Notes under the pieces: model-generated | Seen by the model: the letters and a program-made list of their open reading frames with translations, nothing else | Database searches by the model: none | Told to the model about the DNA's origin: nothing | Source of the DNA: Rhizophagus irregularis | Lineage: Eukaryota | Direction of reading: 5' to 3' | Length of the DNA stretch: 64,000 nucleotides | Assembly (NCBI RefSeq): GCF_026210795.1 | Contig: NC_089431.1 | Location: 1,922,001 to 1,986,000 of the forward strand | Program-made: the position numbers and the translations under genes | Part shown: one piece after another, positions 1 to 64,000 of the stretch | Layout of the letters: every line of letters begins with the position of its first letter | How positions within the stretch are numbered: position 1 is the first letter of the stretch

Positions 1-2399
1 TTCATAGTTGATTTTCTATTCAAATCTGTCCAATCATTTGCTAAATTGATTAATAAAAGAAAAATCCAATATGTAAGTCTAATATGTTTAAATAATTAGG
101 TATCTTGCTATTTTTATTATTTTCATTTTTCAAAAGTGATGCTAATTCATGATTTACAATCGTCAACTATAGTGACGATAACTTTGGCTCTATATTCCTA
201 GCGATAAATACAATCTGTTTTGTGATAATACGCGCACAACATTTTGATTTTCTATTTAATTACCTGTAAATTTATATTTCGAGAATACATCTGTCTCAAA
301 GGGATTCTTAGAATGAAACCTAATTGCCTCTGAAGTTCGTTCATTATCTGGCCAAAAATCTATATGAAGGAAACGATATCTTACATATTTAAGTAACGTT
401 CTTATCGAGGAAGAATAGAAATGTTCTTTGATTCAACAGGTGTGACTTATTTACTTCTGAGTGATATCTGCACAAACTGCAAGGGGTATCGTCCTCTGTG
501 GTTTGGGGTATCGTTCCTCAGCGCAGTCAGTGATAGCAAGTGACTAGGTCATTGGTCATGTGTCATTTGGGTCATTTCAAGGTTAATTTGAAAATTAAAT
601 CATAATTTTGCCGAAATTATTTACACAAAATTTTCGTTAGATGAAATTTGTCACGTGACATTATAAATTTATTAAGTTTAAATGACTCATTTGCCATCAC
701 TGTTAAATAAATAAAGTGAGCGCTGTATATAAGACCATATGAAGTATAATGGATGCACCACCTTCTCAATTGATATTTACTGACTGCCTTTTATTTCTGA
801 TTTTAGAACGTCCGTGGAATAATATAATATGTAAATATTATATAAATACGCAACAATTTATAACTTATTAGCTACCAAATAATTTTTTAAATAAAGAATT
901 TAGCTAATTTAAATAATATTTACATTTTATTGGATAGGGATATCGGTCTTTGACCGATATTTTTTACCTATCCGATAATTATAAATATGAAATAGTTATT
1001 GTTACGTGATAGGTACTGTAATGTGAAATGCTCGAATATGAACAAAATAGTTCCGGATACCAATAATTTGCGCACATAATATTTGTTTTGCTTTTTCTCT
1101 TCCAATTCACCTCATTTAATAAACCATTTTATAGTAAAAAATATATGTACATGGATGATAAGATGTTGAAGTGGGCGACAAGAATGCTTCGATTTGTATT
1201 GAAGATCAAGTTCTTCAATTAAAGTATGCAATAAGAATTTTATTTGAAATTTAATATATAATATACTGTAGAATTTCAGAAATAAAGTCCGGTATATAAG
1301 AGAATATATAAATATCAGTAATTTTGATAAACAAGATACTTTAAAATTTTGATTGGGATTGTTAGTATTATTTTTAAATTATTTCCGATACATTAATACA
1401 ACATAATATTGTCCACAAACGATGTAAGTAATATAATAATCTTTAATGTTCACTGGAAGATTGGAAGCAAATGTTATTTCCAATTCCAACAAGATAATTG
1501 AAAATTCCTAATGCACATATTGTAGTTATAAATAAATGTATATGTAAAATAATACGTGCTGAAAAATATTGAATAAAAAGTATTTTAATGTACACATCTG
1601 CTGGTTGGGTGGGTGAATACAATTTTTCGATGGTATTTATATGACATATGAATTCATTATTAAATAAAGTCACACTACGTTAAAAAAATAAAATAAGAAT
1701 TCAATGAAAGTTTCCATAGATCAAACTTTCAAAACTGAGCAAAACTATAATTATGAAATCTGAAACCTCTGAAATCCTGTACCTAAAAGCGCAGTTTGTT
1801 TAAATATCAAACTGATTTTTGCAGATATCGGAAATATCATATTCTTCCAAAGTAAGTTTTCCCCCATAAATATATCTAAGATAAAAAACGTACGTATGAA
1901 TAATTTTAATCGCTCGGTTTACGGTATTTATCTTTTAATTTAATTTTTTCTTATTGACAAGCTGCAACAACGTACTGTACATTGGTAAAAGATAAATTTT
2001 GGCGATAATCTTATGAGGATGAAATTATTAACCACCGTTGCTGATGAAATAGTTGATGCTATATTACAAATAGATAAATCATTTTAGCAATTTAATTTTA
2101 TTTTATGAAATTAATGAAGCACGTATTTACGTGATTCAGGCATTAAGTGTATCAGGTGATAATTGAAGATCCAGATGCTAAATTAGTAAACAATAAAAAA
2201 AACTATTGATAATTATTAAAATTCAAATTCTAAAATATGTGTTAGCTAAAAAAGAAATGACATTGAAAATTTTTAATATTTTAATAATTTTGAGAATGGG
2301 AAATTCAAATGTGATTTATTTCAATTACTCTTTCATTAAATAATATATTAATTTAATAATTATTTTTCATAAACATCTGAGAAGAAATTAACGTGTTAA

Positions 2400-2482
2400 G
2401 ACGGCATGGCCGAGCGGTTAAGGCGTTAGACTTGAAATCTAATTCCCTTTGGGGAGCGTAGGTTCAAATCCTGCTGCCGTCG
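2400..2482 (+). tRNA. tRNA-Ser (anticodon TGA)
   Basis: Acceptor stem GACGGCA/TGCCGTC with G discriminator, D-arm TGGCCGAGCGGTTAAGG, anticodon arm TTAGA-CTTGAAA-TCTAA, long variable arm, T-arm GGTTCAAATCC, and a downstream poly-T Pol III terminator. Confidence 0.96.
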
Positions 2483-3196
2483 AAGTATTTTTTTTCATTC
2501 ATGGATAGTATGATAATTTTATAAAATTATATCCGATCTATAGATTAAATGATAGTTAGAGGGTATTGTAGCATCAAAATTGTAATCAAGATATATTATT
2601 ATAAATTTATATAATAAATAACATGCGAACAATTATATTTTGTTTTAGTATGAAATAGATATAACAATAAACTTTTCAACTATCGACGTGATGATGAGGA
2701 TGATGAGTTCGTTATTGATCAAAGTCAACAATCAAAACAATTGCAGTCACATTAATTTTGCAATTACCTTCTATATTTGGCTAAATTTAAAATTTGGTAT
2801 AATGATATTCGGTTATTATGTTAATTATATGACTAATCTGTTCATGAATTGTTGAATTTCTAAAAAGAATACGAAAAACACAATAACGAATCAAGCAACA
2901 CGTGATTTCTATCAAATATCGAAAATATGAATATCGTCTAACTGCTAATGAATTTTTCACCATTTCGATTTTGACTAAAATTACAAATCATAAAAATATC
3001 ATATTCTTTGAACATACCCTGAAAAATAATTATGTATTGTATCTTGGTATATAAAACCTAACATTAAATATATTATTAAAACACTTTTTTCACTTATATA
3101 TTAGTACAGTACATTAAAGTTACATAACAGCATTGAATTTCTATAAAAGGCCTCGTTATGATTTGGTAAATTACCAAAATTAGAACTTTATTTACT

Positions 3197-6100
3197 TTAT
3201 TTGGTATTAACATGATAAGTATTCGAATTTTTAATAAAACTATTTAATAATTCTTGCATATCTTTTATTTGTTGTTTAAATTCATCTCTCATTTGTTGCT
3301 TAAGTTCTTCAAATGATTTATTTTCATTAATTGGTTCTGGAATTTTTAATAAATTTCTTAATCGATTACTAATAAATGGAGGTGAATTAAATTCAGTTCG
3401 ATTATTATCAATTGCATTAATTAATTTATAAACCTTATTAACAGGTATATCATAATGACTAAAAATAATTAAATAAGATATAATTAGAAAAATTAGAGAT
3501 ATTAAACGTTTAAAATAAATATACTGTACTTACATCCAATCTGGAAACCATTTTTTATTACATCTTTGATAAGGCAACATGTAAAATAATTCAATTTCCA
3601 TAATAATCTTTTTTAAAAATTATAATAAAGTCAGATATATATTAAAATAAAAATATTTAATATTTATTTATTACCTTTGCCTTTTGAAGTAAAAATTCTT
3701 CATTCTTATCATAATTTTCGATCGCCACATTAAGCAATCCAATAAACAAATTCATAAGGTAAATTACCGTAAAAAATGTAAATAAGACTAAAAAAAATGC
3801 CATCGAAGGAGGAGTTTGATGAGAAGTCCATGGTGATAAAGAATCAGAGTTACCTATATATATATATATATATTTAAATTAATAATTAATTTTTGATTAA
3901 AAGTAATTATATAATTATATAAATTATTACCTATAAGAAGTAAATACATAGCTAAAAGTGAAGTTGGAAATAAACTAAACATATTTGTATTTGAATTAGG
4001 AGATTGAATTAATGTAGTTCCATCCGGATTAATAGAATTATCGTCATCATTTTTATTTGGTTTTAAAAGAATGAAAAATGCATGAGCAAATCCAGATATA
4101 ATAAGAAATAAGACTATTAAAAATGGAAAGACCTTTTTAGCAACCCCAATCATTAAAACAAAATAAATTCCAAATGATTCAAATACTCGAAAAAATAATA
4201 AAAATTTAATATTTAGTAATAAATTAGAAAATGCTATAATCCAAAGTGGTGGTTTTCCATAGATAAGCCAATATATTGATGTTATAATAGATAAAAAATA
4301 CGCCCCTACATCTATTAATAATAAAAAGATTAAATATAATAATGTACCGTATATATATACAAAATATTTGTATATCAATAACTTACCAAATAAGTTCCAT
4401 AAATCAGTAAAATAAAATTTTGGATTCCATAAACATTGTCTAATCTCAAAAGTTAAATGTATAAAACCAAGTAAAATTGAAATTATAAAAAGTATATTAT
4501 TATTATCTTGTTCTAATGTAGAAGCTAATGCAAAACAAAGAAAAAAAATAGTATAAATTAACCAAATTAAATAATAAATTTTTTCAAAAATTTTCCATTT
4601 AAAATCTATAATAGCAGCAAAATTCCACCATTTATAAAAATTATTGGTATCTATATTATAAAAAAGAATAGGTTTTGGTTTATATAAAATTTCATTCCAA
4701 TTATTATAATTATTATCTTGATATTTACAAATTTGAGGAAAAGGAATAATAAAACTAATAATTTCTTCCTTAATTTTTAAATGATGAGTTAAACTTTTAT
4801 AAAATGATATTAACCTTTTAATATAACTATTATTTGATGGAATGGATTTTTCAATAGAAATATTATTTGAATATGCATGAAGGGAAGTATTTGTTGAATT
4901 TTTGATAGATAAACAAATAGGAATAGATGTATATATAATATATTTTGTTACTAAATGAGAATAATGATCACATAATTTAGGTAAATATAAACTAATAAGT
5001 GCCATGTAACTGTAATCTGCTGAATTCTTTTTAATTAATTCAATAATTTTATCAAAGATTAATTGAATAATATGAATAATAAAATCGTTTTTTTCATTAA
5101 TTACTACTTTTAATATTTCTGATCCAAATTTTAAAAATTCAATTGGATCATTTATAATATATAAAATTAATGCCTTATATTCTTCATCTTTATCTTTTCT
5201 ATTTTCAATCATTCTAAATATATTAATAAAATTTGGTGATGGTAATGAAGTTTGTAAATCATTAAATTCATCATTTAACATTTTTTGATAATCACGTGAA
5301 CTCCAATATTTATTATTCCAAAATATCGAAGTTTTAATGAATCTTCAACTGTATAAATAAAGATTCCTTGTTTAGTAATTAATGCCAAATCCTGATTATT
5401 CAATAATCTATATGAATATATGTCATCATATTTAAAATAAATTAAAGAATAATTATTCTGATTTTTTTCCAATTTATCATTATTTTGAGAATTTTTAATT
5501 CCAATAAGTTTAACTAAATTAGAAGTTTTTCTTTCAATAATAAATTGAAATAGTTCCCCACCTAATTGAACCATATGATTTTCTGGAAATTTATCATTAT
5601 TCTTATTATTATTGATATCTTTAAGCATATCTTGTATAGTTTTGAAAATTGGCAAAGTATAAATGTTATTATGATAGGTAATGTTTAACATTTGTTGAAA
5701 TATATTTTTATTCAATCCATCCGTAATCCAAATATTATTTTCAATAACAGAAATTTTTTTGTTTGATTTAGTTATAATAATATTTTGAGAGTTGCCAAAA
5801 CTATCACTAATATCAATCGCATCAGAAGTATGAAAAGGATCTAGAAATTTGTAAAAGTTTCATTATTGCAGTATGTCCTAATGATTAATCCTTCAGAATC
5901 ATCTTCTAAAGTTACAAATTCTATTGGAATGCCGTCTACGAATAAAAAAAAAAAGCAAATAAAATTATTATCAGATATTAAAATAATTACTAAAGTAATA
6001 CTAACCATATCTTGAAATCCACATTCCAGTTTTCATTGAAAATATTACAACTTCTGTACTAATATTTAATGCTAATAATGTTTGATTTTTATTTATTACT

Positions 6101-7000
6101 ATATTATTAACATTAAGTGAATCACCAAGTAAATATCGGTATTCCATATCAAAAGTCATAGTCAGTAAATTTCATTGAGTAAATCCATATTCATTAAAAA
6201 GAAATAACTTTGTTTGATACAAAAGACAACCAATATGATGTTCTTTTATGTTTTTAGGAATTTTTATATCATATATTTGAGGAATTGTATCTGTTGTTGG
6301 TCTATTATTAACAAAAGGGTACTTATAAATTTTGTAATTTATTGATATTTTATCTAATATTACTAGAATTAAATCTCCATTTGAAAGAAATCCAATCGAA
6401 ATTTCATCATTCGAAGAAACAAATAGTTTATCCGCATGCATAAGTTGAAGAAATTGAACTTTGTCAAAATCAATAAGACCTACACCTAAAATTAAATAAT
6501 TATTATAAAGTTGATTTTGTCCATAAAGCATATTTTTGTAATAATAAAAGATACTTACGAAATTTAAACCTATTTCCATAACATAATAATAAAAATTTTT
6601 GATATAGCGCAAATTTATAAACTTTGTGGGGTGGATTAAGGTTGAAATACAAGTCAAGTTTTTGTTGTCCATTTTCTTCGATATTAGCTAGCCATCCAAT
6701 AATTGCATTATATTCTTCACTATAAGTAACAACATAATTATTTTCTTTACTATGAGTATCAATATATTGAGAAATTATAATTTGCTCAATTCTTTTCCCG
6801 GATTTTTCCCCATAATTTGTATTTTTTTCAAGTCCAAGTACGTTCACATTCTTTAAACCATAAACAAGACTCGACATTATCATTTTAAATTTAATTTTTC
6901 TTGCATTTGTTGTTGTTGTTGATAATGTTGGTAACATATTGTTATTTATTCCCGTTATTAGTCCTTTTACTCCTTCCATTTCAACTACAGTGCTTTCCAT
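3197..7000 (-). pseudogene. TRP-like / ion-transport cation channel, multi-exon, disrupted
   Basis: Six-TM block with IDFKW, LLFFRVFESFGIYF, pore helix SLLAMYLLL, and S6/TRP-like exons (MNLFIGLLNVAI; IIMEIELFYMLPYQR..WFP). In-frame TGA at 6172-6174 (FTQ*NLLT) and frameshifts near 5280 and 5870. Confidence 0.8.
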
Positions 7001-9480
7001 TGTCACGTAAATAAAATTTTTATTCAATAAAATTTACGATAAAAAAAAGTTCTTTTTTATTGGAGTCATTTATAATACTTCGCATGATCACTCCGGGAAC
7101 GATATTTATAAAATTTGTGAAACATGATAACAATGAATAATATAACAATGCGTCGAAATCGTCAAATTTATATCGTCCTTTCATTTTGAGAACTTTCATG
7201 TTTAAATTAAATAAATACTTGTCAAAAAAATCCATTACCGATGGGATAAAGACACATATTAACGTAAGTGATTATACATTTTTTGATCAATGTAATCGAT
7301 GTATCTAAATTTTTATATATGTGCATACGATTTAGTCGTTTAGATCAAGGATTCAATACACTTTTTTTTTTATTTTAAACTAGGAAAGAAAACCAAAAAA
7401 GTGAACGTTTCATGATTTTTGGATCATTCAATCAGATTGCTTGTTGTTCAGTGAAGATTAACTTTGGATGCTTTTTTTAAAAAATTTTACTGCTTTAATA
7501 ATAATCACGGCGGGACGGATTCATCTCGGCGAATGCATATTCTAATTGCTTATAAACCTTGAGTTTGTAGTTAAGAAAGTTACTGAGTTACAAAATTAAC
7601 AAATTAAGTATCTTACAATAAAGAATTAGCAATAAATATATGCTTATTTAATACAAGCGCCAAATATTTCAAGTCATAATATGAGCCTCACTAATATGCT
7701 ATTAATGCTATTCATAGTTTATTAAATACAAATAGATTAAATAGATTCCATTCTGCTTTTACAAATTACATAAATACCGAATTTCTGCTACAGGGACTTT
7801 CTGTAGTATCAAAAATTCACTCCCTGGAGTCGTTAATTCATTATGAGAATATTATATTTATATCTTGGAACAAAAAACTTCAGGCAAAAATATTATTATT
7901 AATTATATTATAATTTATCGCACATTTTGTCATACAGTATCACGCGATTCTTGAATAATAGAATTGAGGACCTCATAATATACCATAATTATCACATTTT
8001 TTGGAAATGGCACATTACATAAACTGTTAGCAGATAATATTATTAGGAAATAACTTTGTACATATGTGAGATGATTTATTTAGCGTATTCAATAACATAT
8101 TTACGATCTGTTTCTAAAAACTTTTTAATTAGTAAATCTTTTCAACTTCTTTACATTTCTCTCTTCCCAAATTCCTGAAAAAAAAAATACTCACGTGATC
8201 AACAAATATAGCCACTTAATATTAATCTTTAGATATGCTTCATGCTAAATCAAACATGAGACACAATCAATTATCAAATCACTACTTCGCACCCTTGTTG
8301 CTTATTTATGATATGATTCCAAACTTTTAATTTCGTATATTAAAGACCAAATTAACGATTTATCTCGAGTCACATGGAAACAGCGTAACGATAATTTCAA
8401 AGCCTGGTAAGGATTACAAACGATCCAAAATACATTATAAAAGAAATTTCGAGCATTTACCTACACACGATCTCACGAAGAGATCATATTAACATTTTTG
8501 TTCCGCCTTATCATAAACACAACCCCCGTATTGATCCGTCTGGCATCAAATTTTTTACATTCAGGATCATGGTCTTCACATAGAGATGAACTTTTATTTG
8601 AACAAATAGATTTATTTGATATATTTCGGTTTGATTCTATTTTTTAAATTGTATAATAATCATTTAGTTACGTAATTAGTTTTTTTTATTTCTCTTTTTT
8701 TTTCTTTTTTTTGGTGCAGACACTTGGGTACTGGCGTACCTTCCTGTCGTTTTTTTTCCTTTTTTTTTTACCACTAGAGTGAAGTTGTCTCTTAGGCGAC
8801 TTGTTTTACAGTTTATTTTTGTACTACTTTTGATTCTATTATACAGTTTCTTTGTAATCTTTACTGGAACTTTTTTTACTCTGAGAAATAAAAATAAAAA
8901 ATAAAACATTAGATATGCTTCAAAATAATTTTTAATAATTTAGATATTCATTGTATAAATGATAAAGAGAAAACAGCCACAAGGATTGTTTGAATATAAT
9001 GTTATGCCATTTGGATTGAATTTGAGTAACTAATTTATAAAAGAAAAACACAAAATTAATCCATAATTAATTGCTTTTTTCAATCAACTTTTTGTTTTGG
9101 ATTTAAAAAAAAATTTTTTTTTTTATTTGACCTTATAAACAAGTAATGTAGAACAAATAATTAAATTGGTTATACAAGACTAAAATATTTATTTTGGATG
9201 AATTTAGGATTATGAAAATTACATAAGGATGATCGTCCAATATGTGAAATTAGACTAAATGTGTTAATATCATTTTAAACAAAAATAACAAAAATACAAT
9301 TCAACCATATAAATGGAACAAAAGAATTACCTAATCATCAATTATCATAACAATCATCATAAATTACATCATTGCATATCGAAAAATTACAAATCACAAA
9401 TAAGTTAACAATCGATTATAAAGTCCTGTATATTTTTCAAATTTTTTTTTGATTTTTATACATAAAAAAGTTTGAAAAAG

Positions 9481-10621
9481 ATGAGAATAGAAAGGTGGAC
9501 TTTAGAAGTTCTAGTTAACGAAATACCTCTTCAGGAATATGTAATTTCTGATTCAGTACTTGGAGTAAATATAATTAATTAATTATTAGATTTCTCCCTT
9601 TTTTTATCATATTCACGATTGATTTTTTTTCCTTATATTAAATAGGCCAGTGCATCTAACGCATTGAAATCATATGTGGTCGAAGGAGATCGAAAGAAAT
9701 TTTGGTATAATATTCAAAAAATTATACTTGACTACAATGAATCATTAACTTTTTTATTTATTTATTTATTTTAGCGACTCGGCTACTTTTGTTGCAGTTC
9801 CAGCACCTGGAACACATTATAGCATAGTAGTTTCTCCGAGCACAAGTGAAATCGCACCCAAAATTTATGTAGATGGTATAAATGACGGCTATTATGTAAA
9901 CAGTAGTACTTCGTCATATGGCATCGTTAAGGGTTTTTATAATGGAAATAAAACAATGAGATATGATTTTATTTTCGATAAAACAGAATGGATTGAAACG
10001 GATATTCCACAAAGAACTAAATATGGTGGACTTGGTGCAATATCTGTTTATTTCTATAAAATTATAAATAAGTATAAATCATCAAGAAATTATAATTCAG
10101 AAAAAGCATTTGAAAAGGTAAAGATTCCGGAAACGAAGAAATGTTTTGACGTGGGTCTTACCACAAAATTTTCCGAAGGCATAGAATATTATGGTTATGG
10201 TTCAATAAATTCGATAATAAGAGAAAATGAACCATTAGCTGTACTTCACATTAATTATCGTTTAGCTGATTGGCTTATTCCGATGGCTACTAATACGAGT
10301 TATACGGCCTCTGCTGTTTACCGAACAAATACACAAAATTCCTGTGCTTCTGCTTCTACATCTACCTCATCTACATCTACCCCATCTACATCTACCCCAT
10401 CTACATCTACTACTGCTACTTCGTCTGCTCCTGCGTCTACCTCTTCTTCTGCTGCTACTAATATAGACATTAAAAATGAAGTTAATAATTTTGAAAACGA
10501 TACTGAAAATAAACCTTTAATTACTCAATCTGTCAAAAAGAGGAAACGAAGATACCAAGAAATGATCATAATATTGGATTCGGATGAGGAGTGCACACAT
10601 GAAGTGGTGGAGTTAGATTAA
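9481..10621 (+). CDS. Fungal hypothetical protein (DUF7918-like N-domain) with Ser/Thr linker, NLS and C-terminal SIM-like motifs; 3 exons
   Basis: ATG 9481 (MRIERWTLEVLVNEIPLQEY). Two GT-AG introns splice in frame into ORF 9956..10621. Motifs IYVDG, LGAISVYFY, PLAVLHINYR, KKRKRR, IIILDSDEE. Confidence 0.8.
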
Positions 10622-12371
10622 TATGACAAATGTTTTATTTTTTCAATAATATAGTTATCTAAATATTTAATGTTCTAGAGATAGTAATTTGTTCCTGTTG
10701 TATTAAAAAATGTTACGTGATACCCCTATAAATAGTAGCTAGCCTATATATATAAATGCACTTTATTAGCTAGCATTCAAAAATAAATGTATAATAAAAA
10801 AAAAAATTCATAAAATTCAAAACTCATTCCCATTTTCTTCAATTTTTCATATAACAGATTTTTATTAATTCTAGTGAACAAAAGACCGTTTCAGAATATG
10901 TACTGTAATTCAGTTCTTTGAAGTAAATACTGTATAATAAGATTGGCTTAATAAAATAAGCTAGAGTTGAGATCCGTGTATCCATGTATTCGTGGTATAT
11001 ACAGAGCGACAAGGATCTTGCTTTGGGAAGAACAAACAAGAGAAAGCAAGAGAAAGAGATTTTGATTGGGGAAAAAGATGCTACAAATCATACAATGAAT
11101 CCATAATTTGATAGATAAGTGCCATCACCAGCTGGCCCGATGGTTATGTCAGAATTACAAGATCATTTTGCTACCTAAATTCGAAATGTCACATATGGTG
11201 CTCAAGAATAAAAGAAAAATCCAATCAAGGACAGCATGCTAACCTAGTCACATTTCAGATTTTGAATGTTTCTTTTGTACAAGTTAAGAGAGTACAAGTA
11301 TTGCAAGGTCATCAAGTGCACCGAGGAGTACACTTCTAAGACGTATGGGCATTGCGAACAAATCAATGACAAACTGGGTGGAGATGGATCAGGATGTGAA
11401 CGGGCAAGAAACATCTTACTCAAATTGTTAACGGAGGGTCAGGTTTTGGCCTACTTTGGGACATAAACCTGTAGGGATGCGATATGAATGATGCAGATAA
11501 TGCATAAATAATATAATATCTATCTATAGGCTTTATAATTTATTTTTTATTATCAAGTAATTTATATAATACATAAAATTTTAAGGCATTTTGTTTAAAA
11601 CTGATCCTTGTTCATTGTCTTCCTATATACAATTATTAGAGTTCCGCCTGATCTAAAATTCAAAATCCATTATCCAAATCACTAAAAAGATAAAAGGAAT
11701 ATTAGTACGTTCCCAAAAAAAGAACCTCTTTTTCAACAGAGGCGGAAAAAATATTAAAAAAGACAAAGGTTTAAACCATTTTATAATAAAAAAATAGATT
11801 TTATATTTATTATTAATCATTTAGATATTAAAACAGATGAAAACTAAACCGAGAAAAGTAATTTAATTGTTTCTATTGTTTTTCAATTGTGAATGGCCAA
11901 AAAAAACTATCCGTGGATACTATTCGTTAGAATACACGGATAACTAAAAGGCATATCGGCGGATTTGCGTAATCATATTAATCATATTATAGAAATGATT
12001 TGTTCGGCTGACATGCACAAAGTGCACATGTGCACATTAGTGTTTAAATGTGCACAGTTGTACAACAAAAAATGTGCACAAATTATTACTAAAAATAGAT
12101 AAATTATATATAAAAAAAGCAACTTTACATAATGATTTGTTATGATTTCTTAATTTAGTAATAAATTTATCAACTTGTGCACATGACTTTTGGTTCAGAT
12201 CTTACACACTGCTGACATGTTGATTGCGCAAATCGTTTAAAAGGGAGTTCATGTTTTTGTATGACAAACATTTTTTCGAAGTTTAAATTAACTTGTTTGC
12301 ACACTAATTCTTCGACTGTTTTGTTGTTTTTTTTTTGTTGAATATAATTCCAAAGTATCAAATTTTATTGA

Positions 12372-15099
12372 ATGAACGAAAATCATCGTGTCCACTTTAG
12401 ACCTACGAGAAGAAATAGGTAACTGAAAAATATGAATTGATTATTTTCTTTATATCATGTATGAAATTTATTCGAATTTTATAGTTATCAACTCAATGTC
12501 GAGGAAGCAATAGCCAATCTTAAACTATTTATTACTCAGGAACGGGAGATTGGAGACGTCTTTCAGGAATATCAGCGACAGAATATTGACGTTGATGTTC
12601 ACATAATTGCAGGCGATAAATGGAACCAAAAACTGTTTAAAGTTCACAAATTGATTCTGAAGGAACGAAGTGATTATTTTAAAGTAGCACTATCCGATCA
12701 ATGGGTGCGAAAAGATCCAACCGGAATCATTATCTTTCGAAAAGAGAATATATCACCGGAAATATTTGTTTTGCTCCTTGAGTAAGGCACATGATATTAA
12801 TAGTTTGTTAATAGTTTCTGATTATTTTAATACAGTATTTGGTGACCATTTTGTTGATTTGCAGATACATTTATACCGGTAAGGTTTCGGTGCCACTTTG
12901 CGATACAGACGTTGATTTTGTGGATTTGATTGGAGCGGCCGATGAGATTTTGCTTCCACAATTGGTTATTTCCTTAGAAGGATACCTTGTTGACATGTAT
13001 TTATCAGAGTCCACAAAATTACTTGAAGTCGAAACATGGTTGCAATCAAACATCGTTCGCTTAGTTTCACTGAAAAAAGGTGGGTACATCGTATTTTATA
13101 AAATGGGTGTCATATTTGTCTCATTTTCATGTATACTTTGTTTCAGATATTCCGGAAGGTTTGAGCTTAATTCGATCACGATTTGAAAAACATGTTCGAA
13201 TAACAGGTCATGATTCCATCCAAGAGATCACCGACAATAAAAATGCAAGCTCTGTAGTATGTTCGGAAATATTTTTTTTTTGTGGCAATCAAATCTCATG
13301 ACAAATTAAATAAAAACGCTTTTTTATTTATACTTTCTATAGGAATCCACGATATACGTTAATACCCTTTTAAAAGTTTTCAACAAATATCATCACATGG
13401 TTCAAACCATATTCGAAAACGAAGCCGGATTTGTAGCATCATTTAATGAAGTCCGTTTTTAATTCATTTACAATTAACATGTTTTAGGTCCTTTTATATA
13501 AATTTACATCATTTTTTCGTTTTCTTAAGTTTTGCCGTGAATTTATCAATCGCAACGTACCATTTTTTTCATCACCATCACAATTGCTTGTGGAATTTTG
13601 TGACATATTTCTTCGCCGGAATGAAAAAAGTTCAATGGTCGATAATAAGGATGTTATTAACAATATTGTAAGAGATCAAGAACAATATTCAGCTTTTAAA
13701 TAACGTTTATACAGCAAATTTAATTAAAAGTTTTTTTTTTATTTAAGATAAACATATTTAAATATCTCCATGACAAAGATTTTTTCAAAAAATTTTATTC
13801 CCAACTGTTAGCTGAACGTCTTTTGACTCAAAGCTCTTTCTCCGAGGAGGCGGAATTGAACATGATTTCCAGATTAGAGGTTTGGTCAGCATATTGGTTA
13901 ATCTTAATATCTGAATTGCTTTAATATTGCGTTCCTTATATAGAATGAATGTGGCCTCGAATATACATCCAAAATGCGACTTTTGTTCCATAATATTGGA
14001 TTAAGTAAGGATCTTAATAATCAGTTCAAGAAACATTTGAATACTGATGATGCAGAACAAGGTGGTGCAATAATTTTGTTTGTTTAACTAAATAATCATT
14101 CTATCAATTAACTGTAAACTGTTGTTGTGTCTTTTCAATAGTTGAATTTTACATTTTAGATATGGAAGCCTTGCCAATGTCACCAGTTGTTTCCAACCTG
14201 ATCATTCCAGATGAAGTGTGTTAAAATCGTGAATTTTCTTGTCTTAGTATCTATTTGGTTGCCTTATGATATTTTATTTTCACAGATAGAGAAAACTTTT
14301 CAACGTTTCAAGAAATTTTATAAAGACAAATATCCTTCCCGTAGACCAAAATTGCTACACCATTTATCAAAAGGTGAACTAAAAGCAAATTACCTAAAGA
14401 CACCAAAAGTATTCCAGGTGAAATAAATTGGCTTTTTTTTTTAGAAATCATTATATTAGTAAGTAGAACTAAATAAAATTTTCCCATAGGCATCAACATA
14501 TCAGATGAGCATTCTTCTACAGTACAATAATAACACTTCTTATACCCGTGAAGAATTGCTTCAGAATACGGGTATAAACCAAGATTTATTGGATCAACAA
14601 CTAAAATATTTAACTGATTTAAAACTTTTACTTCTTGATAAGACAACGTACGACTTGAATTTTGAGTTCAATAGGTAGGTTGGTTCATGAACATCTTTGA
14701 AGTTACCGCATGATCTAAATTTAATGTCACGTTTTCATTTCCCACAGTGAAGCATTTCAAATCACATTAAAAGATCCTGAAGAAGCAATGCAATTTCATT
14801 TTGAACTCCAACGTAGACTTGTGGAGGAAAGGAAATTCCAAATTGAGGTTTGTATATTTTTTTTTTTGATATTTCATTACTATTATCTTACGTGATATAA
14901 TAATTCATTGTAGAGCACAGTTTTTCAAACTATACGTCATCATAGAGGAATTAGACATGATTCATTAGTATGTGAAGTTGTCATGAAACTTGAACATAAA
15001 TTCCTTCCAGCACCCTCTATGATTAAAAAAGCAATTAATAGTCTCATAGAAAGAGAACATATAGAGTATGTAGATAAGGGGTATAGAAAAGTACTTTAA
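12372..15099 (+). CDS. BTB/POZ domain fused in frame to the C-terminal half of a Cullin-1-like protein; ~12 exons
   Basis: BTB motifs ([46 protein letters not shown]) splice in frame into cullin motifs ([70 protein letters not shown]). Stop TAA at 15097-15099. Confidence 0.88.
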
Positions 15100-16654
15100 T
15101 TTAGAGTTAGTTACATAATTTTTTTTTTGTTTTTGTGACAATGAAATCTTTTTTGTGTAAAATCTTAATTTTAATTGATTTAAAACTTTAATATACTGTT
15201 ATACTGTATATGTTTTATACAAATTTTTTGTTTTGCTTTTTTTTCTCTTCAGAATTAAAGAATTACAAAGAAGTTATGTAAACTTCATTTACAAAGTTTT
15301 AAGAACTATGTATATTTCTTTTAATAGATAATAATAAAGATAAAAATAAAAATTAATAAAAGAATAAAGATTAATTTATAAAATCCAGTTCCAGCGGAAA
15401 AATATTAAAAAAAGACCATTTTATAATAAAAAAATAAAAATTTATATTATTTAGCCATGGCAATCATCAAAAGCTGTGCAAAATCTGTATAGAAATGGAA
15501 CGGAATATTGTCTTAGCTGTACTCCTATTAACATTAGGTGGATCACCAAGTAAAGAAACAACTTTGATACACAAGACAACCAATATGATGTTCTTTTATG
15601 TTTTAATTGAATGAATAATATTGTTATGTGTCAAAATCGTTACGACGTTACGTGATATTAATTACACCAAATTTATATCGTCATTTTCATTTTGAGAAAT
15701 GTCACGTTTAAATTAAATAATTGATCGATGTAATCGATGTACAGTATCTAAATTTTACTAGTCATTTAGATCAAGGATTCAATATACTTTTTTTGTATTT
15801 TAGAGTTCAAACTTGAATGAATTGTAGGAAAAAAACCAAAAAATTGAACGTCCAATGATTTTGGATCTTTTAATCAGATTGCTTGTTGTTGTTCAAATAA
15901 AATTAACGTTCAGATGCTTTGTTTAAAACATTTTACCGTTTTAATAATCACGGCGCTCTCGGCAAATGCATCTTCTAATTGCTTATATATTCATTGTAAA
16001 CCTTGCTTATTTAATACAAGCGTCAAATATTTCAAGCAATAATATAAGCCTCACTAATACGCTATTAATGCTATTCATTAAATAGATTCCATTCCCACTT
16101 TTACAAGTTACATAAATACCAAATTTCTGCTTAAGAAGAATATTATTTTTATATCTTGGAACAAAATCTTCAGGCAAAAATATTACTAATTATATTATAA
16201 TTTAACGACCGAGTTATAGATTCATTAAAAATCACGATAGAATTTATACATATTGATATGTGAGATGATTTATTTAGCGTGCCAATTCAATAACTGATAA
16301 CATTTCTAAAAACTTGTTAATTAGTAAATTTAGGATATATAAGGATGATTTTATACCTGACAAATACTGTGACACGTAACAAAATTGTAAAACTCCTCTG
16401 TTAAATATGTGAATTAGACTAAATGTGTAATAGACTAAATGTGAGAAATAAAAGTCATAATGTCATTATTATAATTAGAACAAAAGAATTACTTAAATAT
16501 CATAAAATCCATAACAATCACATAAATTACATCATTGTATTGGTTAAATGTTCAAAATTTTTTTGACAATCATAACAATCAGTCGACTATAAAATACAGT
16601 ATATTTCTCATTTTCATCTTACTTTAGACTTTTATACATAAAAGTTTGAAAAAG

Positions 16655-17847
16655 ATGAGAATAAGAAGGTGGACTTTAGAAGTTTTAGTGAACGAAATAC
16701 CTCTCCGAGAATATGTAATTTCTGATTCAGTACTTGGAGTAAATATAATTAATTATTAGATTTTTTTTTTTTAGTATCATATGTATCATATTCAAATAAA
16801 TGATTTCTTTTTCTTATAATAAATAGGCCAGTGCATCTAACGTATTGAAATCATATGTGTTCGAAGGAAATCGAAAGAAATTTTGGTATAAAAATTCAAA
16901 ATTTATACTTGACTAAATAAATCATAACTTTTTATTTATTTATTTATTTATTTTAGCGACTCGGCTACTTTTATTGCAGTTCCAGGACCTGGAACATATT
17001 ATAGTATAGTGGTTTCTCCAAGCATAAGTAAAATCGCACCCAAAATTTATGTAGATGGTAGAAATGACGATTCTTATGTAAAAAGTAGTGATTCATCATT
17101 TAGCATCGTTAAAGGTTTCCATAATAGAAATAGAACTATAAGATATGATTTCATTTTCGACAAAACAGAATGGATTGAAACGGATATTCCACAAAGAACT
17201 AAATATGGTGGACTTGGTATAATATCTGTTTATTTCTATAAAGTCAAAGAAAGGTATGAATCATCAAGAAATTATAGTTCGTATTTGAGCTATGATCTAA
17301 ACAAAGATTTTAAAGGAGTAAAGATTCCAGAAACTAAGAAATATTTTGACGTGGCTCTTACCACAAAATTTCCGAAGGCATAGAATGTTACGGTGATCGC
17401 TCATCATATAAAATAGTAAGAGATGATGAACCATTGGCTGTACTTCACATTAATTATCGTTTAGCTGATTGGCTCATTCCGATAGTTGCTAATATTTATA
17501 CACAAAATTCCTGTGCTTCTTCTTCTACATCTACCTCATCTACGTCTTCCCCATCTACATCTACTACTTCTACTTCGTCTGCCCTGGCGTCTACCTCTTC
17601 TTCTGCTGCTACTAATGTAGACATTAAAAATGTCAAAAAGAGGAAACGAAGATACCAAGAAATGATCGTCTCTTCTGCTGCTACTAATGTAGACATTAAA
17701 AATGAAGTTAATAATTTTGAAAGCGATACTGAAAATAAACCTTTAATTACTCAATCTATCAAAAAGAGAAAACGAAGATACCAAGAAATTATCGTAATAT
17801 TGGATTCGGATGAGGAGTGCACACATGAAGCGGTGGAGTTAGATTGA
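16655..17847 (+). pseudogene. Paralog of 9481..10621 with 1-bp frameshift
   Basis: Same exon structure as the first copy. ACAAAATTTCCG replaces ACAAAATTTTCCG at ~17370, splitting it into ORFs 17009..17383 and 17434..17847. A sequencing error in the T-run cannot be excluded. Confidence 0.75.
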
Positions 17848-18109
17848 ATATGACAAAACTCATCGAAAATATAGAAATAGTTGTATTAAAATGTTACATG
17901 ATAACCTTATTAATAGCTAGCCTAAATATCTCAATGCATTTTATTAGCTAGGATTCAAATATAAATGTATATTCAACCCCGCTAAAAAAACCAAGTTTTC
18001 ATATACAATTTTTAATCTAAAAAAATCGATAGATTGACTTAATTTTAAAGACATACTGTAATTCAGTTCTTTGAAGTAATATAGTAAGATTTGCTTAATA
18101 AAAATGAGC

Positions 18110-18704
18110 TAGAGTTTAGATCCATGTATTCGTGGATATGTTTCCGTGATAAAATACAATATCCGTAATCCCTATAAAAAAATTGAACAGGTAATCCATA
18201 TCCATATAATACGGATGATTCGGATAATGCAGATAACGCGGATAACTGTGTAATATCTAGGGTTTTATAATTTTATTTTTTTATTCTCAAATAATTTATA
18301 ATAATATATAATATTTTAAGACATTTTGTTTCGCCGTTCATGGTCTTCCTATATTAGATCTAATTCAAATCCAAATCACTAAAAAAGTAAAAACAAAGGA
18401 ATATTAGCACGTTTCTAAAAAAAAACCTCTTTTCAGCTTACAATTCCAGAGCCCAGTATTCAAGAGACCGAAGTCTAGGTCCAGGAGGAGGGATAAAGGA
18501 AAAGGACGAAAGAGAAGGAAAGGGCAGAAAAAATATTAAAAAAGATAGGGTTATCCCATTTTTATAACAAAAGAAATAAATTATCATTATTTTTTTTAAT
18601 AAAAAAAGGACTATCCGTGGATACTACCCGAATAATAAAATGAGTATCCGCAATCCGTTATCCGTATGAATACACAGATAATGGATACATGGATCCAAAT
18701 TCTA
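18110..18704. mobile_element. hAT-type MITE
   Basis: Termini TAGAGTTTAGATCCATGTAT / ATACATGGATCCAAATTCTA with 8-bp TSD AAATGAGC/AAATGAAC. An older counterpart starts at 10962. Confidence 0.8.
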
Positions 18705-18899
18705 AAATGAACGAATATGTGCATTTCACAAATTAATTTTTTATATAATAATTTTGCCAATCATGTTTTTTTCTCCAAATTTCTTTAAAAAGAAAGATTA
18801 AAAAGGAGTATTTTCGAAAGTTTAAATAAAGGAGTGCATTTGTTTGTACATTAATTCTTCGGCTGTTTCGTGGTTTTTTTTGTTGACCAATTCTGGAGG

Positions 18900-20008
18900 A
18901 TCAAATTTTTATCCACTTTAAACTTACAAAACAGGTAACTTATCAGTTTCCGATTGATTATTTTCTTTATATCATGTATGAAATTTATTCGAATTTTATA
19001 GCTATCGACTCAATGATTTTCTAGGAGCGATAAATGAAACCAAATACTTTTTAAAGTTCACAAATTGGATCGAAGTGATTATTTTAAAATAGCACTATCC
19101 GATCAATGGGTGCGAAAGATCCGAACGGAATCATTATCTTTCGAAAAGAGAATATATTACCGGAATTGTTGATTTGCAGCTACATTTATACCAGCAAGGT
19201 CTCGGTGCCACTTTGCAATACAATCTTGTTGACATGTATAATCAGAGTCCACAAAATCACTTGAAGTTAAAACATGGTTGCAATCAAACATCATTCGCTT
19301 AGTTTCACTAAAAAAGGTGGGCGCATCATATTTTTAAAAATGGTTTCATATTTGTCTCTTGATTTTTTATTCTCATGTATTCTTTGTTTCAGATATTCCG
19401 GAAGGTTTGAGCTTAGTTCGATCACAATTTGAAGAACATGTTTGAATAGCAGGTCGTGATTCCGTCTAAGATATCATCAAAAATAAAAATGCATTTTTTT
19501 TTGACGATCAAATCTCATGATAAATTGAATAAAATGCTTTTTATTTATACATCCACGATATATGTTAATGCCTTTTTAAGAGTTTTCAACAATATCTCAT
19601 AGTATAAATCATATTCGAAATCGAAAACGAAGCGGGTTTTGTAGCATCATCTAATAAAGTCCGTTATTAATCCATTAGGTCCTTTATATAAATTTACATC
19701 AATTTACGTTTCTTAAGTTTGCGATAATTTATTAACTGCAACGAACTTTGCACAGACCCATTTTTGTCATCATCACAATTGCTTGTGGAAATTTGTGACA
19801 TTCGCCAGAATGAAAAAAGTTCAGTTGTCGATAACAAAGATGTTATTAACAATATCAGATATTGTAAGTGATCAAGGACAATATTCAGCTTTTAAATAAC
19901 GTTTGGACAGCAAATTTAATTAAAAGTTTTTTTATTTAAGATAAACATATTCAAATATCTCCATAACAAAGATTTTTCAAAAAATTTTATTCCCAACTGT
20001 TAGCTGAA
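18900..20008 (+). pseudogene. Truncated, deleted copy of the BTB-cullin gene
   Basis: Nucleotide match to 12370-13818 with many deletions. Homology stops abruptly after CTGTTAGCTGAAC. Confidence 0.88.
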
Positions 20009-20489
20009 CCCCAATGATTATGAGCGCTGGTACCCCAAACTTATCTTAGACAGTGTTGTTAATAATAGTACAGCCCGGAGGGTGATCTTCAGCTCGAAAG
20101 ATTTTTTGCTGAGCTACTCCTGTGCGACAAAAATATGCGGATCACCAGACAGGTCTGTGCGACATATTAATTCACATATAATCGAAAAGAAATTATGTAT
20201 ACTAACCTTTAGTCTATTTTTTTCCCGAACAAACATGAGAAAATGTGAAAGAGTGCTTAGTTCAACACGGGGCCTACCACATAAGTAGATAGTGATGACA
20301 AAAGCATATGTTATGAAGGGCTGAGAACTTCGCAATTTCGAGATCGCCGTTAGACCAACCTTGAGTCTTTCTGGTAGATCTCGTTTACATGTGCCCTGCC
20401 CAGCGAAAACAATCCATTTTAAGTCTTATTATTTCCTGTTAATCTTTTTTTGAATCTACCACCAGCAACAGTAATAATGTTATAAGCCT

Positions 20490-20652
20490 CAATTGCATTA
20501 TTCTTGGCGATAATTTCGATGATATTTTTACGTTAGAGATCTCATGCATTTGTCTAGATAATGGAATCTTCCTTCTTGAGGTATGGTATGATCAAAACCC
20601 GGAAATTGTTATTCCGGAAAGGATACGAAAAATTAAGGAGTTGTTTGTCTAG
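20490..20652 (+). pseudogene. C-terminal fragment of Vsr/DUF559-like endonuclease
   Basis: Translates CICLDNGIFLLEVWYDQNPEIVIPERIRKIKE. A homologous longer copy lies at 40520-40941. Confidence 0.55.
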
Positions 20653-20926
20653 CATCCAAAAAGTTTCGGTCTCCTATAATTAAATAATCTTGTAATTCTC
20701 TGTTTTAATGACAGATAAATATCGTAAAATTGGCTACACGTAATAAATGGCGAATGTACAGTCATAGGAGTCAGTAACCACAAATGCAATCAATAATACA
20801 TCACCGCATTAATCATCACACATGTATTGTATAAATATTTATTTATTTATAAGTTTAGTTTTTTTTCTCACGTCTTTTTTATTTCTTAAGTCTACAATAT
20901 TCCTGGTTGAATACTTTACAGGAGCC

Positions 20927-22090
20927 ATGGCAGAAATCTATAATAAAGAAGTTCGTGGGGGCGGAGAGAGACTATACAAAAAATGCTTGTAACAAACTCA
21001 AAGAAAACCATATTTTATGTAGGACTCAGAATATAATGACACCTTTCGGTTCCGAATGATGTGCCTAGACAAATTTCAGCCGTTCATAATTATCACGTTT
21101 TGGGACTCCTGGGGTCTTCTTTGGACGTTCTCCTTTCAGCTGTCAAAGGAGATGAAATTAGAGGAGCAAATGGAATATATAACAAGGAGTCTAGAACGAT
21201 TGGCGGAAAGTATAATGCTATACAACCAAATGTAAACTTGCGCCATCAACGGTGAGCGTCACGTATTCGAATCAAGGGGAAGTGATAAAATTCATGTTCG
21301 GTGCGTCGATTCGTTATCATTGGGAAATGTGCAGCCAGTAGCGGAGTCAAGAGTAGAAAAAATGAATGTGTTACGTTGGGCATCGGATGTGGAGAATGTT
21401 TTAACCGAAGAAGAATTGATCAAATGCAGACACAATTTGGGAAATTGCTCAGAGTCGGTTACTTGGGCGGCAATGTATGGTACCCACAGCCTCTCACGGA
21501 ACGTGTTGTCTTTACGTGAACCCTCGCTCTACTCAGGAAGGAAAATCAAGTATTGAGCATCAAAGAACAATTGTCTCAAGTGCCAGTACGTGATAGAACA
21601 GATTGGTCGCCATCAAGTTGCAGTGATAATTTCATTTTAGTTGAAAATCTGAAGAATCTCGTATAGCAACCTTAATCAAATATGAGGTTCTTGAATCTTG
21701 ATAGTGATCCACGAGAACTAATTTACTATATCAATCGTGTTGCTGAATTTGGCTTCAATCACATAATTATTGTCGGAGAGACTGAATATGGAATGATCTT
21801 TATAGATTGTTATGGTCGGGTTTTTATGTGGGATGATGAGAGTCCAATGTTATGGCCACTTGGAAATTCTCCAGAAGAAGTACCAAAACAGACGATAAAG
21901 GGAAAGATGTGTTAGGATGGTTCGTACGTATATGAGTATATTAGGAAACCTCAATGTATGTATACAAAAAATTATAACAGTATTGCGTATTAATTATGAT
22001 GTTATAACTTAATTCTTTGTACACATTTTCTTTCAGATATACACCCTGAAGCGAGAGAAGGAAGTAAAAACAAGTGCTCAAATTATTAAA
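20927..22090 (+). pseudogene. Disrupted gene with SUKH-like (SMI1/KNR4 superfamily) C-terminal domain
   Basis: Fragmented ORFs. IIVGETEYGMIFIDCYGRVFMWDDESPMLWPLGNSPEE resembles the SUKH-3 GE..ID..GRV..LG.S.EE pattern. Confidence 0.5.
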
Positions 22091-22844
22091 TATTTACAAT
22101 ATCAAATGAGGTTTTAGTTATATCCTGTAAGATGCTCGTGTGTATAATATTTTTTAAAACTTTTATTACCGATATGGGAATGCTTTTCCCCTTTTCTCCG
22201 CTGTCAAGAAAGAATAAACTGGGCAGCTGATATAAAGACGTCAAAAACTCTAATCGTGATTATTAAAAAAGATATATATATAATCTTTCTTTCTTGAGGT
22301 ATGGTTTAAAGAACGCGAAAAATTGAGTTCATTGGTCAAACATCCAAAGATTTTTAACTATAAATCATGTAACTCTATCAGTCAAGGAAGATGTCTTAAA
22401 AAATTTGGAGCAAAATTTATTTATTATGGTTGGCATAATAAAATTTTTGATATAGCATCATCAATCAATTTCGCATTCTCATTCTTAAGCTCAGCATTTT
22501 CACCCTCAAGATCGGCAATGCGTTGTTCCAATAATTCAAGCTGATCAATAATATTTTTATAGAAGATATAAAATATTCAAAAGTCCGCCCCCTTCGAAGC
22601 TATGCTTCTTCAGGGTGAAGCAGAAAGATTATAGAGCTATTTTGTTCAAGAGTGTTTAAGTTATCACCCCGCGGATCAAAGATCAAGGGGGCATTCTGCT
22701 AAGAAATTTGCAAAGAAAAAAGTGTTATAAAGAACCAAATTTCCGGGGCCGCGTAGTCTCAGAAAATTGCCAAGAAAATTTTTTATACATGCGAAAAATA
22801 AATAAAAAGGTTCGGGACTTTGCCCGTGGTTCGTGATGTCTATA

Positions 22845-23330
22845 CTAGTATACATGATTATTTTTTTTGATTATCTCTTCTACACGACGTTTCTTATTTG
22901 GGGGTTCTTCACTAGCTGATACCCTATCCTTTAACAAACCCACTTTAACCTCTAAAATCCTTTTCACGTTCTTGCGCAATTCGGTTGAGTCCTTGAGTGC
23001 GTCTTCTGTTAGTGAGATTCGATATCGTACAGTAGATACCTTCGATGCCAATCGGTTGCTATTTACATAAAAAGTTAGGACTATGCGCTAGTAATGCACG
23101 ATGCCATATACAGTATATATTCATGATAATGTCAGTTAGTTTTTGTGCAAAGCGAAAAATAAAAATCTACATTACTTACGTCCTCAACCTTTCATGCCAT
23201 AACTTCTGGGTATTTCTTCGATTACCTTGAGAAAATCACGTCCATTAACCTCTTCCTTTCTAAAATTTCAATCTCGACATTTACGGGACTTCTTTCGTCC
23301 ACTCGTTCATATGGCCGGCAAACGCTATAT
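22845..23330 (-). pseudogene. Fragment of Crinkler-type REase-fold protein C-terminus
   Basis: EGIYCT..YRISLTEDALKDSTELRKNVKRILEVKVGLLKDRV..EPPNKKRRV, frameshifted. Confidence 0.55.
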
Positions 23331-23559
23331 AAATGTGCTTCAGTCGAGTTGTAATGTACTGTAATTCTAGAGTAAACATACATATCAATAAATGCTATTA
23401 TGCTATAAATATTGCGAGGAAAAATTCTTGGGAAGTACAGTTATGTATTTCGTCAAAAAATATAGATAATAGTGAAACGACACGATATCATGATATATAT
23501 AAGAAATAAATCTTGTTAAATATCCAATTGATTCAAAATCGGATCACATTTTATCCCGA

Positions 23560-24698
23560 ATGTCGCCGAAGTCGTCGCATTCTTGATGCTCTGAAAAATC
23601 TACTCAAACCACATTCAGAAATAAAAGACAAACCACTGAGCGAAAGCAGGTGAGTGAGTTCATATGCAAGTTATTTATTTCAATATCTGTCCAGTGTTAA
23701 CCTGTATGAATGAATGTCTCCCTTGTAAGATTGGCTCGAAGATAACTTTAGAAGAATACAATAATTTTCTTATTCGTAAAGAGTCTTCTGGGTACAAATA
23801 CCAACGAAAAAGTGACGGTGATGTATATGTAATCGACATGTTACTTCACTAAAAATATTTTGAGGTCGCTAACAGAGGAGTTTTCTTTAACCCACCGATA
23901 GTTACTAATGGTGATGGATGTAAGAGAATTCCGATTCTTGACCTATATATAATTGATTATTGATATTCACACCCTTCCTTCCTTTAGTCCATTTTGATCC
24001 TACTGTAAATGGAGGATTTATTGCTGCAGATGTTGCAGTCGCACCACACTTGAATCATGTCCAACAACCCATTGTCCTATACCCTGGCCCTCCACCTGGA
24101 GATAAAAACGTATTTTTTTGAGGTTTGATTTGCTAAATTTGATTTATGATTCTAATATTAATATTTCATCTAGGGGAATCCGCATGCTTGAATAATCTGC
24201 GAAGTGGCTAATTCCCAGAGTATTGGCCAATTGATCAGAAAATGTCAAATTGGTTAAATGTAGTTCATGTTCGATACGTTATTGGTATTAAATTGCATGA
24301 TAAAAGGACAATAACTGATAACCGAGGACGTTATCACAGGTCAATGACAGCATTACTGTTTCGACAAGGAGTAGCCGGATATCAAATAGTAAGGTGCTAA
24401 TTTATAATTGTTATTTTTTTGGTCAAATCATCTTAATAACCTTAAAATATTTTAGTGGGATTTCGGTACCCACCAGCTAGGAAGAGAAGCGAGCAACACT
24501 TCTCTCACAGGATGTAATGCTCCTAATATCCCAGCATTCCAAATTAACAACCCAGTCAACCAAGTTTTCTGGGATCCGACAACAATTCCAGCTGCAGCTG
24601 GATACGTGCCAGCTCTTCCCCCTGCGGTTGCTCTTGTTAATTTTACTATCGATCTGTACGTAGTTCAGCAGGTAGTTTTGGACTACCAAGCAAATTGA
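23560..24698 (+). pseudogene. Uma2-like (PD-(D/E)XK) restriction-endonuclease-fold gene, multi-exon, disrupted
   Basis: ITLEEYNNFL..GDVYVIDM, IAADVAVAP, GNPHA*IICEVANSQS, VRYVIGIKL, WDFGT..TGCNAP. TGA at 24189-24191 plus frameshifts. Confidence 0.7.
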
Positions 24699-25234
24699 TG
24701 ATAAAATTATGTAATAAAATGTGCACAGACTCCTATGTATTAATCAAAGAACATCATGCATTCAATATTTATTCGATACATTACACACTCTCCACATCCA
24801 TATTTATGTAAAAAAAATGTGCAAGCTTTATTGATGTTTATTGAAAACATAATAAAATTCATCCTGAGTAATGTGGCTGTGAAAGATTTGCTCTATCTTA
24901 TCGATCCCCAATTCAGATTTTATCAGCAATTTGTTAAAATGCAGCTGGACCGTTAACATCCCTACTCAGAATATTTTTGTAATGAAGCTAGGAAAAAAAA
25001 TCACGGATGCATAACAACTTATCACACTAACTACTTTGCTAAGAAAAATTAAATTTGATTAATATGAAAAACTTTATTATTTTGTATGATATCAGTTGTC
25101 ACATGCGCAGTAAAGATGCATTCTCTTCATCTATAGGATTGATTAAACAATTCAGAACCAGTAATTGTGGGATAAATTTGTTTATTTTCTGATGTGCTGT
25201 ATTTATTAAATTTAATTATTTCTTACAAATTATA

Positions 25235-27545
25235 TTAGAAGCGTCCAAACCAAAATGGACAACTTCTGTGACAATTGTGCGTTTTATTCACAAGTTTCCT
25301 AAACTTAGGAGTACCAAGAGTATCACGTTTGAATTTCATTTTTGTTGATGAGGAGCTCGGATTACAAAGTTTATCAAAGAAAATGTTAAATGATTCTTGA
25401 AAAACCTTTCGTATTGCTAGAAGAATTTCCAAGTCATCAACAAAATTTGATACCTCTCTCAAAGAAGCGGGAATTGTCACTTTTCCTATATTAATCATGA
25501 TGTACATTCCCCGGACAAGATCCATCATATAGAATTCAACTGTATAATCTATAAAAGTAAATACTATCAAGTTACAAACAAAATCGTGAAAAAAAAAGCA
25601 ACTACTATAATGTTCCTTACCTACGCATTGGAACCCTAATATTTTTATATCAGCGCCTAATTCTATAGATGAATCAAGACAGTCTTTCATAAAGACTCCA
25701 ACACGGATCAGATCATTACAATTTTTGTAAACATTGTTTTTTTCTGAGGGTGGACTAACCTCACCCACAAATATGACACCGTTCAATTGTAGCTGGTGGA
25801 TTATTGAGACTGTGAAATCGGGCTGTTTGCTTCTGATACCTTGTAGCTTTTTTGCTTTACTTTCGTTAATTTCTGTATTCGGCCATTCCACAATGTGCTT
25901 GTCTGGATCATGTAACATTTCTCTCATAATGTGGTCAAGGTAATTTGTAATCAGAGTTGTTTCGCTTGGCTCATTTTTAATTTTTGCGGTTGGCAATTTC
26001 TTAAGGCATTCCAAGATCATGGAACCAAAGTTCTCATTCAACATTTGATCATTTGTAAGTTCCGTTAACAGAAATTTTGTGGCACTGCTACGCGATTCTT
26101 TTATTGCCTTTTTGATCACTTTCCTCAACTTTAATTCACATTCCGTATATAATTCTATTTGCTGAGGAGGATTCGCTTGTTGGTAGATATCATCAAGTAA
26201 AGAAGAACTGAATATGTCGATCATCGTTTTTGAATGAGAGCCAGAATTAAGAAGGAAAATCGAAGATAATGATAATATCTCGTGAACATTAGATTCAACA
26301 AAAAGACCCCCAGTTTTTGCGATCTTGATAGATTCATTTTGATATTGACGGAATAATCGAGAAACATTGATCTCTCTTATTTTAAGATCGTCGATAGAGT
26401 CCTCATCCTTGAAGGATAATTCATCTGGAATATCATTAATTATTATCGGGTAATCCTCCCCCTCTTCTTCAATAAATGGATTACTCGTCGATGGATTATC
26501 CATCGGCAATGAATGTACTTTTGGACTACTTGGCGTGGGAGAAGTGTACTCGTCTTGTTCTTGTCTTTTTGAAATCCTATTCTCATTATAATCAACTCTT
26601 GGTCTCTTTCTTAGTGAGTAAGACTTGCTATCATTATCTGTAACTGACTCATCCTAGAGTATATCAAATAAATTTGATGATGAATTATATGGGTCGCTTT
26701 TTACCTAATGACGTTAACAATGTAATTCATACCAGCTCCTTATTAACATTTTTCATAATGTTTTCAACGCCTTCTTTAGTCCCCTTTGCCATAACACGAG
26801 CTATTTTTAGCTGTAATTCAGAACAATAATTAGCACACCATCTAACAATATCGAAGTAAGTAAAATTTATTGACCTGGTCCAACTTTAGTTGGCTTTTTT
26901 CTTTGGCATGGTCTATATCCAGAGATTCACATTCAACTTCATTCCAGAATCTATCGATATCCACGTTCTTGTTTCGATGTTTCTTTAGGGTTAATATAAT
27001 TTGTTAGCATCTTGTCCTCACTGGAAAAGCAGACAATAACGGGGTCTTTAGAAGACTGCCGGCAAAGCAGACCACAACGGGATCTAATGAACGCCGTAAG
27101 GTCAGGTGGGACGCATGCACCCGCCATAGTTGTGTGAGTGTTACCCCTTCTCAGGACTGCTGGAGGCCCCCACCTCTACAAAACTTGTAGACCACAACGG
27201 GATCTAACGAACGCCATAAAGTGAGCGGGACGCACGCGCTCACCGTAGTCGTGGAAGCATGTTCCCCTTCTCGGGACTTAACAGGGTCCTCCATACTGCC
27301 TGCCAGTGATCAAAATGAAAAATGATACTCGCCTCAAAAACATCAAGTAAATTTTGAGCTTTTCGTTTCTTTAGATCCGACCCATTTTCCACCAGGTATT
27401 CCAGGCACTTGTGGAGTCTTTGTGCCTCTAGGCGAAAATTGCTTGTAAAATCATCTTGACTTTTACGATACTGGTAATAACCAAGAAATCGGTATTTTTC
27501 TGGTGTCGTTGTCTCAAAATATTCATCAAGAGGATACTTCTCCAT
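25235..27545 (-). CDS. REase-fold (PD-(D/E)XK-like) Crinkler-related protein; 5 exons, apparently intact
   Basis: Exons ~27545-27333, 26982-26875, 26810-26733, ~26653-25621 and ~25549-25235 join in frame. C-terminal motif KQPDFTVS..VGEVS..NDLIRVGVFMKDCLD..LGFQCV. Confidence 0.78.
27020..27310 (-). ncRNA. Putative structured RNA element (two ~120-nt tandem units plus a partial third) inside a GC-AG intron
   Basis: GC-rich repeats with AGACCACAACGGGATCTAA at 27069 and 27189. Nested stems show compensatory changes between the copies. Confidence 0.5.
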
Positions 27546-30500
27546 TAATCCTGAATTTACGCGTCTTAGGGGCTAAAAAAAAGCCACTTGACATTTAAGG
27601 CAAATCTGATAATTACACAGTTTGAACACGTGCCGATTATCGCGAACCTACTATTATAATAGACATGGTGTAAAGTTTTTTGCAAAGTTGATGCATATGT
27701 AGTGGATGAAACTTTATTAATTATTTTTCTGAGACTACAGCATGAATTATTAGCAATTGGGTTAATAAGAAATGCAGGATATTTCGATTTTTTTATCGCA
27801 AGTACGATTCTGCGCCAAACATCACACGTAAAGGCGTGGAGAGCTAGGACTTATAACAAATGGATATTAGGCAATTGGCGAATCACAGCTGATGAATAAA
27901 AACAATACCTTTTAGTTCATGTAAAAGTGGTATCCACTTTTCAATTCCACAAGTAAAATTATTTTTATTTATTTTGTCATAATATGAATATCTGCTCTTT
28001 TTTTTTTTAAAGCATTCATATTATAAAATGCACCAAATTTTCCACAAAAATCACAACAAATTCTCAAACATAATTATTATTGAAAATGCCCTGGGGTAAA
28101 TTATCAGCTTCTGGTTATCCTGCTATGTAATAGTCGTGAAAGGAGCCTTCAGCGGACTTTTGCTTTTCAAATGTTTTTCATATATACTTAAAAGATCCTT
28201 ATAGTGATCAGGATCAGCTAAAATAAAAATGCCCGAAATATGATTAGAATTTTAAATACTTTAAAAAAAATGCAAAAGAAGTTGTATACTGTAATTCTTA
28301 CCAATAGAAGGTTCAGGATCAGACAAAAATGCAATTTATCAAATACTTCAATTAGTAATTCAACTAATAAACAGATAGTACACTCACTATTATTGTGTTT
28401 TTGAGTTTTGTGATAAAATTTGAATACAATGAATATATAAATGCATCTTACTCCATTTGATATACTTGAAATGATTATTGTTTAATTTGACAATATGTAT
28501 CAATAAATTCCTTTAATTTATGAAATTTTCTTAATCCTACTAGCGTTGTATCATTAATTGTAAGCTGACTTTCAGCTGTTAATATAAACTATTATAACTC
28601 TTATAATATTAAAAATAAATTTGGGCAAATATTAATATAAAAAATACCTCAAATAAAGAATCGATTTCAGTTTCTATAGTAGAAGTGATTTTGAATTTTA
28701 AATCATGTGAAGTACGATTTTCAAGGTAATTTTAATTGATTTAATAAACTCTTTTAAATGTAAATTATAACTAACTCCTTCACACTCCTTCACAGATTTC
28801 AAATAAAGTTTTAAGCTTTTCAAAAGCTTGTTCTGATAATTCACTCATATCTTCTCACTTCAAAGCAACACCTTACAACGCAAGATTTAATATTGACATT
28901 ATGAGTGATAAAGAGCAGTTCGTACAGCAGCTAAGAAATCAAAATTACCTTTTAAAAACAAGGCTATCAATGATATTTGAACAGATCCATACGTGCATCG
29001 GTGATCTGGACCACCATCAGTATATAAAGTAAAATTTTAGGTTTGTTAATAATATTGATATTGAATAGAATAATTATTATAGAGATCTGTTGCATATCGT
29101 ATAACAGAACTTTGTTTGAAAATTGTATCCTATACTTGACTCTGGTAAAATGAAATTGATATATTATTTGGAATATCAACAAATAAAGAAGCCGAGAGGG
29201 TCAAAGATAATTTTATAAATTCATGATCACAGGAATTAAGTATTCCATCAACAGTAGTTAAAGCTGATTTATTTCTCACTCCTGTTGAAGTAGCAACTGA
29301 ATCTCCAATAGTTTATCATCAACACAAATTAATGTTGTATACTCTTTAAATTTAATAGCAAATTCACGTAAATATCTCTAAAGTGCTCATTATCAAATTA
29401 ATTATTTATTATATATAGAATATATACTTATAAGGTATTGAAGGTATTGGATATATTGCATGGTATTGTATTCTTTTTAAGTAAATATTCAGATTTCAGC
29501 ATCAAATCATCTTGTTAACTTATAGTATACAAAGATTTAAACAATGAATAAAGAATGATTGTTACAATTTACAATAAACAACGAGTAAAAAATATGCGTT
29601 AAAGCATCGGAGATAATTTAAAATAATCGGATATTCATTTATGCGCAATGTGAAAGGAGTTCAGAATACATTACTTATTTTGGAATATATATTAACATTT
29701 TTATTATTTTGGGAATATATTTTAACATTTTTAACATTTATAGTAAATCATACTATATTCACTCAAAAAAGAATTTTTGATAAAATAATTTTTCAACGAA
29801 AATCGGAAGACTGCGCTCGGCAATCGGTATAAAAAGTTGATGTATGACCAATTTAATTAAGTACAGTTTATCATCATTATCACCGAAAGCCGAAAGGAAA
29901 ATGCAGAATGACATATCAATTATTATAACGTTCATATATTAAACGATAACTTCATTCTTAACATTACTAAAATCTTGTGTGGCTGAATGTTATTGTTCAT
30001 AAAAAAAGAAAAAATATATTACGTACATAATTGGGCGTAATACCATTCCATATTCACTAGGTGATATCCTCGATTATATATCATTCTTTGTTAAAATAAA
30101 ATGTTACCAAATTTATACAAATCATTTCTAAATAGAAACCTAAATTTAGAAACCCAATAAAATGACGTCTGATAAATTCAAAATCGGGGAATAAGGGTGA
30201 GTAATATGACCATTTCCTTTATGTTACTTAACACCGTTAGTTTTATTAATTACCATTATTATTTGAAATTGAGCAACAACCGTTCTCTTCCGAACTGTTA
30301 ATGGAACTTTTTCACGATTTGTTTATTTATATCATCTGAACAATCTATTTTTTTCTCAGAGTTAATAATCTTGTGAATAGGAAAATTTCTTTTCCTCATG
30401 GAAAAAACGATGCTTCAATTACAAAATCGATACAAGCAATAAATGCAAAAATGATAACCCTCCGAAATTATCCGAAATTTTACCATTGCATTCGCAATAA

Positions 30501-31998
30501 ATAAATGCGCTTATCAACAAATCTATATTTTATAATAACAATAACGATAATAGAATTAACATAATCACAATGGCATATGACCAAGTCATTTGAATAATTG
30601 TTTTATCAATGCGATCAACAAACCAGATGACTCGGCATCTTGGCGAAATACATTGAACATACCATAATAAAAGTTCTGAAACATGAAATATGTTAATGAC
30701 CAGTCATGTGGCCGTTGAGAAAGAAAAAAGCGAAACAAAAAATTTGAGTTTTTGATAATAATTTTGTTTACAATAATTAATATTGTTTTAATGTAGCATG
30801 GTAAATAATCATGTGTTTATTACATATAGTGTTATTGACAATGGGCTATGTAATATAAACAGCATTTATTTTAGTATACAATTCATTCCATATTAGTAGA
30901 TAGAAAGCCTCAGGGAAAAAATTTTACAATGAATTAGAAAATTATCTAAAAAGATTTTTTTTTTGCCAATCAAACATGTGGCTGATTGATGAATCTATTC
31001 CATAAAACTTATTATACTTGTTATATTATATTTTTATACTTGATATACTTGACATATTTGTTATATGCTATACTTGTTATATTATATATTTGTTATATTT
31101 GTGTTATATATTTAAATCAAGTATTTGAAAGATTGATCTTATCAATATATCCACCATTGGTTTAAAAATCCAGTTGAATATCTCTATGAAATATTTTATT
31201 GATTGAATGATCAAAAGTTGATGGGGATGAATATTTAGTAATGTGTCACATATTTTGGTCATTAAAATCATTAAATATAATTAAATTATCTAAATTATAT
31301 TAATTATATTAATTAATTATGTTTTAAATTATTCGGAGACAATGGAAAACAATGTCACAATGAGATTTACGGCTGTCTTATTTATATATAACGACAACAA
31401 TGACAAAATATTTTATAAATTTTTTGAAAAATGAAAAGAAAAATATATATATATATATTGTTTCTTGGATTTTTTTGGTTTAAAGAAAAATTATTATGGC
31501 ATCTACTCCTCTTCATTCCTTTAATCTTTCGATGTTTATGAATAATTCAATCATTTTATTCATTTCATTATAAAAAAGAAAACGATTTTTTTTTTTTATG
31601 TTTGCAAATACTCTTTACTTCGATTTATTCTTTTAAAAAACGAATTATAATTTTCGAATCTCGGTAAAAATTATATATAACGAAACGTAATAATGTAAAA
31701 ATACAAAACGAAGAAAAAAATTAATTAAATTCGATAAATCTAATAAACGAAAGATAGGTTTGGTAAAAAGGGAAAAGGAAAAAAAAAATTCGAAAAGTAA
31801 TAATCTAAATATGGTAATACGACTCCTAACCCCTAATACTGACGAAATTAATCTATGTTACACGAACTATAAAAGTACATATTAGTGTTTTAAATATGAT
31901 GTTGCAATACTGATGAAAATGACGTGATTATCGTTATGTAAATATAATATATATATTTCGTTAATTTTTTTTTTTTTTAAAAAAAATTTTGCCCTCCA

Positions 31999-32850
31999 TT
32001 AATCACAATTGTTTCCTTCTGTACGTAGAAAATCAGCATAGTAGTTACTAATATGATTACCATAAAAACCAGCGTTTGAATCTCCGATGTAAAAGGTTTG
32101 ACACGTTTCAGGTGCCGAATAATAAAAGCTATTCTGCTGATATTGCTGTTGAGCCAAAAATGTATCAAGACCATCCGCATGACCATATTCATATGGTAAA
32201 GGGTTCATTTCATTTACTTGTTCTTGAGTAATGTTAGTACGACTTGTCTCTCTTACTTGACAGTTGATTTGTTTATAACTGCAGGGAACTCCATTCCCTT
32301 CTTGGTTTTCCGTAATAAAGTTTACACGACCTGTCTCTCTTACTTGACAGTTGATTTGTTTATAACTGCACGAAACTCCATTCCCTTCTTGGTTTCCCGT
32401 AATAATGTTAATACCACAACTTTCGTCTATTTGAAGGTTGGGTGATTTATATTTCTTATTACAATAAACGAAGTTGATACGAGGTTTTCTATGGCGTTTT
32501 TCGATATGATTTGGATAAATTTTGCTATGTTGTTCTTTAAGTAATTTAGTTAAATCCACATAGCATTTTTTTTCCTCCATGGTAGCTTCTCTCCATATGT
32601 GAGCAGCAACACGGGAGAGATTCTTTCCATCATAAGGTAAGGATTTCTTTACAACATGATTTAGACAACGTCGAAAAACCATAAAGTTGTTCATCGGTTT
32701 TGGTTGGCGGTTTGTTCTTCTAACTGTAGCTTGCGTTTGTAACTTACTTATCATATCACTTACTATATCTTCCGACAAAGGGAACAATATTTTTTTATCT
32801 ATCATTCTAATAATTTGTATGTCAACATTAGATAAAGAGTTGTCCTTCAT
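31999..32850 (-). CDS. MATA/SOX-type HMG-box transcription factor
   Basis: PKPMNNFMVFRR..NLSRVAAHIWREATMEEKKCYVDL..EQHSKIYPN. ATG at 32850; probable 5' UTR intron upstream. Confidence 0.9.
   Translation of the reverse strand: MKDNSLSNVDIQIIRMIDKKILFPLSEDIVSDMISKLQTQATVRRTNRQPKPMNNFMVFRRCLNHVVKKSLPYDGKNLSRVAAHIWREATMEEKKCYVDLTKLLKEQHSKIYPNHIEKRHRKPRINFVYCNKKYKSPNLQIDESCGINIITGNQEGNGVSCSYKQINCQVRETGRVNFITENQEGNGVPCSYKQINCQVRETSRTNITQEQVNEMNPLPYEYGHADGLDTFLAQQQYQQNSFYYSAPETCQTFYIGDSNAGFYGNHISNYYADFLRTEGNNCD
32241..32403. repeat. 87-bp in-frame tandem duplication within HMG gene
   Basis: Two copies of IT.NQEGNGV.CSYKQINCQVRET.R. Confidence 0.95.
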
Positions 32851-34989
32851 GGTAAATAACGTACAAGACACGATTGATAAACTATATGATTATAAAGAAA
32901 TAGGGAAAACAAATGGAATTAGCGAAAGGAAATAAAAAAAAATAATTAATCTATATCATTAATATATAGAGTTTACTTACTACTATTATTTATTTCAAGA
33001 AAAAAAATTTTTAACAGCAATCGTGAAGTAAAATGAAAAAGAAAGTTGAGGGCTTTTATAGATCTTTTGTCAACGTTGGAAAAATAAAAAAAAAAAATTT
33101 TTTTAATTTGTTAACTTAATAATTTATTTGCCTCTTTATGTTTTAAATTACAATCACATTATCCTATCAATCAATCATCACCAAAGTACGGTATATATTA
33201 TATATATATAAAAAAAAAAAGATTACAAATAGAGAAATAAGAAATAAAGAAATTTTTAATAAAAATAAATTTTAATGTAACACGTCTAAAGATAGTAAAT
33301 TGGGCTTTTTAAAAAAAAGGAAATTTTTCTTTCATAACTATCGACCTATATCTTCGCATTCTTAAAATTTCCTTTCGAGAGGAATGAAAGTCACACTAGC
33401 AAGCCACAAATGGCTTGAGATCCGAGATATGACGGTAAATAATTCCGTAGTGCAGGAGGATAAATTAATTCCGAGATTTCGATTGAGGATAAATTAATTC
33501 CGAAATTAACATTAATTTCGTTTATCTCATCGGTATTATGTATTAACACCGATGGATTTTTTTTTTGTCATCTACGAAATCCATCGGTGTATACGTCATA
33601 CACAACGAGTTAAGTCCGTTATTCCATGGATATCTAATAAAAACCACATATACATCGATGCTTCTCTCCCTTCGCTCCCTTCGGGTGGGCCTCAAGACAA
33701 CAATGAATATTTTAATTATTCATTGATATCCATAGTGTAATTCCGTTAGACCGTTACAGGGGGGAATAAATTCAATTGAAACTCACTCTGCCCACGTTTT
33801 CTCCTGTCACACATTTCACAACCTATTAGTTTTTTTTAAAAAAAAATAAAATACCAATCCCCTTATTAATTCAATAACAATGTGTTACAAAAAAAAAAAG
33901 TTTCTTTTACCAATAAAAAAAAAAATTTTTTTTCCTTAAAACTGGTACAGCCAAAGCAATTAATTAATTAATTAATTAATTAATTATCAAAAAAAAAAAA
34001 AAAAAAAAGATAAACAAATAAATAAAAATAAGTTTAGGGTTTAGTGACGGAAAAAAAAAATTTTTAGATTTAGATTATAAGAAAAAAAAATAAATAAATA
34101 AATAAAAAAAAACTAAAAATAAAAAAAAATCAACTTTTTTTTTTTTGGAAACATTTTTTTTCGAAAAAGAAAAGAAAGAAAGAAAAGAAAGAGATAAAGA
34201 AATCAAACGCATGCAGTGTAGAATTGATCTTATGACTCGAAATTTTATATTTCTAGATAAACAATAATTTCTAGAATTCTTAAGATAAGATAATTGGAAA
34301 TGTTTGTTTATCATTTCGAAAAAAAAAAAAGTTATCTTAAGTTTATGATTTTATTGATAGAGTCAAATGATCAATTTAATCATATCTAATCGACTCGTTA
34401 TAATTTCTTTTGCATATGAATTATTAATGGGAATTTTGTTTTTTTTGACAAAATATGACGCAAATAAAACAAAAACATTGTCGATCATTGAAACCACATG
34501 ATACAAATAAAGTTTTTCTTTTGGAATAATATCATCTGATTCACCAAACTGTAAGATATCATTCATTTAATCATAAATTAGTTGCTTAATTTGTTATTAT
34601 TTTATTCCTTAATATCGTTAAATCAGAGACAATAGAAAGAAAATCAAGGTTTGATCTGATAAGATATGTTTTTTTTATCTTTTCATGTAAGCCACACATT
34701 ATTAATGTAAGTCACCTGAATTAACTTGGGATTCATGTTTGCGGCGTTCGCCACAATTGCCACCTGCCACACTCGATAAATGATTCGAAATGACATATGT
34801 AATATTTTGGTTTATATATAATGTACTAAAAAATCAATTCTTAAAATTCTTAAATTTTTTCATTCATTAATATATCATATACCGTATATATATACACAAT
34901 TAATTATTTTCTTTTATTAAATAAATGATCTTTTAAATTTGAGATTCAAATATAAATATTATATAATGGTACCGACAGGTACCGTAGTC

Positions 34990-35082
34990 CGAGGTTAACG
35001 TACGAACTAGCCGGAGTTAACGTTAACACTATCACGTGCAAGTGCATAACTCCTAAAACTCGGGCCAGTTCGTACGTTAATA
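34990..35082. repeat. Dispersed repeat; inverted copy at ~59603-59695
   Basis: CTAGCCGGAGTTAA..CTATCACGTGCAAGTGCATAACTCCTAAAA matches the reverse complement at 59.6 kb. Confidence 0.8.
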
Positions 35083-38000
35083 TCGTACACCCCCACTGTA
35101 CGCCCCCTCCTACGAAACCATAATACCAGCCGAGCATATCACCAAAATTACTATAATTCTGGTAAGGAGTTTATCGGAAACTAAACATTGTAACAGTTCC
35201 GAAGCAACCGAAGACAAAATCAACTAAAAAACGGTATCTAGATAATAAAGTGACAATAAGTGGAATCAAAATAGCAAGAATAAATTCATTATTAAATGAA
35301 ATCATTTGAATACATAACATGGTAAATTCCTAAAGATGATGAATTATACTTTACACCAGCTGTCTCATTATATGACATGTTCCAATTACATTTACATAAT
35401 ATTCTAACGATACTTCTTCTTTATCCACTAATTCATAGCATTTAGCTAAACTCAAGTTGAATTTTGAGTTTACAAATTTCAAAAGCTTAAAATTTTCAAC
35501 ACCATTTCCTAATTACAATATACTGTATTTATTTTTTTGTGTTGCTTACCAATAAATAGTTTGTACCAAATCTTTTGCAGTTTCCTTATTAATTTTGGGT
35601 TATATCTCAAGATTATTTTAAGGCTGCAAAAAATGACAATAAAATTGCGCTTTATATAATTGAAGTTAGAGCATTTGATAAATCTGTCAAGGACTAAATT
35701 ACATTTTAAGAAAATTTAAAAAGCTGTACAAAATCGAAGTAATTTATTTGTGCCTAAAAATTTAATTACATTGTCAACCGTTTGGAAAACGGTTAAATAT
35801 TTACAGAACACAAAAAAATAAAATAAAATAAAATCGTTTAATTTTTGGTACGTTTTTTGTTTGTCACTGATGTCACTGATTTCTTTCATAGAAGAAAGTA
35901 CAACTAAGCCAAATAACTGAACGAGAAAAAGTGAGTACCGTGATACAAAAGTGTTAAACGCAGGAGTGATTACAAAAATTTCGCTTTGTCTAAACTAAAA
36001 AGTATACAGGGTAGTCGATCCCACAGAGGATTCAATATTTATCGAATTTCTCGCGCGAATTCTAAATGTGCGTGAGATCACGTGAAATTTGAAAGTATGT
36101 ACATCAGCACGTGAAATGCATAATGAAGGTCTAGACACTGTCTAGACTGTCTAGACAATTTTTCTTGGCTGAAAAATGAAAATAAAGTTTCGTCCTTCAT
36201 AATTTATCTTTCTAATGAGATCCTATTAGGGAAATAATTTATTGTTATTGATTCGACAAAAAAAGGAAGTTATAAAAAAGGTATCAGTTTTTTTGATAGA
36301 TAATATTTCGGGATGTATCCTTCTCTTAAGAATAAAAAATTATTACGTTTTAGCATACGGAAAATGTCGGAATTCTTGGAAACTCATGTAAGGTCTTATG
36401 ACATGTAAAATCCAAAAATGAAATAATAATGAATAATGACTCATTTCAATGACGACTTTGTGTTTGTAAACAGTTACTTCTATTAGAGAATTTATCTAAT
36501 TTATCTATCTATTTTCTAGAATCTATAACATTTACTCCTTTTCTTACTTTTATCTTTATTCGCCCTTTCTCATTACCCTTCACTTGCATATTATGGTCAA
36601 TTAATCGTATAATGTTGATACTAGATAGTCAAATGTTCGTCCAATCTTTTAAATGATTATAATCAGCCTCATTTTAACATTAAATAATAATTATTAAAGT
36701 TGTAGCTTCATTCATTCTAGCATATACATTCGATCGTTAAATCAATTTAGCAACCACTTAATCCGAGAAGAATTAGTCGAAACTTTCATATATTTCTATT
36801 TTTAACCATGAAAAGGAAACATGAATAAACGACTTTCCTGATATCTATCTTTACAATAAATCGGTTACCTCTCTATCATTGGTTGACTGGCTGATTTTAC
36901 TATTTGTTTATTCATCAAGATTATGAACCAGTGAAACACGCAAGAATCAAGAATGGTAAACATATTTTCTCTTTCAACTATTATTTGATTGCATTTTTTT
37001 CAAGCCAATATAACTCTAACGCTAAGATCTTTCTATATAGTTAGATGGGAGTTTCAAATATCGGACTTCTGAAGATACAAATATTTTATAATAATTGTAA
37101 ATATGAGAAGGTAATATCAAAAAAAAAAGCAAATAATCAAAAATTATGAAGATAATTTACTCATAAAAATTGTTTCTTTATTCTTTACAATAAAATATTT
37201 AGTTAATTAACAACATTGGTCGTAATAATTTCAGGAAAATATACGAAAGTCAGTAAGAAACCGATTTTTTGGGGGGAATATACTGTATATATATACTGTA
37301 TTTTTTTCAGTACGAGATAGATCAATCGATCGATTATCAAAGATTATCAACTATCAAGCAATAACTGAAATACTTCATCTCCTCTCCTCGCCAATAGACT
37401 TGTATATATTATTCAATAAATAAAACAATATGTAAATCTCCAATCAAATAGGAGCGGTTTGTGGGGTTGAGTTTTTGTTTAAATGATGTAGATTGCATGT
37501 TCTTTTAATAAGTTTCCCCCAAAAAAAATAAAAAAATCAAGTATAATTTATCTTACAGTTACACGGCACAAGATTTTTTGAATAAAAAACCATTATTAGA
37601 ATATACATTCGGAAAAATAAGACATGCTCAGTATATAAACGGATAAGTTGTATATCTATATCTCCCTGAAATAAATTGTCTATAAACATCTAGTTGAATT
37701 AAATTGTTTTCGAGCATCTCGTTAAGATCGACATTGCATTGGTAACTGCCAACTGGTAACTTATTTATCAAGAGTCATTTACAGTCAAAACTACTGGTCT
37801 TATTTACGTATATCATTTTAATTTATTTAATTTATGAGTCAATGCAAAAGTTGAGAAACTTCAACAGGGTCACATACAGTAAGAGTAATCTTTAAATAAT
37901 TAGAAAATGTATTATTATTCGGAAATTTTTTATTTAACATTTAAGGGGAAGTCATACAAATTTGAAAGATTAGATTATCGATAATTTATTGTATTTGCAA

Positions 38001-38145
38001 ATATGAAAGTGATTATGTTACAATGTTTTAAATCTCCCACACTCCCCACACAATTTCGCAAAAAAAGTAATTATTGCGTGATCAATATAATCAAAATATA
38101 TATACCCGCTTTTTCCCACCTTTTTCCCTTTCCCTTTTCCAAATT

Positions 38146-38649
38146 TCATCCTAAATTTAAAATTTCTAAATATTCTTCAACTTGACTTTTCAAATCATTG
38201 AGACTATTAATAGTGCCGAAGCTTGAATCACCCTTAAAAATATTTGCTAACCCCATCTCGGGGTCGTAATAACTTGGATAGTCGCATTGGAAAGATGAAT
38301 TATACAAATTTTGCGCGATCAACGAAACTACTGCGTCATCAATTTCAGCTCCGCAGTCTTGGGGGTTACCATTCGAAGTAGAATCTTCAGGCGAAACATG
38401 CGAAACAGGCAAAGCAGAACCCGTAGAAGATAAATCTGCTGAAACAGAACCCGTAGGTGGAGTAGAACTTGCGGGCGGAGTTGTAGGTGAAGTAGAACCA
38501 GATGCCGAAATTGGTCCTGGATTAATAATAGGCGTTTCTGTAATTACAAAAGGTATGTCATTGTTAGTTTGCTAAGTTTTGTTTTATAATAGAAAGAAGT
38601 CTCGTTTTTCGTCAGTTAAGATTAGACCATCACCTTCTTTATCGCTCAT
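38146..38649 (-). CDS. Small (~135 aa) Ser/Pro/Thr-rich acidic hypothetical protein; 2 exons
   Basis: ATG 38649 MSDKE, then a GT intron with CTAAC branch point and ACAG acceptor, in frame with ORF 38146..38412. Confidence 0.7.
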
Positions 38650-40519
38650 TATGTTAACGTTCTTTGTATTAAGATATTTAAAAGTAGCTGAGAATAGGAT
38701 AAGATAAGCAAAAATATTTCAAAGAAATTTTTTTTCTTCAATATTAAAAATTTACTGTTTTTTATTGAAAAAAAATAAATAATAAAAATTCAGCAATTTA
38801 TATAGTTTTTTATGAATGAGGGTTATGATTGATTTATATTTATATATTTATTAGAGTGAATCCAATTTTGTTGTACCAATTTTGATCACCAACAAAAGTT
38901 TCGATTTTTGCTTCTTAACTAATTGATAACACTTTTTTCACATTATAACACTGAACTATTGAATAATATATAAAGTTAATCACAAAGAGAATTCGAAGAT
39001 GAGCGCTGGCAATGATTGTGAAGGTACAGTTTATTGATACTGCTTATTCATCGGAAAACGTTCCGAGTCATCTGATTAATGATTCTGATAAGATAAGTGT
39101 TCTTAAAGAAAATGGTTTTAAACGGAGAAAAAATTCCTTTAATAAAAAAATTTTATTTTATACCTGTGGAATATAGGGCTGATAATTTGATGAAACTTTA
39201 TCATGTACGGGTGATTTAAAAAAAATTTTTTTTTTTATCTCGTGAAAGAAGATTCAAAACAATATAAATTTTTTTTTTGAATTGTAAAAAAAAATTTAAA
39301 AATAAAGTGATTATATCACTATTTTCTCGGAAGAAATTGATTTTAGTTATTCAAATATCAAATGTTTTGATTAAAGGTCCTATGATCAATATATTTGTTT
39401 CAAATAAGCAATATTTTTTTTTTATTATCAATTTACTCATATCAGATATGACTAAATTATAAATTTAAAGCATTTTTAGTTTTACCGAAAGGTCATTTGA
39501 TCAATTTTCTTGCATAAATGTATTCAATTTTTCTCCGTTATCGCTCTTAACTAAATATTGTATAAATGCACATGTGATATTCGGGACGAAAACATTTATT
39601 AAATTACTAATTAATCGTAATAATCTTATCCGATAAGATAAGATAAGAAATTTAGTATGTACAACACATTTAGCATTTAGCAGGCTTACATATTATAGTT
39701 TTCGCAGATCGGTAGTAGTTTGGTGATTTTTAACAATAACCGACGTTATGTTCAAATTCACTCAATAAGCTATTTAGTTAACATGTATTTTACCTATACT
39801 GTATGTGATTAATACACCAAAAAATATCAAAATCATAAACAGCATGATCTATTTAAATTTTAAAAAAATTGCCGTTTTAAAATATTTAAAGTATTATATA
39901 CTAATTAATATATTTCATCATTATTAAAATTCTTCAATTTTACAGAAGATTTATTTAAAAATTTAGTTTTGAAAACTTCATATATTTTTTTAAAGAAATA
40001 TTAACACATTTTTAAATCTTTGAAAAAACAAATATAATTACTTTGCAATAGCTTTTAAAAATAGTTATTAATCAAAAGAAAAATAATAATAAATATAATA
40101 TTTATAGGAATCTTTTAGATTCTTAAAATATTTTTATGATAGTAAAATAATTAATAAAAAAACACAGATTTAATGGTAACTATTGGAAATTATTCTGGTA
40201 AATTAAAAGTTTTTTTAGTAAAAAAAATCTTTTAGTTTTAATAAACAATCTTATATATAATAATATCTATTTATTTATTTTTTTTAAAAAAAAATTACTC
40301 TCAAAAAGGAGCGGTGGTGAAATAGAGAGAGTCGGCAATGAAAAAGCAATGGGTTCAAGGGTATTTTGAAAAAGAGAGGGAGTAATAACATAGACACCAT
40401 GTATTACAAGTTATGTCCTAAAGACCCAAACCTTTGTATTTATTTTTCACATGTATTAATAAAGTCAGTTTTATCACGTAACATTGAATAATTCTTTTGT
40501 ATATGAAAATATTGATCAT

Positions 40520-40941
40520 TAAACTTAAGGCTAAGAAAACCAATGAGAAAACTAGGCTTGCTGAGCTTGAGGCTAGAATTTTAAAACTAGAGCAGGACCA
40601 GGTAGAAAGAGAACCTAAGAAAAATTAAGCAAATTCCAGACTAGATGCATCCAAATAGCTAAGGAAATTCTTAATGAGAAACTTATAATCGAATATCACC
40701 CTTCTTTCTTGGACAGATTAGAGTTTGATGCCTTCTTCCAAAAATATCGAATTGCATTGGAGGTGCAAGAGGCTTAGCATCAGCTTTTATAGCATAAGGA
40801 TGTTAAAAAACTTGTTAATTGTAATCGGTAAAAATAATGTATATGTCAAGATAATGGAATTTTCCTTCTTGAAGTATGGTACAATGAAAAACTGGAAATT
40901 GTTATTCCAGAAAGAATACAAAAAATTAAGGAGTTACATTG
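40520..40941 (+). pseudogene. Coiled-coil plus Vsr/DUF559-like endonuclease remnant
   Basis: LAELEARILKLEQ, then EYHPSFLDRLEFDAFFQKYRIALEVQEA*H..CICQDNGIFLLEVWY, with stops and frameshifts. Confidence 0.6.
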
Positions 40942-42929
40942 ATCAAGCATTCAAAAGTTTTAATCAAACTCTACGTTCAAATTTTGATTGATGTAGTTTA
41001 TGTCACATCACAATCCTTTCTTGAAAAACTCATAAATATGTCAGAAGTACAGTTTCTCCAGTTTCAGTTTCCTCATTATATAGAAGAATAACTAAAAAGA
41101 GCAAGTAAAAATTTTAAGTCTTCCATAAATTGGACAAAATACAAAAAGTGAATAAAAGCCAGGAAGCCATTCAAGAATACGATGAATTATTGTCCATAAA
41201 TCAGACAGATCAAAAACTCAAAAATAGATGGATCTTTTTACAAAAAATCAGTTGATAATTAGTCTTAATATTAATGAAGAAATTAAGGAATTTAAATTTG
41301 ATAAGGCATGTGGCAAAATGAACTAGTTGGACCAAAAATTAGCTCTTTTTTTTAAAAAAAAAAAATTAGTAATATGAAAAAATTAGCTCTTACAATATTG
41401 TACCTAAAGAATTATATATATATATAATAATCTTGCCAAATAATCATTTTCTAATATTACGAAAAGGTGGTTTAGATATCTAGTTTATTTCTATGATCAT
41501 AATTTTTATTCAATTCTCAATATATTCTTTACAAATAAAATCTTTGAAGATCATAATTAATATTTTTTTATTATACAGTATGAAATGCAATATGTAATTT
41601 TTTTATGCAAATAATAAATCAAAAACGCGTTTTTTATATAACTATACAGTATATTTTTTTGTGTGATGTAGCAAATATGGGATTGTAATCAATTTCCAGA
41701 ATGAAATCATCTTTACGCAATAAATCTATTTAATAATTTTAGACCCATTATAAAATATATATACATGGTAAAGGAGGCTCTCCTAATTAATGATTCTTTT
41801 ATCCAAAATCTAAGCAACCTTATCTCTATATCAAAATCAAATCTGAAAATTTTGGATACTCTTCTTCAATTCAAGGTTGGAAATTGTACTAGCATAGTAC
41901 TGTACTTACTAAAATTTGAGAATTAGTACATAGTATATGTGATGTTATATTATTTTTTTTATATTAAGTACAAACTATACAAATCATGTGAATTTAAATT
42001 TTTATTAAATAAAATTCTTTATTAACTTTATTTATTATTACCAAAAAGGACAAGACAAATTATCTTTAAATATAATATTTAATTTCCATTTTACATCATT
42101 ATTTTGTGCTGGATGATCAATATCCTCGACATTTATATCATATAAGTTAAGATCATTATCATTATCTATTTATAAACATTAGTCAATTTGATTTTGAAAT
42201 TATCCTTCTATATCAACATCTTTATTATCAGTATCTTTATCATTTTCTTTAGCTTTTACATGATTTATTCCATCTATTATCACTTACTAATCTTCAAATC
42301 AAATATGGTGCATAACACCAGGACTCTGAAAAATACATAAAAAGGTCACATTTGAGTTTGCTTAAAAAGAACCAAAATTTTCATGAAAATCTTGCCTTTT
42401 TTAGATAGTGCCGGCTTAAATTTTATTGTCCGTTTTGATACTGGTCAGCATTATCATAATTCTGGTCCTAAAAAGTTGCTTATTTTAGGCCAAAATCTTG
42501 CTAATCATTTATGACCTCCATATGTATTTTTTGGGGTCCTATGACACCTATACTTATCAAAAATATTGCATAGTTCCTAATTGTATCTAGTTTTTCAATT
42601 TATATTTTATTAAAAGATTAAACCAATTTTTATATAATTTAAGTTGTTCTCTTTTAAAAAATTAGTTTACAATTTTAGATTAGCTTAATTATTAAAAAAG
42701 TTATCAGAAGTCAAAAATAAGACATATTATTATAAATTAAGCAAATTCGGACTAATTTTGCAGAGGTAATTACAGGGGTAATTTTATAGATTGACCAATA
42801 AAATAAGAGATCTTTTATTACGTGATAACAATTTATCAGGTTAAACATTGTTTAAAAATTTTTTAAAAAAAACAAAAAATACCATCTTTGTCTAAACAGA
42901 AAAAAAATTAAAAGAGCGGTTACGTACAA

Positions 42930-44780
42930 TAAATGGCCAATATGATATTAAAGAAAAGTATAAAAATAATCATAAATTAATGCTAGTTAATAATAATAAC
43001 ACAAAAAAATATCACGAAAAGAATAATTATAATAAAATTGCTGATGTATTCAATCCTCTTTACAATAATCCTGACTTTAATAATATTTCAGGTTTGGGTG
43101 ATGATGGTAATAATGCATTAGTTAGTGATTTCTTTAATAAAACTGAGGATTAGAGCGATGATAATAATAGTGGATGAGATAATCCAAAAGATGTAAAAGA
43201 TGAAACAAAAGAATTTGATTTAGTATAGCAAGATAATAATCAATTAGAAAAAATAAAATGAGGACCATATAAAATAAGCAAAATACAAAATCAACCTATT
43301 ATGATAAATATGATCCAAATGGTTCATTAACTAAAGTAACAGTTAGTACAAAAAAAATTACAAATTTCTTTAAAAAAAGTAATGCTTAGGATACCAATCA
43401 ATTATCTAATTTAAACACATTAGAAGATGCTTCAAGTAGTTTGGAAAGTGATATCATTAATCCATATCTTATCAAATGACTGAAAAAATAAAAGAATTAA
43501 AAGAACAATTAGAAAAACAACACAGTTAGTTAACAGTTACAGAATACAATTATAAAAGAGCAATATTTGAATATCTTACCCTATTAAACAGTAATAATGG
43601 GCATGAACAAATGAATATCAGTTTAGAGGTTATCCAAAAAATCTTTATTAATGGTGGTATATGAAAAGTATGAAAAATTCAAACCCTTATAAGATATTGG
43701 TTAATAAACAATGACCTTTTAGCATCTAGATGTGAAAAACATCAAAAAACAGTTAGAGTGATTAATGATGAAGATGTTGTAGAAAGATGTCATGTTTGGA
43801 TCTAAAAACAAAACTTAAAAATTTTGTTGAGGATGAATTATTTCTTACTATTGGAATTGCTAAAAAAAAGACTATTAGTATAAAGACTGCAATAAGATGT
43901 AAGTGATTTTAAAAATAATATGCAATTATTATCATATATAATATTAATTTTAATAATTATATTTATTGTAAAAAAAAAAAGGCTTAGAGTTGCTTGGTTA
44001 TTCATTTCAGCAATATCATCATGGAATATATTATAATGGATATGAAAGGAAAGATATGCTGCAATATCAAAAGGAATTACTAGAAAAAATATTTGATCAT
44101 GAAAATTACATGTCCAAATATGAAGGTGAATTTATAGATCAAATATGCCCTAATTTACCTGAAAGAGGGAAAAAAAGAGTTCTTGTAGTTCATGATGAAT
44201 GTATTTTCTATTCAAATGATAGAAAATGTGAATTGTGATCTAAAGATGGTGAGATGCCATTTCAGAAAAAAGGAAATGGAAGATCTATTATGATCAGTAA
44301 ATTTTTAACTGAAATTGATGGATGTCTACGTTTGCAGTAAACTGATATAGAAAAACATCCTTATGTACCTGAAGAAACATGATGTTACTTAAAATCTGGC
44401 ATAAATCAAGAGGGTTATTAGACAGCAGAACATCTTCTTGAACAAATTGAATATAAAGCAATTCCTATTTTTGAAGTCCTGTATTTAGACTGTGTGGCTA
44501 TATTCGTATTTAATAACAGTTCCAATCATGCTGCTTTTAGTAAGGATGTTTTAGTTGCAAGTTGAATAAATTTAAATCCAGGTGAAAAGCAACTATTTAT
44601 GCAAAATACTTTCTTTGGACTAAATAATTAACTATAATCAATAGTATTTCCAATAATATATTATGGCTAAAAACTCTGTGGTAAGCCAAAGGGAATTAAG
44701 TAAGTATAAAGTATTAATAAAGCGTAGAAAATGGCCACCTGGAAGATTAGTATTGGAATGCAATAAATGTAAAGAAAAAG
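42930..44780 (+). mobile_element. Degenerate DDE transposase (IS630/Tc1-related fungal family)
   Basis: GIYYNGYER.D..YQKE, VHDECIFYSND, KKGNGRSIMIS, EGY*..EHLLEQIE.KAIPIFE, F.NSSNHAAF, NLNPGEKQ, GKPKGIK. Numerous stops. Confidence 0.8.
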
Positions 44781-44884
44781 TTTCTTTCTGCCTCCTTTTT
44801 TGAAAGTAATATAAGTTTTGTTTTGAAACTTACATATTTTTTTTAAATTTATTTTTTTTAATTCTTTTTTTTTTTAATTTAAAA

Positions 44885-47460
44885 AATGACTTAACGTTTC
44901 TTTTTGTTATTTTTTTGTAAGATGTATACTAGAAGGTCACTGGCTTGAATACTACAAAACTGGACTTTAAGATAATGAAAAATGGGATAAGAGGAGATTT
45001 TTTGCTATTTTTAATTTAAGAAATAAACTAACGTTACTTTTCATTATTTTTTTTTATAGGATGAAGGATGTCAGGACGCTGGCTTGAATACTATAAAACT
45101 GGACTTTAAGGTAGTGAAAATGGAAAAGGGGGGAATTTTTACTATTTTTAATTTAAGAAATGAACTAACGTTTCTTTTTATTATTTTTTTTTATAGGATG
45201 GAGAATACCAACTTGAATACTACAAAACTGGACTTTAAGGTAGTGAGAAATGGAAAAAAAGAGGATTTTTGTTATTTTTAATTGAAGAAATAAACTAACG
45301 TTTCTTTTCATTATTTTTTTTTGTGATGGATGGATGTTCAAGCAATAATACTACGAAACTGATTTTAAGGTATAAAGGGGACAAAGGAAGGGGACTTTGC
45401 AAAGAGGAACTAAGATTTATACAAATCTTAGTTTTATTTTTTTTTTATTATTTTGGAACGGTTACTAATAACCATTCTTTTTTTATTTAGGTTCAGGTGG
45501 GTTTCTGAGTTCCAAAGAATGGAAGACTAAAGATTCATAAGTATGAACCTTTTTTTTATTTTTTATTTTTATGGAATGATTTACTAACTGTTCCTTTTTT
45601 TATAGGTTTGGTGAGCTTCTGATAAACAGGAACTAATATTCATAAAAATCTTAGTATTTTTTTTTATTTTATAGAACGGTTTACTAACTATTCCTTTTTT
45701 TTATAGGTTCAGATGAACGGGAAACTAAAATTCGTAAGAATCTTCATTTTTATTTATTTTTTTTTATTATTATGGAACGATTTACTAACCGTTCCTTTCT
45801 TTTTTTATAGGTTCAGTGGACTTCTGACGAACGGGAAACTAAAATTTGTAAGAATCTTAGTTTTTATTTATTTTTTTTTTATTATTATGAAATGGTTTAC
45901 TAACCATTTCTTTCTATTTTTTATAGGTTCAGTAGGCTTCTGATAAATGGGAAACCAAGATTCATAAAAATTTTAGTTTTATTTATTTTTTTTTATTATT
46001 ATGGAACGGTTTACTAACCATTTCTTTCTTTCTTTTATAGTGTTAAAATAGAAATGTGGCGCAGTAATTTTATGTAGATCAATTTTGTAGATCATTTCAT
46101 AGATCCCTTGATTTTTTTGATTTTTTTGATTTATTTGATAAATCTGATAAATTTGATAAGTTTGATATATTTGATTTATTTATTTTATTTTATTTATTTA
46201 TTTTATTTTATTTATTTTATTTGTTTGATATATTTATTTTATTTTATTTATTTATTTTATTTTATTTATTTATTATATTTGATTTATTTATTTTATCAAA
46301 TATTCTTGATTTTTATTTTATTATAAATAGTGATAGGATTTTACCAAGTAGAAGGGGAAGGTCAGTTAGTTAGTTAAGAATTGTATTGTAGTTTTCAAGT
46401 TATACGAAAAGAGTATTATTCCTAGTAGTATAATTTAAAATAATTAATTTCGCAACAAAGAGATTATCTATATTTTTTATTATATTTAAAATCTTACATT
46501 ATTTTAATAAAAACCTATTTTCTTTAACTGAACATCTAACGTTATTTCACGTGATTATTTGTGATCAACTTAAGACTCTCCTAGTTAAACTCCAGTTAAC
46601 CTGTTAAAGCGTTAAAGTTTTTCAGTCGACTTTAATCGTTAACAGGATAACAATAGGTTTGGTAGGCTTTTGATAAACGGGAAACTATGATTCATAAGAA
46701 TATTGGTTTTTATTTATTTATTTTATTATTATAGAATGGTTTACTAACCGTTTCTTTCTTTTTTTTATAGGTTCAGTATCTTGGAAGGGCTTCCGAAGAA
46801 TGGAAAAACCTAAAGATTTGTAAGTATGAGTATAAATCTTTTAGGTTTTATTTATTTTTTTAATATTATGAACAGTTACTAATAACCTTTCTTTTTCTTT
46901 TATTTTTTATAGGTACAGGTGGTTTTCTAAAGAACAAAAAACAATAAACTGAGGTTCGTAAGTATTTTACTATAAACTTTATATTTTTTTAATATTATGA
47001 ACAGTTTATTAACCATTCTTTCTTTTTTTTTAAAGAATCAGATAAATTTCTGAAGATTGGAAAATGGAGAACTAAGGTTTGTTATAAACCTTAAATTTTT
47101 TTTTTAATATTACGAATAGTTACTAACTGTTCTTTTTCTTTTATTTTTTAATAGTTTAAGTGGTCTTCTGAAGAACAGAAAACGGAAAACTAAGGTTTGT
47201 AAGTATTATATTATAAACCTTAGATTTATTTTTTTTAATATTATGAACAGTTCTAACCGTTCTTTTTATTTTATTTTTTAGGTTTCGGGTAGACCTCCAA
47301 TCTTCAGATAAAGTGGAACTAAGATTTGTAAGTACGAATCTTAGTTTATTTATTATTTTTTTTTTAAATATTATAGAACAGTTACTAACTGTTCTTTTTC
47401 TTTTTTTTAGGTCTTGGGTGGATTTCTGAAGAATGAAAAAAGAAGATCAAGATTTATAAG
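44885..47460 (+). repeat. Tandem array of ~110-135 bp units, each shaped like intron plus micro-exon
   Basis: Recurring (TA)CTAAC - poly-T - TAG | 30-50 nt | GTAAG units. Confidence 0.85.
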
Positions 47461-47462
47461 TA

Positions 47463-48834
47463 CAGTCAACTCCCTCTATAGTCACTCCCGTTATAGTCAC
47501 ATTCTACTATATAGTCACACCAGTTGAATGTTCAAAACACTTTATTATTAAAATCTATCCTATATAGTCACAATCTATCTATAGTCACTATCACACCTAT
47601 CCTCAAAAATCTTATATTAAAAAGAACCGTTTATAATCACAGTTATATAAAGAATATATTAAATAACTTGGTATCTAATAATCGTACAAAGATGTATCAT
47701 AGCTAGTTAGAATCGTCTCACTCGGTACGAATCGAATGCGGTAGCTTTTATCCTTTTCCTTGTGCAAACAGTCTTATGACTTTATCTTTTATTTATATTT
47801 TAAATTTCGAAAATATAATCGAACAGTATTACAAAAATAAGAAAATAAACTAATAAAAAATAAAAAGAGTAGCTTCACAACTCATACAAGTAAAGAAATC
47901 TAAACTAAAGTAAAATTAAAGCAAAGAAAAACTAAACTATTACAGAATTGCATACCCCAACTTTACCCAAAGGCCAGTGTGAGTCAACTATCCAACATCC
48001 AAAAATCCAGTCCGTTACCAGAAAGAAATCCTAAGAGGTTGAACTGTTAAGCGGCGCAGAAAATCCAAGTGCGAGATCCATGATCCACCCCGAATTATAG
48101 AAGAGGATATCCAAAAAATCCAGGAATCCTGAGAAACTGTCGCCAAAGAAGAGTAGTTTTATCCTTTTCCAATCACTGGCTGATGAGTTATTCAACAAAA
48201 TGTTAAACATCGGCATTATAATATTTCTTGATTTACGTTTACTGCGCCATTTAACATTTTGCTAGATTTCTCGGTACCTAGTGATTGTAAAAAGACGATT
48301 TATAGCTCGTTGGAATCGCCTCATCGAGACGAATCGAATGGTGGTAAGCTCATCTCTCTGTGATTAATATTGACGGAGTTATTACTTAAAAACCATTTAA
48401 TATTTTTTAATTTCGGAAATTGATCTAGTGATTGGATTTCGATGTATCTTATACCATTAGATTCGTCTCATCAAGACGAATCGAATGGTAGTAAGATCGG
48501 CTTTCTAGGATCAATATTGGCAGAGTTATTACACAAAAACCATTAATATTTTTTTAATTTCGGAAATTAATCTAGTGATTGTATTTCGACGTATTTTATA
48601 CCATTAGAACCGTCTCATCAAGACGAATCGAATGGCGGTAAGATCATCTCTCTACGATTAATATTGGCGAAGTTACGATACAATAAAGTTTTAAGTATAA
48701 TTCTGGCTAAAATTATGTTAATTTTGGCCGGAATTATGATATACAAATATAAGAAATTTTTTATATAGTCACATCTCTTTATAATCACCAAATATGGACT
48801 GTCCCAAATGTGTGACTATAAAGAGAGTTGACTG
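47463..48834. mobile_element. Non-autonomous Tc1/mariner(pogo)-like element
   Basis: TIRs CAGTCAACTCCCTCTATAGTCAC / GTGACTATAAAGAGAGTTGACTG flanked by TA. Interrupts the host repeat AAG-TA-CGAATCTTA. Internal ~148-bp palindrome-bearing repeats. Confidence 0.9.
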
Positions 48835-48930
48835 TATATACGAATCTTAACGGAACAGATTGGTAAGTTTCAAAGTTTCACTTTACTTCAAAACTTTTTT
48901 TAAATTTTTTTTTAAAATTAATTTTTTTAT

Positions 48931-49240
48931 TAGAGTTTAAAATTTGTGCGCACCTGCGCATGTGCGCACCACCATAAATATATTATATATAAAAGTCAAA
49001 AATAACATTCTAAATCCTTCATAGCTCATTAAGTAAAGTTGTAGAATAGGCAAAAATACATATAATAAATAAATTTTTAAGGCTCTATAATATGTATGTG
49101 AGAGTTACAGTATGAATATTTAAAAAAATCGGGATTTTACTAAAATCACGTGATAATTAATGATTGACAAATTTACTATATAAAAATTACCAAAAATGGA
49201 GGGTGCGCATATGCGTGGGTGCGCACAAATTTTATTTCCT
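48931..49240. mobile_element. MITE with GTGCGCAC sub-terminal inverted repeats
   Basis: AAAATTTGTGCGCACC..GCGCATGTGCGCACC is inverted against GGTGCGCATATGCG..GGTGCGCACAAATTTT. Confidence 0.7.
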
Positions 49241-49347
49241 TTTTATTAATACTCTTTTTAACTTTTTATTGTTAGGTACTTAGGTTGTACTTCCTGAACA
49301 AAGTTTCAAAGAATAACTTCAAAATTTTTTTTGTAAGTCCTCCAAAG

Positions 49348-49645
49348 CAAGGGTTGGGAATTGTACTAGTACAGTACTAGTACAGTATAGTACAGTACTA
49401 AGTACTGTACTTGTACTTGTAAATTTAGTACAAATACAATTTTAGTACATACTATTAATAAATTTTATTGGTTAATTTTATAAATATAAACAATATTGAT
49501 CACATGATATCTACCTAAAATGGTTAAATTATATCCTAAAAAGTGATAATTGTATTAGTACAGTGTACTTAGTACTTGTACGAAATTCTTGCTAGTACAG
49601 TACGTATTAGAATTTTGCTAGTACAGGTATACTACCACAACCCTG
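49348..49645. mobile_element. hAT-type MITE
   Basis: Termini CAAGGGTTG / CAACCCTG with 8-bp TSD CTCCAAAG/CTCCAGAG and GTAC sub-terminal repeats. A related end lies at ~41872. Confidence 0.8.
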
Positions 49646-49827
49646 CTCCAGAGTATTTAATTAATTTAAAAGTTGTAAGTTTTGTTGTGAAGCCTACTGT
49701 CTTTTTTTTCATTTTCTTTAATGATTATTATTTTTATTAATAGAATATTTAGCTAATATTTAGTAGACTTTAGTATATAGATTGTTATAGTATATTTTAA
49801 TTTTAATAAAATAAATTCAATAATATT

Positions 49828-50332
49828 CCCTATAAAAAGTATTTATATTTAAAATATAATTAAAAACTTTTTAAAATATATTTAAAATATACTTAAAATA
49901 TATTTAATTTAAAAATTGCGAAATACTTATAATATACTTAAAATGTATTTAAAATTATCTTAAAATATATTTCTAATATATTTAATTTTTGCCCAAATAC
50001 TTAAAATATACTTAAATTATATTTAAATTAAAATTTAAGTATATTATAGATATATTTTTTACATACTTAAAATATTCTTATAATATATTTCATAATATAT
50101 TTTAAGTATATTTTAAGTATGTAAAAAATATACTTATAATAATCTTATAATATACTTAAATTTTAATTTAAATATAATTTAAATATATTTTAAGTATATG
50201 GGCAAAAATTAAATATATTAGACATATATTTTAAGATAATTTTAAGTATATTTTAGATATATTAAAAATATATTATAAGTATTTTGCAATTTTTAAATTA
50301 AGTATATTTTAAGTATAATACTTTTTATAGGG
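49828..50332. mobile_element. Foldback MITE with CCC..GGG termini
   Basis: TIR CCCTATAAAAAGTATT / AATACTTTTTATAGGG, ATT on both flanks, near end-to-end inverted AT-rich arms. Confidence 0.8.
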
Positions 50333-51489
50333 ATTTAGCATTATTATATCATTAACATAATTTATATAAATTCAATATGATGTTTATTATCTTTAAAATA
50401 ATGTACATCATTAATAGACATTAAAATTAGGTGATGCACATCAAATATTATGACATCGGTAGTACATTGCAGGGTCTGATGTTCAGCATTTCTTTATGAT
50501 GTACATTAAGTAACCAATGTATATTTAATAAACATTTTTCCCATAACTTCCTAATGTTGATAGAATAGCAGATTTGAGCAGAAATTTAAGCCAAAGATCT
50601 TTGCAGATTTTTACCCTAAAAAATTTACCGATGAAAGAAATTAAAAAAAATTGCATTGTTTGAATTTCCAAAAAAGGAAATTCTTTGCAGATCTTTTAAT
50701 TCTGGCCAGAATTATGCTATTTTAATACATATTAAGCATTGACATAGACAACGGGTAAACACTAGTATTAATAAAAAAACATTGTGAAAAAGGTTTTTAA
50801 TTATGAAAACTGATTTAGATCCAGATCAGATCGAATCTAATTTAGATTTGAATTAGATTGAATTGAATCTAATTTAATTTAATTCAAATTCAGATCAAAT
50901 CAGATTTAACTTAAATCTAGTCTGATCTGATCCATTCAGAATACTATTTGTATAATTTTCTTATATAAGGTGAGGATTCCTAAAAAAATATATAAATAGG
51001 TAAGATCTCAAGTTACTTAGAATTTACCAAAAAAATTGTATAAATCTTTCCTTTTTAAATAATACTAGCCAGAATTTAATTTTCTAATTTAGAAACTGGC
51101 TAGTATTATAACTATTATAACTATTATTATAGTTCTGACTTTGAAGAAATACTTATAACTCATAGTAAAATTTTTTTGGTTGGATCTTAACTATTTATGT
51201 ATTTTCTGGGATCCTATAAGGTGCTTTCTGTTTAACTACTTTAAACTTTTCATTGTATTCAATATAATGTTTAGAATTAGATATATTTGAATATATATTT
51301 GAATAATAATTAAATATGTTAAATTTTTTTTATAATAATAATTTACATAAATTTGACCAGAATTATGATTTTAACTTAATTAAATTTAAGGATTTAACAT
51401 TCAATTAAAATTTTAACTATACTATATCTGGCTAAATGAATACTTGAATAACTACTATACTTATTTAAATATTCAAATATACTCAAGTT

Positions 51490-51722
51490 TAGTGCTCCTA
51501 ATAGATCAATCTAATCAGATCAAATATCATAATCTAACAGTCCAATTTTAATAAACTTTTTTTTATTTTGATCAGCTTAATATGATCTACAAAACAAAAA
51601 AATAATTATTAAAATCCAATTACTAGATTATGAGATAATTTTTTTTAAATTTGATTCAAATTAGATCAAATTCAGATCAGATTACTAAAATTCTGATCTG
51701 ATCTGAATTTTTAGAAGCACTA
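51490..51722. mobile_element. hAT-type MITE
   Basis: TAGTGCTCCTA / TAGAAGCACTA termini with TSD CTCAAGTT/TTCAAGTT. An inverted partial copy lies at ~57605-57780. Confidence 0.8.
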
Positions 51723-52348
51723 TTCAAGTTATTCAAATAACTATTACATGATTCTTTAATAATACAATATTTTTGTTGATCCTATTTCATTTTAATAATT
51801 TTATCCTTCTAGCTCTTTGCTATATTATAAATACTCTTAAACAATAGGTCTGATAAGTAATATGGCAATTTGAAGTCATTAGTTATAGGATTTTGAGTCC
51901 CACTTTATACTTTTCAAAATCTTATCCAATTTTTGCTTTTTGTCAAATCCATTTGACTTTATGAATTTGCATTTTCTGGTATTTCTGTACAAAACAAAGC
52001 TACATTAATTAATGAAATAAAATCCAATTTTGTTAATAATTATGTTAAAAGAGGTTAGCATATTACATTCATATTGACCAATTATTACAATGCAAAGTCT
52101 TACCTTGATGTTTATCAAAATTGGATTAGGAAATCAAAAAAAAGCAAAGTTAGTTAATCATTTCAATATTACTCAAATAATTTGAATAATGAAATAAAAA
52201 TAAATCAATTTTTTTTTAATCTAGAAATTTTATTTCCAAGCTTATATTTCAATAGAAAAAATTTTATTTGATTGTTAAATAAGTTTGGTTGTTGATATCA
52301 GATGAGTTATCAAGATTATGTATTCAATAATATGTATATAATCTAGAT

Positions 52349-54261
52349 TTAACTCTGTAGAATTTCTTTCATAATTTTTAATGCACTTTGAGCAGTACCA
52401 TAACTTGATTCATATCCTTCAAAAATATTGTAATTTCAAAATAAAAGTTGATTAAAATAATGTTGAAGTAATAAGTAATAAAAGTACAGATGAATCTATT
52501 TACCAGACCCTCCATGACCATAATTATGACAAATAAGTATTTTTTTGCCGTATTTTTCAGAAGCTAAATAATAAATAATATAACCAAATGAGAAAAATGC
52601 AGGCGCAACATGTTCAATTAAGGTTCATTTTTTTTTAAAAAAAAATAAAAAGTACATACTCATCCATTCGGTCTCAACCCTTACACCACCTTTACGATAA
52701 GGTCGAAGACCAACTCCATGCATCTTAATAATTAGGTGAGGTTGATCCTTTGGCAAAAGATCCGGACGAGTGGCAAGACATCGATGAATAATTGCTGTAG
52801 CAGTGTCATAATCAACATCTGTCGAACTTATATTTAGATTCAATTATATAAATAATGTACTGTATAGATTCTTGTCAATAAGGAAAAAGTTAAGTACTCA
52901 TATTGATTATCTTACTAATTATCTTCTTCCTATAATTGAAGTGAATATAATTAAGAAATCGAAAATCTAAATTCAATTATGCAATCTGTAAAATATAAAG
53001 TATAGAGATGCTCACATAAGTCCCACCAAGAGTTATTTCTCCATTATCGCGTGGTATTGCATATGTACTTTCTCCATTAGCCTCTTTTGCAATTATGCAT
53101 TAAAAAATAAAGCGCAATTTGTTAAAACTTTATCTCCAAGAAATCAAAAAAGCATAATGAATAAGTTCAACAACCATCATTACCTCGCTTAAAAAAAGCC
53201 CAATTCATATATGATTGAGGTAATTGTGCGATCACAGTTTGGCCCCTCACTGGAAAGACATCAGAATCTTCAACACCACCTAATGTTCTGGCATTAATGC
53301 CCGAACAATTGACCACAATATCGGTATCACTTTCGATACATTCATTTAAGTGAGATAAGTTGACACGTTGTGTGGTACCACCCCAAGAGGTGAAAGTATT
53401 GAGAAGATAGTTAAGGTAGGTTGATGGATTAATAGAAACTTGTAGAAATGATCAATAAATTAATTGACATCATGGTGGTTTGTTATAATTGACTTTATAA
53501 ACGAAGATCTTTATGTTATAAATTACTTGATTTGTATGTGATTCCAAATTCGACACCAACTGGCAGCTCCTCTTTTCTTAAATGTCGATACTATTTTCAT
53601 AATTAAAAGAATCTTTATAATAGACTTTACTATACTCCAATTCGTACTTATAAATTTTTACCTCATGACATAATGTTTTGAACCACGGATCGGAGAAATC
53701 TTGTGGAAGTTTTTCCCAATATTCAAACTCATCAATAATCATGACTCCAGAATATGGTGTATTAGCAATTTTCCAAAAATAATTATAGGTTTCTCTATCA
53801 AATTCTTTTTAGATTATAAAAAAAGTTGGTGAAATGTTTCAGTATCCTATCAGATCCAAAGTAATGTATTACGGGTAAAGCTTTATTAAAGGACTTCTCA
53901 TACTATATACCTTGCTCTCTGATTTCATCTTTCGCAGCATGGCTCTTCCAATGTGCACCAGCCCTATATCATCAACGTTTAAAAAACTTCAATATGGTAT
54001 GGTAATAATGCTTAAGAAAGTTTATATATACCAAGGACTCGTGTATTCGGCAGATAAATCTCCTGGAAAATGCTTTGCAACTATATGAACTTTAATCGCT
54101 TTTTCTTGTTGTAAGAGCAAATTAGCCGTGGTTAATCCTGAGACACCTGCATAAGTTTTGTATGAATTTGTTAATAGCTTGCGAAAAATTTCACCAGAGA
54201 TTGTTGCTTTTCAGATGCTCTTCCTACCTGCGCCAAGCACAACGATACGTTTGTTCAACAT
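52349..54261 (-). CDS. DAO1: D-amino-acid oxidase (FAD-dependent), multi-exon
   Basis: IVVLGAGVSGLTTA, YTSPWAGAHW, DIVVNCSG..ARTLGGVED..VFPVRGQTV, TYAIPR..LGGT, VGLRPYRKGGVR, HNYGHGGSGYESSYGTA. Confidence 0.93.
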
Positions 54262-54789
54262 CTTCTGACGAAAAAACTCTTTATATATGATTCTTATTAC
54301 TTTATTATTTCGAGATTCATAAGAGTAAATATCAATACTAGAAACAATGACTTTATTACCTTGCTTTGTTTGATATCAAAAGAACCTTAAAAAGAACGTC
54401 GTGAAGCTTTTCGAGGAGGGAAAACTTTGAATAGTCAACTCATTCGAAAATACATTCGTGAGTTATTTGAGTTTTACGAATAATTCTACACTATCATTCG
54501 TCCAATTTTGGAAATTGGATTCAGTGTTTTGCGTCGCATGGTACACCAATTACGCTATTTTGTATAGGTCGAACATTTTAAAAATCATAGAGCTTATTGG
54601 GAAGAAGGGCCTTTGTTAGGGTGGAATACAAAAATCAAATGAATGGACTCGGACCGGTGGGCAATTTTTGTGGAGAAAAATATTATACTTCACGATTCTT
54701 AAATCGGTATTTTCTTTTTCTTTTTTTGAACTAATATCTATGGATGGGTGTCGCTAATTATCAATCATTTTCACTTTAAATTTAGGAAT

Positions 54790-56069
54790 ATGAAGCTTCG
54801 AAATCCAAAGTCTAGTTTATGGAATGACGCGTAATCCTTTAACAAGATACCCCGATTGTCATAAAGAATGGATGTCCCTCCGTTGGTGTCGTGGTTGTAA
54901 TCCCAAACATTTTGAATCCGAACGTCATAAATGGACAAGTGGAAACTCGGAAATTGATGATTTTATTTTAGAAACACAAATAACCGCCGAATTTTCTGAC
55001 CAAGCCTTGGAATGGATCCCGGAAACTCAGCTTACGGAATTTAAGTTGATTGGTAAAGGTGGATTTGGGAAAGAAGGACGTGCATATAAGTGGGATTCCA
55101 TTGCGAATAAGTGGAAATGAGGCGAATCCATGTGGGTTGCCTTGAAAAGTGTAGAGAAAGGAGAAGAAGGTGTTAAAGAGTTTCTTGAAGAGGTAAAGTA
55201 TTGTAAGTTCTGTTCGATTGTTACTTTAACCATTAATCATTTCTTTTAATAACGTGTTTTTTTTTTTTACATTTTTCAATTAGATCAAAGCTATGCATCA
55301 ATGTAGGAAAGTTAACTTGGGTTCATTAGATCGTTATGGCGTAACACGACATCCTGACACAAAAAAAATATCTAATGGTTATACGATTTGTCGAATTTGG
55401 CGATTTAAGAAATTACCTATCTAACTTTGACACAAATAGACAGACTTTGGAGTCTTACGATAGACTTTCGTAGTCTACATCGGTCAGGCCTCGTACACCG
55501 AGACTTACACAGTGGAAATGTGCTTTTTGGTGATAACAGGCGTAACTTTGTCGCCGATCTTGGGTTAGCTTGTAAAGATGGTCAAAATATAACTGGAGAA
55601 ATCAAAGGTGTCTTACCGTACTTTGCGCCAGAAATCCATTGTCGTCAACCTCACACAAAAGCCTCGGACATTTACAGTTTTGGTATCATCATGTGTTAAC
55701 CTCACCTCAACCTCCTTTATATGAAACGGCGTACGATTCTAATTTGGCTCTAAGTATTTGTGATGGAAAAAGGCCACAAGTGATTAAAGGGACCCCGGCA
55801 TGTTATGTTGAATTGATGAAGAAATGTCGGGATCCTGACCCGTCCAAGCGTCTACCGCTCAAGAGATGGCCGAAATTTTTAAGGAATGGACCCAAATTCT
55901 TTCAAAGGATAAATTAAATGAAGAAGAGAAAAGTATAAAGGATCAATTTGTATCATCCGATCTTGAAAGACAAAGAAGTTCACGTCCCGCCATAACATTT
56001 CGAGAGTTGAGTACACGTCCTTTAACTACCCAACGGTTTCTCTTTCGAATCAAGATCTTCGTAAGTTGA
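54790..56069 (+). pseudogene. Tyrosine-kinase-like protein kinase pseudogene
   Basis: WTSGNSEIDDFI, IGKGGFG, VALKS, HRDLHSGNVL, ADLGLA, GVLPYFAPE, SDIYSFG. Stops at 55118 and 55697; frameshifts near 55365 and 55860. Confidence 0.9.
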
Positions 56070-56684
56070 TTTCTTATTTTAATTTGTTGGATTAATATAA
56101 TAATCAAATTGAATGCCACATTTTCCACATTATAGATTTTTAAAGCATAACAATCAATCACTTTTTTATTTTCACTGCAATATATCTTATGACACGGAAG
56201 TTCATAATATCTCACATTCTCTTTACTTACGAAATAACCTTTCTTATAATGTTTTTATTCAACATGCAGAATACCAAACCACTCAATATGACCTCAAACT
56301 TACGAATGATCTGCCCTTATAAAAAAGGGTGCATAAAAAACAAAGCGTAGGATTTCATAATAATAACCCTCGAACATATGACGTTTTATTATATCATTAT
56401 TTATTAAGTTTCTTCAATATAGTTACCATGAATATCTATAATATAATAATGTATATGAATTATTATGATTAAACATTAAAATAAAACAAACCCACTTATA
56501 AAATGTATTTAATGTATTGAAGATTCTTTAAAAAGAAAAATATCAAAAACCTTAAAAGAACCAAAGTATAGATTGTGTTACATTTGAAAACGATCTTCTT
56601 TCCCAAAGTAAAAATGAAAACACTTAAATTTTAAACATTTATCTGAATTTTTTTCTAAGAAAATTTAAAATTATTTATTCAATA

Positions 56685-56837
56685 GGGTATTACTAAATAT
56701 CACCAGTAGTGACTGTTACCAGTGGTGAATTTATGATGTAATGCCAACCAGTATTTTATTAGATTTTAATTCTGACCAAAAGTACATCATAATGCTGGTA
56801 TAGTGACCATCACTACTGGTGAACTTTAGCAATACCC
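56685..56837. mobile_element. Mutator-like MITE (153 bp)
   Basis: TIR GGGTATTACTAAATATCACCAGTAGTGA / TCACTACTGGTGAACTTTAGCAATACCC with an exact 9-bp TSD TATTCAATA. Confidence 0.88.
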
Positions 56838-57784
56838 TATTCAATATATTTATTCAATAAAATTTATGGGAACTCTTTCTTATAATTTTATAGCTTAAAT
56901 ATGGTTTTTAACACCAAAGACATGTCTTTTGAAGACTTTGAAAAGGTTGACAACATTAAACTAAATGGAAAGACCCTTTGTCAATATATTAGTATGGCTC
57001 TCTTATGATTCATCCAACCCATATTAATAACCATATTAAGAAAGTCTTGCCACCTGTGAAATAGATTATACTGGCTCTTTTATAAAGAAATACAAGGCAG
57101 AACTTAAAAAACTTGGTATTAAGAATGAAGTTTAGCTTATCTACTTGTTGTTTATTATCTCTATCTTTGCTAAAAATTACAAAATTGCTTTGAAAGAAAA
57201 ATTCCTTATGGCAAACATCTAAGAACAAATGGCACAATATAAAACCTACCAATATATACCAGTATTTGATCAAATAATACTGATGAAATTAAAAATTTTG
57301 GAAAATATTAAACACTAATCAATGGATATGCTACTGTCTTTTTCAACAAAAAACTCTACCAAGAGTTTCACAAAATTAAATACTAAAGCCACATTTTATA
57401 CCTTAAAAAGAAAAAGTTGTATAGTTACCTTTACAGAAATGGTCACCAGGAATTTAAATGCAGCCAATAGGTCACTTTTCTGACTTCTTTCAGTAATAAA
57501 AGGATAAATAAAAATGTAACTAAGTGCATATACAGTATTAAATAACAAGACTCAATTAACTATAAAGAAGAAATAACAACATGCTTCACCAAGTGAGGTT
57601 ATGTTAGTGCTCCTAAAAATTCAAATCAAATCAGGATTTTAGCAATTTAATTTGAATCTCTGATTTGAAAAATATTATTTCATAATCTAGTAATTGAATT
57701 TTAATAATTTATTTTTTATTTTATAAATCATATTAAGCTAATTAAAATAAAAAAATGTTTATTAAAATTAGACTGCTAAATCAG

Positions 57785-59080
57785 GACTAAGTGCTACGGA
57801 GATGAGTGGTGTAGGGTTAAGGAGATGTGTAATGGTCTCCTATGTGACAGTTTACATAGGTGATAAATAATGCGACAGGCCAAACACATAATTTGAAGTA
57901 AACTGAAATGCTAATTATAACCTGTGTATATTTCATACCCCTTATTTTACATACTGTTACACACTACTAAATATCACCATACAGGCATACACCATACAGG
58001 TGGTCGACTCTACATCACTGATATTTGTCTTACCAATCAGGATTCTGGATATTTAATATAAAAGTTATAACTAATCTGCATAAAATTAAATACTTTTTGC
58101 TCTTTCTAAAGTTGAATTAATTTGCTAAAAATTGAATTATTACAATGATTTTTTATTTTTTTTTTAGAATATCTTTTATGCGCTAATGTAACTACTCTTT
58201 TTCCATTACAAGTAGATTCTTATATAATAGTAATATTTAATAATATATTTTGTATTGCTCAAATTATTGCTATATATATAAATAAAAAAACTTAATTAAA
58301 CAGGAATCAAATAGTGACTCTAATAGATTAAACTTGCCTTCTCCTATTATAAATAAAAAAAAGAAAAAAACTGTGTCCATTTCAAAAACTAACTTATCTA
58401 ATACTAGTTGAAAGACTTCCAAGAAATAACCAGCTACACTAGCACTTAAAATTATTAGTACTGTAATGACTGGATATAACTTCAAAAATAAAGTTCATGT
58501 CTATGAAATTACAATTTATGATATCCCCTTTGGATGGATCTAACTCGATATGTTTAATCACTTATAAGTCTGGGTCAAGTACTTGTATTTAAATTTAAAT
58601 CGCAACAGAAATACACTACCGTTATTGTGTCAGTAAATTCAACAAGATGGCAATGGATCTAGTATGAAATGATGGCATTTTGTATAATAGTTTTTGGCTA
58701 ACTGAAATCTTAAACAAAAAAAAAACAGGAACGATTCAGATAGTGTTAACAAAAGTTCCTGCTTTTACCACCATTGCATCCTTATATCCAGCTAACTTTA
58801 CTCACTCTATTCTTACATCTACTGGATGTAAAGCATTTAAATTAATTTAAATAAGGGCACTTACAAATTGATAACTTATTGATAAGACTTTCAGTTTAAA
58901 TGAATTTACAGGTGATTAGAAAAGGTATTATACCCCTAACTTGAAACAAAAAAGGAACTGCCATCAGAAGGTGAAATAAGATGATGATTTTAATAAGGTA
59001 TCTCAGAAAAATACTAATACAATTAAATTAGACAAAAAACATAAAAAGACTAATAAACGAACCAAGAAAATTGACAAGAG
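57785..59080 (+). mobile_element. Probable degenerate non-LTR retrotransposon 5' end/ORF1 remnant
   Basis: GC-richer leader followed by a decayed frame with IYDIP.GW..WGQVL.FKFKSQQKYTTV and a Lys-rich tail. Confidence 0.4.
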
Positions 59081-59921
59081 CTTAGTATACATGAAAACCA
59101 AAATTAGTTAATTTTGACTTCCAAAATGGTCAAAATAGTCAAAATAATTTTGACTTAGATCTCTTCAAAAGTCGAAATGGTAAAATTACATTATAGTCAT
59201 ATGATTTTATAGTAAACAATAATATTAAAATTTAAAGTTAATGAACTCCGCATCCAGTGATTCGATTTTTATGATCTTTATACAGTTGGATTTAGCTCAT
59301 TGAGAGAATTCCAATGATATATATTTCATATTTGTAGCATTAATATTGATGGAGTTATTCACGTTTAAAATTTGGTATTAAATCTATATAATTAAAAAAA
59401 TTTGTGTATAACCATAACGTTTAGATTACCCTGTATAAATAAATTTTCCACGTATTGTTACACTATTTCCTAAAAAAGAAATTTTTTCCCAACGTAACTC
59501 AAGATATGTATTACACAAGGTTACAAATTCATCAATTAAGAAATTTATCTTATCATGATATAGATCAGAAATTCATTGGCGGCATTATGATTTTGCGAGT
59601 TCCTTAACGTACGCACTGTGAGAACCAGATTTTAGGAGTTATGCACTTGCATGTGATAGCATTACACTTAACTCCGGCTAGTGCATATGTTAACAAGAAT
59701 TATGATTTTTGCCCAAAATTAAAGTGCCGAAATTTAGCAAAATTTATCAAATAATTTAACTGTATTATTATATATTATGTAATATATATCAATTGCCAAC
59801 AACCCAAGAAATTATTTAATTTTTACATTTTACATTTAGGGTTCGTTATATTTATTATATTTCTTTATGTATATGATAGCTAATATATTACGTACTGCAA
59901 CTTCTTTTTCATCAAATTCAA

Positions 59922-60514
59922 TTAATTGCCGATCCGCCTAAAAACGGCACTGCGTTACTAATAAAATTTGGGGATAATAGCGATAATAAAAAAAAGAATT
60001 TTTTGCATCTCACGCGCGAAATAAGTTTCACCCAATTTACTAACAGAAATATCATAAAAACAATATTTTCTTTCATTTTATGACAAGTCATATTTGCCAA
60101 AAAATTTTATAATTATATTTCTGTAACTGGTTTTCTTCAACTTTCACTTGTTTTTAATAATAAAAATATTTCAAAAAAGCTTTTAAAAACAACTTTAGAA
60201 GCTAAAAATTATAGGTTTTATTGTAAATAATGCAATATAGTAAAATGAAATATTGAAATTTCGTATATTTTAAGGTGTAAATCTGACGCACACGCATAGT
60301 AAACTCATTATTTTGCATACGAATGTATAACTTTTTTTTGCAAATTCATTTTTTTCACGTATTTTTTCAGTATATCATATGATTTTTTTTTATAGTCAAT
60401 ATGTCATCTATGAAATATCCTTTTTTGAAGTTTGTGTTCTAGCACAAAATCGGCAAATTTAACCCCAAATTTTATTAGTAACGCAGTGCCGATTTTAGGC
60501 AGATCGGCAATTAA
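59922..60514. mobile_element. MITE with ~50-bp TIRs flanked by TTAA
   Basis: TTAATTGCCGATCCGCCTAAAACGGCACTGCGTTACTAATAAAATTTGGG and its reverse complement at 60464-60514. Confidence 0.88.
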
Positions 60515-61269
60515 ATAACTTGGCATCTAATAATCGTACAAAGATGTACCATAACTTGTTAGAATCGTCTCACTGAGATGAATTTAATAATGGTAGTTTT
60601 ATTCTTTTATGATCACTGGCTGATGAGTTATTCAACAAAATGTTAAACATTGGCATTATAATATTTCTTTACGTTTACTGTGCCATTTAACATTTTGCTA
60701 AATTTCTTAGTACTTAGTGATTGTAAAAAGACGATTAATAGCTTATTGGAATTGCCTCATCAAGATGAATCGAATGGTGGTAAGCCATTTCTCTGTGATC
60801 AATATTGACAGAGTTACTACTTAAAAACCATTTAATATTTTTTTAATTTTAGAAATTGATCTAGTGATTGGATTTTGATGTATCTTATACCATTAGATTC
60901 GCCTCATCAAGACGAATCGAATGGTAGTAAGATCGTCTCTCTAGGATCAATATTGACGGAGTTACTACTTAAAGACCATTTAATATTTTTTAATTTCAGA
61001 AATTAATCTAGTGATTGGATTTTAATATATTTTATACCATTAGAACCGTCTTATCAAGACGAATCGAATGGCGGTAAGATCATATCTTTACGATTAATAT
61101 TGGCGGAGTTATGATACAATAAAGTTTTAAGTATAATTCTGGCCAAAATTGTTAATTTTTGGCCGGAATTATGATATACAAATATAAGAAATTTTTTATA
61201 TAGTCACATCTCTTTATAATCACCAAATATGGACTGTCCCAAATGTGTAACTATAAAGAGAGTTGACTG
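60511..61269. mobile_element. 5'-truncated second copy of the 47463..48834 element
   Basis: Matches 47660-47760 and 48170-48834, including the right TIR followed by TA. Confidence 0.9.
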
Positions 61270-63065
61270 TATTACTATTCATTCAAAAAAAAAGATAAAC
61301 ATAAAGTATAAACATATAATGATAAACCAGATTAAGCTTTATAAAACTATATTTTTAAATTTTCTATAAAGTATTTCTTAATGAAATAGTAGCAATTCAA
61401 AATTGAAATATTTTACTATTAAATTAAATATTTGGCCATTTTATTCTAACCAGAATTACATGTAAATCTAGCCAAAATTACTTTCGTTTAATTATTAACT
61501 ATATAAATCTGTATATATTCTTGAATATCATGTTGGTCATTTATTATATTATGTATATATTCTTGAATATCATGTTGGTCATTTATTATATTGTTTGGCT
61601 AGGCTAAAATTATGAATTATAATTTAAATTAAATAAATCTGACCAATAAAATTACAGGGTTAAGTATTACATAATATAGAAATTTGGCTGCTTAAAAAAA
61701 TTTTTTGTTGGGACTAGGTTGTATACACTGTAGAAAATACTATAAAATTTATTACAAAAATATTGGTTTATATAATAAAATATTTTAGGTATTTAAAAGT
61801 GTCTTTAATTAAAAAACAAAATTGCAGGCAAATTTGGCTGCAAAACAGTTTAAGAGATGGCATATCAGGTTATGATAGATATATCATAATAGCTTATAAT
61901 CTGATATGCTATCATTTGACCAATATGTTTTACTAATAAATTATATATTATCAATAGAATAGATGGCTATATATAAAATAGATTTATTTTATATTTTATA
62001 TGCTTTTAATAGATAATTTGTAAAAATAAAAAAAATAAAATTATATTTTTTTTTTAACTTGCTATAAATTAAAGTTGCCTTTCTAAACTAATAAGTTTAG
62101 AATTATTTTAAATTGAAACTTATTTAAAAAATTATTTTAAATTTTGAAACTTTTACAAATAACTGAAATAAGTAAAATAACTTTAAACTAATTTCAAAGT
62201 TTTAGAGTTTAATTTAAAAAATAAAATAGAATTAATTTAAAAAAAATAGAATAGTTTGGAAAATGGATTTAGTTAGAAGAGTAACTTTACTTTAAAAATT
62301 AATGGGAAATGGTATTTTAATATATAAAAAATTCTTTTAAAAAAAAAATTTCATGAATAAATTTTTTTTTTTGATATAAGAAATAATTATCATATATATA
62401 TAATCTATATTTAAAATTTTAATTATAGATTAGTGTTATTAAAAACTGGAATTAATATTTTTGGAAGAAACCAGAATTGCATCTAAATTTTTAATTATTG
62501 TTTGGCATGTACAGTAAATAAAGGTTAAATAGAGATTTTATTTGTCATGATTTTAATCAAATATAAGCATATGCGTAATTAAGAAAATAACCAATAACTT
62601 TCAATCATTGTCGTTTACGGTTTACACTATGATGTAACATTTATGCACAATTTTTTCCTATCAGAATTCTACAGTATTTAGTAATAACTCCTAATTGTTA
62701 TTCTCGAAATTCTCTTGATTTTCCAACTATAGGTTCTTGCGCATTAAATTAAAACAAAACTGCGCTTACCGCATTTGTACAATAAAAAAACATACCATTT
62801 ATGGACTATAATTTGAGCGATGCGCAGAATTCGCAGAACTTACAACAAAAATGAATCAAAATATATATTTATTTTTATAAAAAAAAAATTAAGCAATAAA
62901 AAAAAAATAATTAAATAAATGATCACTCTTAGCGATTTAAAAATTAGATGAACCACCTATCTATACAAGTATAATAAATATATAAATATATATATAATTT
63001 TTTTTTTTTTTAAACTGTGAGAGATGAATAAAGTTCGTACGCGAAAATAATAATAATAAAAAAAA

Positions 63066-63773
63066 TTATCTTGAATCGCCATACCCATTTTGAATAGTTT
63101 TAGCAAAAGATCTAGATTTAACTTGTTGTCTTTTCAACATAGATTCAGCAACGCTTCCTACTATATATAAAAGAGTAGTTAAACCGATCATAATTATAAA
63201 TAACGTATATTTTTGTAAGAATCCATCAGATGCAGTTTGTGCTCCACCATCATTGCTTGCAGCAACAGTACTACTAGTTCCACTAACAGAATCAAGACTA
63301 ACATCATCTAATCTGGCCCAATTACTGAAATTCTTTACAACCAAAGTTTTAACTGTTACACTACCAGTTGCTCCTTGAGCATTCCAACTCAATGTAATTG
63401 GGAAATTTTTTACATTACTATTTTTATGAGTAATAGTAGTAGATGGTACTCCACATTCTTTAAATTTTACATAGTCAGGTAAATTTTCAAATAAACCTAC
63501 TCTCTTATTATCCTTATCTAAAACGTAAACCAAAAGTCCTTCAACGCCATTGCCAGGTCCATTAATTGTTAAATCAAATTTTCCTTGAGATTTCATGTTC
63601 GTAGTAATCGTATAACCCCCCGGACTTTTTAACGAGCTAGCTCCATGTCCCTTGGTAGACATGTCTTCTACATTACAAGTATCAGCTCCATCTGGTAATG
63701 CTGACACATAGAATGGCATTAATATGAACAAAAAAAGGAAAAATGAAAATAATTTCTCATGTAATTTACTCAT
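63066..63773 (-). CDS. Reeler-domain single-pass membrane protein
   Basis: Signal peptide, ALPDGA..C, GLLVYV.....RVGLF, C..TITHKNS..K..LSWNA, VTVKTLVV..F..W, and a C-terminal TM helix. Confidence 0.85.
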   Translation of the reverse strand: MSKLHEKLFSFFLFLFILMPFYVSALPDGADTCNVEDMSTKGHGASSLKSPGGYTITTNMKSQGKFDLTINGPGNGVEGLLVYVLDKDNKRVGLFENLPDYVKFKECGVPSTTITHKNSNVKNFPITLSWNAQGATGSVTVKTLVVKNFSNWARLDDVSLDSVSGTSSTVAASNDGGAQTASDGFLQKYTLFIIMIGLTTLLYIVGSVAESMLKRQQVKSRSFAKTIQNGYGDSR

Positions 63774-64000
63774 TTTTTTTTTAATTTAATTTTAGTGTTT
63801 AGTTTTATGTTAAAATAAAAAAAAAATTAAGTGGAATCGCCGGCGATTCGAATAAGTTCGTTTTTTAAATAAAAAAAAAAATATATATATAATAATAATA
63901 TAAAATAAATAAATTTGTAACCTTCAATTATTTTATTTATTATTTATTTCTTTTTATTTAATCAAAATGCCAAAGACGATAAAAGAAAAAATTAAAAAAG

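What the first reader, a model, noticed from the sequence alone, without database searches (positions are those of the whole stretch)
12372..15099. Single-chain BTB-cullin fusion gene
Seen: a complete BTB domain splices in frame (..SLKK-D-IPEGL..) onto the C-terminal part of a Cul1-like cullin, and the reading frame stays open across all exons. Known: BTB proteins are separate adaptors that bind the Cul3 N-terminus, and the BTB-fold protein Skp1 binds Cul1. Here the adaptor-binding cullin N-terminal repeats are absent and a covalent BTB sits in their place. Inference: this is a self-contained or decoy cullin-RING scaffold that could dock on Cul3 or dimerise with the expanded BTB family of these fungi.
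Basis: partly seen in the sequence, partly recalled or inferred. Interest (0 to 1): 0.85.

Follow-up and report, generated by a model that had tools for sequence, protein, structure and literature searches.

The report
BTB-tethered pseudo-cullin of mycorrhizal fungi
An expressed gene of arbuscular mycorrhizal fungi joins a BTB adaptor domain to the back two-thirds of Cullin-1; in Rhizophagus the cullin part has lost its NEDD8 activation lysine and its last domain differs strongly between isolates, so it is likely a switched-off ubiquitin-ligase scaffold reused as a bait or recognition module.

Summary
The fusion is real. Thirteen exons give a 613-aa open frame. RNA reads show all 12 introns, including the BTB-cullin one, and two spliced contigs span the whole gene. 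The protein is BTB, then cullin repeat 3 and the C-terminal domain of a Glomeromycota Cul1; repeats 1-2 are gone. The seam lies inside exon 3, about 9 codons before the intron.

The same architecture occurs in R. diaphanus and four Gigasporaceae genera; I found it nowhere else. Its BTB is the best conserved part.

In Rhizophagus the NEDD8 lysine is Arg, only 10 of 29 invariant Cul1 basic residues survive, and the last exon (WHB) carries divergent, reassorting haplotypes (32/73 variable positions versus 47/540 elsewhere). A broken tandem copy beside it shows that the intact frame is selected.

Best reading: a non-neddylatable pseudo-cullin that works through its BTB, CUL7-style, as receptor or bait. 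Binding to Cul3, Rbx1 or itself is untested.

The parts
12372..15099 (+). BTB-cullin fusion gene, 13 exons (12372-12418, 12485-12781, 12865-13079, 13147-13256, 13343-13450, 13530-13667, 13748-13879, 13944-14061, 14142-14215, 14286-14417, 14490-14674, 14748-14847, 14914-15099), 613 aa
12204..15238 (+). Extent covered by spliced contigs (5' ends 12204-12275, 3' ends 15221-15238); true transcript ends not shown
12561..12988 (+). BTB domain, residues 42-156 (exons 2-3); fusion-specific BTB clade, best conserved part of the family
12989..13079 (+). Joint region, residues 157-186: family-specific linker, first BACK-like helix up to N177, then Cul1 repeat-3 helix from about I178 (window ~13052)
13080..13146 (+). 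Intron 3 (GT..AG, 67 nt), spliced in RNA; lies about 9 codons downstream of the seam
13147..14847 (+). Cul1-derived rest of repeat 3, four-helix bundle, alpha/beta domain and WHA (exons 4-12)
14142..14176 (+). Strand equivalent to CUL1 534-546 (an Rbx1-pairing strand, recalled): two residues shorter, W545 replaced by Leu
14749..14760 (+). Residues 520-523 (E, A, F, Q) in place of CUL1 K678, K679, L680, R681, part of the basic canyon (residue numbers recalled)
14914..15099 (+). Exon 13, WHB (Cullin_Nedd8) domain; hypervariable among Rhizophagus sequences, haplotypes reassort against exons 1-12
14935..14937 (+). Codon 560 (CGT, Arg) at the position of the NEDD8 acceptor K720 of CUL1
   Evidence: K720 as acceptor from bioRxiv 10.1101/2025.03.25.645352 passages
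18811..20012 (+). Broken tandem copy of exons 1-7 with introns: no start codon, 14 frameshifting indels among 20 coding indels, 6 stops

Best explanation
The gene encodes a BTB domain joined to the C-terminal two-thirds of a Cul1 copy that in Rhizophagus lacks the NEDD8 acceptor lysine, so it is likely a catalytically disabled pseudo-cullin that acts through its BTB. Shown: the transcript, the domain order, the Cul1 origin, the loss of K720 and of most invariant basic residues, the conserved BTB, the hypervariable last exon. Inferred: (1) the cullin part still folds, because hydrophobic positions are kept; (2) it cannot be neddylated at the usual site or recruit CDC34/CSN through the basic canyon; (3) the BTB tethers it to a working CUL3 ligase, directly or by pairing with other BTB adaptors; (4) the cullin body places the WHB at a distance, and the variable WHB surface binds a changing partner, such as a cullin-targeting protein of a parasite or a non-self protein of another fungal individual, and would bring it within reach of ubiquitination. 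This parallels CUL7, an inert cullin that serves as receptor for neddylated CUL1. Most Gigasporaceae copies keep the lysine and may be an earlier, still activatable stage.
For: Position 720 is K in 29 of 29 Cul1 and R in all 7 Rhizophagus sequences compared; R717 (R in 29 of 29) is Q. At near-invariant Cul1 columns the window protein keeps 48 of 70 hydrophobic residues identical (65 of 70 stay hydrophobic) but 10 of 29 basic ones, 5 of which turn acidic. Mean identity Rhizophagus vs Gigasporaceae fusions: BTB 0.59, repeat 3 0.25, 4HB 0.43, alpha/beta+WHA 0.44, WHB 0.31. WHB identity is 0.89 among Glomeromycota Cul1 but the lowest region within both fusion groups (0.75 and 0.44). Variable columns among 8 Rhizophagus sequences: 32 of 73 in WHB vs 47 of 540 elsewhere, Fisher p 8e-13, columns treated as independent. 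Reassortment: P0003 differs from the window protein at 4/529 upstream and 21/61 in exon 13, but from P0002 at 30/529 and 3/61. The tandem copy took 14 frameshifts and 6 stops while the gene took none. Precedent: PMC9507964, abstract and Discussion.
Against: No partner of any kind is shown. The phi-x-E Cul3 motif is absent from 9 of 9 fusion BTBs (also from 30 of 30 unfused relatives, 3 with the loop incomplete), and only the first 3-box helix remains. Four of six full-length Gigasporaceae copies keep K720 and most basic residues (20-22 of 26-29), so 'disabled' is not family-wide. The variation is at protein level only, with no dN/dS; the Rhizophagus sequences were not shown to be alleles rather than paralogues, and gene conversion or relaxed constraint could give the same WHB pattern. 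The protein's ids are not in a published spore proteome table that lists a 770-aa cullin, Cul4, DCN1 and NEDD8 (PMC8647823 supplements).
Confidence: 0.45

Rival explanations
1. A built-in inhibitor of the fungus's own cullin ligases: the BTB pairs with BTB adaptors and the dead cullin half soaks up Rbx1 or occupies one arm of a CRL3 dimer, damping a large BTB family.
For: K-to-R at the acceptor is the classic non-neddylatable change (Cul3 K712R, PMC3401178 passages). The fold is kept and the BTB is conserved. CACUL1, a cullin fragment, probably suppresses CUL3-KEAP1 (bioRxiv 10.64898/2026.03.13.711689 passage).
Against: An inhibitor should conserve the surfaces that bind the host machinery. 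Here the basic residues, W545 and W581 and the WHB surface are the parts that changed. It does not explain divergent, reassorting WHB haplotypes.
Confidence: 0.2
2. An active single-chain ligase: the BTB oligomerises or recruits substrates, and the C-terminal domain binds Rbx1 and an E2, without NEDD8 or through another lysine.
For: All C-terminal subdomains are present. Four of six full-length Gigasporaceae copies and the fragment P0179 keep the acceptor lysine and W545.
Against: The Rhizophagus protein lacks K720, R717, K689 and the K678/K679/R681 patch, and has a shortened strand at 534-546. It carries no recognisable substrate-binding domain.
Confidence: 0.15
3. Only the BTB matters; the cullin part is a passenger under relaxed selection in a repeat-rich genome, and the WHB drifts or is patched by gene conversion from paralogues.
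For: The Rhizophagus cullin part sits on a very long branch, 1.57 changes per site. Broken or partial copies exist: the tandem copy, G. rosea P0164 without most of the BTB, G. margarita P0131 without WHB. BTB genes are high-copy accessory genes in this fungus (PMC8647823 passages).
Against: The 430-residue cullin part stays in frame to the same end in 6 of the 7 Rhizophagus sequences compared with the window protein (one is a partial model) and in two fungal orders. Hydrophobic WHB positions are constant across haplotypes that differ at a third of residues. A neutral copy next door decayed quickly.
Confidence: 0.15

Closest known systems
CUL1 / Cdc53 (SCF scaffold)
   Same: Residues ~178-607 are homologous to CUL1 ~317-766 and nest inside Glomeromycota Cul1 (99/95 support).
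   Different: Repeats 1-2 with the Skp1 site are replaced by a BTB. The NEDD8 lysine and many basic residues are lost in Rhizophagus. WHB is the most variable region instead of one of the most conserved.
CUL7 in CRL7-FBXW8 (PMC9507964; abstract and Discussion read)
   Same: An un-neddylated, inactive cullin linked through a BTB-fold protein (SKP1) to an active cullin, acting as substrate receptor. This is the working model for the fusion.
   Different: CUL7 is vertebrate-specific, is blocked by conformation, and uses separate SKP1-FBXW8. Here the BTB-fold is covalent, the block is in the sequence, and coupling to another cullin is not shown. The origin is independent.
CUL3 adaptors of the BTB-BACK type (KLHL3, PMC3616122 passages; BTB-BACK-TLDc proteins of mycorrhizal fungi)
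   Same: The BTB core and first BACK-like helix are homologous to BTB-BACK-TLDc proteins (HHalign 99%, residues 48-159).
   Different: BACK is cut after one helix, phi-x-E is absent, and a cullin stands where the substrate-binding domain would be.
CACUL1 and ANAPC2 (degenerate cullins; bioRxiv 10.64898/2026.03.13.711689 passage)
   Same: Cullin-derived proteins without neddylation.
   Different: They lack the neddylation domain altogether and have no BTB; the fusion keeps a folded WHB.

Membership tests
Cullin family (sequence) | Cullin homology domain plus C-terminal WHB | tested here: met
   Pfam Cullin 285 bits and Cullin_Nedd8 46 bits, both above cut-off; Foldseek best hits are CUL1 chains
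Canonical CRL scaffold (CUL1) | N-terminal repeat 1 with adaptor-binding helices | tested here: not met
   Cullin match starts at profile position 244 of 620 and CUL1 residue 301
Canonical CRL scaffold (CUL1) | NEDD8 acceptor lysine (K720) in its conserved motif | tested here: not met
   Arg in all 7 Rhizophagus sequences compared; Gln in 2 and Lys in 4 of 6 Gigasporaceae copies
Canonical CRL scaffold (CUL1) | Basic canyon for CDC34 and CSN2 acidic tails | tested here: not met
   K678E, K679A, R681Q; 431/432/435 stay basic. Residue numbers of the canyon are recalled; its role is from PMC10873206 and PMC6722667 passages
Canonical CRL scaffold (CUL1) | Rbx1 binding | not testable with these tools
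The alpha/beta+WHA region keeps 24 of 37 invariant positions; W545 and W581 are Leu
CUL3 adaptor (BTB-BACK) | BTB domain | tested here: met
   Pfam BTB 54.5 bits, profile 1-106 of 110
CUL3 adaptor (BTB-BACK) | phi-x-E motif in the alpha3-beta4 loop | tested here: inconclusive
   Absent in 9 of 9 fusions and in 30 of 30 unfused relatives, so it does not discriminate
CUL3 adaptor (BTB-BACK) | Complete 3-box hairpin after the BTB | tested here: not met
   BACK-like match ends at N177; the following helix is cullin-derived. A cullin helix might stand in structurally
CUL3 adaptor (BTB-BACK) | Binds the CUL3 N-terminus | not testable with these tools
Pseudo-cullin receptor (CUL7-like mode) | Un-neddylated cullin coupled to an active cullin-RING module | not testable with these tools
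   Loss of the acceptor lysine is shown; coupling is inferred

The most novel reading that the evidence does not exclude
An 'integrated decoy' built from the cell's own ubiquitin machinery: mycorrhizal fungi fused a dead Cul1 to a CUL3-type adaptor so that parasite or non-self proteins that grab cullins bind the bait and are ubiquitinated, with the WHB exon kept as long-lived alternative haplotypes by balancing selection. It would be a cullin turned into the substrate-recognition arm of another cullin ligase, and a candidate immune or self/non-self locus in these fungi.
Probability: 0.2. Interest if true: 0.9.

Novelty: new variant of a known kind. Interest (0 to 1): 0.68.

Why it matters
Cullin ligases keep adaptor and scaffold on separate chains so that adaptors can be exchanged. 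This family puts a CUL3-type adaptor fold and a CUL1 scaffold on one chain and has kept that in two fungal orders. It also offers a natural series, from copies with the NEDD8 lysine (most Gigasporaceae) to copies without it (Rhizophagus), which makes the path from enzyme to pseudo-enzyme testable. A normally conserved domain turned hypervariable, with reassorting haplotypes, marks a candidate recognition locus in a major plant symbiont whose large BTB repertoire has no known targets.

Tried and rejected
Annotation artefact joining two genes: rejected by junction reads and spanning contigs. Fusion by splicing at intron 3: rejected, as the best switch point is residue 178 (score 57.2 vs 47.9 at residue 181, ungapped anchoring). 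Cul3 origin of the cullin part: rejected. Viral or phage origin: no phage match; viral cullins match only at 11-18% identity. Secreted effector: no hydrophobic N-terminus (best 9-residue hydropathy 1.7 in the first 40 residues); not a formal signal-peptide test. Homodimer prediction for residues 15-190: no answer, no evidence either way. One or two origins: the free cullin tree splits the two fusion groups, but neither monophyly (p-AU 0.244) nor a Cul1 clade excluding the Gigasporaceae fusions (p-AU 0.102) is rejected; no Glomerales Cul1 was in the set. dN/dS gene vs tandem copy was 0.56, on a gap-rich alignment whose introns differ less than synonymous sites, so I give it no weight. DNA-level data for other isolates were not obtained, so dN/dS among alleles is open. 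No whole genome is held. The ESM Atlas did not complete. AlphaFold models were moderate (pLDDT 70.6 and 63.9; BTB poorly modelled in the first), so domain packing was not read from them. The run search listed no holder on record as RNA; the spliced joints are the evidence.

Full report
Observation. Thirteen exons between 12372 and 15099 give 1842 nt and 613 aa without an internal stop; all 12 introns are GT..AG and 64-86 nt long. A poly(A) RNA-seq run shows all 12 joints, with 19 reads from 11 starts over intron 13080-13146. Contigs of 2103 and 2075 nt from two other runs cover exon 1 to the 3' UTR, and a fourth run shows the joints in several pieces. The model equals database protein P0123 of Rhizophagus irregularis, named only as uncharacterised or cullin-domain protein. 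Pfam finds BTB, Cullin (profile 244-618 of 620) and Cullin_Nedd8 on one chain.

Anatomy. The best solved relatives are CUL1 (269 bits), then CUL2 (225) and CUL3 (147), matching CUL1 301-766. With three five-helix repeats in the N-terminal domain (PMC3616122 passage; boundaries recalled), repeats 1-2 are gone and most of repeat 3 remains. Profile comparison with unfused BTB-BACK proteins covers residues 48-159. Scoring residues 165-201 against 23 Cul1 and 21 BTB-BACK sequences puts the best switch at residue 178, inside exon 3, so intron 3 is probably inherited from the cullin parent (inference). Residues 158-172 also resemble Cul1 weakly, so the joint may be a mosaic.

Distribution. Word-seeded searches found the architecture in R. 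irregularis (4 clusters), R. diaphanus, Racocetra persica, Cetraspora pellucida, Dentiscutata heterogama and Gigaspora margarita (several copies), with fragments in G. rosea and D. erythropus. With a BTB profile, 11 of 42 hits scored E below 1e-59 and all 11 carry a cullin; 8 of them were known before, 4 of which built the profile. The next hit was at 3e-18. An HMMER search of 1.84 billion representatives gave 11358 hits; of the best 150, only two already-known fusions have a BTB by my own profile, and 0 of 36 odd-length ones by Pfam. Divergent fusions ranking below 150 would be missed. No copy appeared from R. clarus, Glomus, Funneliformis, Acaulospora, Entrophospora, Ambispora, Paraglomus or Geosiphon, but these searches do not prove absence.

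History. The fusion BTBs form one group against 23 unfused BTBs (100/99; the tool warns of long branches; 7 incomplete rows left out). They share a linker absent from both parents (D158, Y160, E171, W173 invariant in 16 sequences), and 6 cullin columns shared by both groups are absent from 9 Glomeromycota Cul1. The cullin parts nest in Glomeromycota Cul1 (99/95). The Gigasporaceae ones are sister to Gigasporaceae Cul1a (98/94), while Rhizophagus lies apart on a branch of 1.57. Neither alternative is rejected. One origin is the simplest reading; later conversion from resident Cul1, two origins or transfer remain open.

Loss of cullin function in Rhizophagus. K720 is the NEDD8 acceptor and R717 is conserved across cullins (bioRxiv 10.1101/2025.03.25.645352 passages). 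The window has Arg (CGT) at 720 and Gln at 717, plus K472E, K493E, K678E, K679A, R681Q, K689E, W545L and W581L, at positions held in 26-29 of 29 Cul1. Of near-invariant columns it keeps 48/70 hydrophobic but 10/29 basic residues. The basic canyon recruits CDC34 and CSN2 (passages of PMC10873206, PMC3366790, PMC3817463, PMC6722667; its residue numbers are recalled). Gigasporaceae copies are less eroded: K720 is kept in 4 of 6, Gln in 2.

Selection. A tandem duplicate of the block lies about 7 kb downstream. Its copy of exons 1-7 has no start codon, 14 frameshifting indels among 20 coding indels and 6 stops at roughly 10% coding divergence, while the gene has none. The BTB is the best conserved region between orders (0.59). 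The WHB, 0.89 among Cul1, is the least conserved within both fusion groups. Among 8 Rhizophagus sequences 32/73 WHB columns vary against 47/540 elsewhere, the hydrophobic pattern is constant, and exon 13 haplotypes reassort against exons 1-12. This is what balancing selection on a binding surface looks like, but it is protein-level only and allelism is not shown.

Mechanism. I favour a BTB-tethered pseudo-cullin acting as receptor or bait (0.45), by analogy with CUL7, which lacks neddylation and ligase activity and serves as receptor for neddylated CUL1 (PMC9507964, abstract and Discussion). Rivals are an inhibitor of the cell's own ligases (0.2), an active single-chain ligase (0.15, higher for Gigasporaceae) and a relaxed passenger (0.15). 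Against the favoured model: no partner is shown, phi-x-E is absent (though also in unfused relatives), the 3-box is cut, and the gene's ids are not in one spore proteome table (PMC8647823 supplements, 8 files searched, one not searchable).

Novelty. Ten full-text searches found no BTB-cullin fusion; those aimed at it were 17, 21, 29, 46, 49, 77, 85 and 90, seen as listings. PMC10234402 and PMC8647823 were read as passages and do not describe it. Subscription papers on these genomes and bioRxiv supplements were not searchable. Earlier notes of this scan hold nothing like the sequence; one unchecked note describes a fungal BTB fused to a dead USP7, a possible parallel. The parts are known and the pseudo-cullin idea has a precedent, but the covalent BTB-cullin chain and the hypervariable WHB appear undescribed.

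Noticed in passing
window 9239-13820 and 16404-20012: Tandem duplication of about 7 kb that includes a DUF7918-like gene (9749-10621, E 1e-4, below cut-off; copy at 16928-17847) and the fusion gene's 5' half. The broken copy has the 12-nt insertion at the place where other isolates have four extra residues.
   Followed up: partly
window 10960-11466: Fragmented Cas12f1/TnpB-like zinc-ribbon remnant upstream of the gene (Pfam E 8e-4, below cut-off).
   Followed up: no
window 12387-12419: The Rhizophagus-specific N-terminus has an RVxF-type motif at residues 6-9 (PP1 docking, recalled) followed by an RRxS site; constant in the Rhizophagus sequences, absent in Gigasporaceae. Short motifs, may be chance.
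   Followed up: no
window 14062-14141 and 15438-15614: Database models differ from RNA: P0001 has one extra Gly at intron 8, and P0125 and P0128 add a C-terminal exon. Neither is among the joints.
   Followed up: yes
window 15487-15521: A 35-nt stretch matches transcripts that continue elsewhere in three runs (loose ends on both sides); probably a fragment of another expressed gene or repeat.
   Followed up: no
P0007, P0016, P0009, P0024, P0129, P0131, P0163: Gigasporaceae carry two full-length Cul1 paralogues and several fusion paralogues, some lacking the WHB or most of the BTB.
   Followed up: partly
window 32002-32889 (-), 63069-63785 (-), 3857-5344 (-): HMG-box gene, Reeler-domain gene and a weak ion-transport match elsewhere in the window; no sign of a functional link.
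   Followed up: no

What the first reader, a model, noticed from the sequence alone, without database searches (positions are those of the whole stretch)
14140..14945. Cullin moiety lacks the neddylation lysine (K to R) and conserved Trp residues
Seen: canonical IEAAIVRIMK aligns without gaps to [10 protein letters not shown], placing Arg (CGT 14935-14937) at the NEDD8 acceptor. The Rbx1-binding strand VLxxxxWP reads ILDMEALP, and RKLxWL reads RRPKLL. Known: K to R is the standard non-neddylatable cullin mutation. Inference: this is a NEDD8-independent or dominant-negative pseudo-cullin.
Basis: partly seen in the sequence, partly recalled or inferred. Interest (0 to 1): 0.75.

Follow-up and report, generated by a model that had tools for sequence, protein, structure and literature searches.

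The report
BTB-fused cullin lacking its NEDD8 lysine
A root-symbiotic fungus transcribes a gene that joins a BTB protein-binding domain to the back half of a cullin ubiquitin-ligase scaffold, with arginine where cullins carry their NEDD8 on-switch lysine; it likely acts as a switch-free, non-catalytic scaffold, and its former switch domain differs strongly between strains.

Summary
The window carries a 13-exon gene (12372-15099, +) for a 613-aa protein: a BTB domain fused to a Cul1-derived C-terminal half. It is identical to a Rhizophagus irregularis database protein, and RNA contigs join all 12 introns. Arg560 (CGT 14935-37) sits at the NEDD8 acceptor, where 141 of 142 diverse cullins have Lys. 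The rest of that motif and both Trp residues are also changed.

Related BTB-cullin fusions occur in Gigasporaceae: 2 of 4 keep Lys and 2 have Gln, so the loss is lineage-specific. A model still seats a stand-in Rbx1 strand in the groove (0.79 vs 0.00 control), possibly from memory of solved Cul1-Rbx1.

Two things are new here. The winged-helix domain that held the lysine is only 59-83% identical between the window's protein and its relatives, against 95-99% elsewhere, with 21 non-synonymous to 1 synonymous change in one RNA comparison. A tandem copy 6.5 kb downstream has decayed while this one stayed intact.

Best reading: a maintained, non-neddylated pseudo-cullin scaffold whose freed winged-helix is a diversifying binding surface. 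No biochemistry was done.

The parts
12372..15099 (+). 13-exon BTB-cullin fusion gene, 613 aa (exons 12372-12418, 12485-12781, 12865-13079, 13147-13256, 13343-13450, 13530-13667, 13748-13879, 13944-14061, 14142-14215, 14286-14417, 14490-14674, 14748-14847, 14914-15099)
   Evidence: Model equals database protein P0004. All introns are GT-AG; 11 are joined in RNA contigs and the twelfth (13257-13342)
12561..13000 (+). BTB/POZ domain (about residues 42-160)
   Evidence: Pfam PF00651 E 2.7e-8 on exon 2. 58-60% identical to the BTB of Gigasporaceae fusions. Not modelled with confidence
13147..14847 (+). Cul1-derived end of cullin repeat 3, four-helix bundle and alpha/beta domain; repeats 1-2 (Skp1/CAND1-hairpin end) are absent. 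Clear cullin similarity begins at or just before the phase-1 intron 13080-13146
   Evidence: Pfam PF00888 on 6 exons; CUL1 E 7e-79 over residues 158-607; Foldseek top hits are CUL1
14142..14176 (+). Rbx1-pairing strand, residues 389-400; Trp to Leu399 (TTG 14171-14173)
   Evidence: in the predicted Rbx1 interface; only 1 of 13 residues identical to canonical Cul1 over 387-399
14340..14393 (+). Second Rbx1-contact stretch, residues 432-449: Leu to Pro434, Trp to Leu436, then 440-449 fully conserved
14749..14760 (+). Residues 520-523: Glu, Ala and Gln at the positions of CUL1 K678, K679 and R681 (their role in the Cdc34-binding basic canyon is recalled)
   Evidence: Lys or Arg at these three columns in 124, 132 and 134 of 147 representatives
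14935..14937 (+). Arg560 at the NEDD8 acceptor position (CUL1 K720), at the end of the long helix 531-560
14938..15075 (+). Winged-helix B (WHB) residues 561-606, hypervariable between Rhizophagus strains
   Evidence: Pfam PF10557 E 4e-11; 23 of 46 positions variable among 8 sequences
18811..20009 (+). Decayed tandem copy of the fusion gene: stops, frameshifts, truncated in exon 7, no WHB
   Evidence: Self-BLAST and tblastn; about 9% substitutions and 13 exon gaps not a multiple of 3 in one global alignment, some probably parts of one event; seen as a second contig set in DNA runs X13 and X14

Best explanation
This is a transcribed BTB-Cul1 fusion with Arg in place of the NEDD8 acceptor Lys, which likely still holds Rbx1 but likely works as a non-catalytic pseudo-cullin scaffold whose freed winged-helix is probably a diversifying binding surface. 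Shown: the fusion, its splicing, the lost acceptor motif, the intact reading frame and the hypervariable winged-helix. Inferred steps: (1) An ancestral AM-fungal BTB replaced the Skp1/CAND1-binding N-terminal repeats of a Cul1 duplicate, hard-wiring the adaptor. (2) With no receptor to exchange, the NEDD8/CAND1/CSN cycle became dispensable, and the Lys was lost at least twice (Arg in Rhizophagus, Gln in G. margarita). (3) In Rhizophagus the basic patch for the chain-building E2 was also lost, so its own ligase activity is low. (4) The BTB dimerises or docks on a canonical Cul3 ligase, as CUL7 is coupled to neddylated CUL1. (5) The winged-helix now binds a variable partner, such as a parasite protein or a nonself determinant.
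For: Acceptor motif lost in 9 of 9 aligned Rhizophagus sequences, including R. diaphanus (mostly strain near-copies), against Lys in 141 of 142 cullins. The fold is kept while function residues go: hydrophobic columns stay hydrophobic in 30 of 31 (4HB), 33 of 36 (alpha/beta) and 15 of 19 (WHB), yet only 10 of 20 conserved WHB columns are kept, against 24 of 32 in the 4HB. AlphaFold2 gives a cullin fold with WHB blocks at pLDDT 80-93. Cullin part 270-613 with a stand-in Rbx1 scored 0.79 against a best control of 0.00. That mark was reached by 51 of 78 solved and 2 of 108 mismatched microbial pairs, and by 39 of 65 and 2 of 126 eukaryotic pairs; runs agreed in at least 94% of contacts and partner pLDDT was at least 73. 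Cul1-Rbx1 is a solved pair, so this shows likeness, not binding. The gene is maintained: all 12 introns are spliced and the frame is open, while the tandem copy decayed. WHB variation: 22 of 53 positions vs 34 of 560 among 6 database proteins (p 1e-11). Run X16 vs window gives 21 non-synonymous to 1 synonymous listed changes in the last exon vs 11 to 6 elsewhere (Fisher p 0.03; binomial vs site counts p 0.044). P0008 and P0009 are mosaics. Precedents are CUL7 and APC2, which are not neddylated (PMC9507964, passages); CAND1 grips CR1 and the WHB neddylation surface (PMC10156175, passages).
Against: No biochemistry. 2 of 4 Gigasporaceae fusions and 3 of 3 partial paralogs keep Lys, so fusion does not force the loss. 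One origin for the fusions is neither shown nor rejected (support 22/70), and the larger tree puts Gigasporaceae fusions next to their own Cul1 (98/92). The selection signal rests on one strain pair with borderline p, and only 22 of the 28 differences in that contig piece were listed. The variable WHB sites avoid conserved columns only weakly (p 0.09). The Rbx1-pairing strand keeps 1 of 13 identities. The BTB has no substrate-binding domain beside it, and its partner was not tested. The basic-canyon residue numbers are recalled.
Confidence: 0.45

Rival explanations
1. A slowly degenerating Cul1 duplicate: the WHB is vestigial and drifts under relaxed constraint, and the protein has little or no function beyond its BTB.
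For: Very long branch (about 1.5-1.7 changes per column). Many conserved residues lost. A decayed tandem copy shows duplicates arise and die here. Outside the WHB, X16 shows 11 non-synonymous to 6 synonymous changes, only moderate purifying selection. Patchy distribution among AM fungi.
Against: Open frame and 12 spliced introns, also intact in R. diaphanus. Hydrophobic core kept. Relaxation predicts WHB differences near the synonymous rate (1 of 37 sites there), but 21 of 146 non-synonymous sites differ.
Confidence: 0.22
2. A NEDD8-independent, constitutively active one-chain ligase: the altered WHB no longer clamps the Rbx1 RING, so no NEDD8 is needed.
For: Removing the autoinhibitory WHB rescues pcu1 K713R, and Cdc53 K760R is viable (PMC7582104 section 12). 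Conserved WHB residues at CUL1 761 and 764 are changed (761 only in the window's allele). Residues 440-449 are conserved and the Rbx1 model passes.
Against: The basic patch 678/679/681 is neutral or acidic, and the K472 position is Glu. There is no substrate-binding domain beyond the BTB. This reading does not explain WHB hypervariability.
Confidence: 0.2
3. A dominant-negative whose main role is to titrate Rbx1 (or BTB receptors) away from canonical cullins.
For: The Rbx1 groove is modelled as intact while activation features are lost.
Against: The Rbx1-pairing strand is poorly conserved. Contig data cannot give expression level. This reading does not explain WHB diversification.
Confidence: 0.1
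4. The protein is neddylated on another lysine.
For: Lysines exist at 548, 577, 581, 590, 591, 607 and 611.
Against: None is at the end of helix 531-560. The flanking motif is lost. 577, 591 and 607 are Arg in other alleles.
Confidence: 0.03

Closest known systems
Cul1/Cdc53 (SCF scaffold)
   Same: CR3 end, 4HB, alpha/beta and WHB; about 44-45% identity to AM-fungal Cul1 over 70% of the protein; top PDB and Foldseek hits.
   Different: No CR1-CR2, so no Skp1 or CAND1-hairpin site; BTB fused instead; acceptor Lys and its motif lost; basic patch lost; WHB variable between strains.
CRL3 (Cul3 with a BTB receptor)
   Same: A BTB domain and a cullin C-terminal domain in one assembly (CUL3 binds BTB receptors directly: PMC9507964, passage).
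   Different: Here they are one chain, the cullin is Cul1-derived, and no substrate-binding domain accompanies the BTB.
CUL7 (CRL7-FBXW8)
   Same: Atypical cullin starting at CR2/CR3, binds RBX1, is not neddylated, and is coupled to neddylated CUL1-RBX1 (PMC9507964, title, abstract start and passages).
   Different: CUL7 keeps the Lys and lacks helix 29. This protein is modelled with the long helix but lacks the Lys. Different N-terminal domains and an independent origin.
APC2
   Same: A cullin-family scaffold that is not neddylated.
   Different: Only distantly similar (E 6e-6); APC2 pairs with APC11 inside the APC/C.
Gigasporaceae BTB-cullin fusions (P0011, P0014, P0025, P0029; unstudied database proteins)
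   Same: Same architecture; BTB 58-60% identical.
   Different: Lys (2) or Gln (2) at the acceptor; Trp of WP kept in 4 of 4; closer to canonical Cul1.

Membership tests
Canonical neddylated cullin (Cul1) | Cullin homology region and WHB fold | tested here: met
   Pfam PF00888 and PF10557; AlphaFold2 and Foldseek
Canonical neddylated cullin (Cul1) | NEDD8 acceptor Lys within its conserved motif | tested here: not met
   Arg560; motif residues 553-562 changed
Canonical neddylated cullin (Cul1) | Three N-terminal cullin repeats that bind Skp1 and the CAND1 hairpin | tested here: not met
   CUL1 similarity starts at residue 158 against CUL1 301; BTB upstream
Canonical neddylated cullin (Cul1) | Binds Rbx1 through an intermolecular beta-sheet | tested here: inconclusive
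   Model passes, 0.79 vs 0.00, with a stand-in Rbx1, but this is a solved textbook pair; 25 of 47 interface residues identical to Cul1
Canonical neddylated cullin (Cul1) | Ubiquitin ligase activity | not testable with these tools
   Needs in vitro assays
Cul3 substrate receptor (BTB protein) | BTB/POZ domain | tested here: met
   PF00651 above cut-off; Atlas leads to Mucoromycota BTB clusters at 0.81, a lead only
Cul3 substrate receptor (BTB protein) | Binds the Cul3 N-terminal domain; dimerises | not tested
Cul3 substrate receptor (BTB protein) | Separate substrate-binding domain (Kelch, MATH, ankyrin and the like) | tested here: not met
   Pfam finds only BTB and cullin domains
CUL7-type atypical cullin | Not neddylated and coupled to another neddylated CRL | not testable with these tools
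   Loss of the site is shown; coupling is inferred only
Pseudogene | Broken frame or no transcription | tested here: not met
   Open 613-aa frame; spliced RNA contigs

The most novel reading that the evidence does not exclude
An AM-fungal immune or nonself-recognition device built from a cullin: the neddylation winged-helix, freed of its lysine, has become a hypervariable, recombining bait or sensor, and the fused BTB plugs it into the fungus's BTB/Cul3 network.
Probability: 0.2. Interest if true: 0.85.

Novelty: new variant of a known kind. Interest (0 to 1): 0.6.

Why it matters
The NEDD8 lysine is among the most conserved residues of cullins (141 of 142 here). This is a natural family of adaptor-fused cullins in which the site is Lys, Gln or Arg, so it allows a direct test of whether hard-wiring the adaptor makes the NEDD8/CAND1 cycle dispensable. 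The strain-level hypervariability of the winged-helix points to a new use of a cullin domain and to a candidate compatibility or defence locus in a key plant symbiont. No paper on such a fusion turned up in five searches of an open-access library, judged from listings only; subscription journals are not covered.

Tried and rejected
No whole genome is held, so Rhizophagus's own Cul1, Cul3 and Rbx1 could not be fetched; the trees lack a Rhizophagus Cul1. A scan of metagenome contigs for relatives found none confirmed among 81 pattern hits. The representative search gave no new fusion among its best 150 of 11,232 hits; a BTB profile hit 0 of 147, and fusions ranked lower cannot be excluded. The Atlas gave no usable hit for the whole protein. 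Earlier scan notes: nothing in three look-ups. The BTB could not be folded with confidence in two jobs. A mis-splicing artefact is rejected (RNA joints). A sequencing error is rejected (DNA runs X13 and X14 and RNA run X15 show 0 differences over the codon). Reads of X16 and X18 cannot report on codon 560, which lies too near a piece end. An alternative database model that splices further at the 3' end (P0006, P0147) had no joint in the RNA contigs laid, which is not proof of absence. A second intact WHB copy in the window's strain was not seen at 80% likeness, so the variants are read as alleles; P0007 and P0147 have close accession numbers and could be two copies or two haplotypes in one strain. 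Three papers wanted for WHB autoinhibition and basic-canyon residues were not held. PMC12816148 (passages) mentions no fusion. No supplements were read.

Full report
Gene and observation. The region is an AT-rich, intron-dense eukaryotic locus. A 13-exon model at 12372-15099 with 12 GT-AG introns gives 613 aa. It is identical to P0004, which its sources name as Rhizophagus irregularis. RNA contigs join 11 introns and the twelfth. One of them is 14848-14913, which creates [10 protein letters not shown]. Pfam finds BTB in exon 2, Cullin in six exons and Cullin_Nedd8 in the last. Human CUL1 aligns over residues 158-607 (E 7e-79), without gaps through the acceptor motif, so Arg560 (CGT) corresponds to K720. 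K720R is the non-neddylatable mutant used for PDB 4P5O (PMC9507964, passage). Leu399 and Leu436 replace the two Trp residues and Pro434 replaces Leu.

How unusual. Lys occupies the site in 128 of 128 non-fusion homologs (the distinct rows among the best 120 of 317 and best 120 of 314 hits, mostly vertebrate Cul1). It does so in 141 of 142 diverse representatives with a residue there (147 of the best 150 of 11,232 hits, three known rows dropped, 5 gapped). The change is not isolated. Of 20 WHB columns conserved at 80% or more only 10 are kept, and the losses include 552, 553, 555, 556, 557, 559, 560 and 562. The four-helix bundle keeps 24 of 32, and hydrophobic columns stay hydrophobic in 91 of 99 over the cullin part. 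AlphaFold2 builds a long helix 531-560 ending at Arg560 and a confident WHB, and Foldseek's best matches are CUL1. The positions of CUL1 K678, K679 and R681 are Glu, Ala and Gln, while 431, 432 and 435 stay basic. That these form the Cdc34-binding basic canyon is recalled; the canyon itself is described in PMC10873206 and PMC10950867 (passages).

The family. Two homolog searches found four further full BTB-cullin fusions, all in Gigasporaceae, and three partial paralogs. At the acceptor, Racocetra and Dentiscutata have Lys, both G. margarita proteins have Gln, and the three partials have Lys. All four fusions keep the Trp of WP; the second Trp is kept in 1 of 4. All 9 Rhizophagus sequences aligned, including R. 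diaphanus, have Arg. The BTB parts are 58-60% identical across the two families, more than the cullin parts (39-44%), which suggests one origin; I had no other AM-fungal BTBs for comparison. Trees of the cullin part place all fusions among or at the base of AM-fungal Cul1. The 34-row tree puts the Gigasporaceae ones beside their own Cul1 (98/92) and the Rhizophagus ones on a very long unresolved branch. The 18-row tree joins them with support 22/70, so one origin is neither shown nor rejected. No Rhizophagus Cul1 was available. The lysine loss is therefore lineage-specific and happened at least twice.

Rbx1. The Trp changes lie in the predicted Rbx1 interface, but residues 440-449 are identical to G. 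margarita Cul1, and 25 of 47 interface residues are identical against 99 of 213 other residues in 270-530. Residues 270-613 folded with a stand-in Rbx1 from a metagenome record scored 0.79 against a best control of 0.00. Runs agreed in at least 94% of contacts, and partner pLDDT was at least 73. The mark was reached by 51 of 78 solved and 2 of 108 mismatched pairs. Because Cul1-Rbx1 is solved, this shows likeness and not binding.

Selection. The window holds a tandem duplication: 9239-13817 recurs at 16404-20009. The second fusion copy has stops and frameshifts and ends in exon 7, with about 9% substitutions and 13 frame-breaking exon gaps in one alignment, some probably parts of one event. 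The studied copy has none, which argues that it is maintained. The WHB behaves differently from the rest. Residues 561-606 are 59-83% identical between the window's protein and six relatives with a complete, same-ended WHB, against 95-99% for 1-530. 22 of 53 WHB positions vary among six database proteins against 34 of 560 elsewhere. Four sites (569, 572, 576, 588) show three or four residues, and P0008 and P0009 join a window-like body to a P0007-like WHB. Against RNA run X16 the last exon has 21 non-synonymous and 1 synonymous listed changes (22 of 28 differences listed), and the rest has 11 and 6. The tests give p 0.03 and 0.044. The 14 listed of 20 last-exon differences in X18 fall in 10 codons, all amino-acid changing, partly shared with X16. 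Plain relaxation or conversion from an old paralog would raise synonymous differences as much, so diversifying selection is the better reading, on thin statistics. The acceptor Arg itself is fixed.

Mechanism. CAND1 grips CR1 and the unmodified neddylation surface (PMC10156175, passages), and both are gone here. I infer that fusing the adaptor removed the need for the exchange cycle. With the acceptor, its motif and half the basic patch lost, the Rhizophagus protein most likely holds Rbx1 as a structural partner and acts as a scaffold or decoy (0.45). It would then work like CUL7 without being a member of that family. The rivals are a decaying duplicate (0.22), a constitutive ligase freed from WHB autoinhibition (0.20; WHB deletion rescues pcu1 K713R, PMC7582104 section 12), an Rbx1 sink (0.10) and another acceptor lysine (0.03).

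Novelty. Non-neddylated cullins are known (CUL7, APC2). A BTB-Cul1 fusion, natural loss of the acceptor in such a family and a hypervariable WHB were not found in five searches read as listings; some searches served for background. Verdict: a real feature and a new variant of a known kind, interest 0.6.

Noticed in passing
window 9239-10989 and 16404-18137 (+): Tandem pair of genes with a weak DUF7918 match (E 1e-4 for 9749-10618) followed by a Ser/Thr-rich tract, about 76% identical; duplicated together with the BTB-cullin gene.
   Followed up: partly
window 20010-28000: A higher-GC block (0.34-0.37 from about 20000, against 0.23-0.31 in the flanking windows) begins where the pseudogene is cut. 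It holds a weak SUKH-3 immunity-protein match (21676-21912, E 0.012) and a 472-aa ORF with no Pfam hit (25238-26653, -).
   Followed up: no
window 32002-32889 (-): Intronless HMG-box ORF (PF00505, E 2e-7) with an internal 87-base direct repeat at 32239-32417.
   Followed up: no
window 3200-7300 (-): Long AT-rich ORFs with a weak ion-transport match (3857-5344, E 5e-4), probably a TRP-like channel gene in pieces.
   Followed up: no
window 54794-56066 (+): Protein-kinase fragments in different frames, probably a broken tyrosine-kinase-like gene.
   Followed up: no
window 44860-48840 and 60500-61270: Arrays of diverged repeats with periods of about 140-220 bases, part of them duplicated 12 kb away at 92% identity.
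   Followed up: no
window 63069-63785 (-): Reeler-domain ORF with a hydrophobic N-terminus (PF02014, E 1e-11).
   Followed up: no
window 13559-13560: Other strains carry a 12-base in-frame insertion here (P0003, P0007, P0008, P0145), and the pseudogene copy has one too, so the window's allele has the derived deletion.
   Followed up: partly
P0126, P0127, P0128: Gigasporaceae carry several fast-evolving Cul1 paralogs known only as partial proteins; they group with the fusions (100/99) and may be further fusions.
   Followed up: partly

Follow-up and report, generated by a model that had tools for sequence, protein, structure and literature searches.

Several described systems come close to the element reported here. 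In the autoregulatory introns of fungal RPS13 and lysyl-tRNA synthetase (PMC8216456) and in the plant DEAD element (10.64898/2026.01.23.701338), a conserved intron structure is tied to one gene family and unproductive splicing is likely, and the same holds for our locus. The fungal intronic TPP riboswitches (PMC3597705) share with it a long structured intron, long-range pairing, and a UGAGA-like segment; the ToxIN type III repeats (PMC8860590) share the arrangement of repeated RNA units co-transcribed with a nuclease (a probable one in our case). On the protein side there is a likeness to the Crinkler/CR-type header-plus-REase proteins, which in the relevant sections of PMC5289972 have, like the host protein described below, a conserved N-terminal header followed by interchangeable C-termini with a PD...E-type motif.

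The locus nevertheless departs from each of these systems. Unlike the autoregulatory introns, the element lies in an orphan gene made of a header and a variable C-terminus, not in a gene for a ribosomal or RNA-processing protein; its predicted fold is a larger, multi-junction one that occurs in monomer, tandem, and strand-swapped forms, and it belongs to Mucoromycota, whereas the survey of PMC8216456, in the part at hand, is of Ascomycota only. In contrast to the TPP riboswitches, it has neither a TPP model match nor the rest of the aptamer, and its host is unrelated to thiamine. It differs from ToxIN in being a eukaryotic intron with units of 80-120 nt, in which no processing to monomers is seen and whose host has no ToxN-like protein match. 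The host protein, unlike Crinklers, has no Crinkler Pfam match or LFLAK motif and has a predicted fold only, and the CR/Crinkler text in the covered part of PMC5289972 mentions no RNA element. A literature search of abstracts and main-text passages found no description of the motif, and the sections covered of PMC8647823 and 10.1101/2022.10.19.511543 do not mention it. In its proposed mode of action it most resembles the autoregulatory introns, and in its setting the intronic TPP switches. We regard the element as a new structured RNA family, belonging to no described family that we found, whose function we infer below.

The element occupies intron 1 of a gene on the minus strand of the window, by which we mean the whole 64-kb stretch of Rhizophagus irregularis DNA that was analysed (Table 1). 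A sequence-only reading of this DNA had pointed to a non-canonical GC-AG intron, unusually long and GC-rich, with two 120-nt units in sense orientation, and both observations were confirmed: the intron runs from GCGAGT to TAAAG on the minus strand and is 51% GC, against 24-28% GC and 64-79 nt for introns 2-4, and the two units of about 120 nt are spaced 120 nt apart. A 20-mer common to both units occurs twice in the window, versus 0/100 shuffles. That reading had overlooked a truncated third copy (27018-27060), a region that is shorter in two of the homologous loci described below (L007 and L008) and that carries an indel and substitutions in RNA run X17. A scan with the element model found no further unit elsewhere in the 64-kb window, and no inverted repeats bracket the host gene. 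The window also contains a gene-bearing 1.75-kb segment duplicated at 76% identity (9239-10989 and 16404-18137, plus strand), an open frame of 296 aa (31999-32889, minus strand) with an HMG-box-like motif that we take to be of MATA-HMG type, and a low-complexity repeat tract with strong AT skew (46068-46373, plus strand).

Table 1. Features of the host gene and its intronic element, in positions of the window.
Feature	Position	Strand	Basis or remark
Exon 1, helical "header" domain, 71 aa	27333..27545	-	100% match to R. irregularis P0001; header common to whole family
Intron 1, GC-AG	26983..27332	-	350 nt; unspliced in every RNA contig seen; paralog contig diverges exactly at same acceptor
GC donor GCGAGT	27327..27332	-	Identical in L007; GA in broken copy L008; GT in L009
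Outer helix 5' arm and P0 5' strand	27296..27309	-	Pairs with 27066-27070 and 3' CCAGTG arms
Unit 1 P1 strand	27282..27293	-	Pairs with unit 2 P1 strand, 11/12 positions
Unit 1 P2 hairpin, GAGAAR loop	27264..27278	-	Nearly invariant block; pair counts
Unit 1 core: P3, UAY, covarying P4 (27220-27244), UUAYGG, variable loop	27193..27253	-	Alignment, pair counts, pair probabilities
P0' hairpin: unit 1 P0 3' strand and unit 2 P0 5' strand	27175..27191	-	Invariant in 3 loci; pair probabilities 0.54-1.0
Unit 2 P1 strand	27161..27172	-	Pairs with unit 1 P1 strand
Unit 2 P2 hairpin	27144..27158	-	Alignment, pair counts
Unit 2 core (P3, P4 at 27100-27125) and P0 3' strand	27066..27134	-	Alignment, pair counts, pair probabilities
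Truncated third copy (only P0 5' start and 3' end) and distal outer arm	27018..27060	-	Repeat families D1, D2
Likely branch point GCTAAC (27003-27008) and AG acceptor	26983..27008	-	Sequence; paralog with TAAC at corresponding place; predicted use
Exon 2, remainder of header	26875..26982	-	Without in-frame start codon; in-frame stop upstream within intron; HR...FW motif retained in L009
Exons 3-5 and spliced introns 3, 4	25235..26810	-	RNA joints; probable PD-(D/E)XK domain at about residues 377-528 (secondary structure, weak fold matches)

Contigs assembled from four RNA runs (three studies) contain joints at introns 2, 3, and 4, and none skips intron 1 (0/4 runs, at a contig depth of 2-12 with rare forms dropped), so that the excision assumed by the earlier reading did not appear. 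Three contigs in which intron 2 is spliced run unspliced through the acceptor and both units; two of these extend through the donor into exon 1, and the remaining one terminates 26 nt past it. The interior of the element is covered by a poly(A) run. Because coverage is low and rare forms are lost from contigs, retention is best described as common, which is not proof that splicing never happens. When intron 1 is retained, the reading frame stops inside the element, giving products of 101 aa in the window (TGA at 27240-27242, in the unit 1 core), 88 aa in L007, and 90 aa in L009. Two marks of autoregulatory introns are thus present, namely a structure fixed to the intron of one family and an unproductive isoform with a premature stop, retained in all four runs. 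The R. irregularis annotations mirror this situation: they include P0025, the 101-aa product of retention, P0026, a distinct downstream model of 468 aa, and a spliced model of 581 aa; P0001 joins exon 1 to exon 2 across intron 1. We infer that intron 1 is probably spliced at times, because exon 2 lacks an in-frame start codon, its HR...FW motif is kept in L009 at 54% DNA identity, and exon 1 is joined directly to exon 2 in 13 of the 115 family representatives; the absence of a coding signal in exon 2 in the comparison with L007 (below) speaks against it. GC donors look common in the family: the first residue after exon 1 is Ala in 30 representatives (20 of them "AS", as a GC donor gives) and Val in 11, with 74 unscored, a heuristic count that is biased to Ala/Val calls. 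About 1% of human introns have GC donors (PMC3167603). Inside the element, a cryptic GT donor and AG acceptor (27243 and 27176, minus strand) are chosen by gene predictors in many species; no joint at these sites occurs in the RNA contigs examined.

Homologous DNA was recovered in intron 1 of three of eight metagenome matches (L007, L008, and L009). The other five (L006 and L010-L013) were set aside as chance matches, with scores no higher than 12.4 bits, whereas true units score 89-108. L007 and L008 are dimers, and in L009 a distant paralog whose intron 1 is GT-AG carries a monomer. Across the family the element takes the form of a monomer, a homo-tandem, or a dimer modelled as strand-swapped. 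DNA contigs contain two more copies, which differ in the inner hairpin (two others in each DNA run, at a likeness of 80%); genomic copy number was estimated from such contig pieces. All three true DNA matches lie in header genes, as do 6/6 matches of an element peptide. Among tails of family proteins long enough to test (at least 20 aa, a length that 28 of the 115 representatives do not reach), 27/87 carry sense-frame traces of the element, above all 870 shuffles, versus 0 for antisense. These traces range from Glomeromycotina to Endogonales. At the peptide level, P0016 and P0022 carry homo-tandems of the L009 type, and P0051, P0058, P0079, and P0081 carry tandem units of reduced length in which P3, P4, and a purine-rich linker are retained; short units apparently lack the P2 stem, and some homologs apparently have a shorter P4 loop. 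Pattern scans of viral contigs returned only chance matches (1 and 4) or nothing and those of genome contigs none, locus scans with protein queries over viral and prokaryote collections returned nothing, and neither did blastn against plasmids and phages.

L008 (529-1164, minus strand) is a broken copy that still keeps the element: its donor reads GA, not GC, its exon 1 is frameshifted, and a stop interrupts its exon 2. It matches the window at 97% identity in intron 2 and exon 3 and at only 85% in exon 1, a mosaic that suggests recombination between paralogs. The headers of Endogonales proteins P0007, P0019, and P0044 are about 70% identical to the Rhizophagus header (window 27333-27545) and go with the same dimer type, which may reflect either strong constraint or horizontal transfer.

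The element is more strongly conserved than the gene around it. Between the window and L007 the units are identical at 230/242 positions (95%), compared with 329/375 for exons (p 0.003) and 83/100 for other intron sequence (p 0.0009). Sites of synonymous type are also frozen in the element (pS 0.05-0.06), compared with a pS of 0.31 in exon 1, for which dN is 0.14 and dS 0.40; exon 2 shows no coding signal in the same comparison (dN 0.096, dS 0.112). L008 gives a similar contrast of element and exon in a sequence that is mosaic. Mixed frames, stops, indels, and these frozen third positions exclude the element as coding sequence. That many gene models imply a cryptic coding exon nonetheless (15 of the 23 first homologous protein models include translated element) carries negligible weight with us, given that the models use differing frames, that stops are present in the window and L007, that indels of 1 nt and 4 nt separate units and species, and that no internal RNA joints are seen; for a shared peptide, the idea is refuted. 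The element instead explains a run of wrong gene models that splice it in as exons.

The monomer of L009 suggests a closing helix P0 and two hairpins, P1 and P2, the latter with GAGAAR in its loop; P3 follows and is connected by UAY to P4, a variable hairpin, after which come UUAYGG and a variable loop. The modelled fold is accordingly a four-way junction, P0-P1-P2-P3, with a P3/P4 arm, of which the window would hold two, back to back, through swapped P0 and P1 strands. In the window-type dimer, the P0 strands of unit 1 fail to pair with each other (3/5 positions) and instead pair completely across units (5/5, twice), and the P1 halves of both units form a single helix (11/12 positions), which together make the inner junction a circular permutation of the outer. 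Constrained refolding favours the strand-swapped fold over independent monomers by 19-26 kcal/mol, yet places it 11-15 kcal/mol above the free minimum. L007 and L008 populate its inner half well, and there the inter-unit P1 helix has pair probabilities of 0.63-1.0 at 10/12 positions; in the window's ensemble that helix is at about 0 and most helices have near-zero probability. G-U pairs favour the sense strand as the folded one. In L009 (282-392, minus strand), UCUGCU stands in the P4 loop, in the loop after UUAYGG, and in the 3' P0 strand, each complementary to 5' AGGCAG, and the peptides of P0051 and P0079 suggest that the first two loops are alike there too; these repeats could possibly be a switch or a repeated binding site.

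Pairing in this fold was assessed across seven aligned DNA units from four loci (about three lineages, with related rows), in which 125/126 cells are paired, compared with 45-52% in slid controls. Every stem named by the sequence-only reading is present in the window, and several of its details need adjustment. P4 does covary in DNA, with two-sided change at three pairs in the seven units; the number of such pairs among these related units is not above shuffles (59/500). Its GGAGG/CCUCC helix is only part of the longer 12-position helix with 11 pairs, and its outer CACUGG/CCAGUG helix is found in the window, L007, and L008 (TCACTGG/CCAGTGA, like UCUACAA/UUGUAGA, is unchanged in the latter two) but is absent from the monomer L009. 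The UGCGUCC loop, described as conserved, is limited to the window's two units and is different in L007, L008, L009, and the two other genomic copies. A GAGA tetraloop of GNRA type is not the best register, since the base after GAGAA varies between G and A (L007 unit 1), and RNAalifold instead pairs CCY/GGG around a 6-nt loop. Nor is the structure visible in single-sequence folding energy, which is no better than that of shuffles (sense-strand z -1.1 to +0.8). From Endogonales, peptides of Jimgerdemannia models point to two-sided changes, C-G to U-A for P3 and U-A to C-G for P0', the inter-unit hairpin, with letters fixed by the amino acids. No pairing of element and donor is conserved among the homologs compared.

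Comparison with known RNA classes bore out the earlier view that the element is unrecognised and does not fit the TPP consensus. Rfam 15, which includes TPP and the small ribozyme classes, gave no match at the gathering threshold (the best on the element, at 16 bits and E 4.3, being a weak chance match) and none on the element in L007-L009; a scan of the whole window yielded one tRNA. The hallmark of TPP riboswitches is a UGAGA J3/2 together with the P4/P5 pyrophosphate arm; CUGAGA is found in unit 2 only, and the pyrophosphate arm motif is absent. The hammerhead core consists of CUGANGA and GAAA, and neither part is present on the window's sense strand, nor do the units contain the core motifs of the hairpin (loop B), twister (L4), or pistol (UAAAUA) ribozymes. 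Our own descriptor of an HDV-like nested double pseudoknot with a catalytic C, drawn up independently of the variant criteria in section 7 of PMC5640933, had no matches on the sense strands of the window and L007; one antisense match and four in L009 were common to no two loci. There is no C box and no conserved ACA tail of a snoRNA, and ARAGORN reports no tRNA on the element or in L007-L009. A tRNA-Ser(TGA) at 2400-2482 (plus strand) is among the best matches of the element model outside the element (R1, 11.9 bits, E 0.85), with its anticodon arm aligned to P4. A tRNA mimic, suggested by this match and by the U at position 3 of the P4 loop, was rejected, as the match is not significant and the P4 loop is apparently shorter in some homologs. 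Likenesses to SRP-Alu, a purine riboswitch, U6atac, and METTL16 sites were dropped because the cores are absent.

The host protein belongs to a family defined by its N-terminal header, with 115 representatives at 50% identity and named members in Glomeromycotina and Endogonales. The alignment of P0001 and P0016 is limited to the header, and their C-terminal parts differ. AlphaFold models are of low confidence (pLDDT 35 and 37), and fold-search matches are therefore leads only. In the model with pLDDT 37, the host C-terminus combines a PDF...GEVS motif with an alpha-beta pattern; the best VIA match of this model is a mitoribosome chain (Z 7.7, rmsd 4.4, 134 aligned), presumably of restriction-enzyme-like fold, and Foldseek matches it to SwaI, BstEII, and YaeQ (E 0.04-0.06). 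Searches of PDB sequences, Pfam, and the ESM Atlas gave no named match. The C-terminus is thus probably a PD-(D/E)XK-type nuclease, and the earlier description of a nuclease-fold gene is plausible from the motif and weak fold matches.

Our leading reading, held tentatively and at slightly less than even confidence, is that the element is a conserved, family-specific cis-acting RNA that gates the splicing of intron 1 and whose most likely reader is the header of the same gene. What argues for a splicing gate is that the element keeps its position, goes with weak donors, and has been duplicated repeatedly, and that retention brings a premature stop; a header feedback would be the most economical sensor because the RNA follows the header while the C-termini change. 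The element and the weak GC donor would together keep intron 1 retained; translation would then stop inside the element, so that only the header peptide is made in place of the full-length, probably nuclease-type protein, and the header domain would most likely read the RNA gate as negative feedback, with tandem copies presumably multiplying the binding sites. L009, which carries the element with a GT donor, runs contrary to this gate. The sequence-only reading had left a choice between an unrecognised cis-regulatory RNA, a ribozyme, and an intronic ncRNA. An unrecognised structured RNA is supported by conservation above coding level, covariation, the absence of an Rfam match and of a target-site duplication, and the same donor position in homologs. 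The cis-regulatory option fits best, since the intron is retained, GC donors recur, and the element is closely tied to intron 1; these data speak against a ribozyme and give no support to an independent intronic ncRNA.

A eukaryotic riboswitch other than TPP is unlikely; on this view every unit would be a metabolite or ion aptamer, with the tandem arrangement making the control of intron 1 splicing sharper. Its intron setting and splicing context would be like those of fungal TPP switches (PMC3597705). Invariant junction bases with variable helices, independent tandem arrays, and a UGAGA segment that resembles a T-loop also speak for it, but the host is from an orphan family with a variable C-terminus and no metabolic role seen, no Rfam aptamer matches, and P2 is apparently missing in short units known from peptides. 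It is rather improbable, in our view, that the intron RNA serves as scaffold or antidote, binds the header-nuclease and holds it inactive, as a eukaryotic analogue of type III toxin-antitoxin repeats, in which (for ToxIN, in the portion of PMC8860590 used) the antitoxins are RNA repeats. Tandem units are co-transcribed with a probable nuclease, intron-containing RNA is abundant, and the RNA tracks the header and not the C-terminus; against this, nuclease activity and toxicity are putative, P0001 has no Pfam or PADLOC match, no pseudoknot was seen, and contigs, which show ends poorly, contain no monomer ends or units cut to monomers. If it were true, the RNA would both block splicing of a selfish nuclease gene and bind its header, arrayed or strand-swapped to raise the dose.

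Small ribozymes tolerate circular permutation and recur in tandem, and the fold of the element, P0 being loop-closed and P1 open, does both around a conserved single-stranded core; a new class of self-cleaving ribozyme is quite improbable all the same, as it has no hammerhead, hairpin, twister, or pistol core and no HDV-like fold common to the loci, and RNA contigs pass both units intact in three runs, which argues against fast cleavage. The dominance of retained RNA and the annotated 468-aa model starting in exon 3 would suit an element that restarts ribosomes on the downstream frame of a retained two-frame transcript, yet out-of-frame ATGs lie between the element and the 468-aa start, and the exon 2 motif is kept although it is translatable only after splicing, leaving this reading with very little probability. 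Scarcely any more remains for a passive transposon relic or recent insertion (MITE, SINE, Introner) whose folding is incidental, and we regard it as largely refuted. Insertion of a mobile element with target-site duplications, named by the earlier reading as what would overturn it, was checked, as were MITE, CACTA, and Introner features: the 7-bp inverted ends (TCACTGG/CCAGTGA), the GC-rich island, the two genomic copies of unplaced context, and the flat folding z-scores fit an insertion, but there is no target-site duplication, the ends are absent in L009, copy number is low, and the element is always in intron 1 of one family and conserved above the exons.

Fungal RNA-motif screens so far have centred on Ascomycota, according to the part of PMC8216456 covered here, and a structured RNA that is old and spread through a whole gene family of Glomeromycotina and Endogonales would therefore be new ground. 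It is a doubtful but conceivable prospect that the element is a new RNA device that senses a ligand or a protein in early-diverging mycorrhizal fungi, be it an RNA antidote encoded in an intron or the first eukaryotic riboswitch outside the TPP class. The element is, moreover, a compact candidate should eukaryotes have a second class of riboswitch. For the fungi themselves, the element may provide a handle on how these multinucleate symbionts silence a gene family that is orphan and probably of nuclease type.
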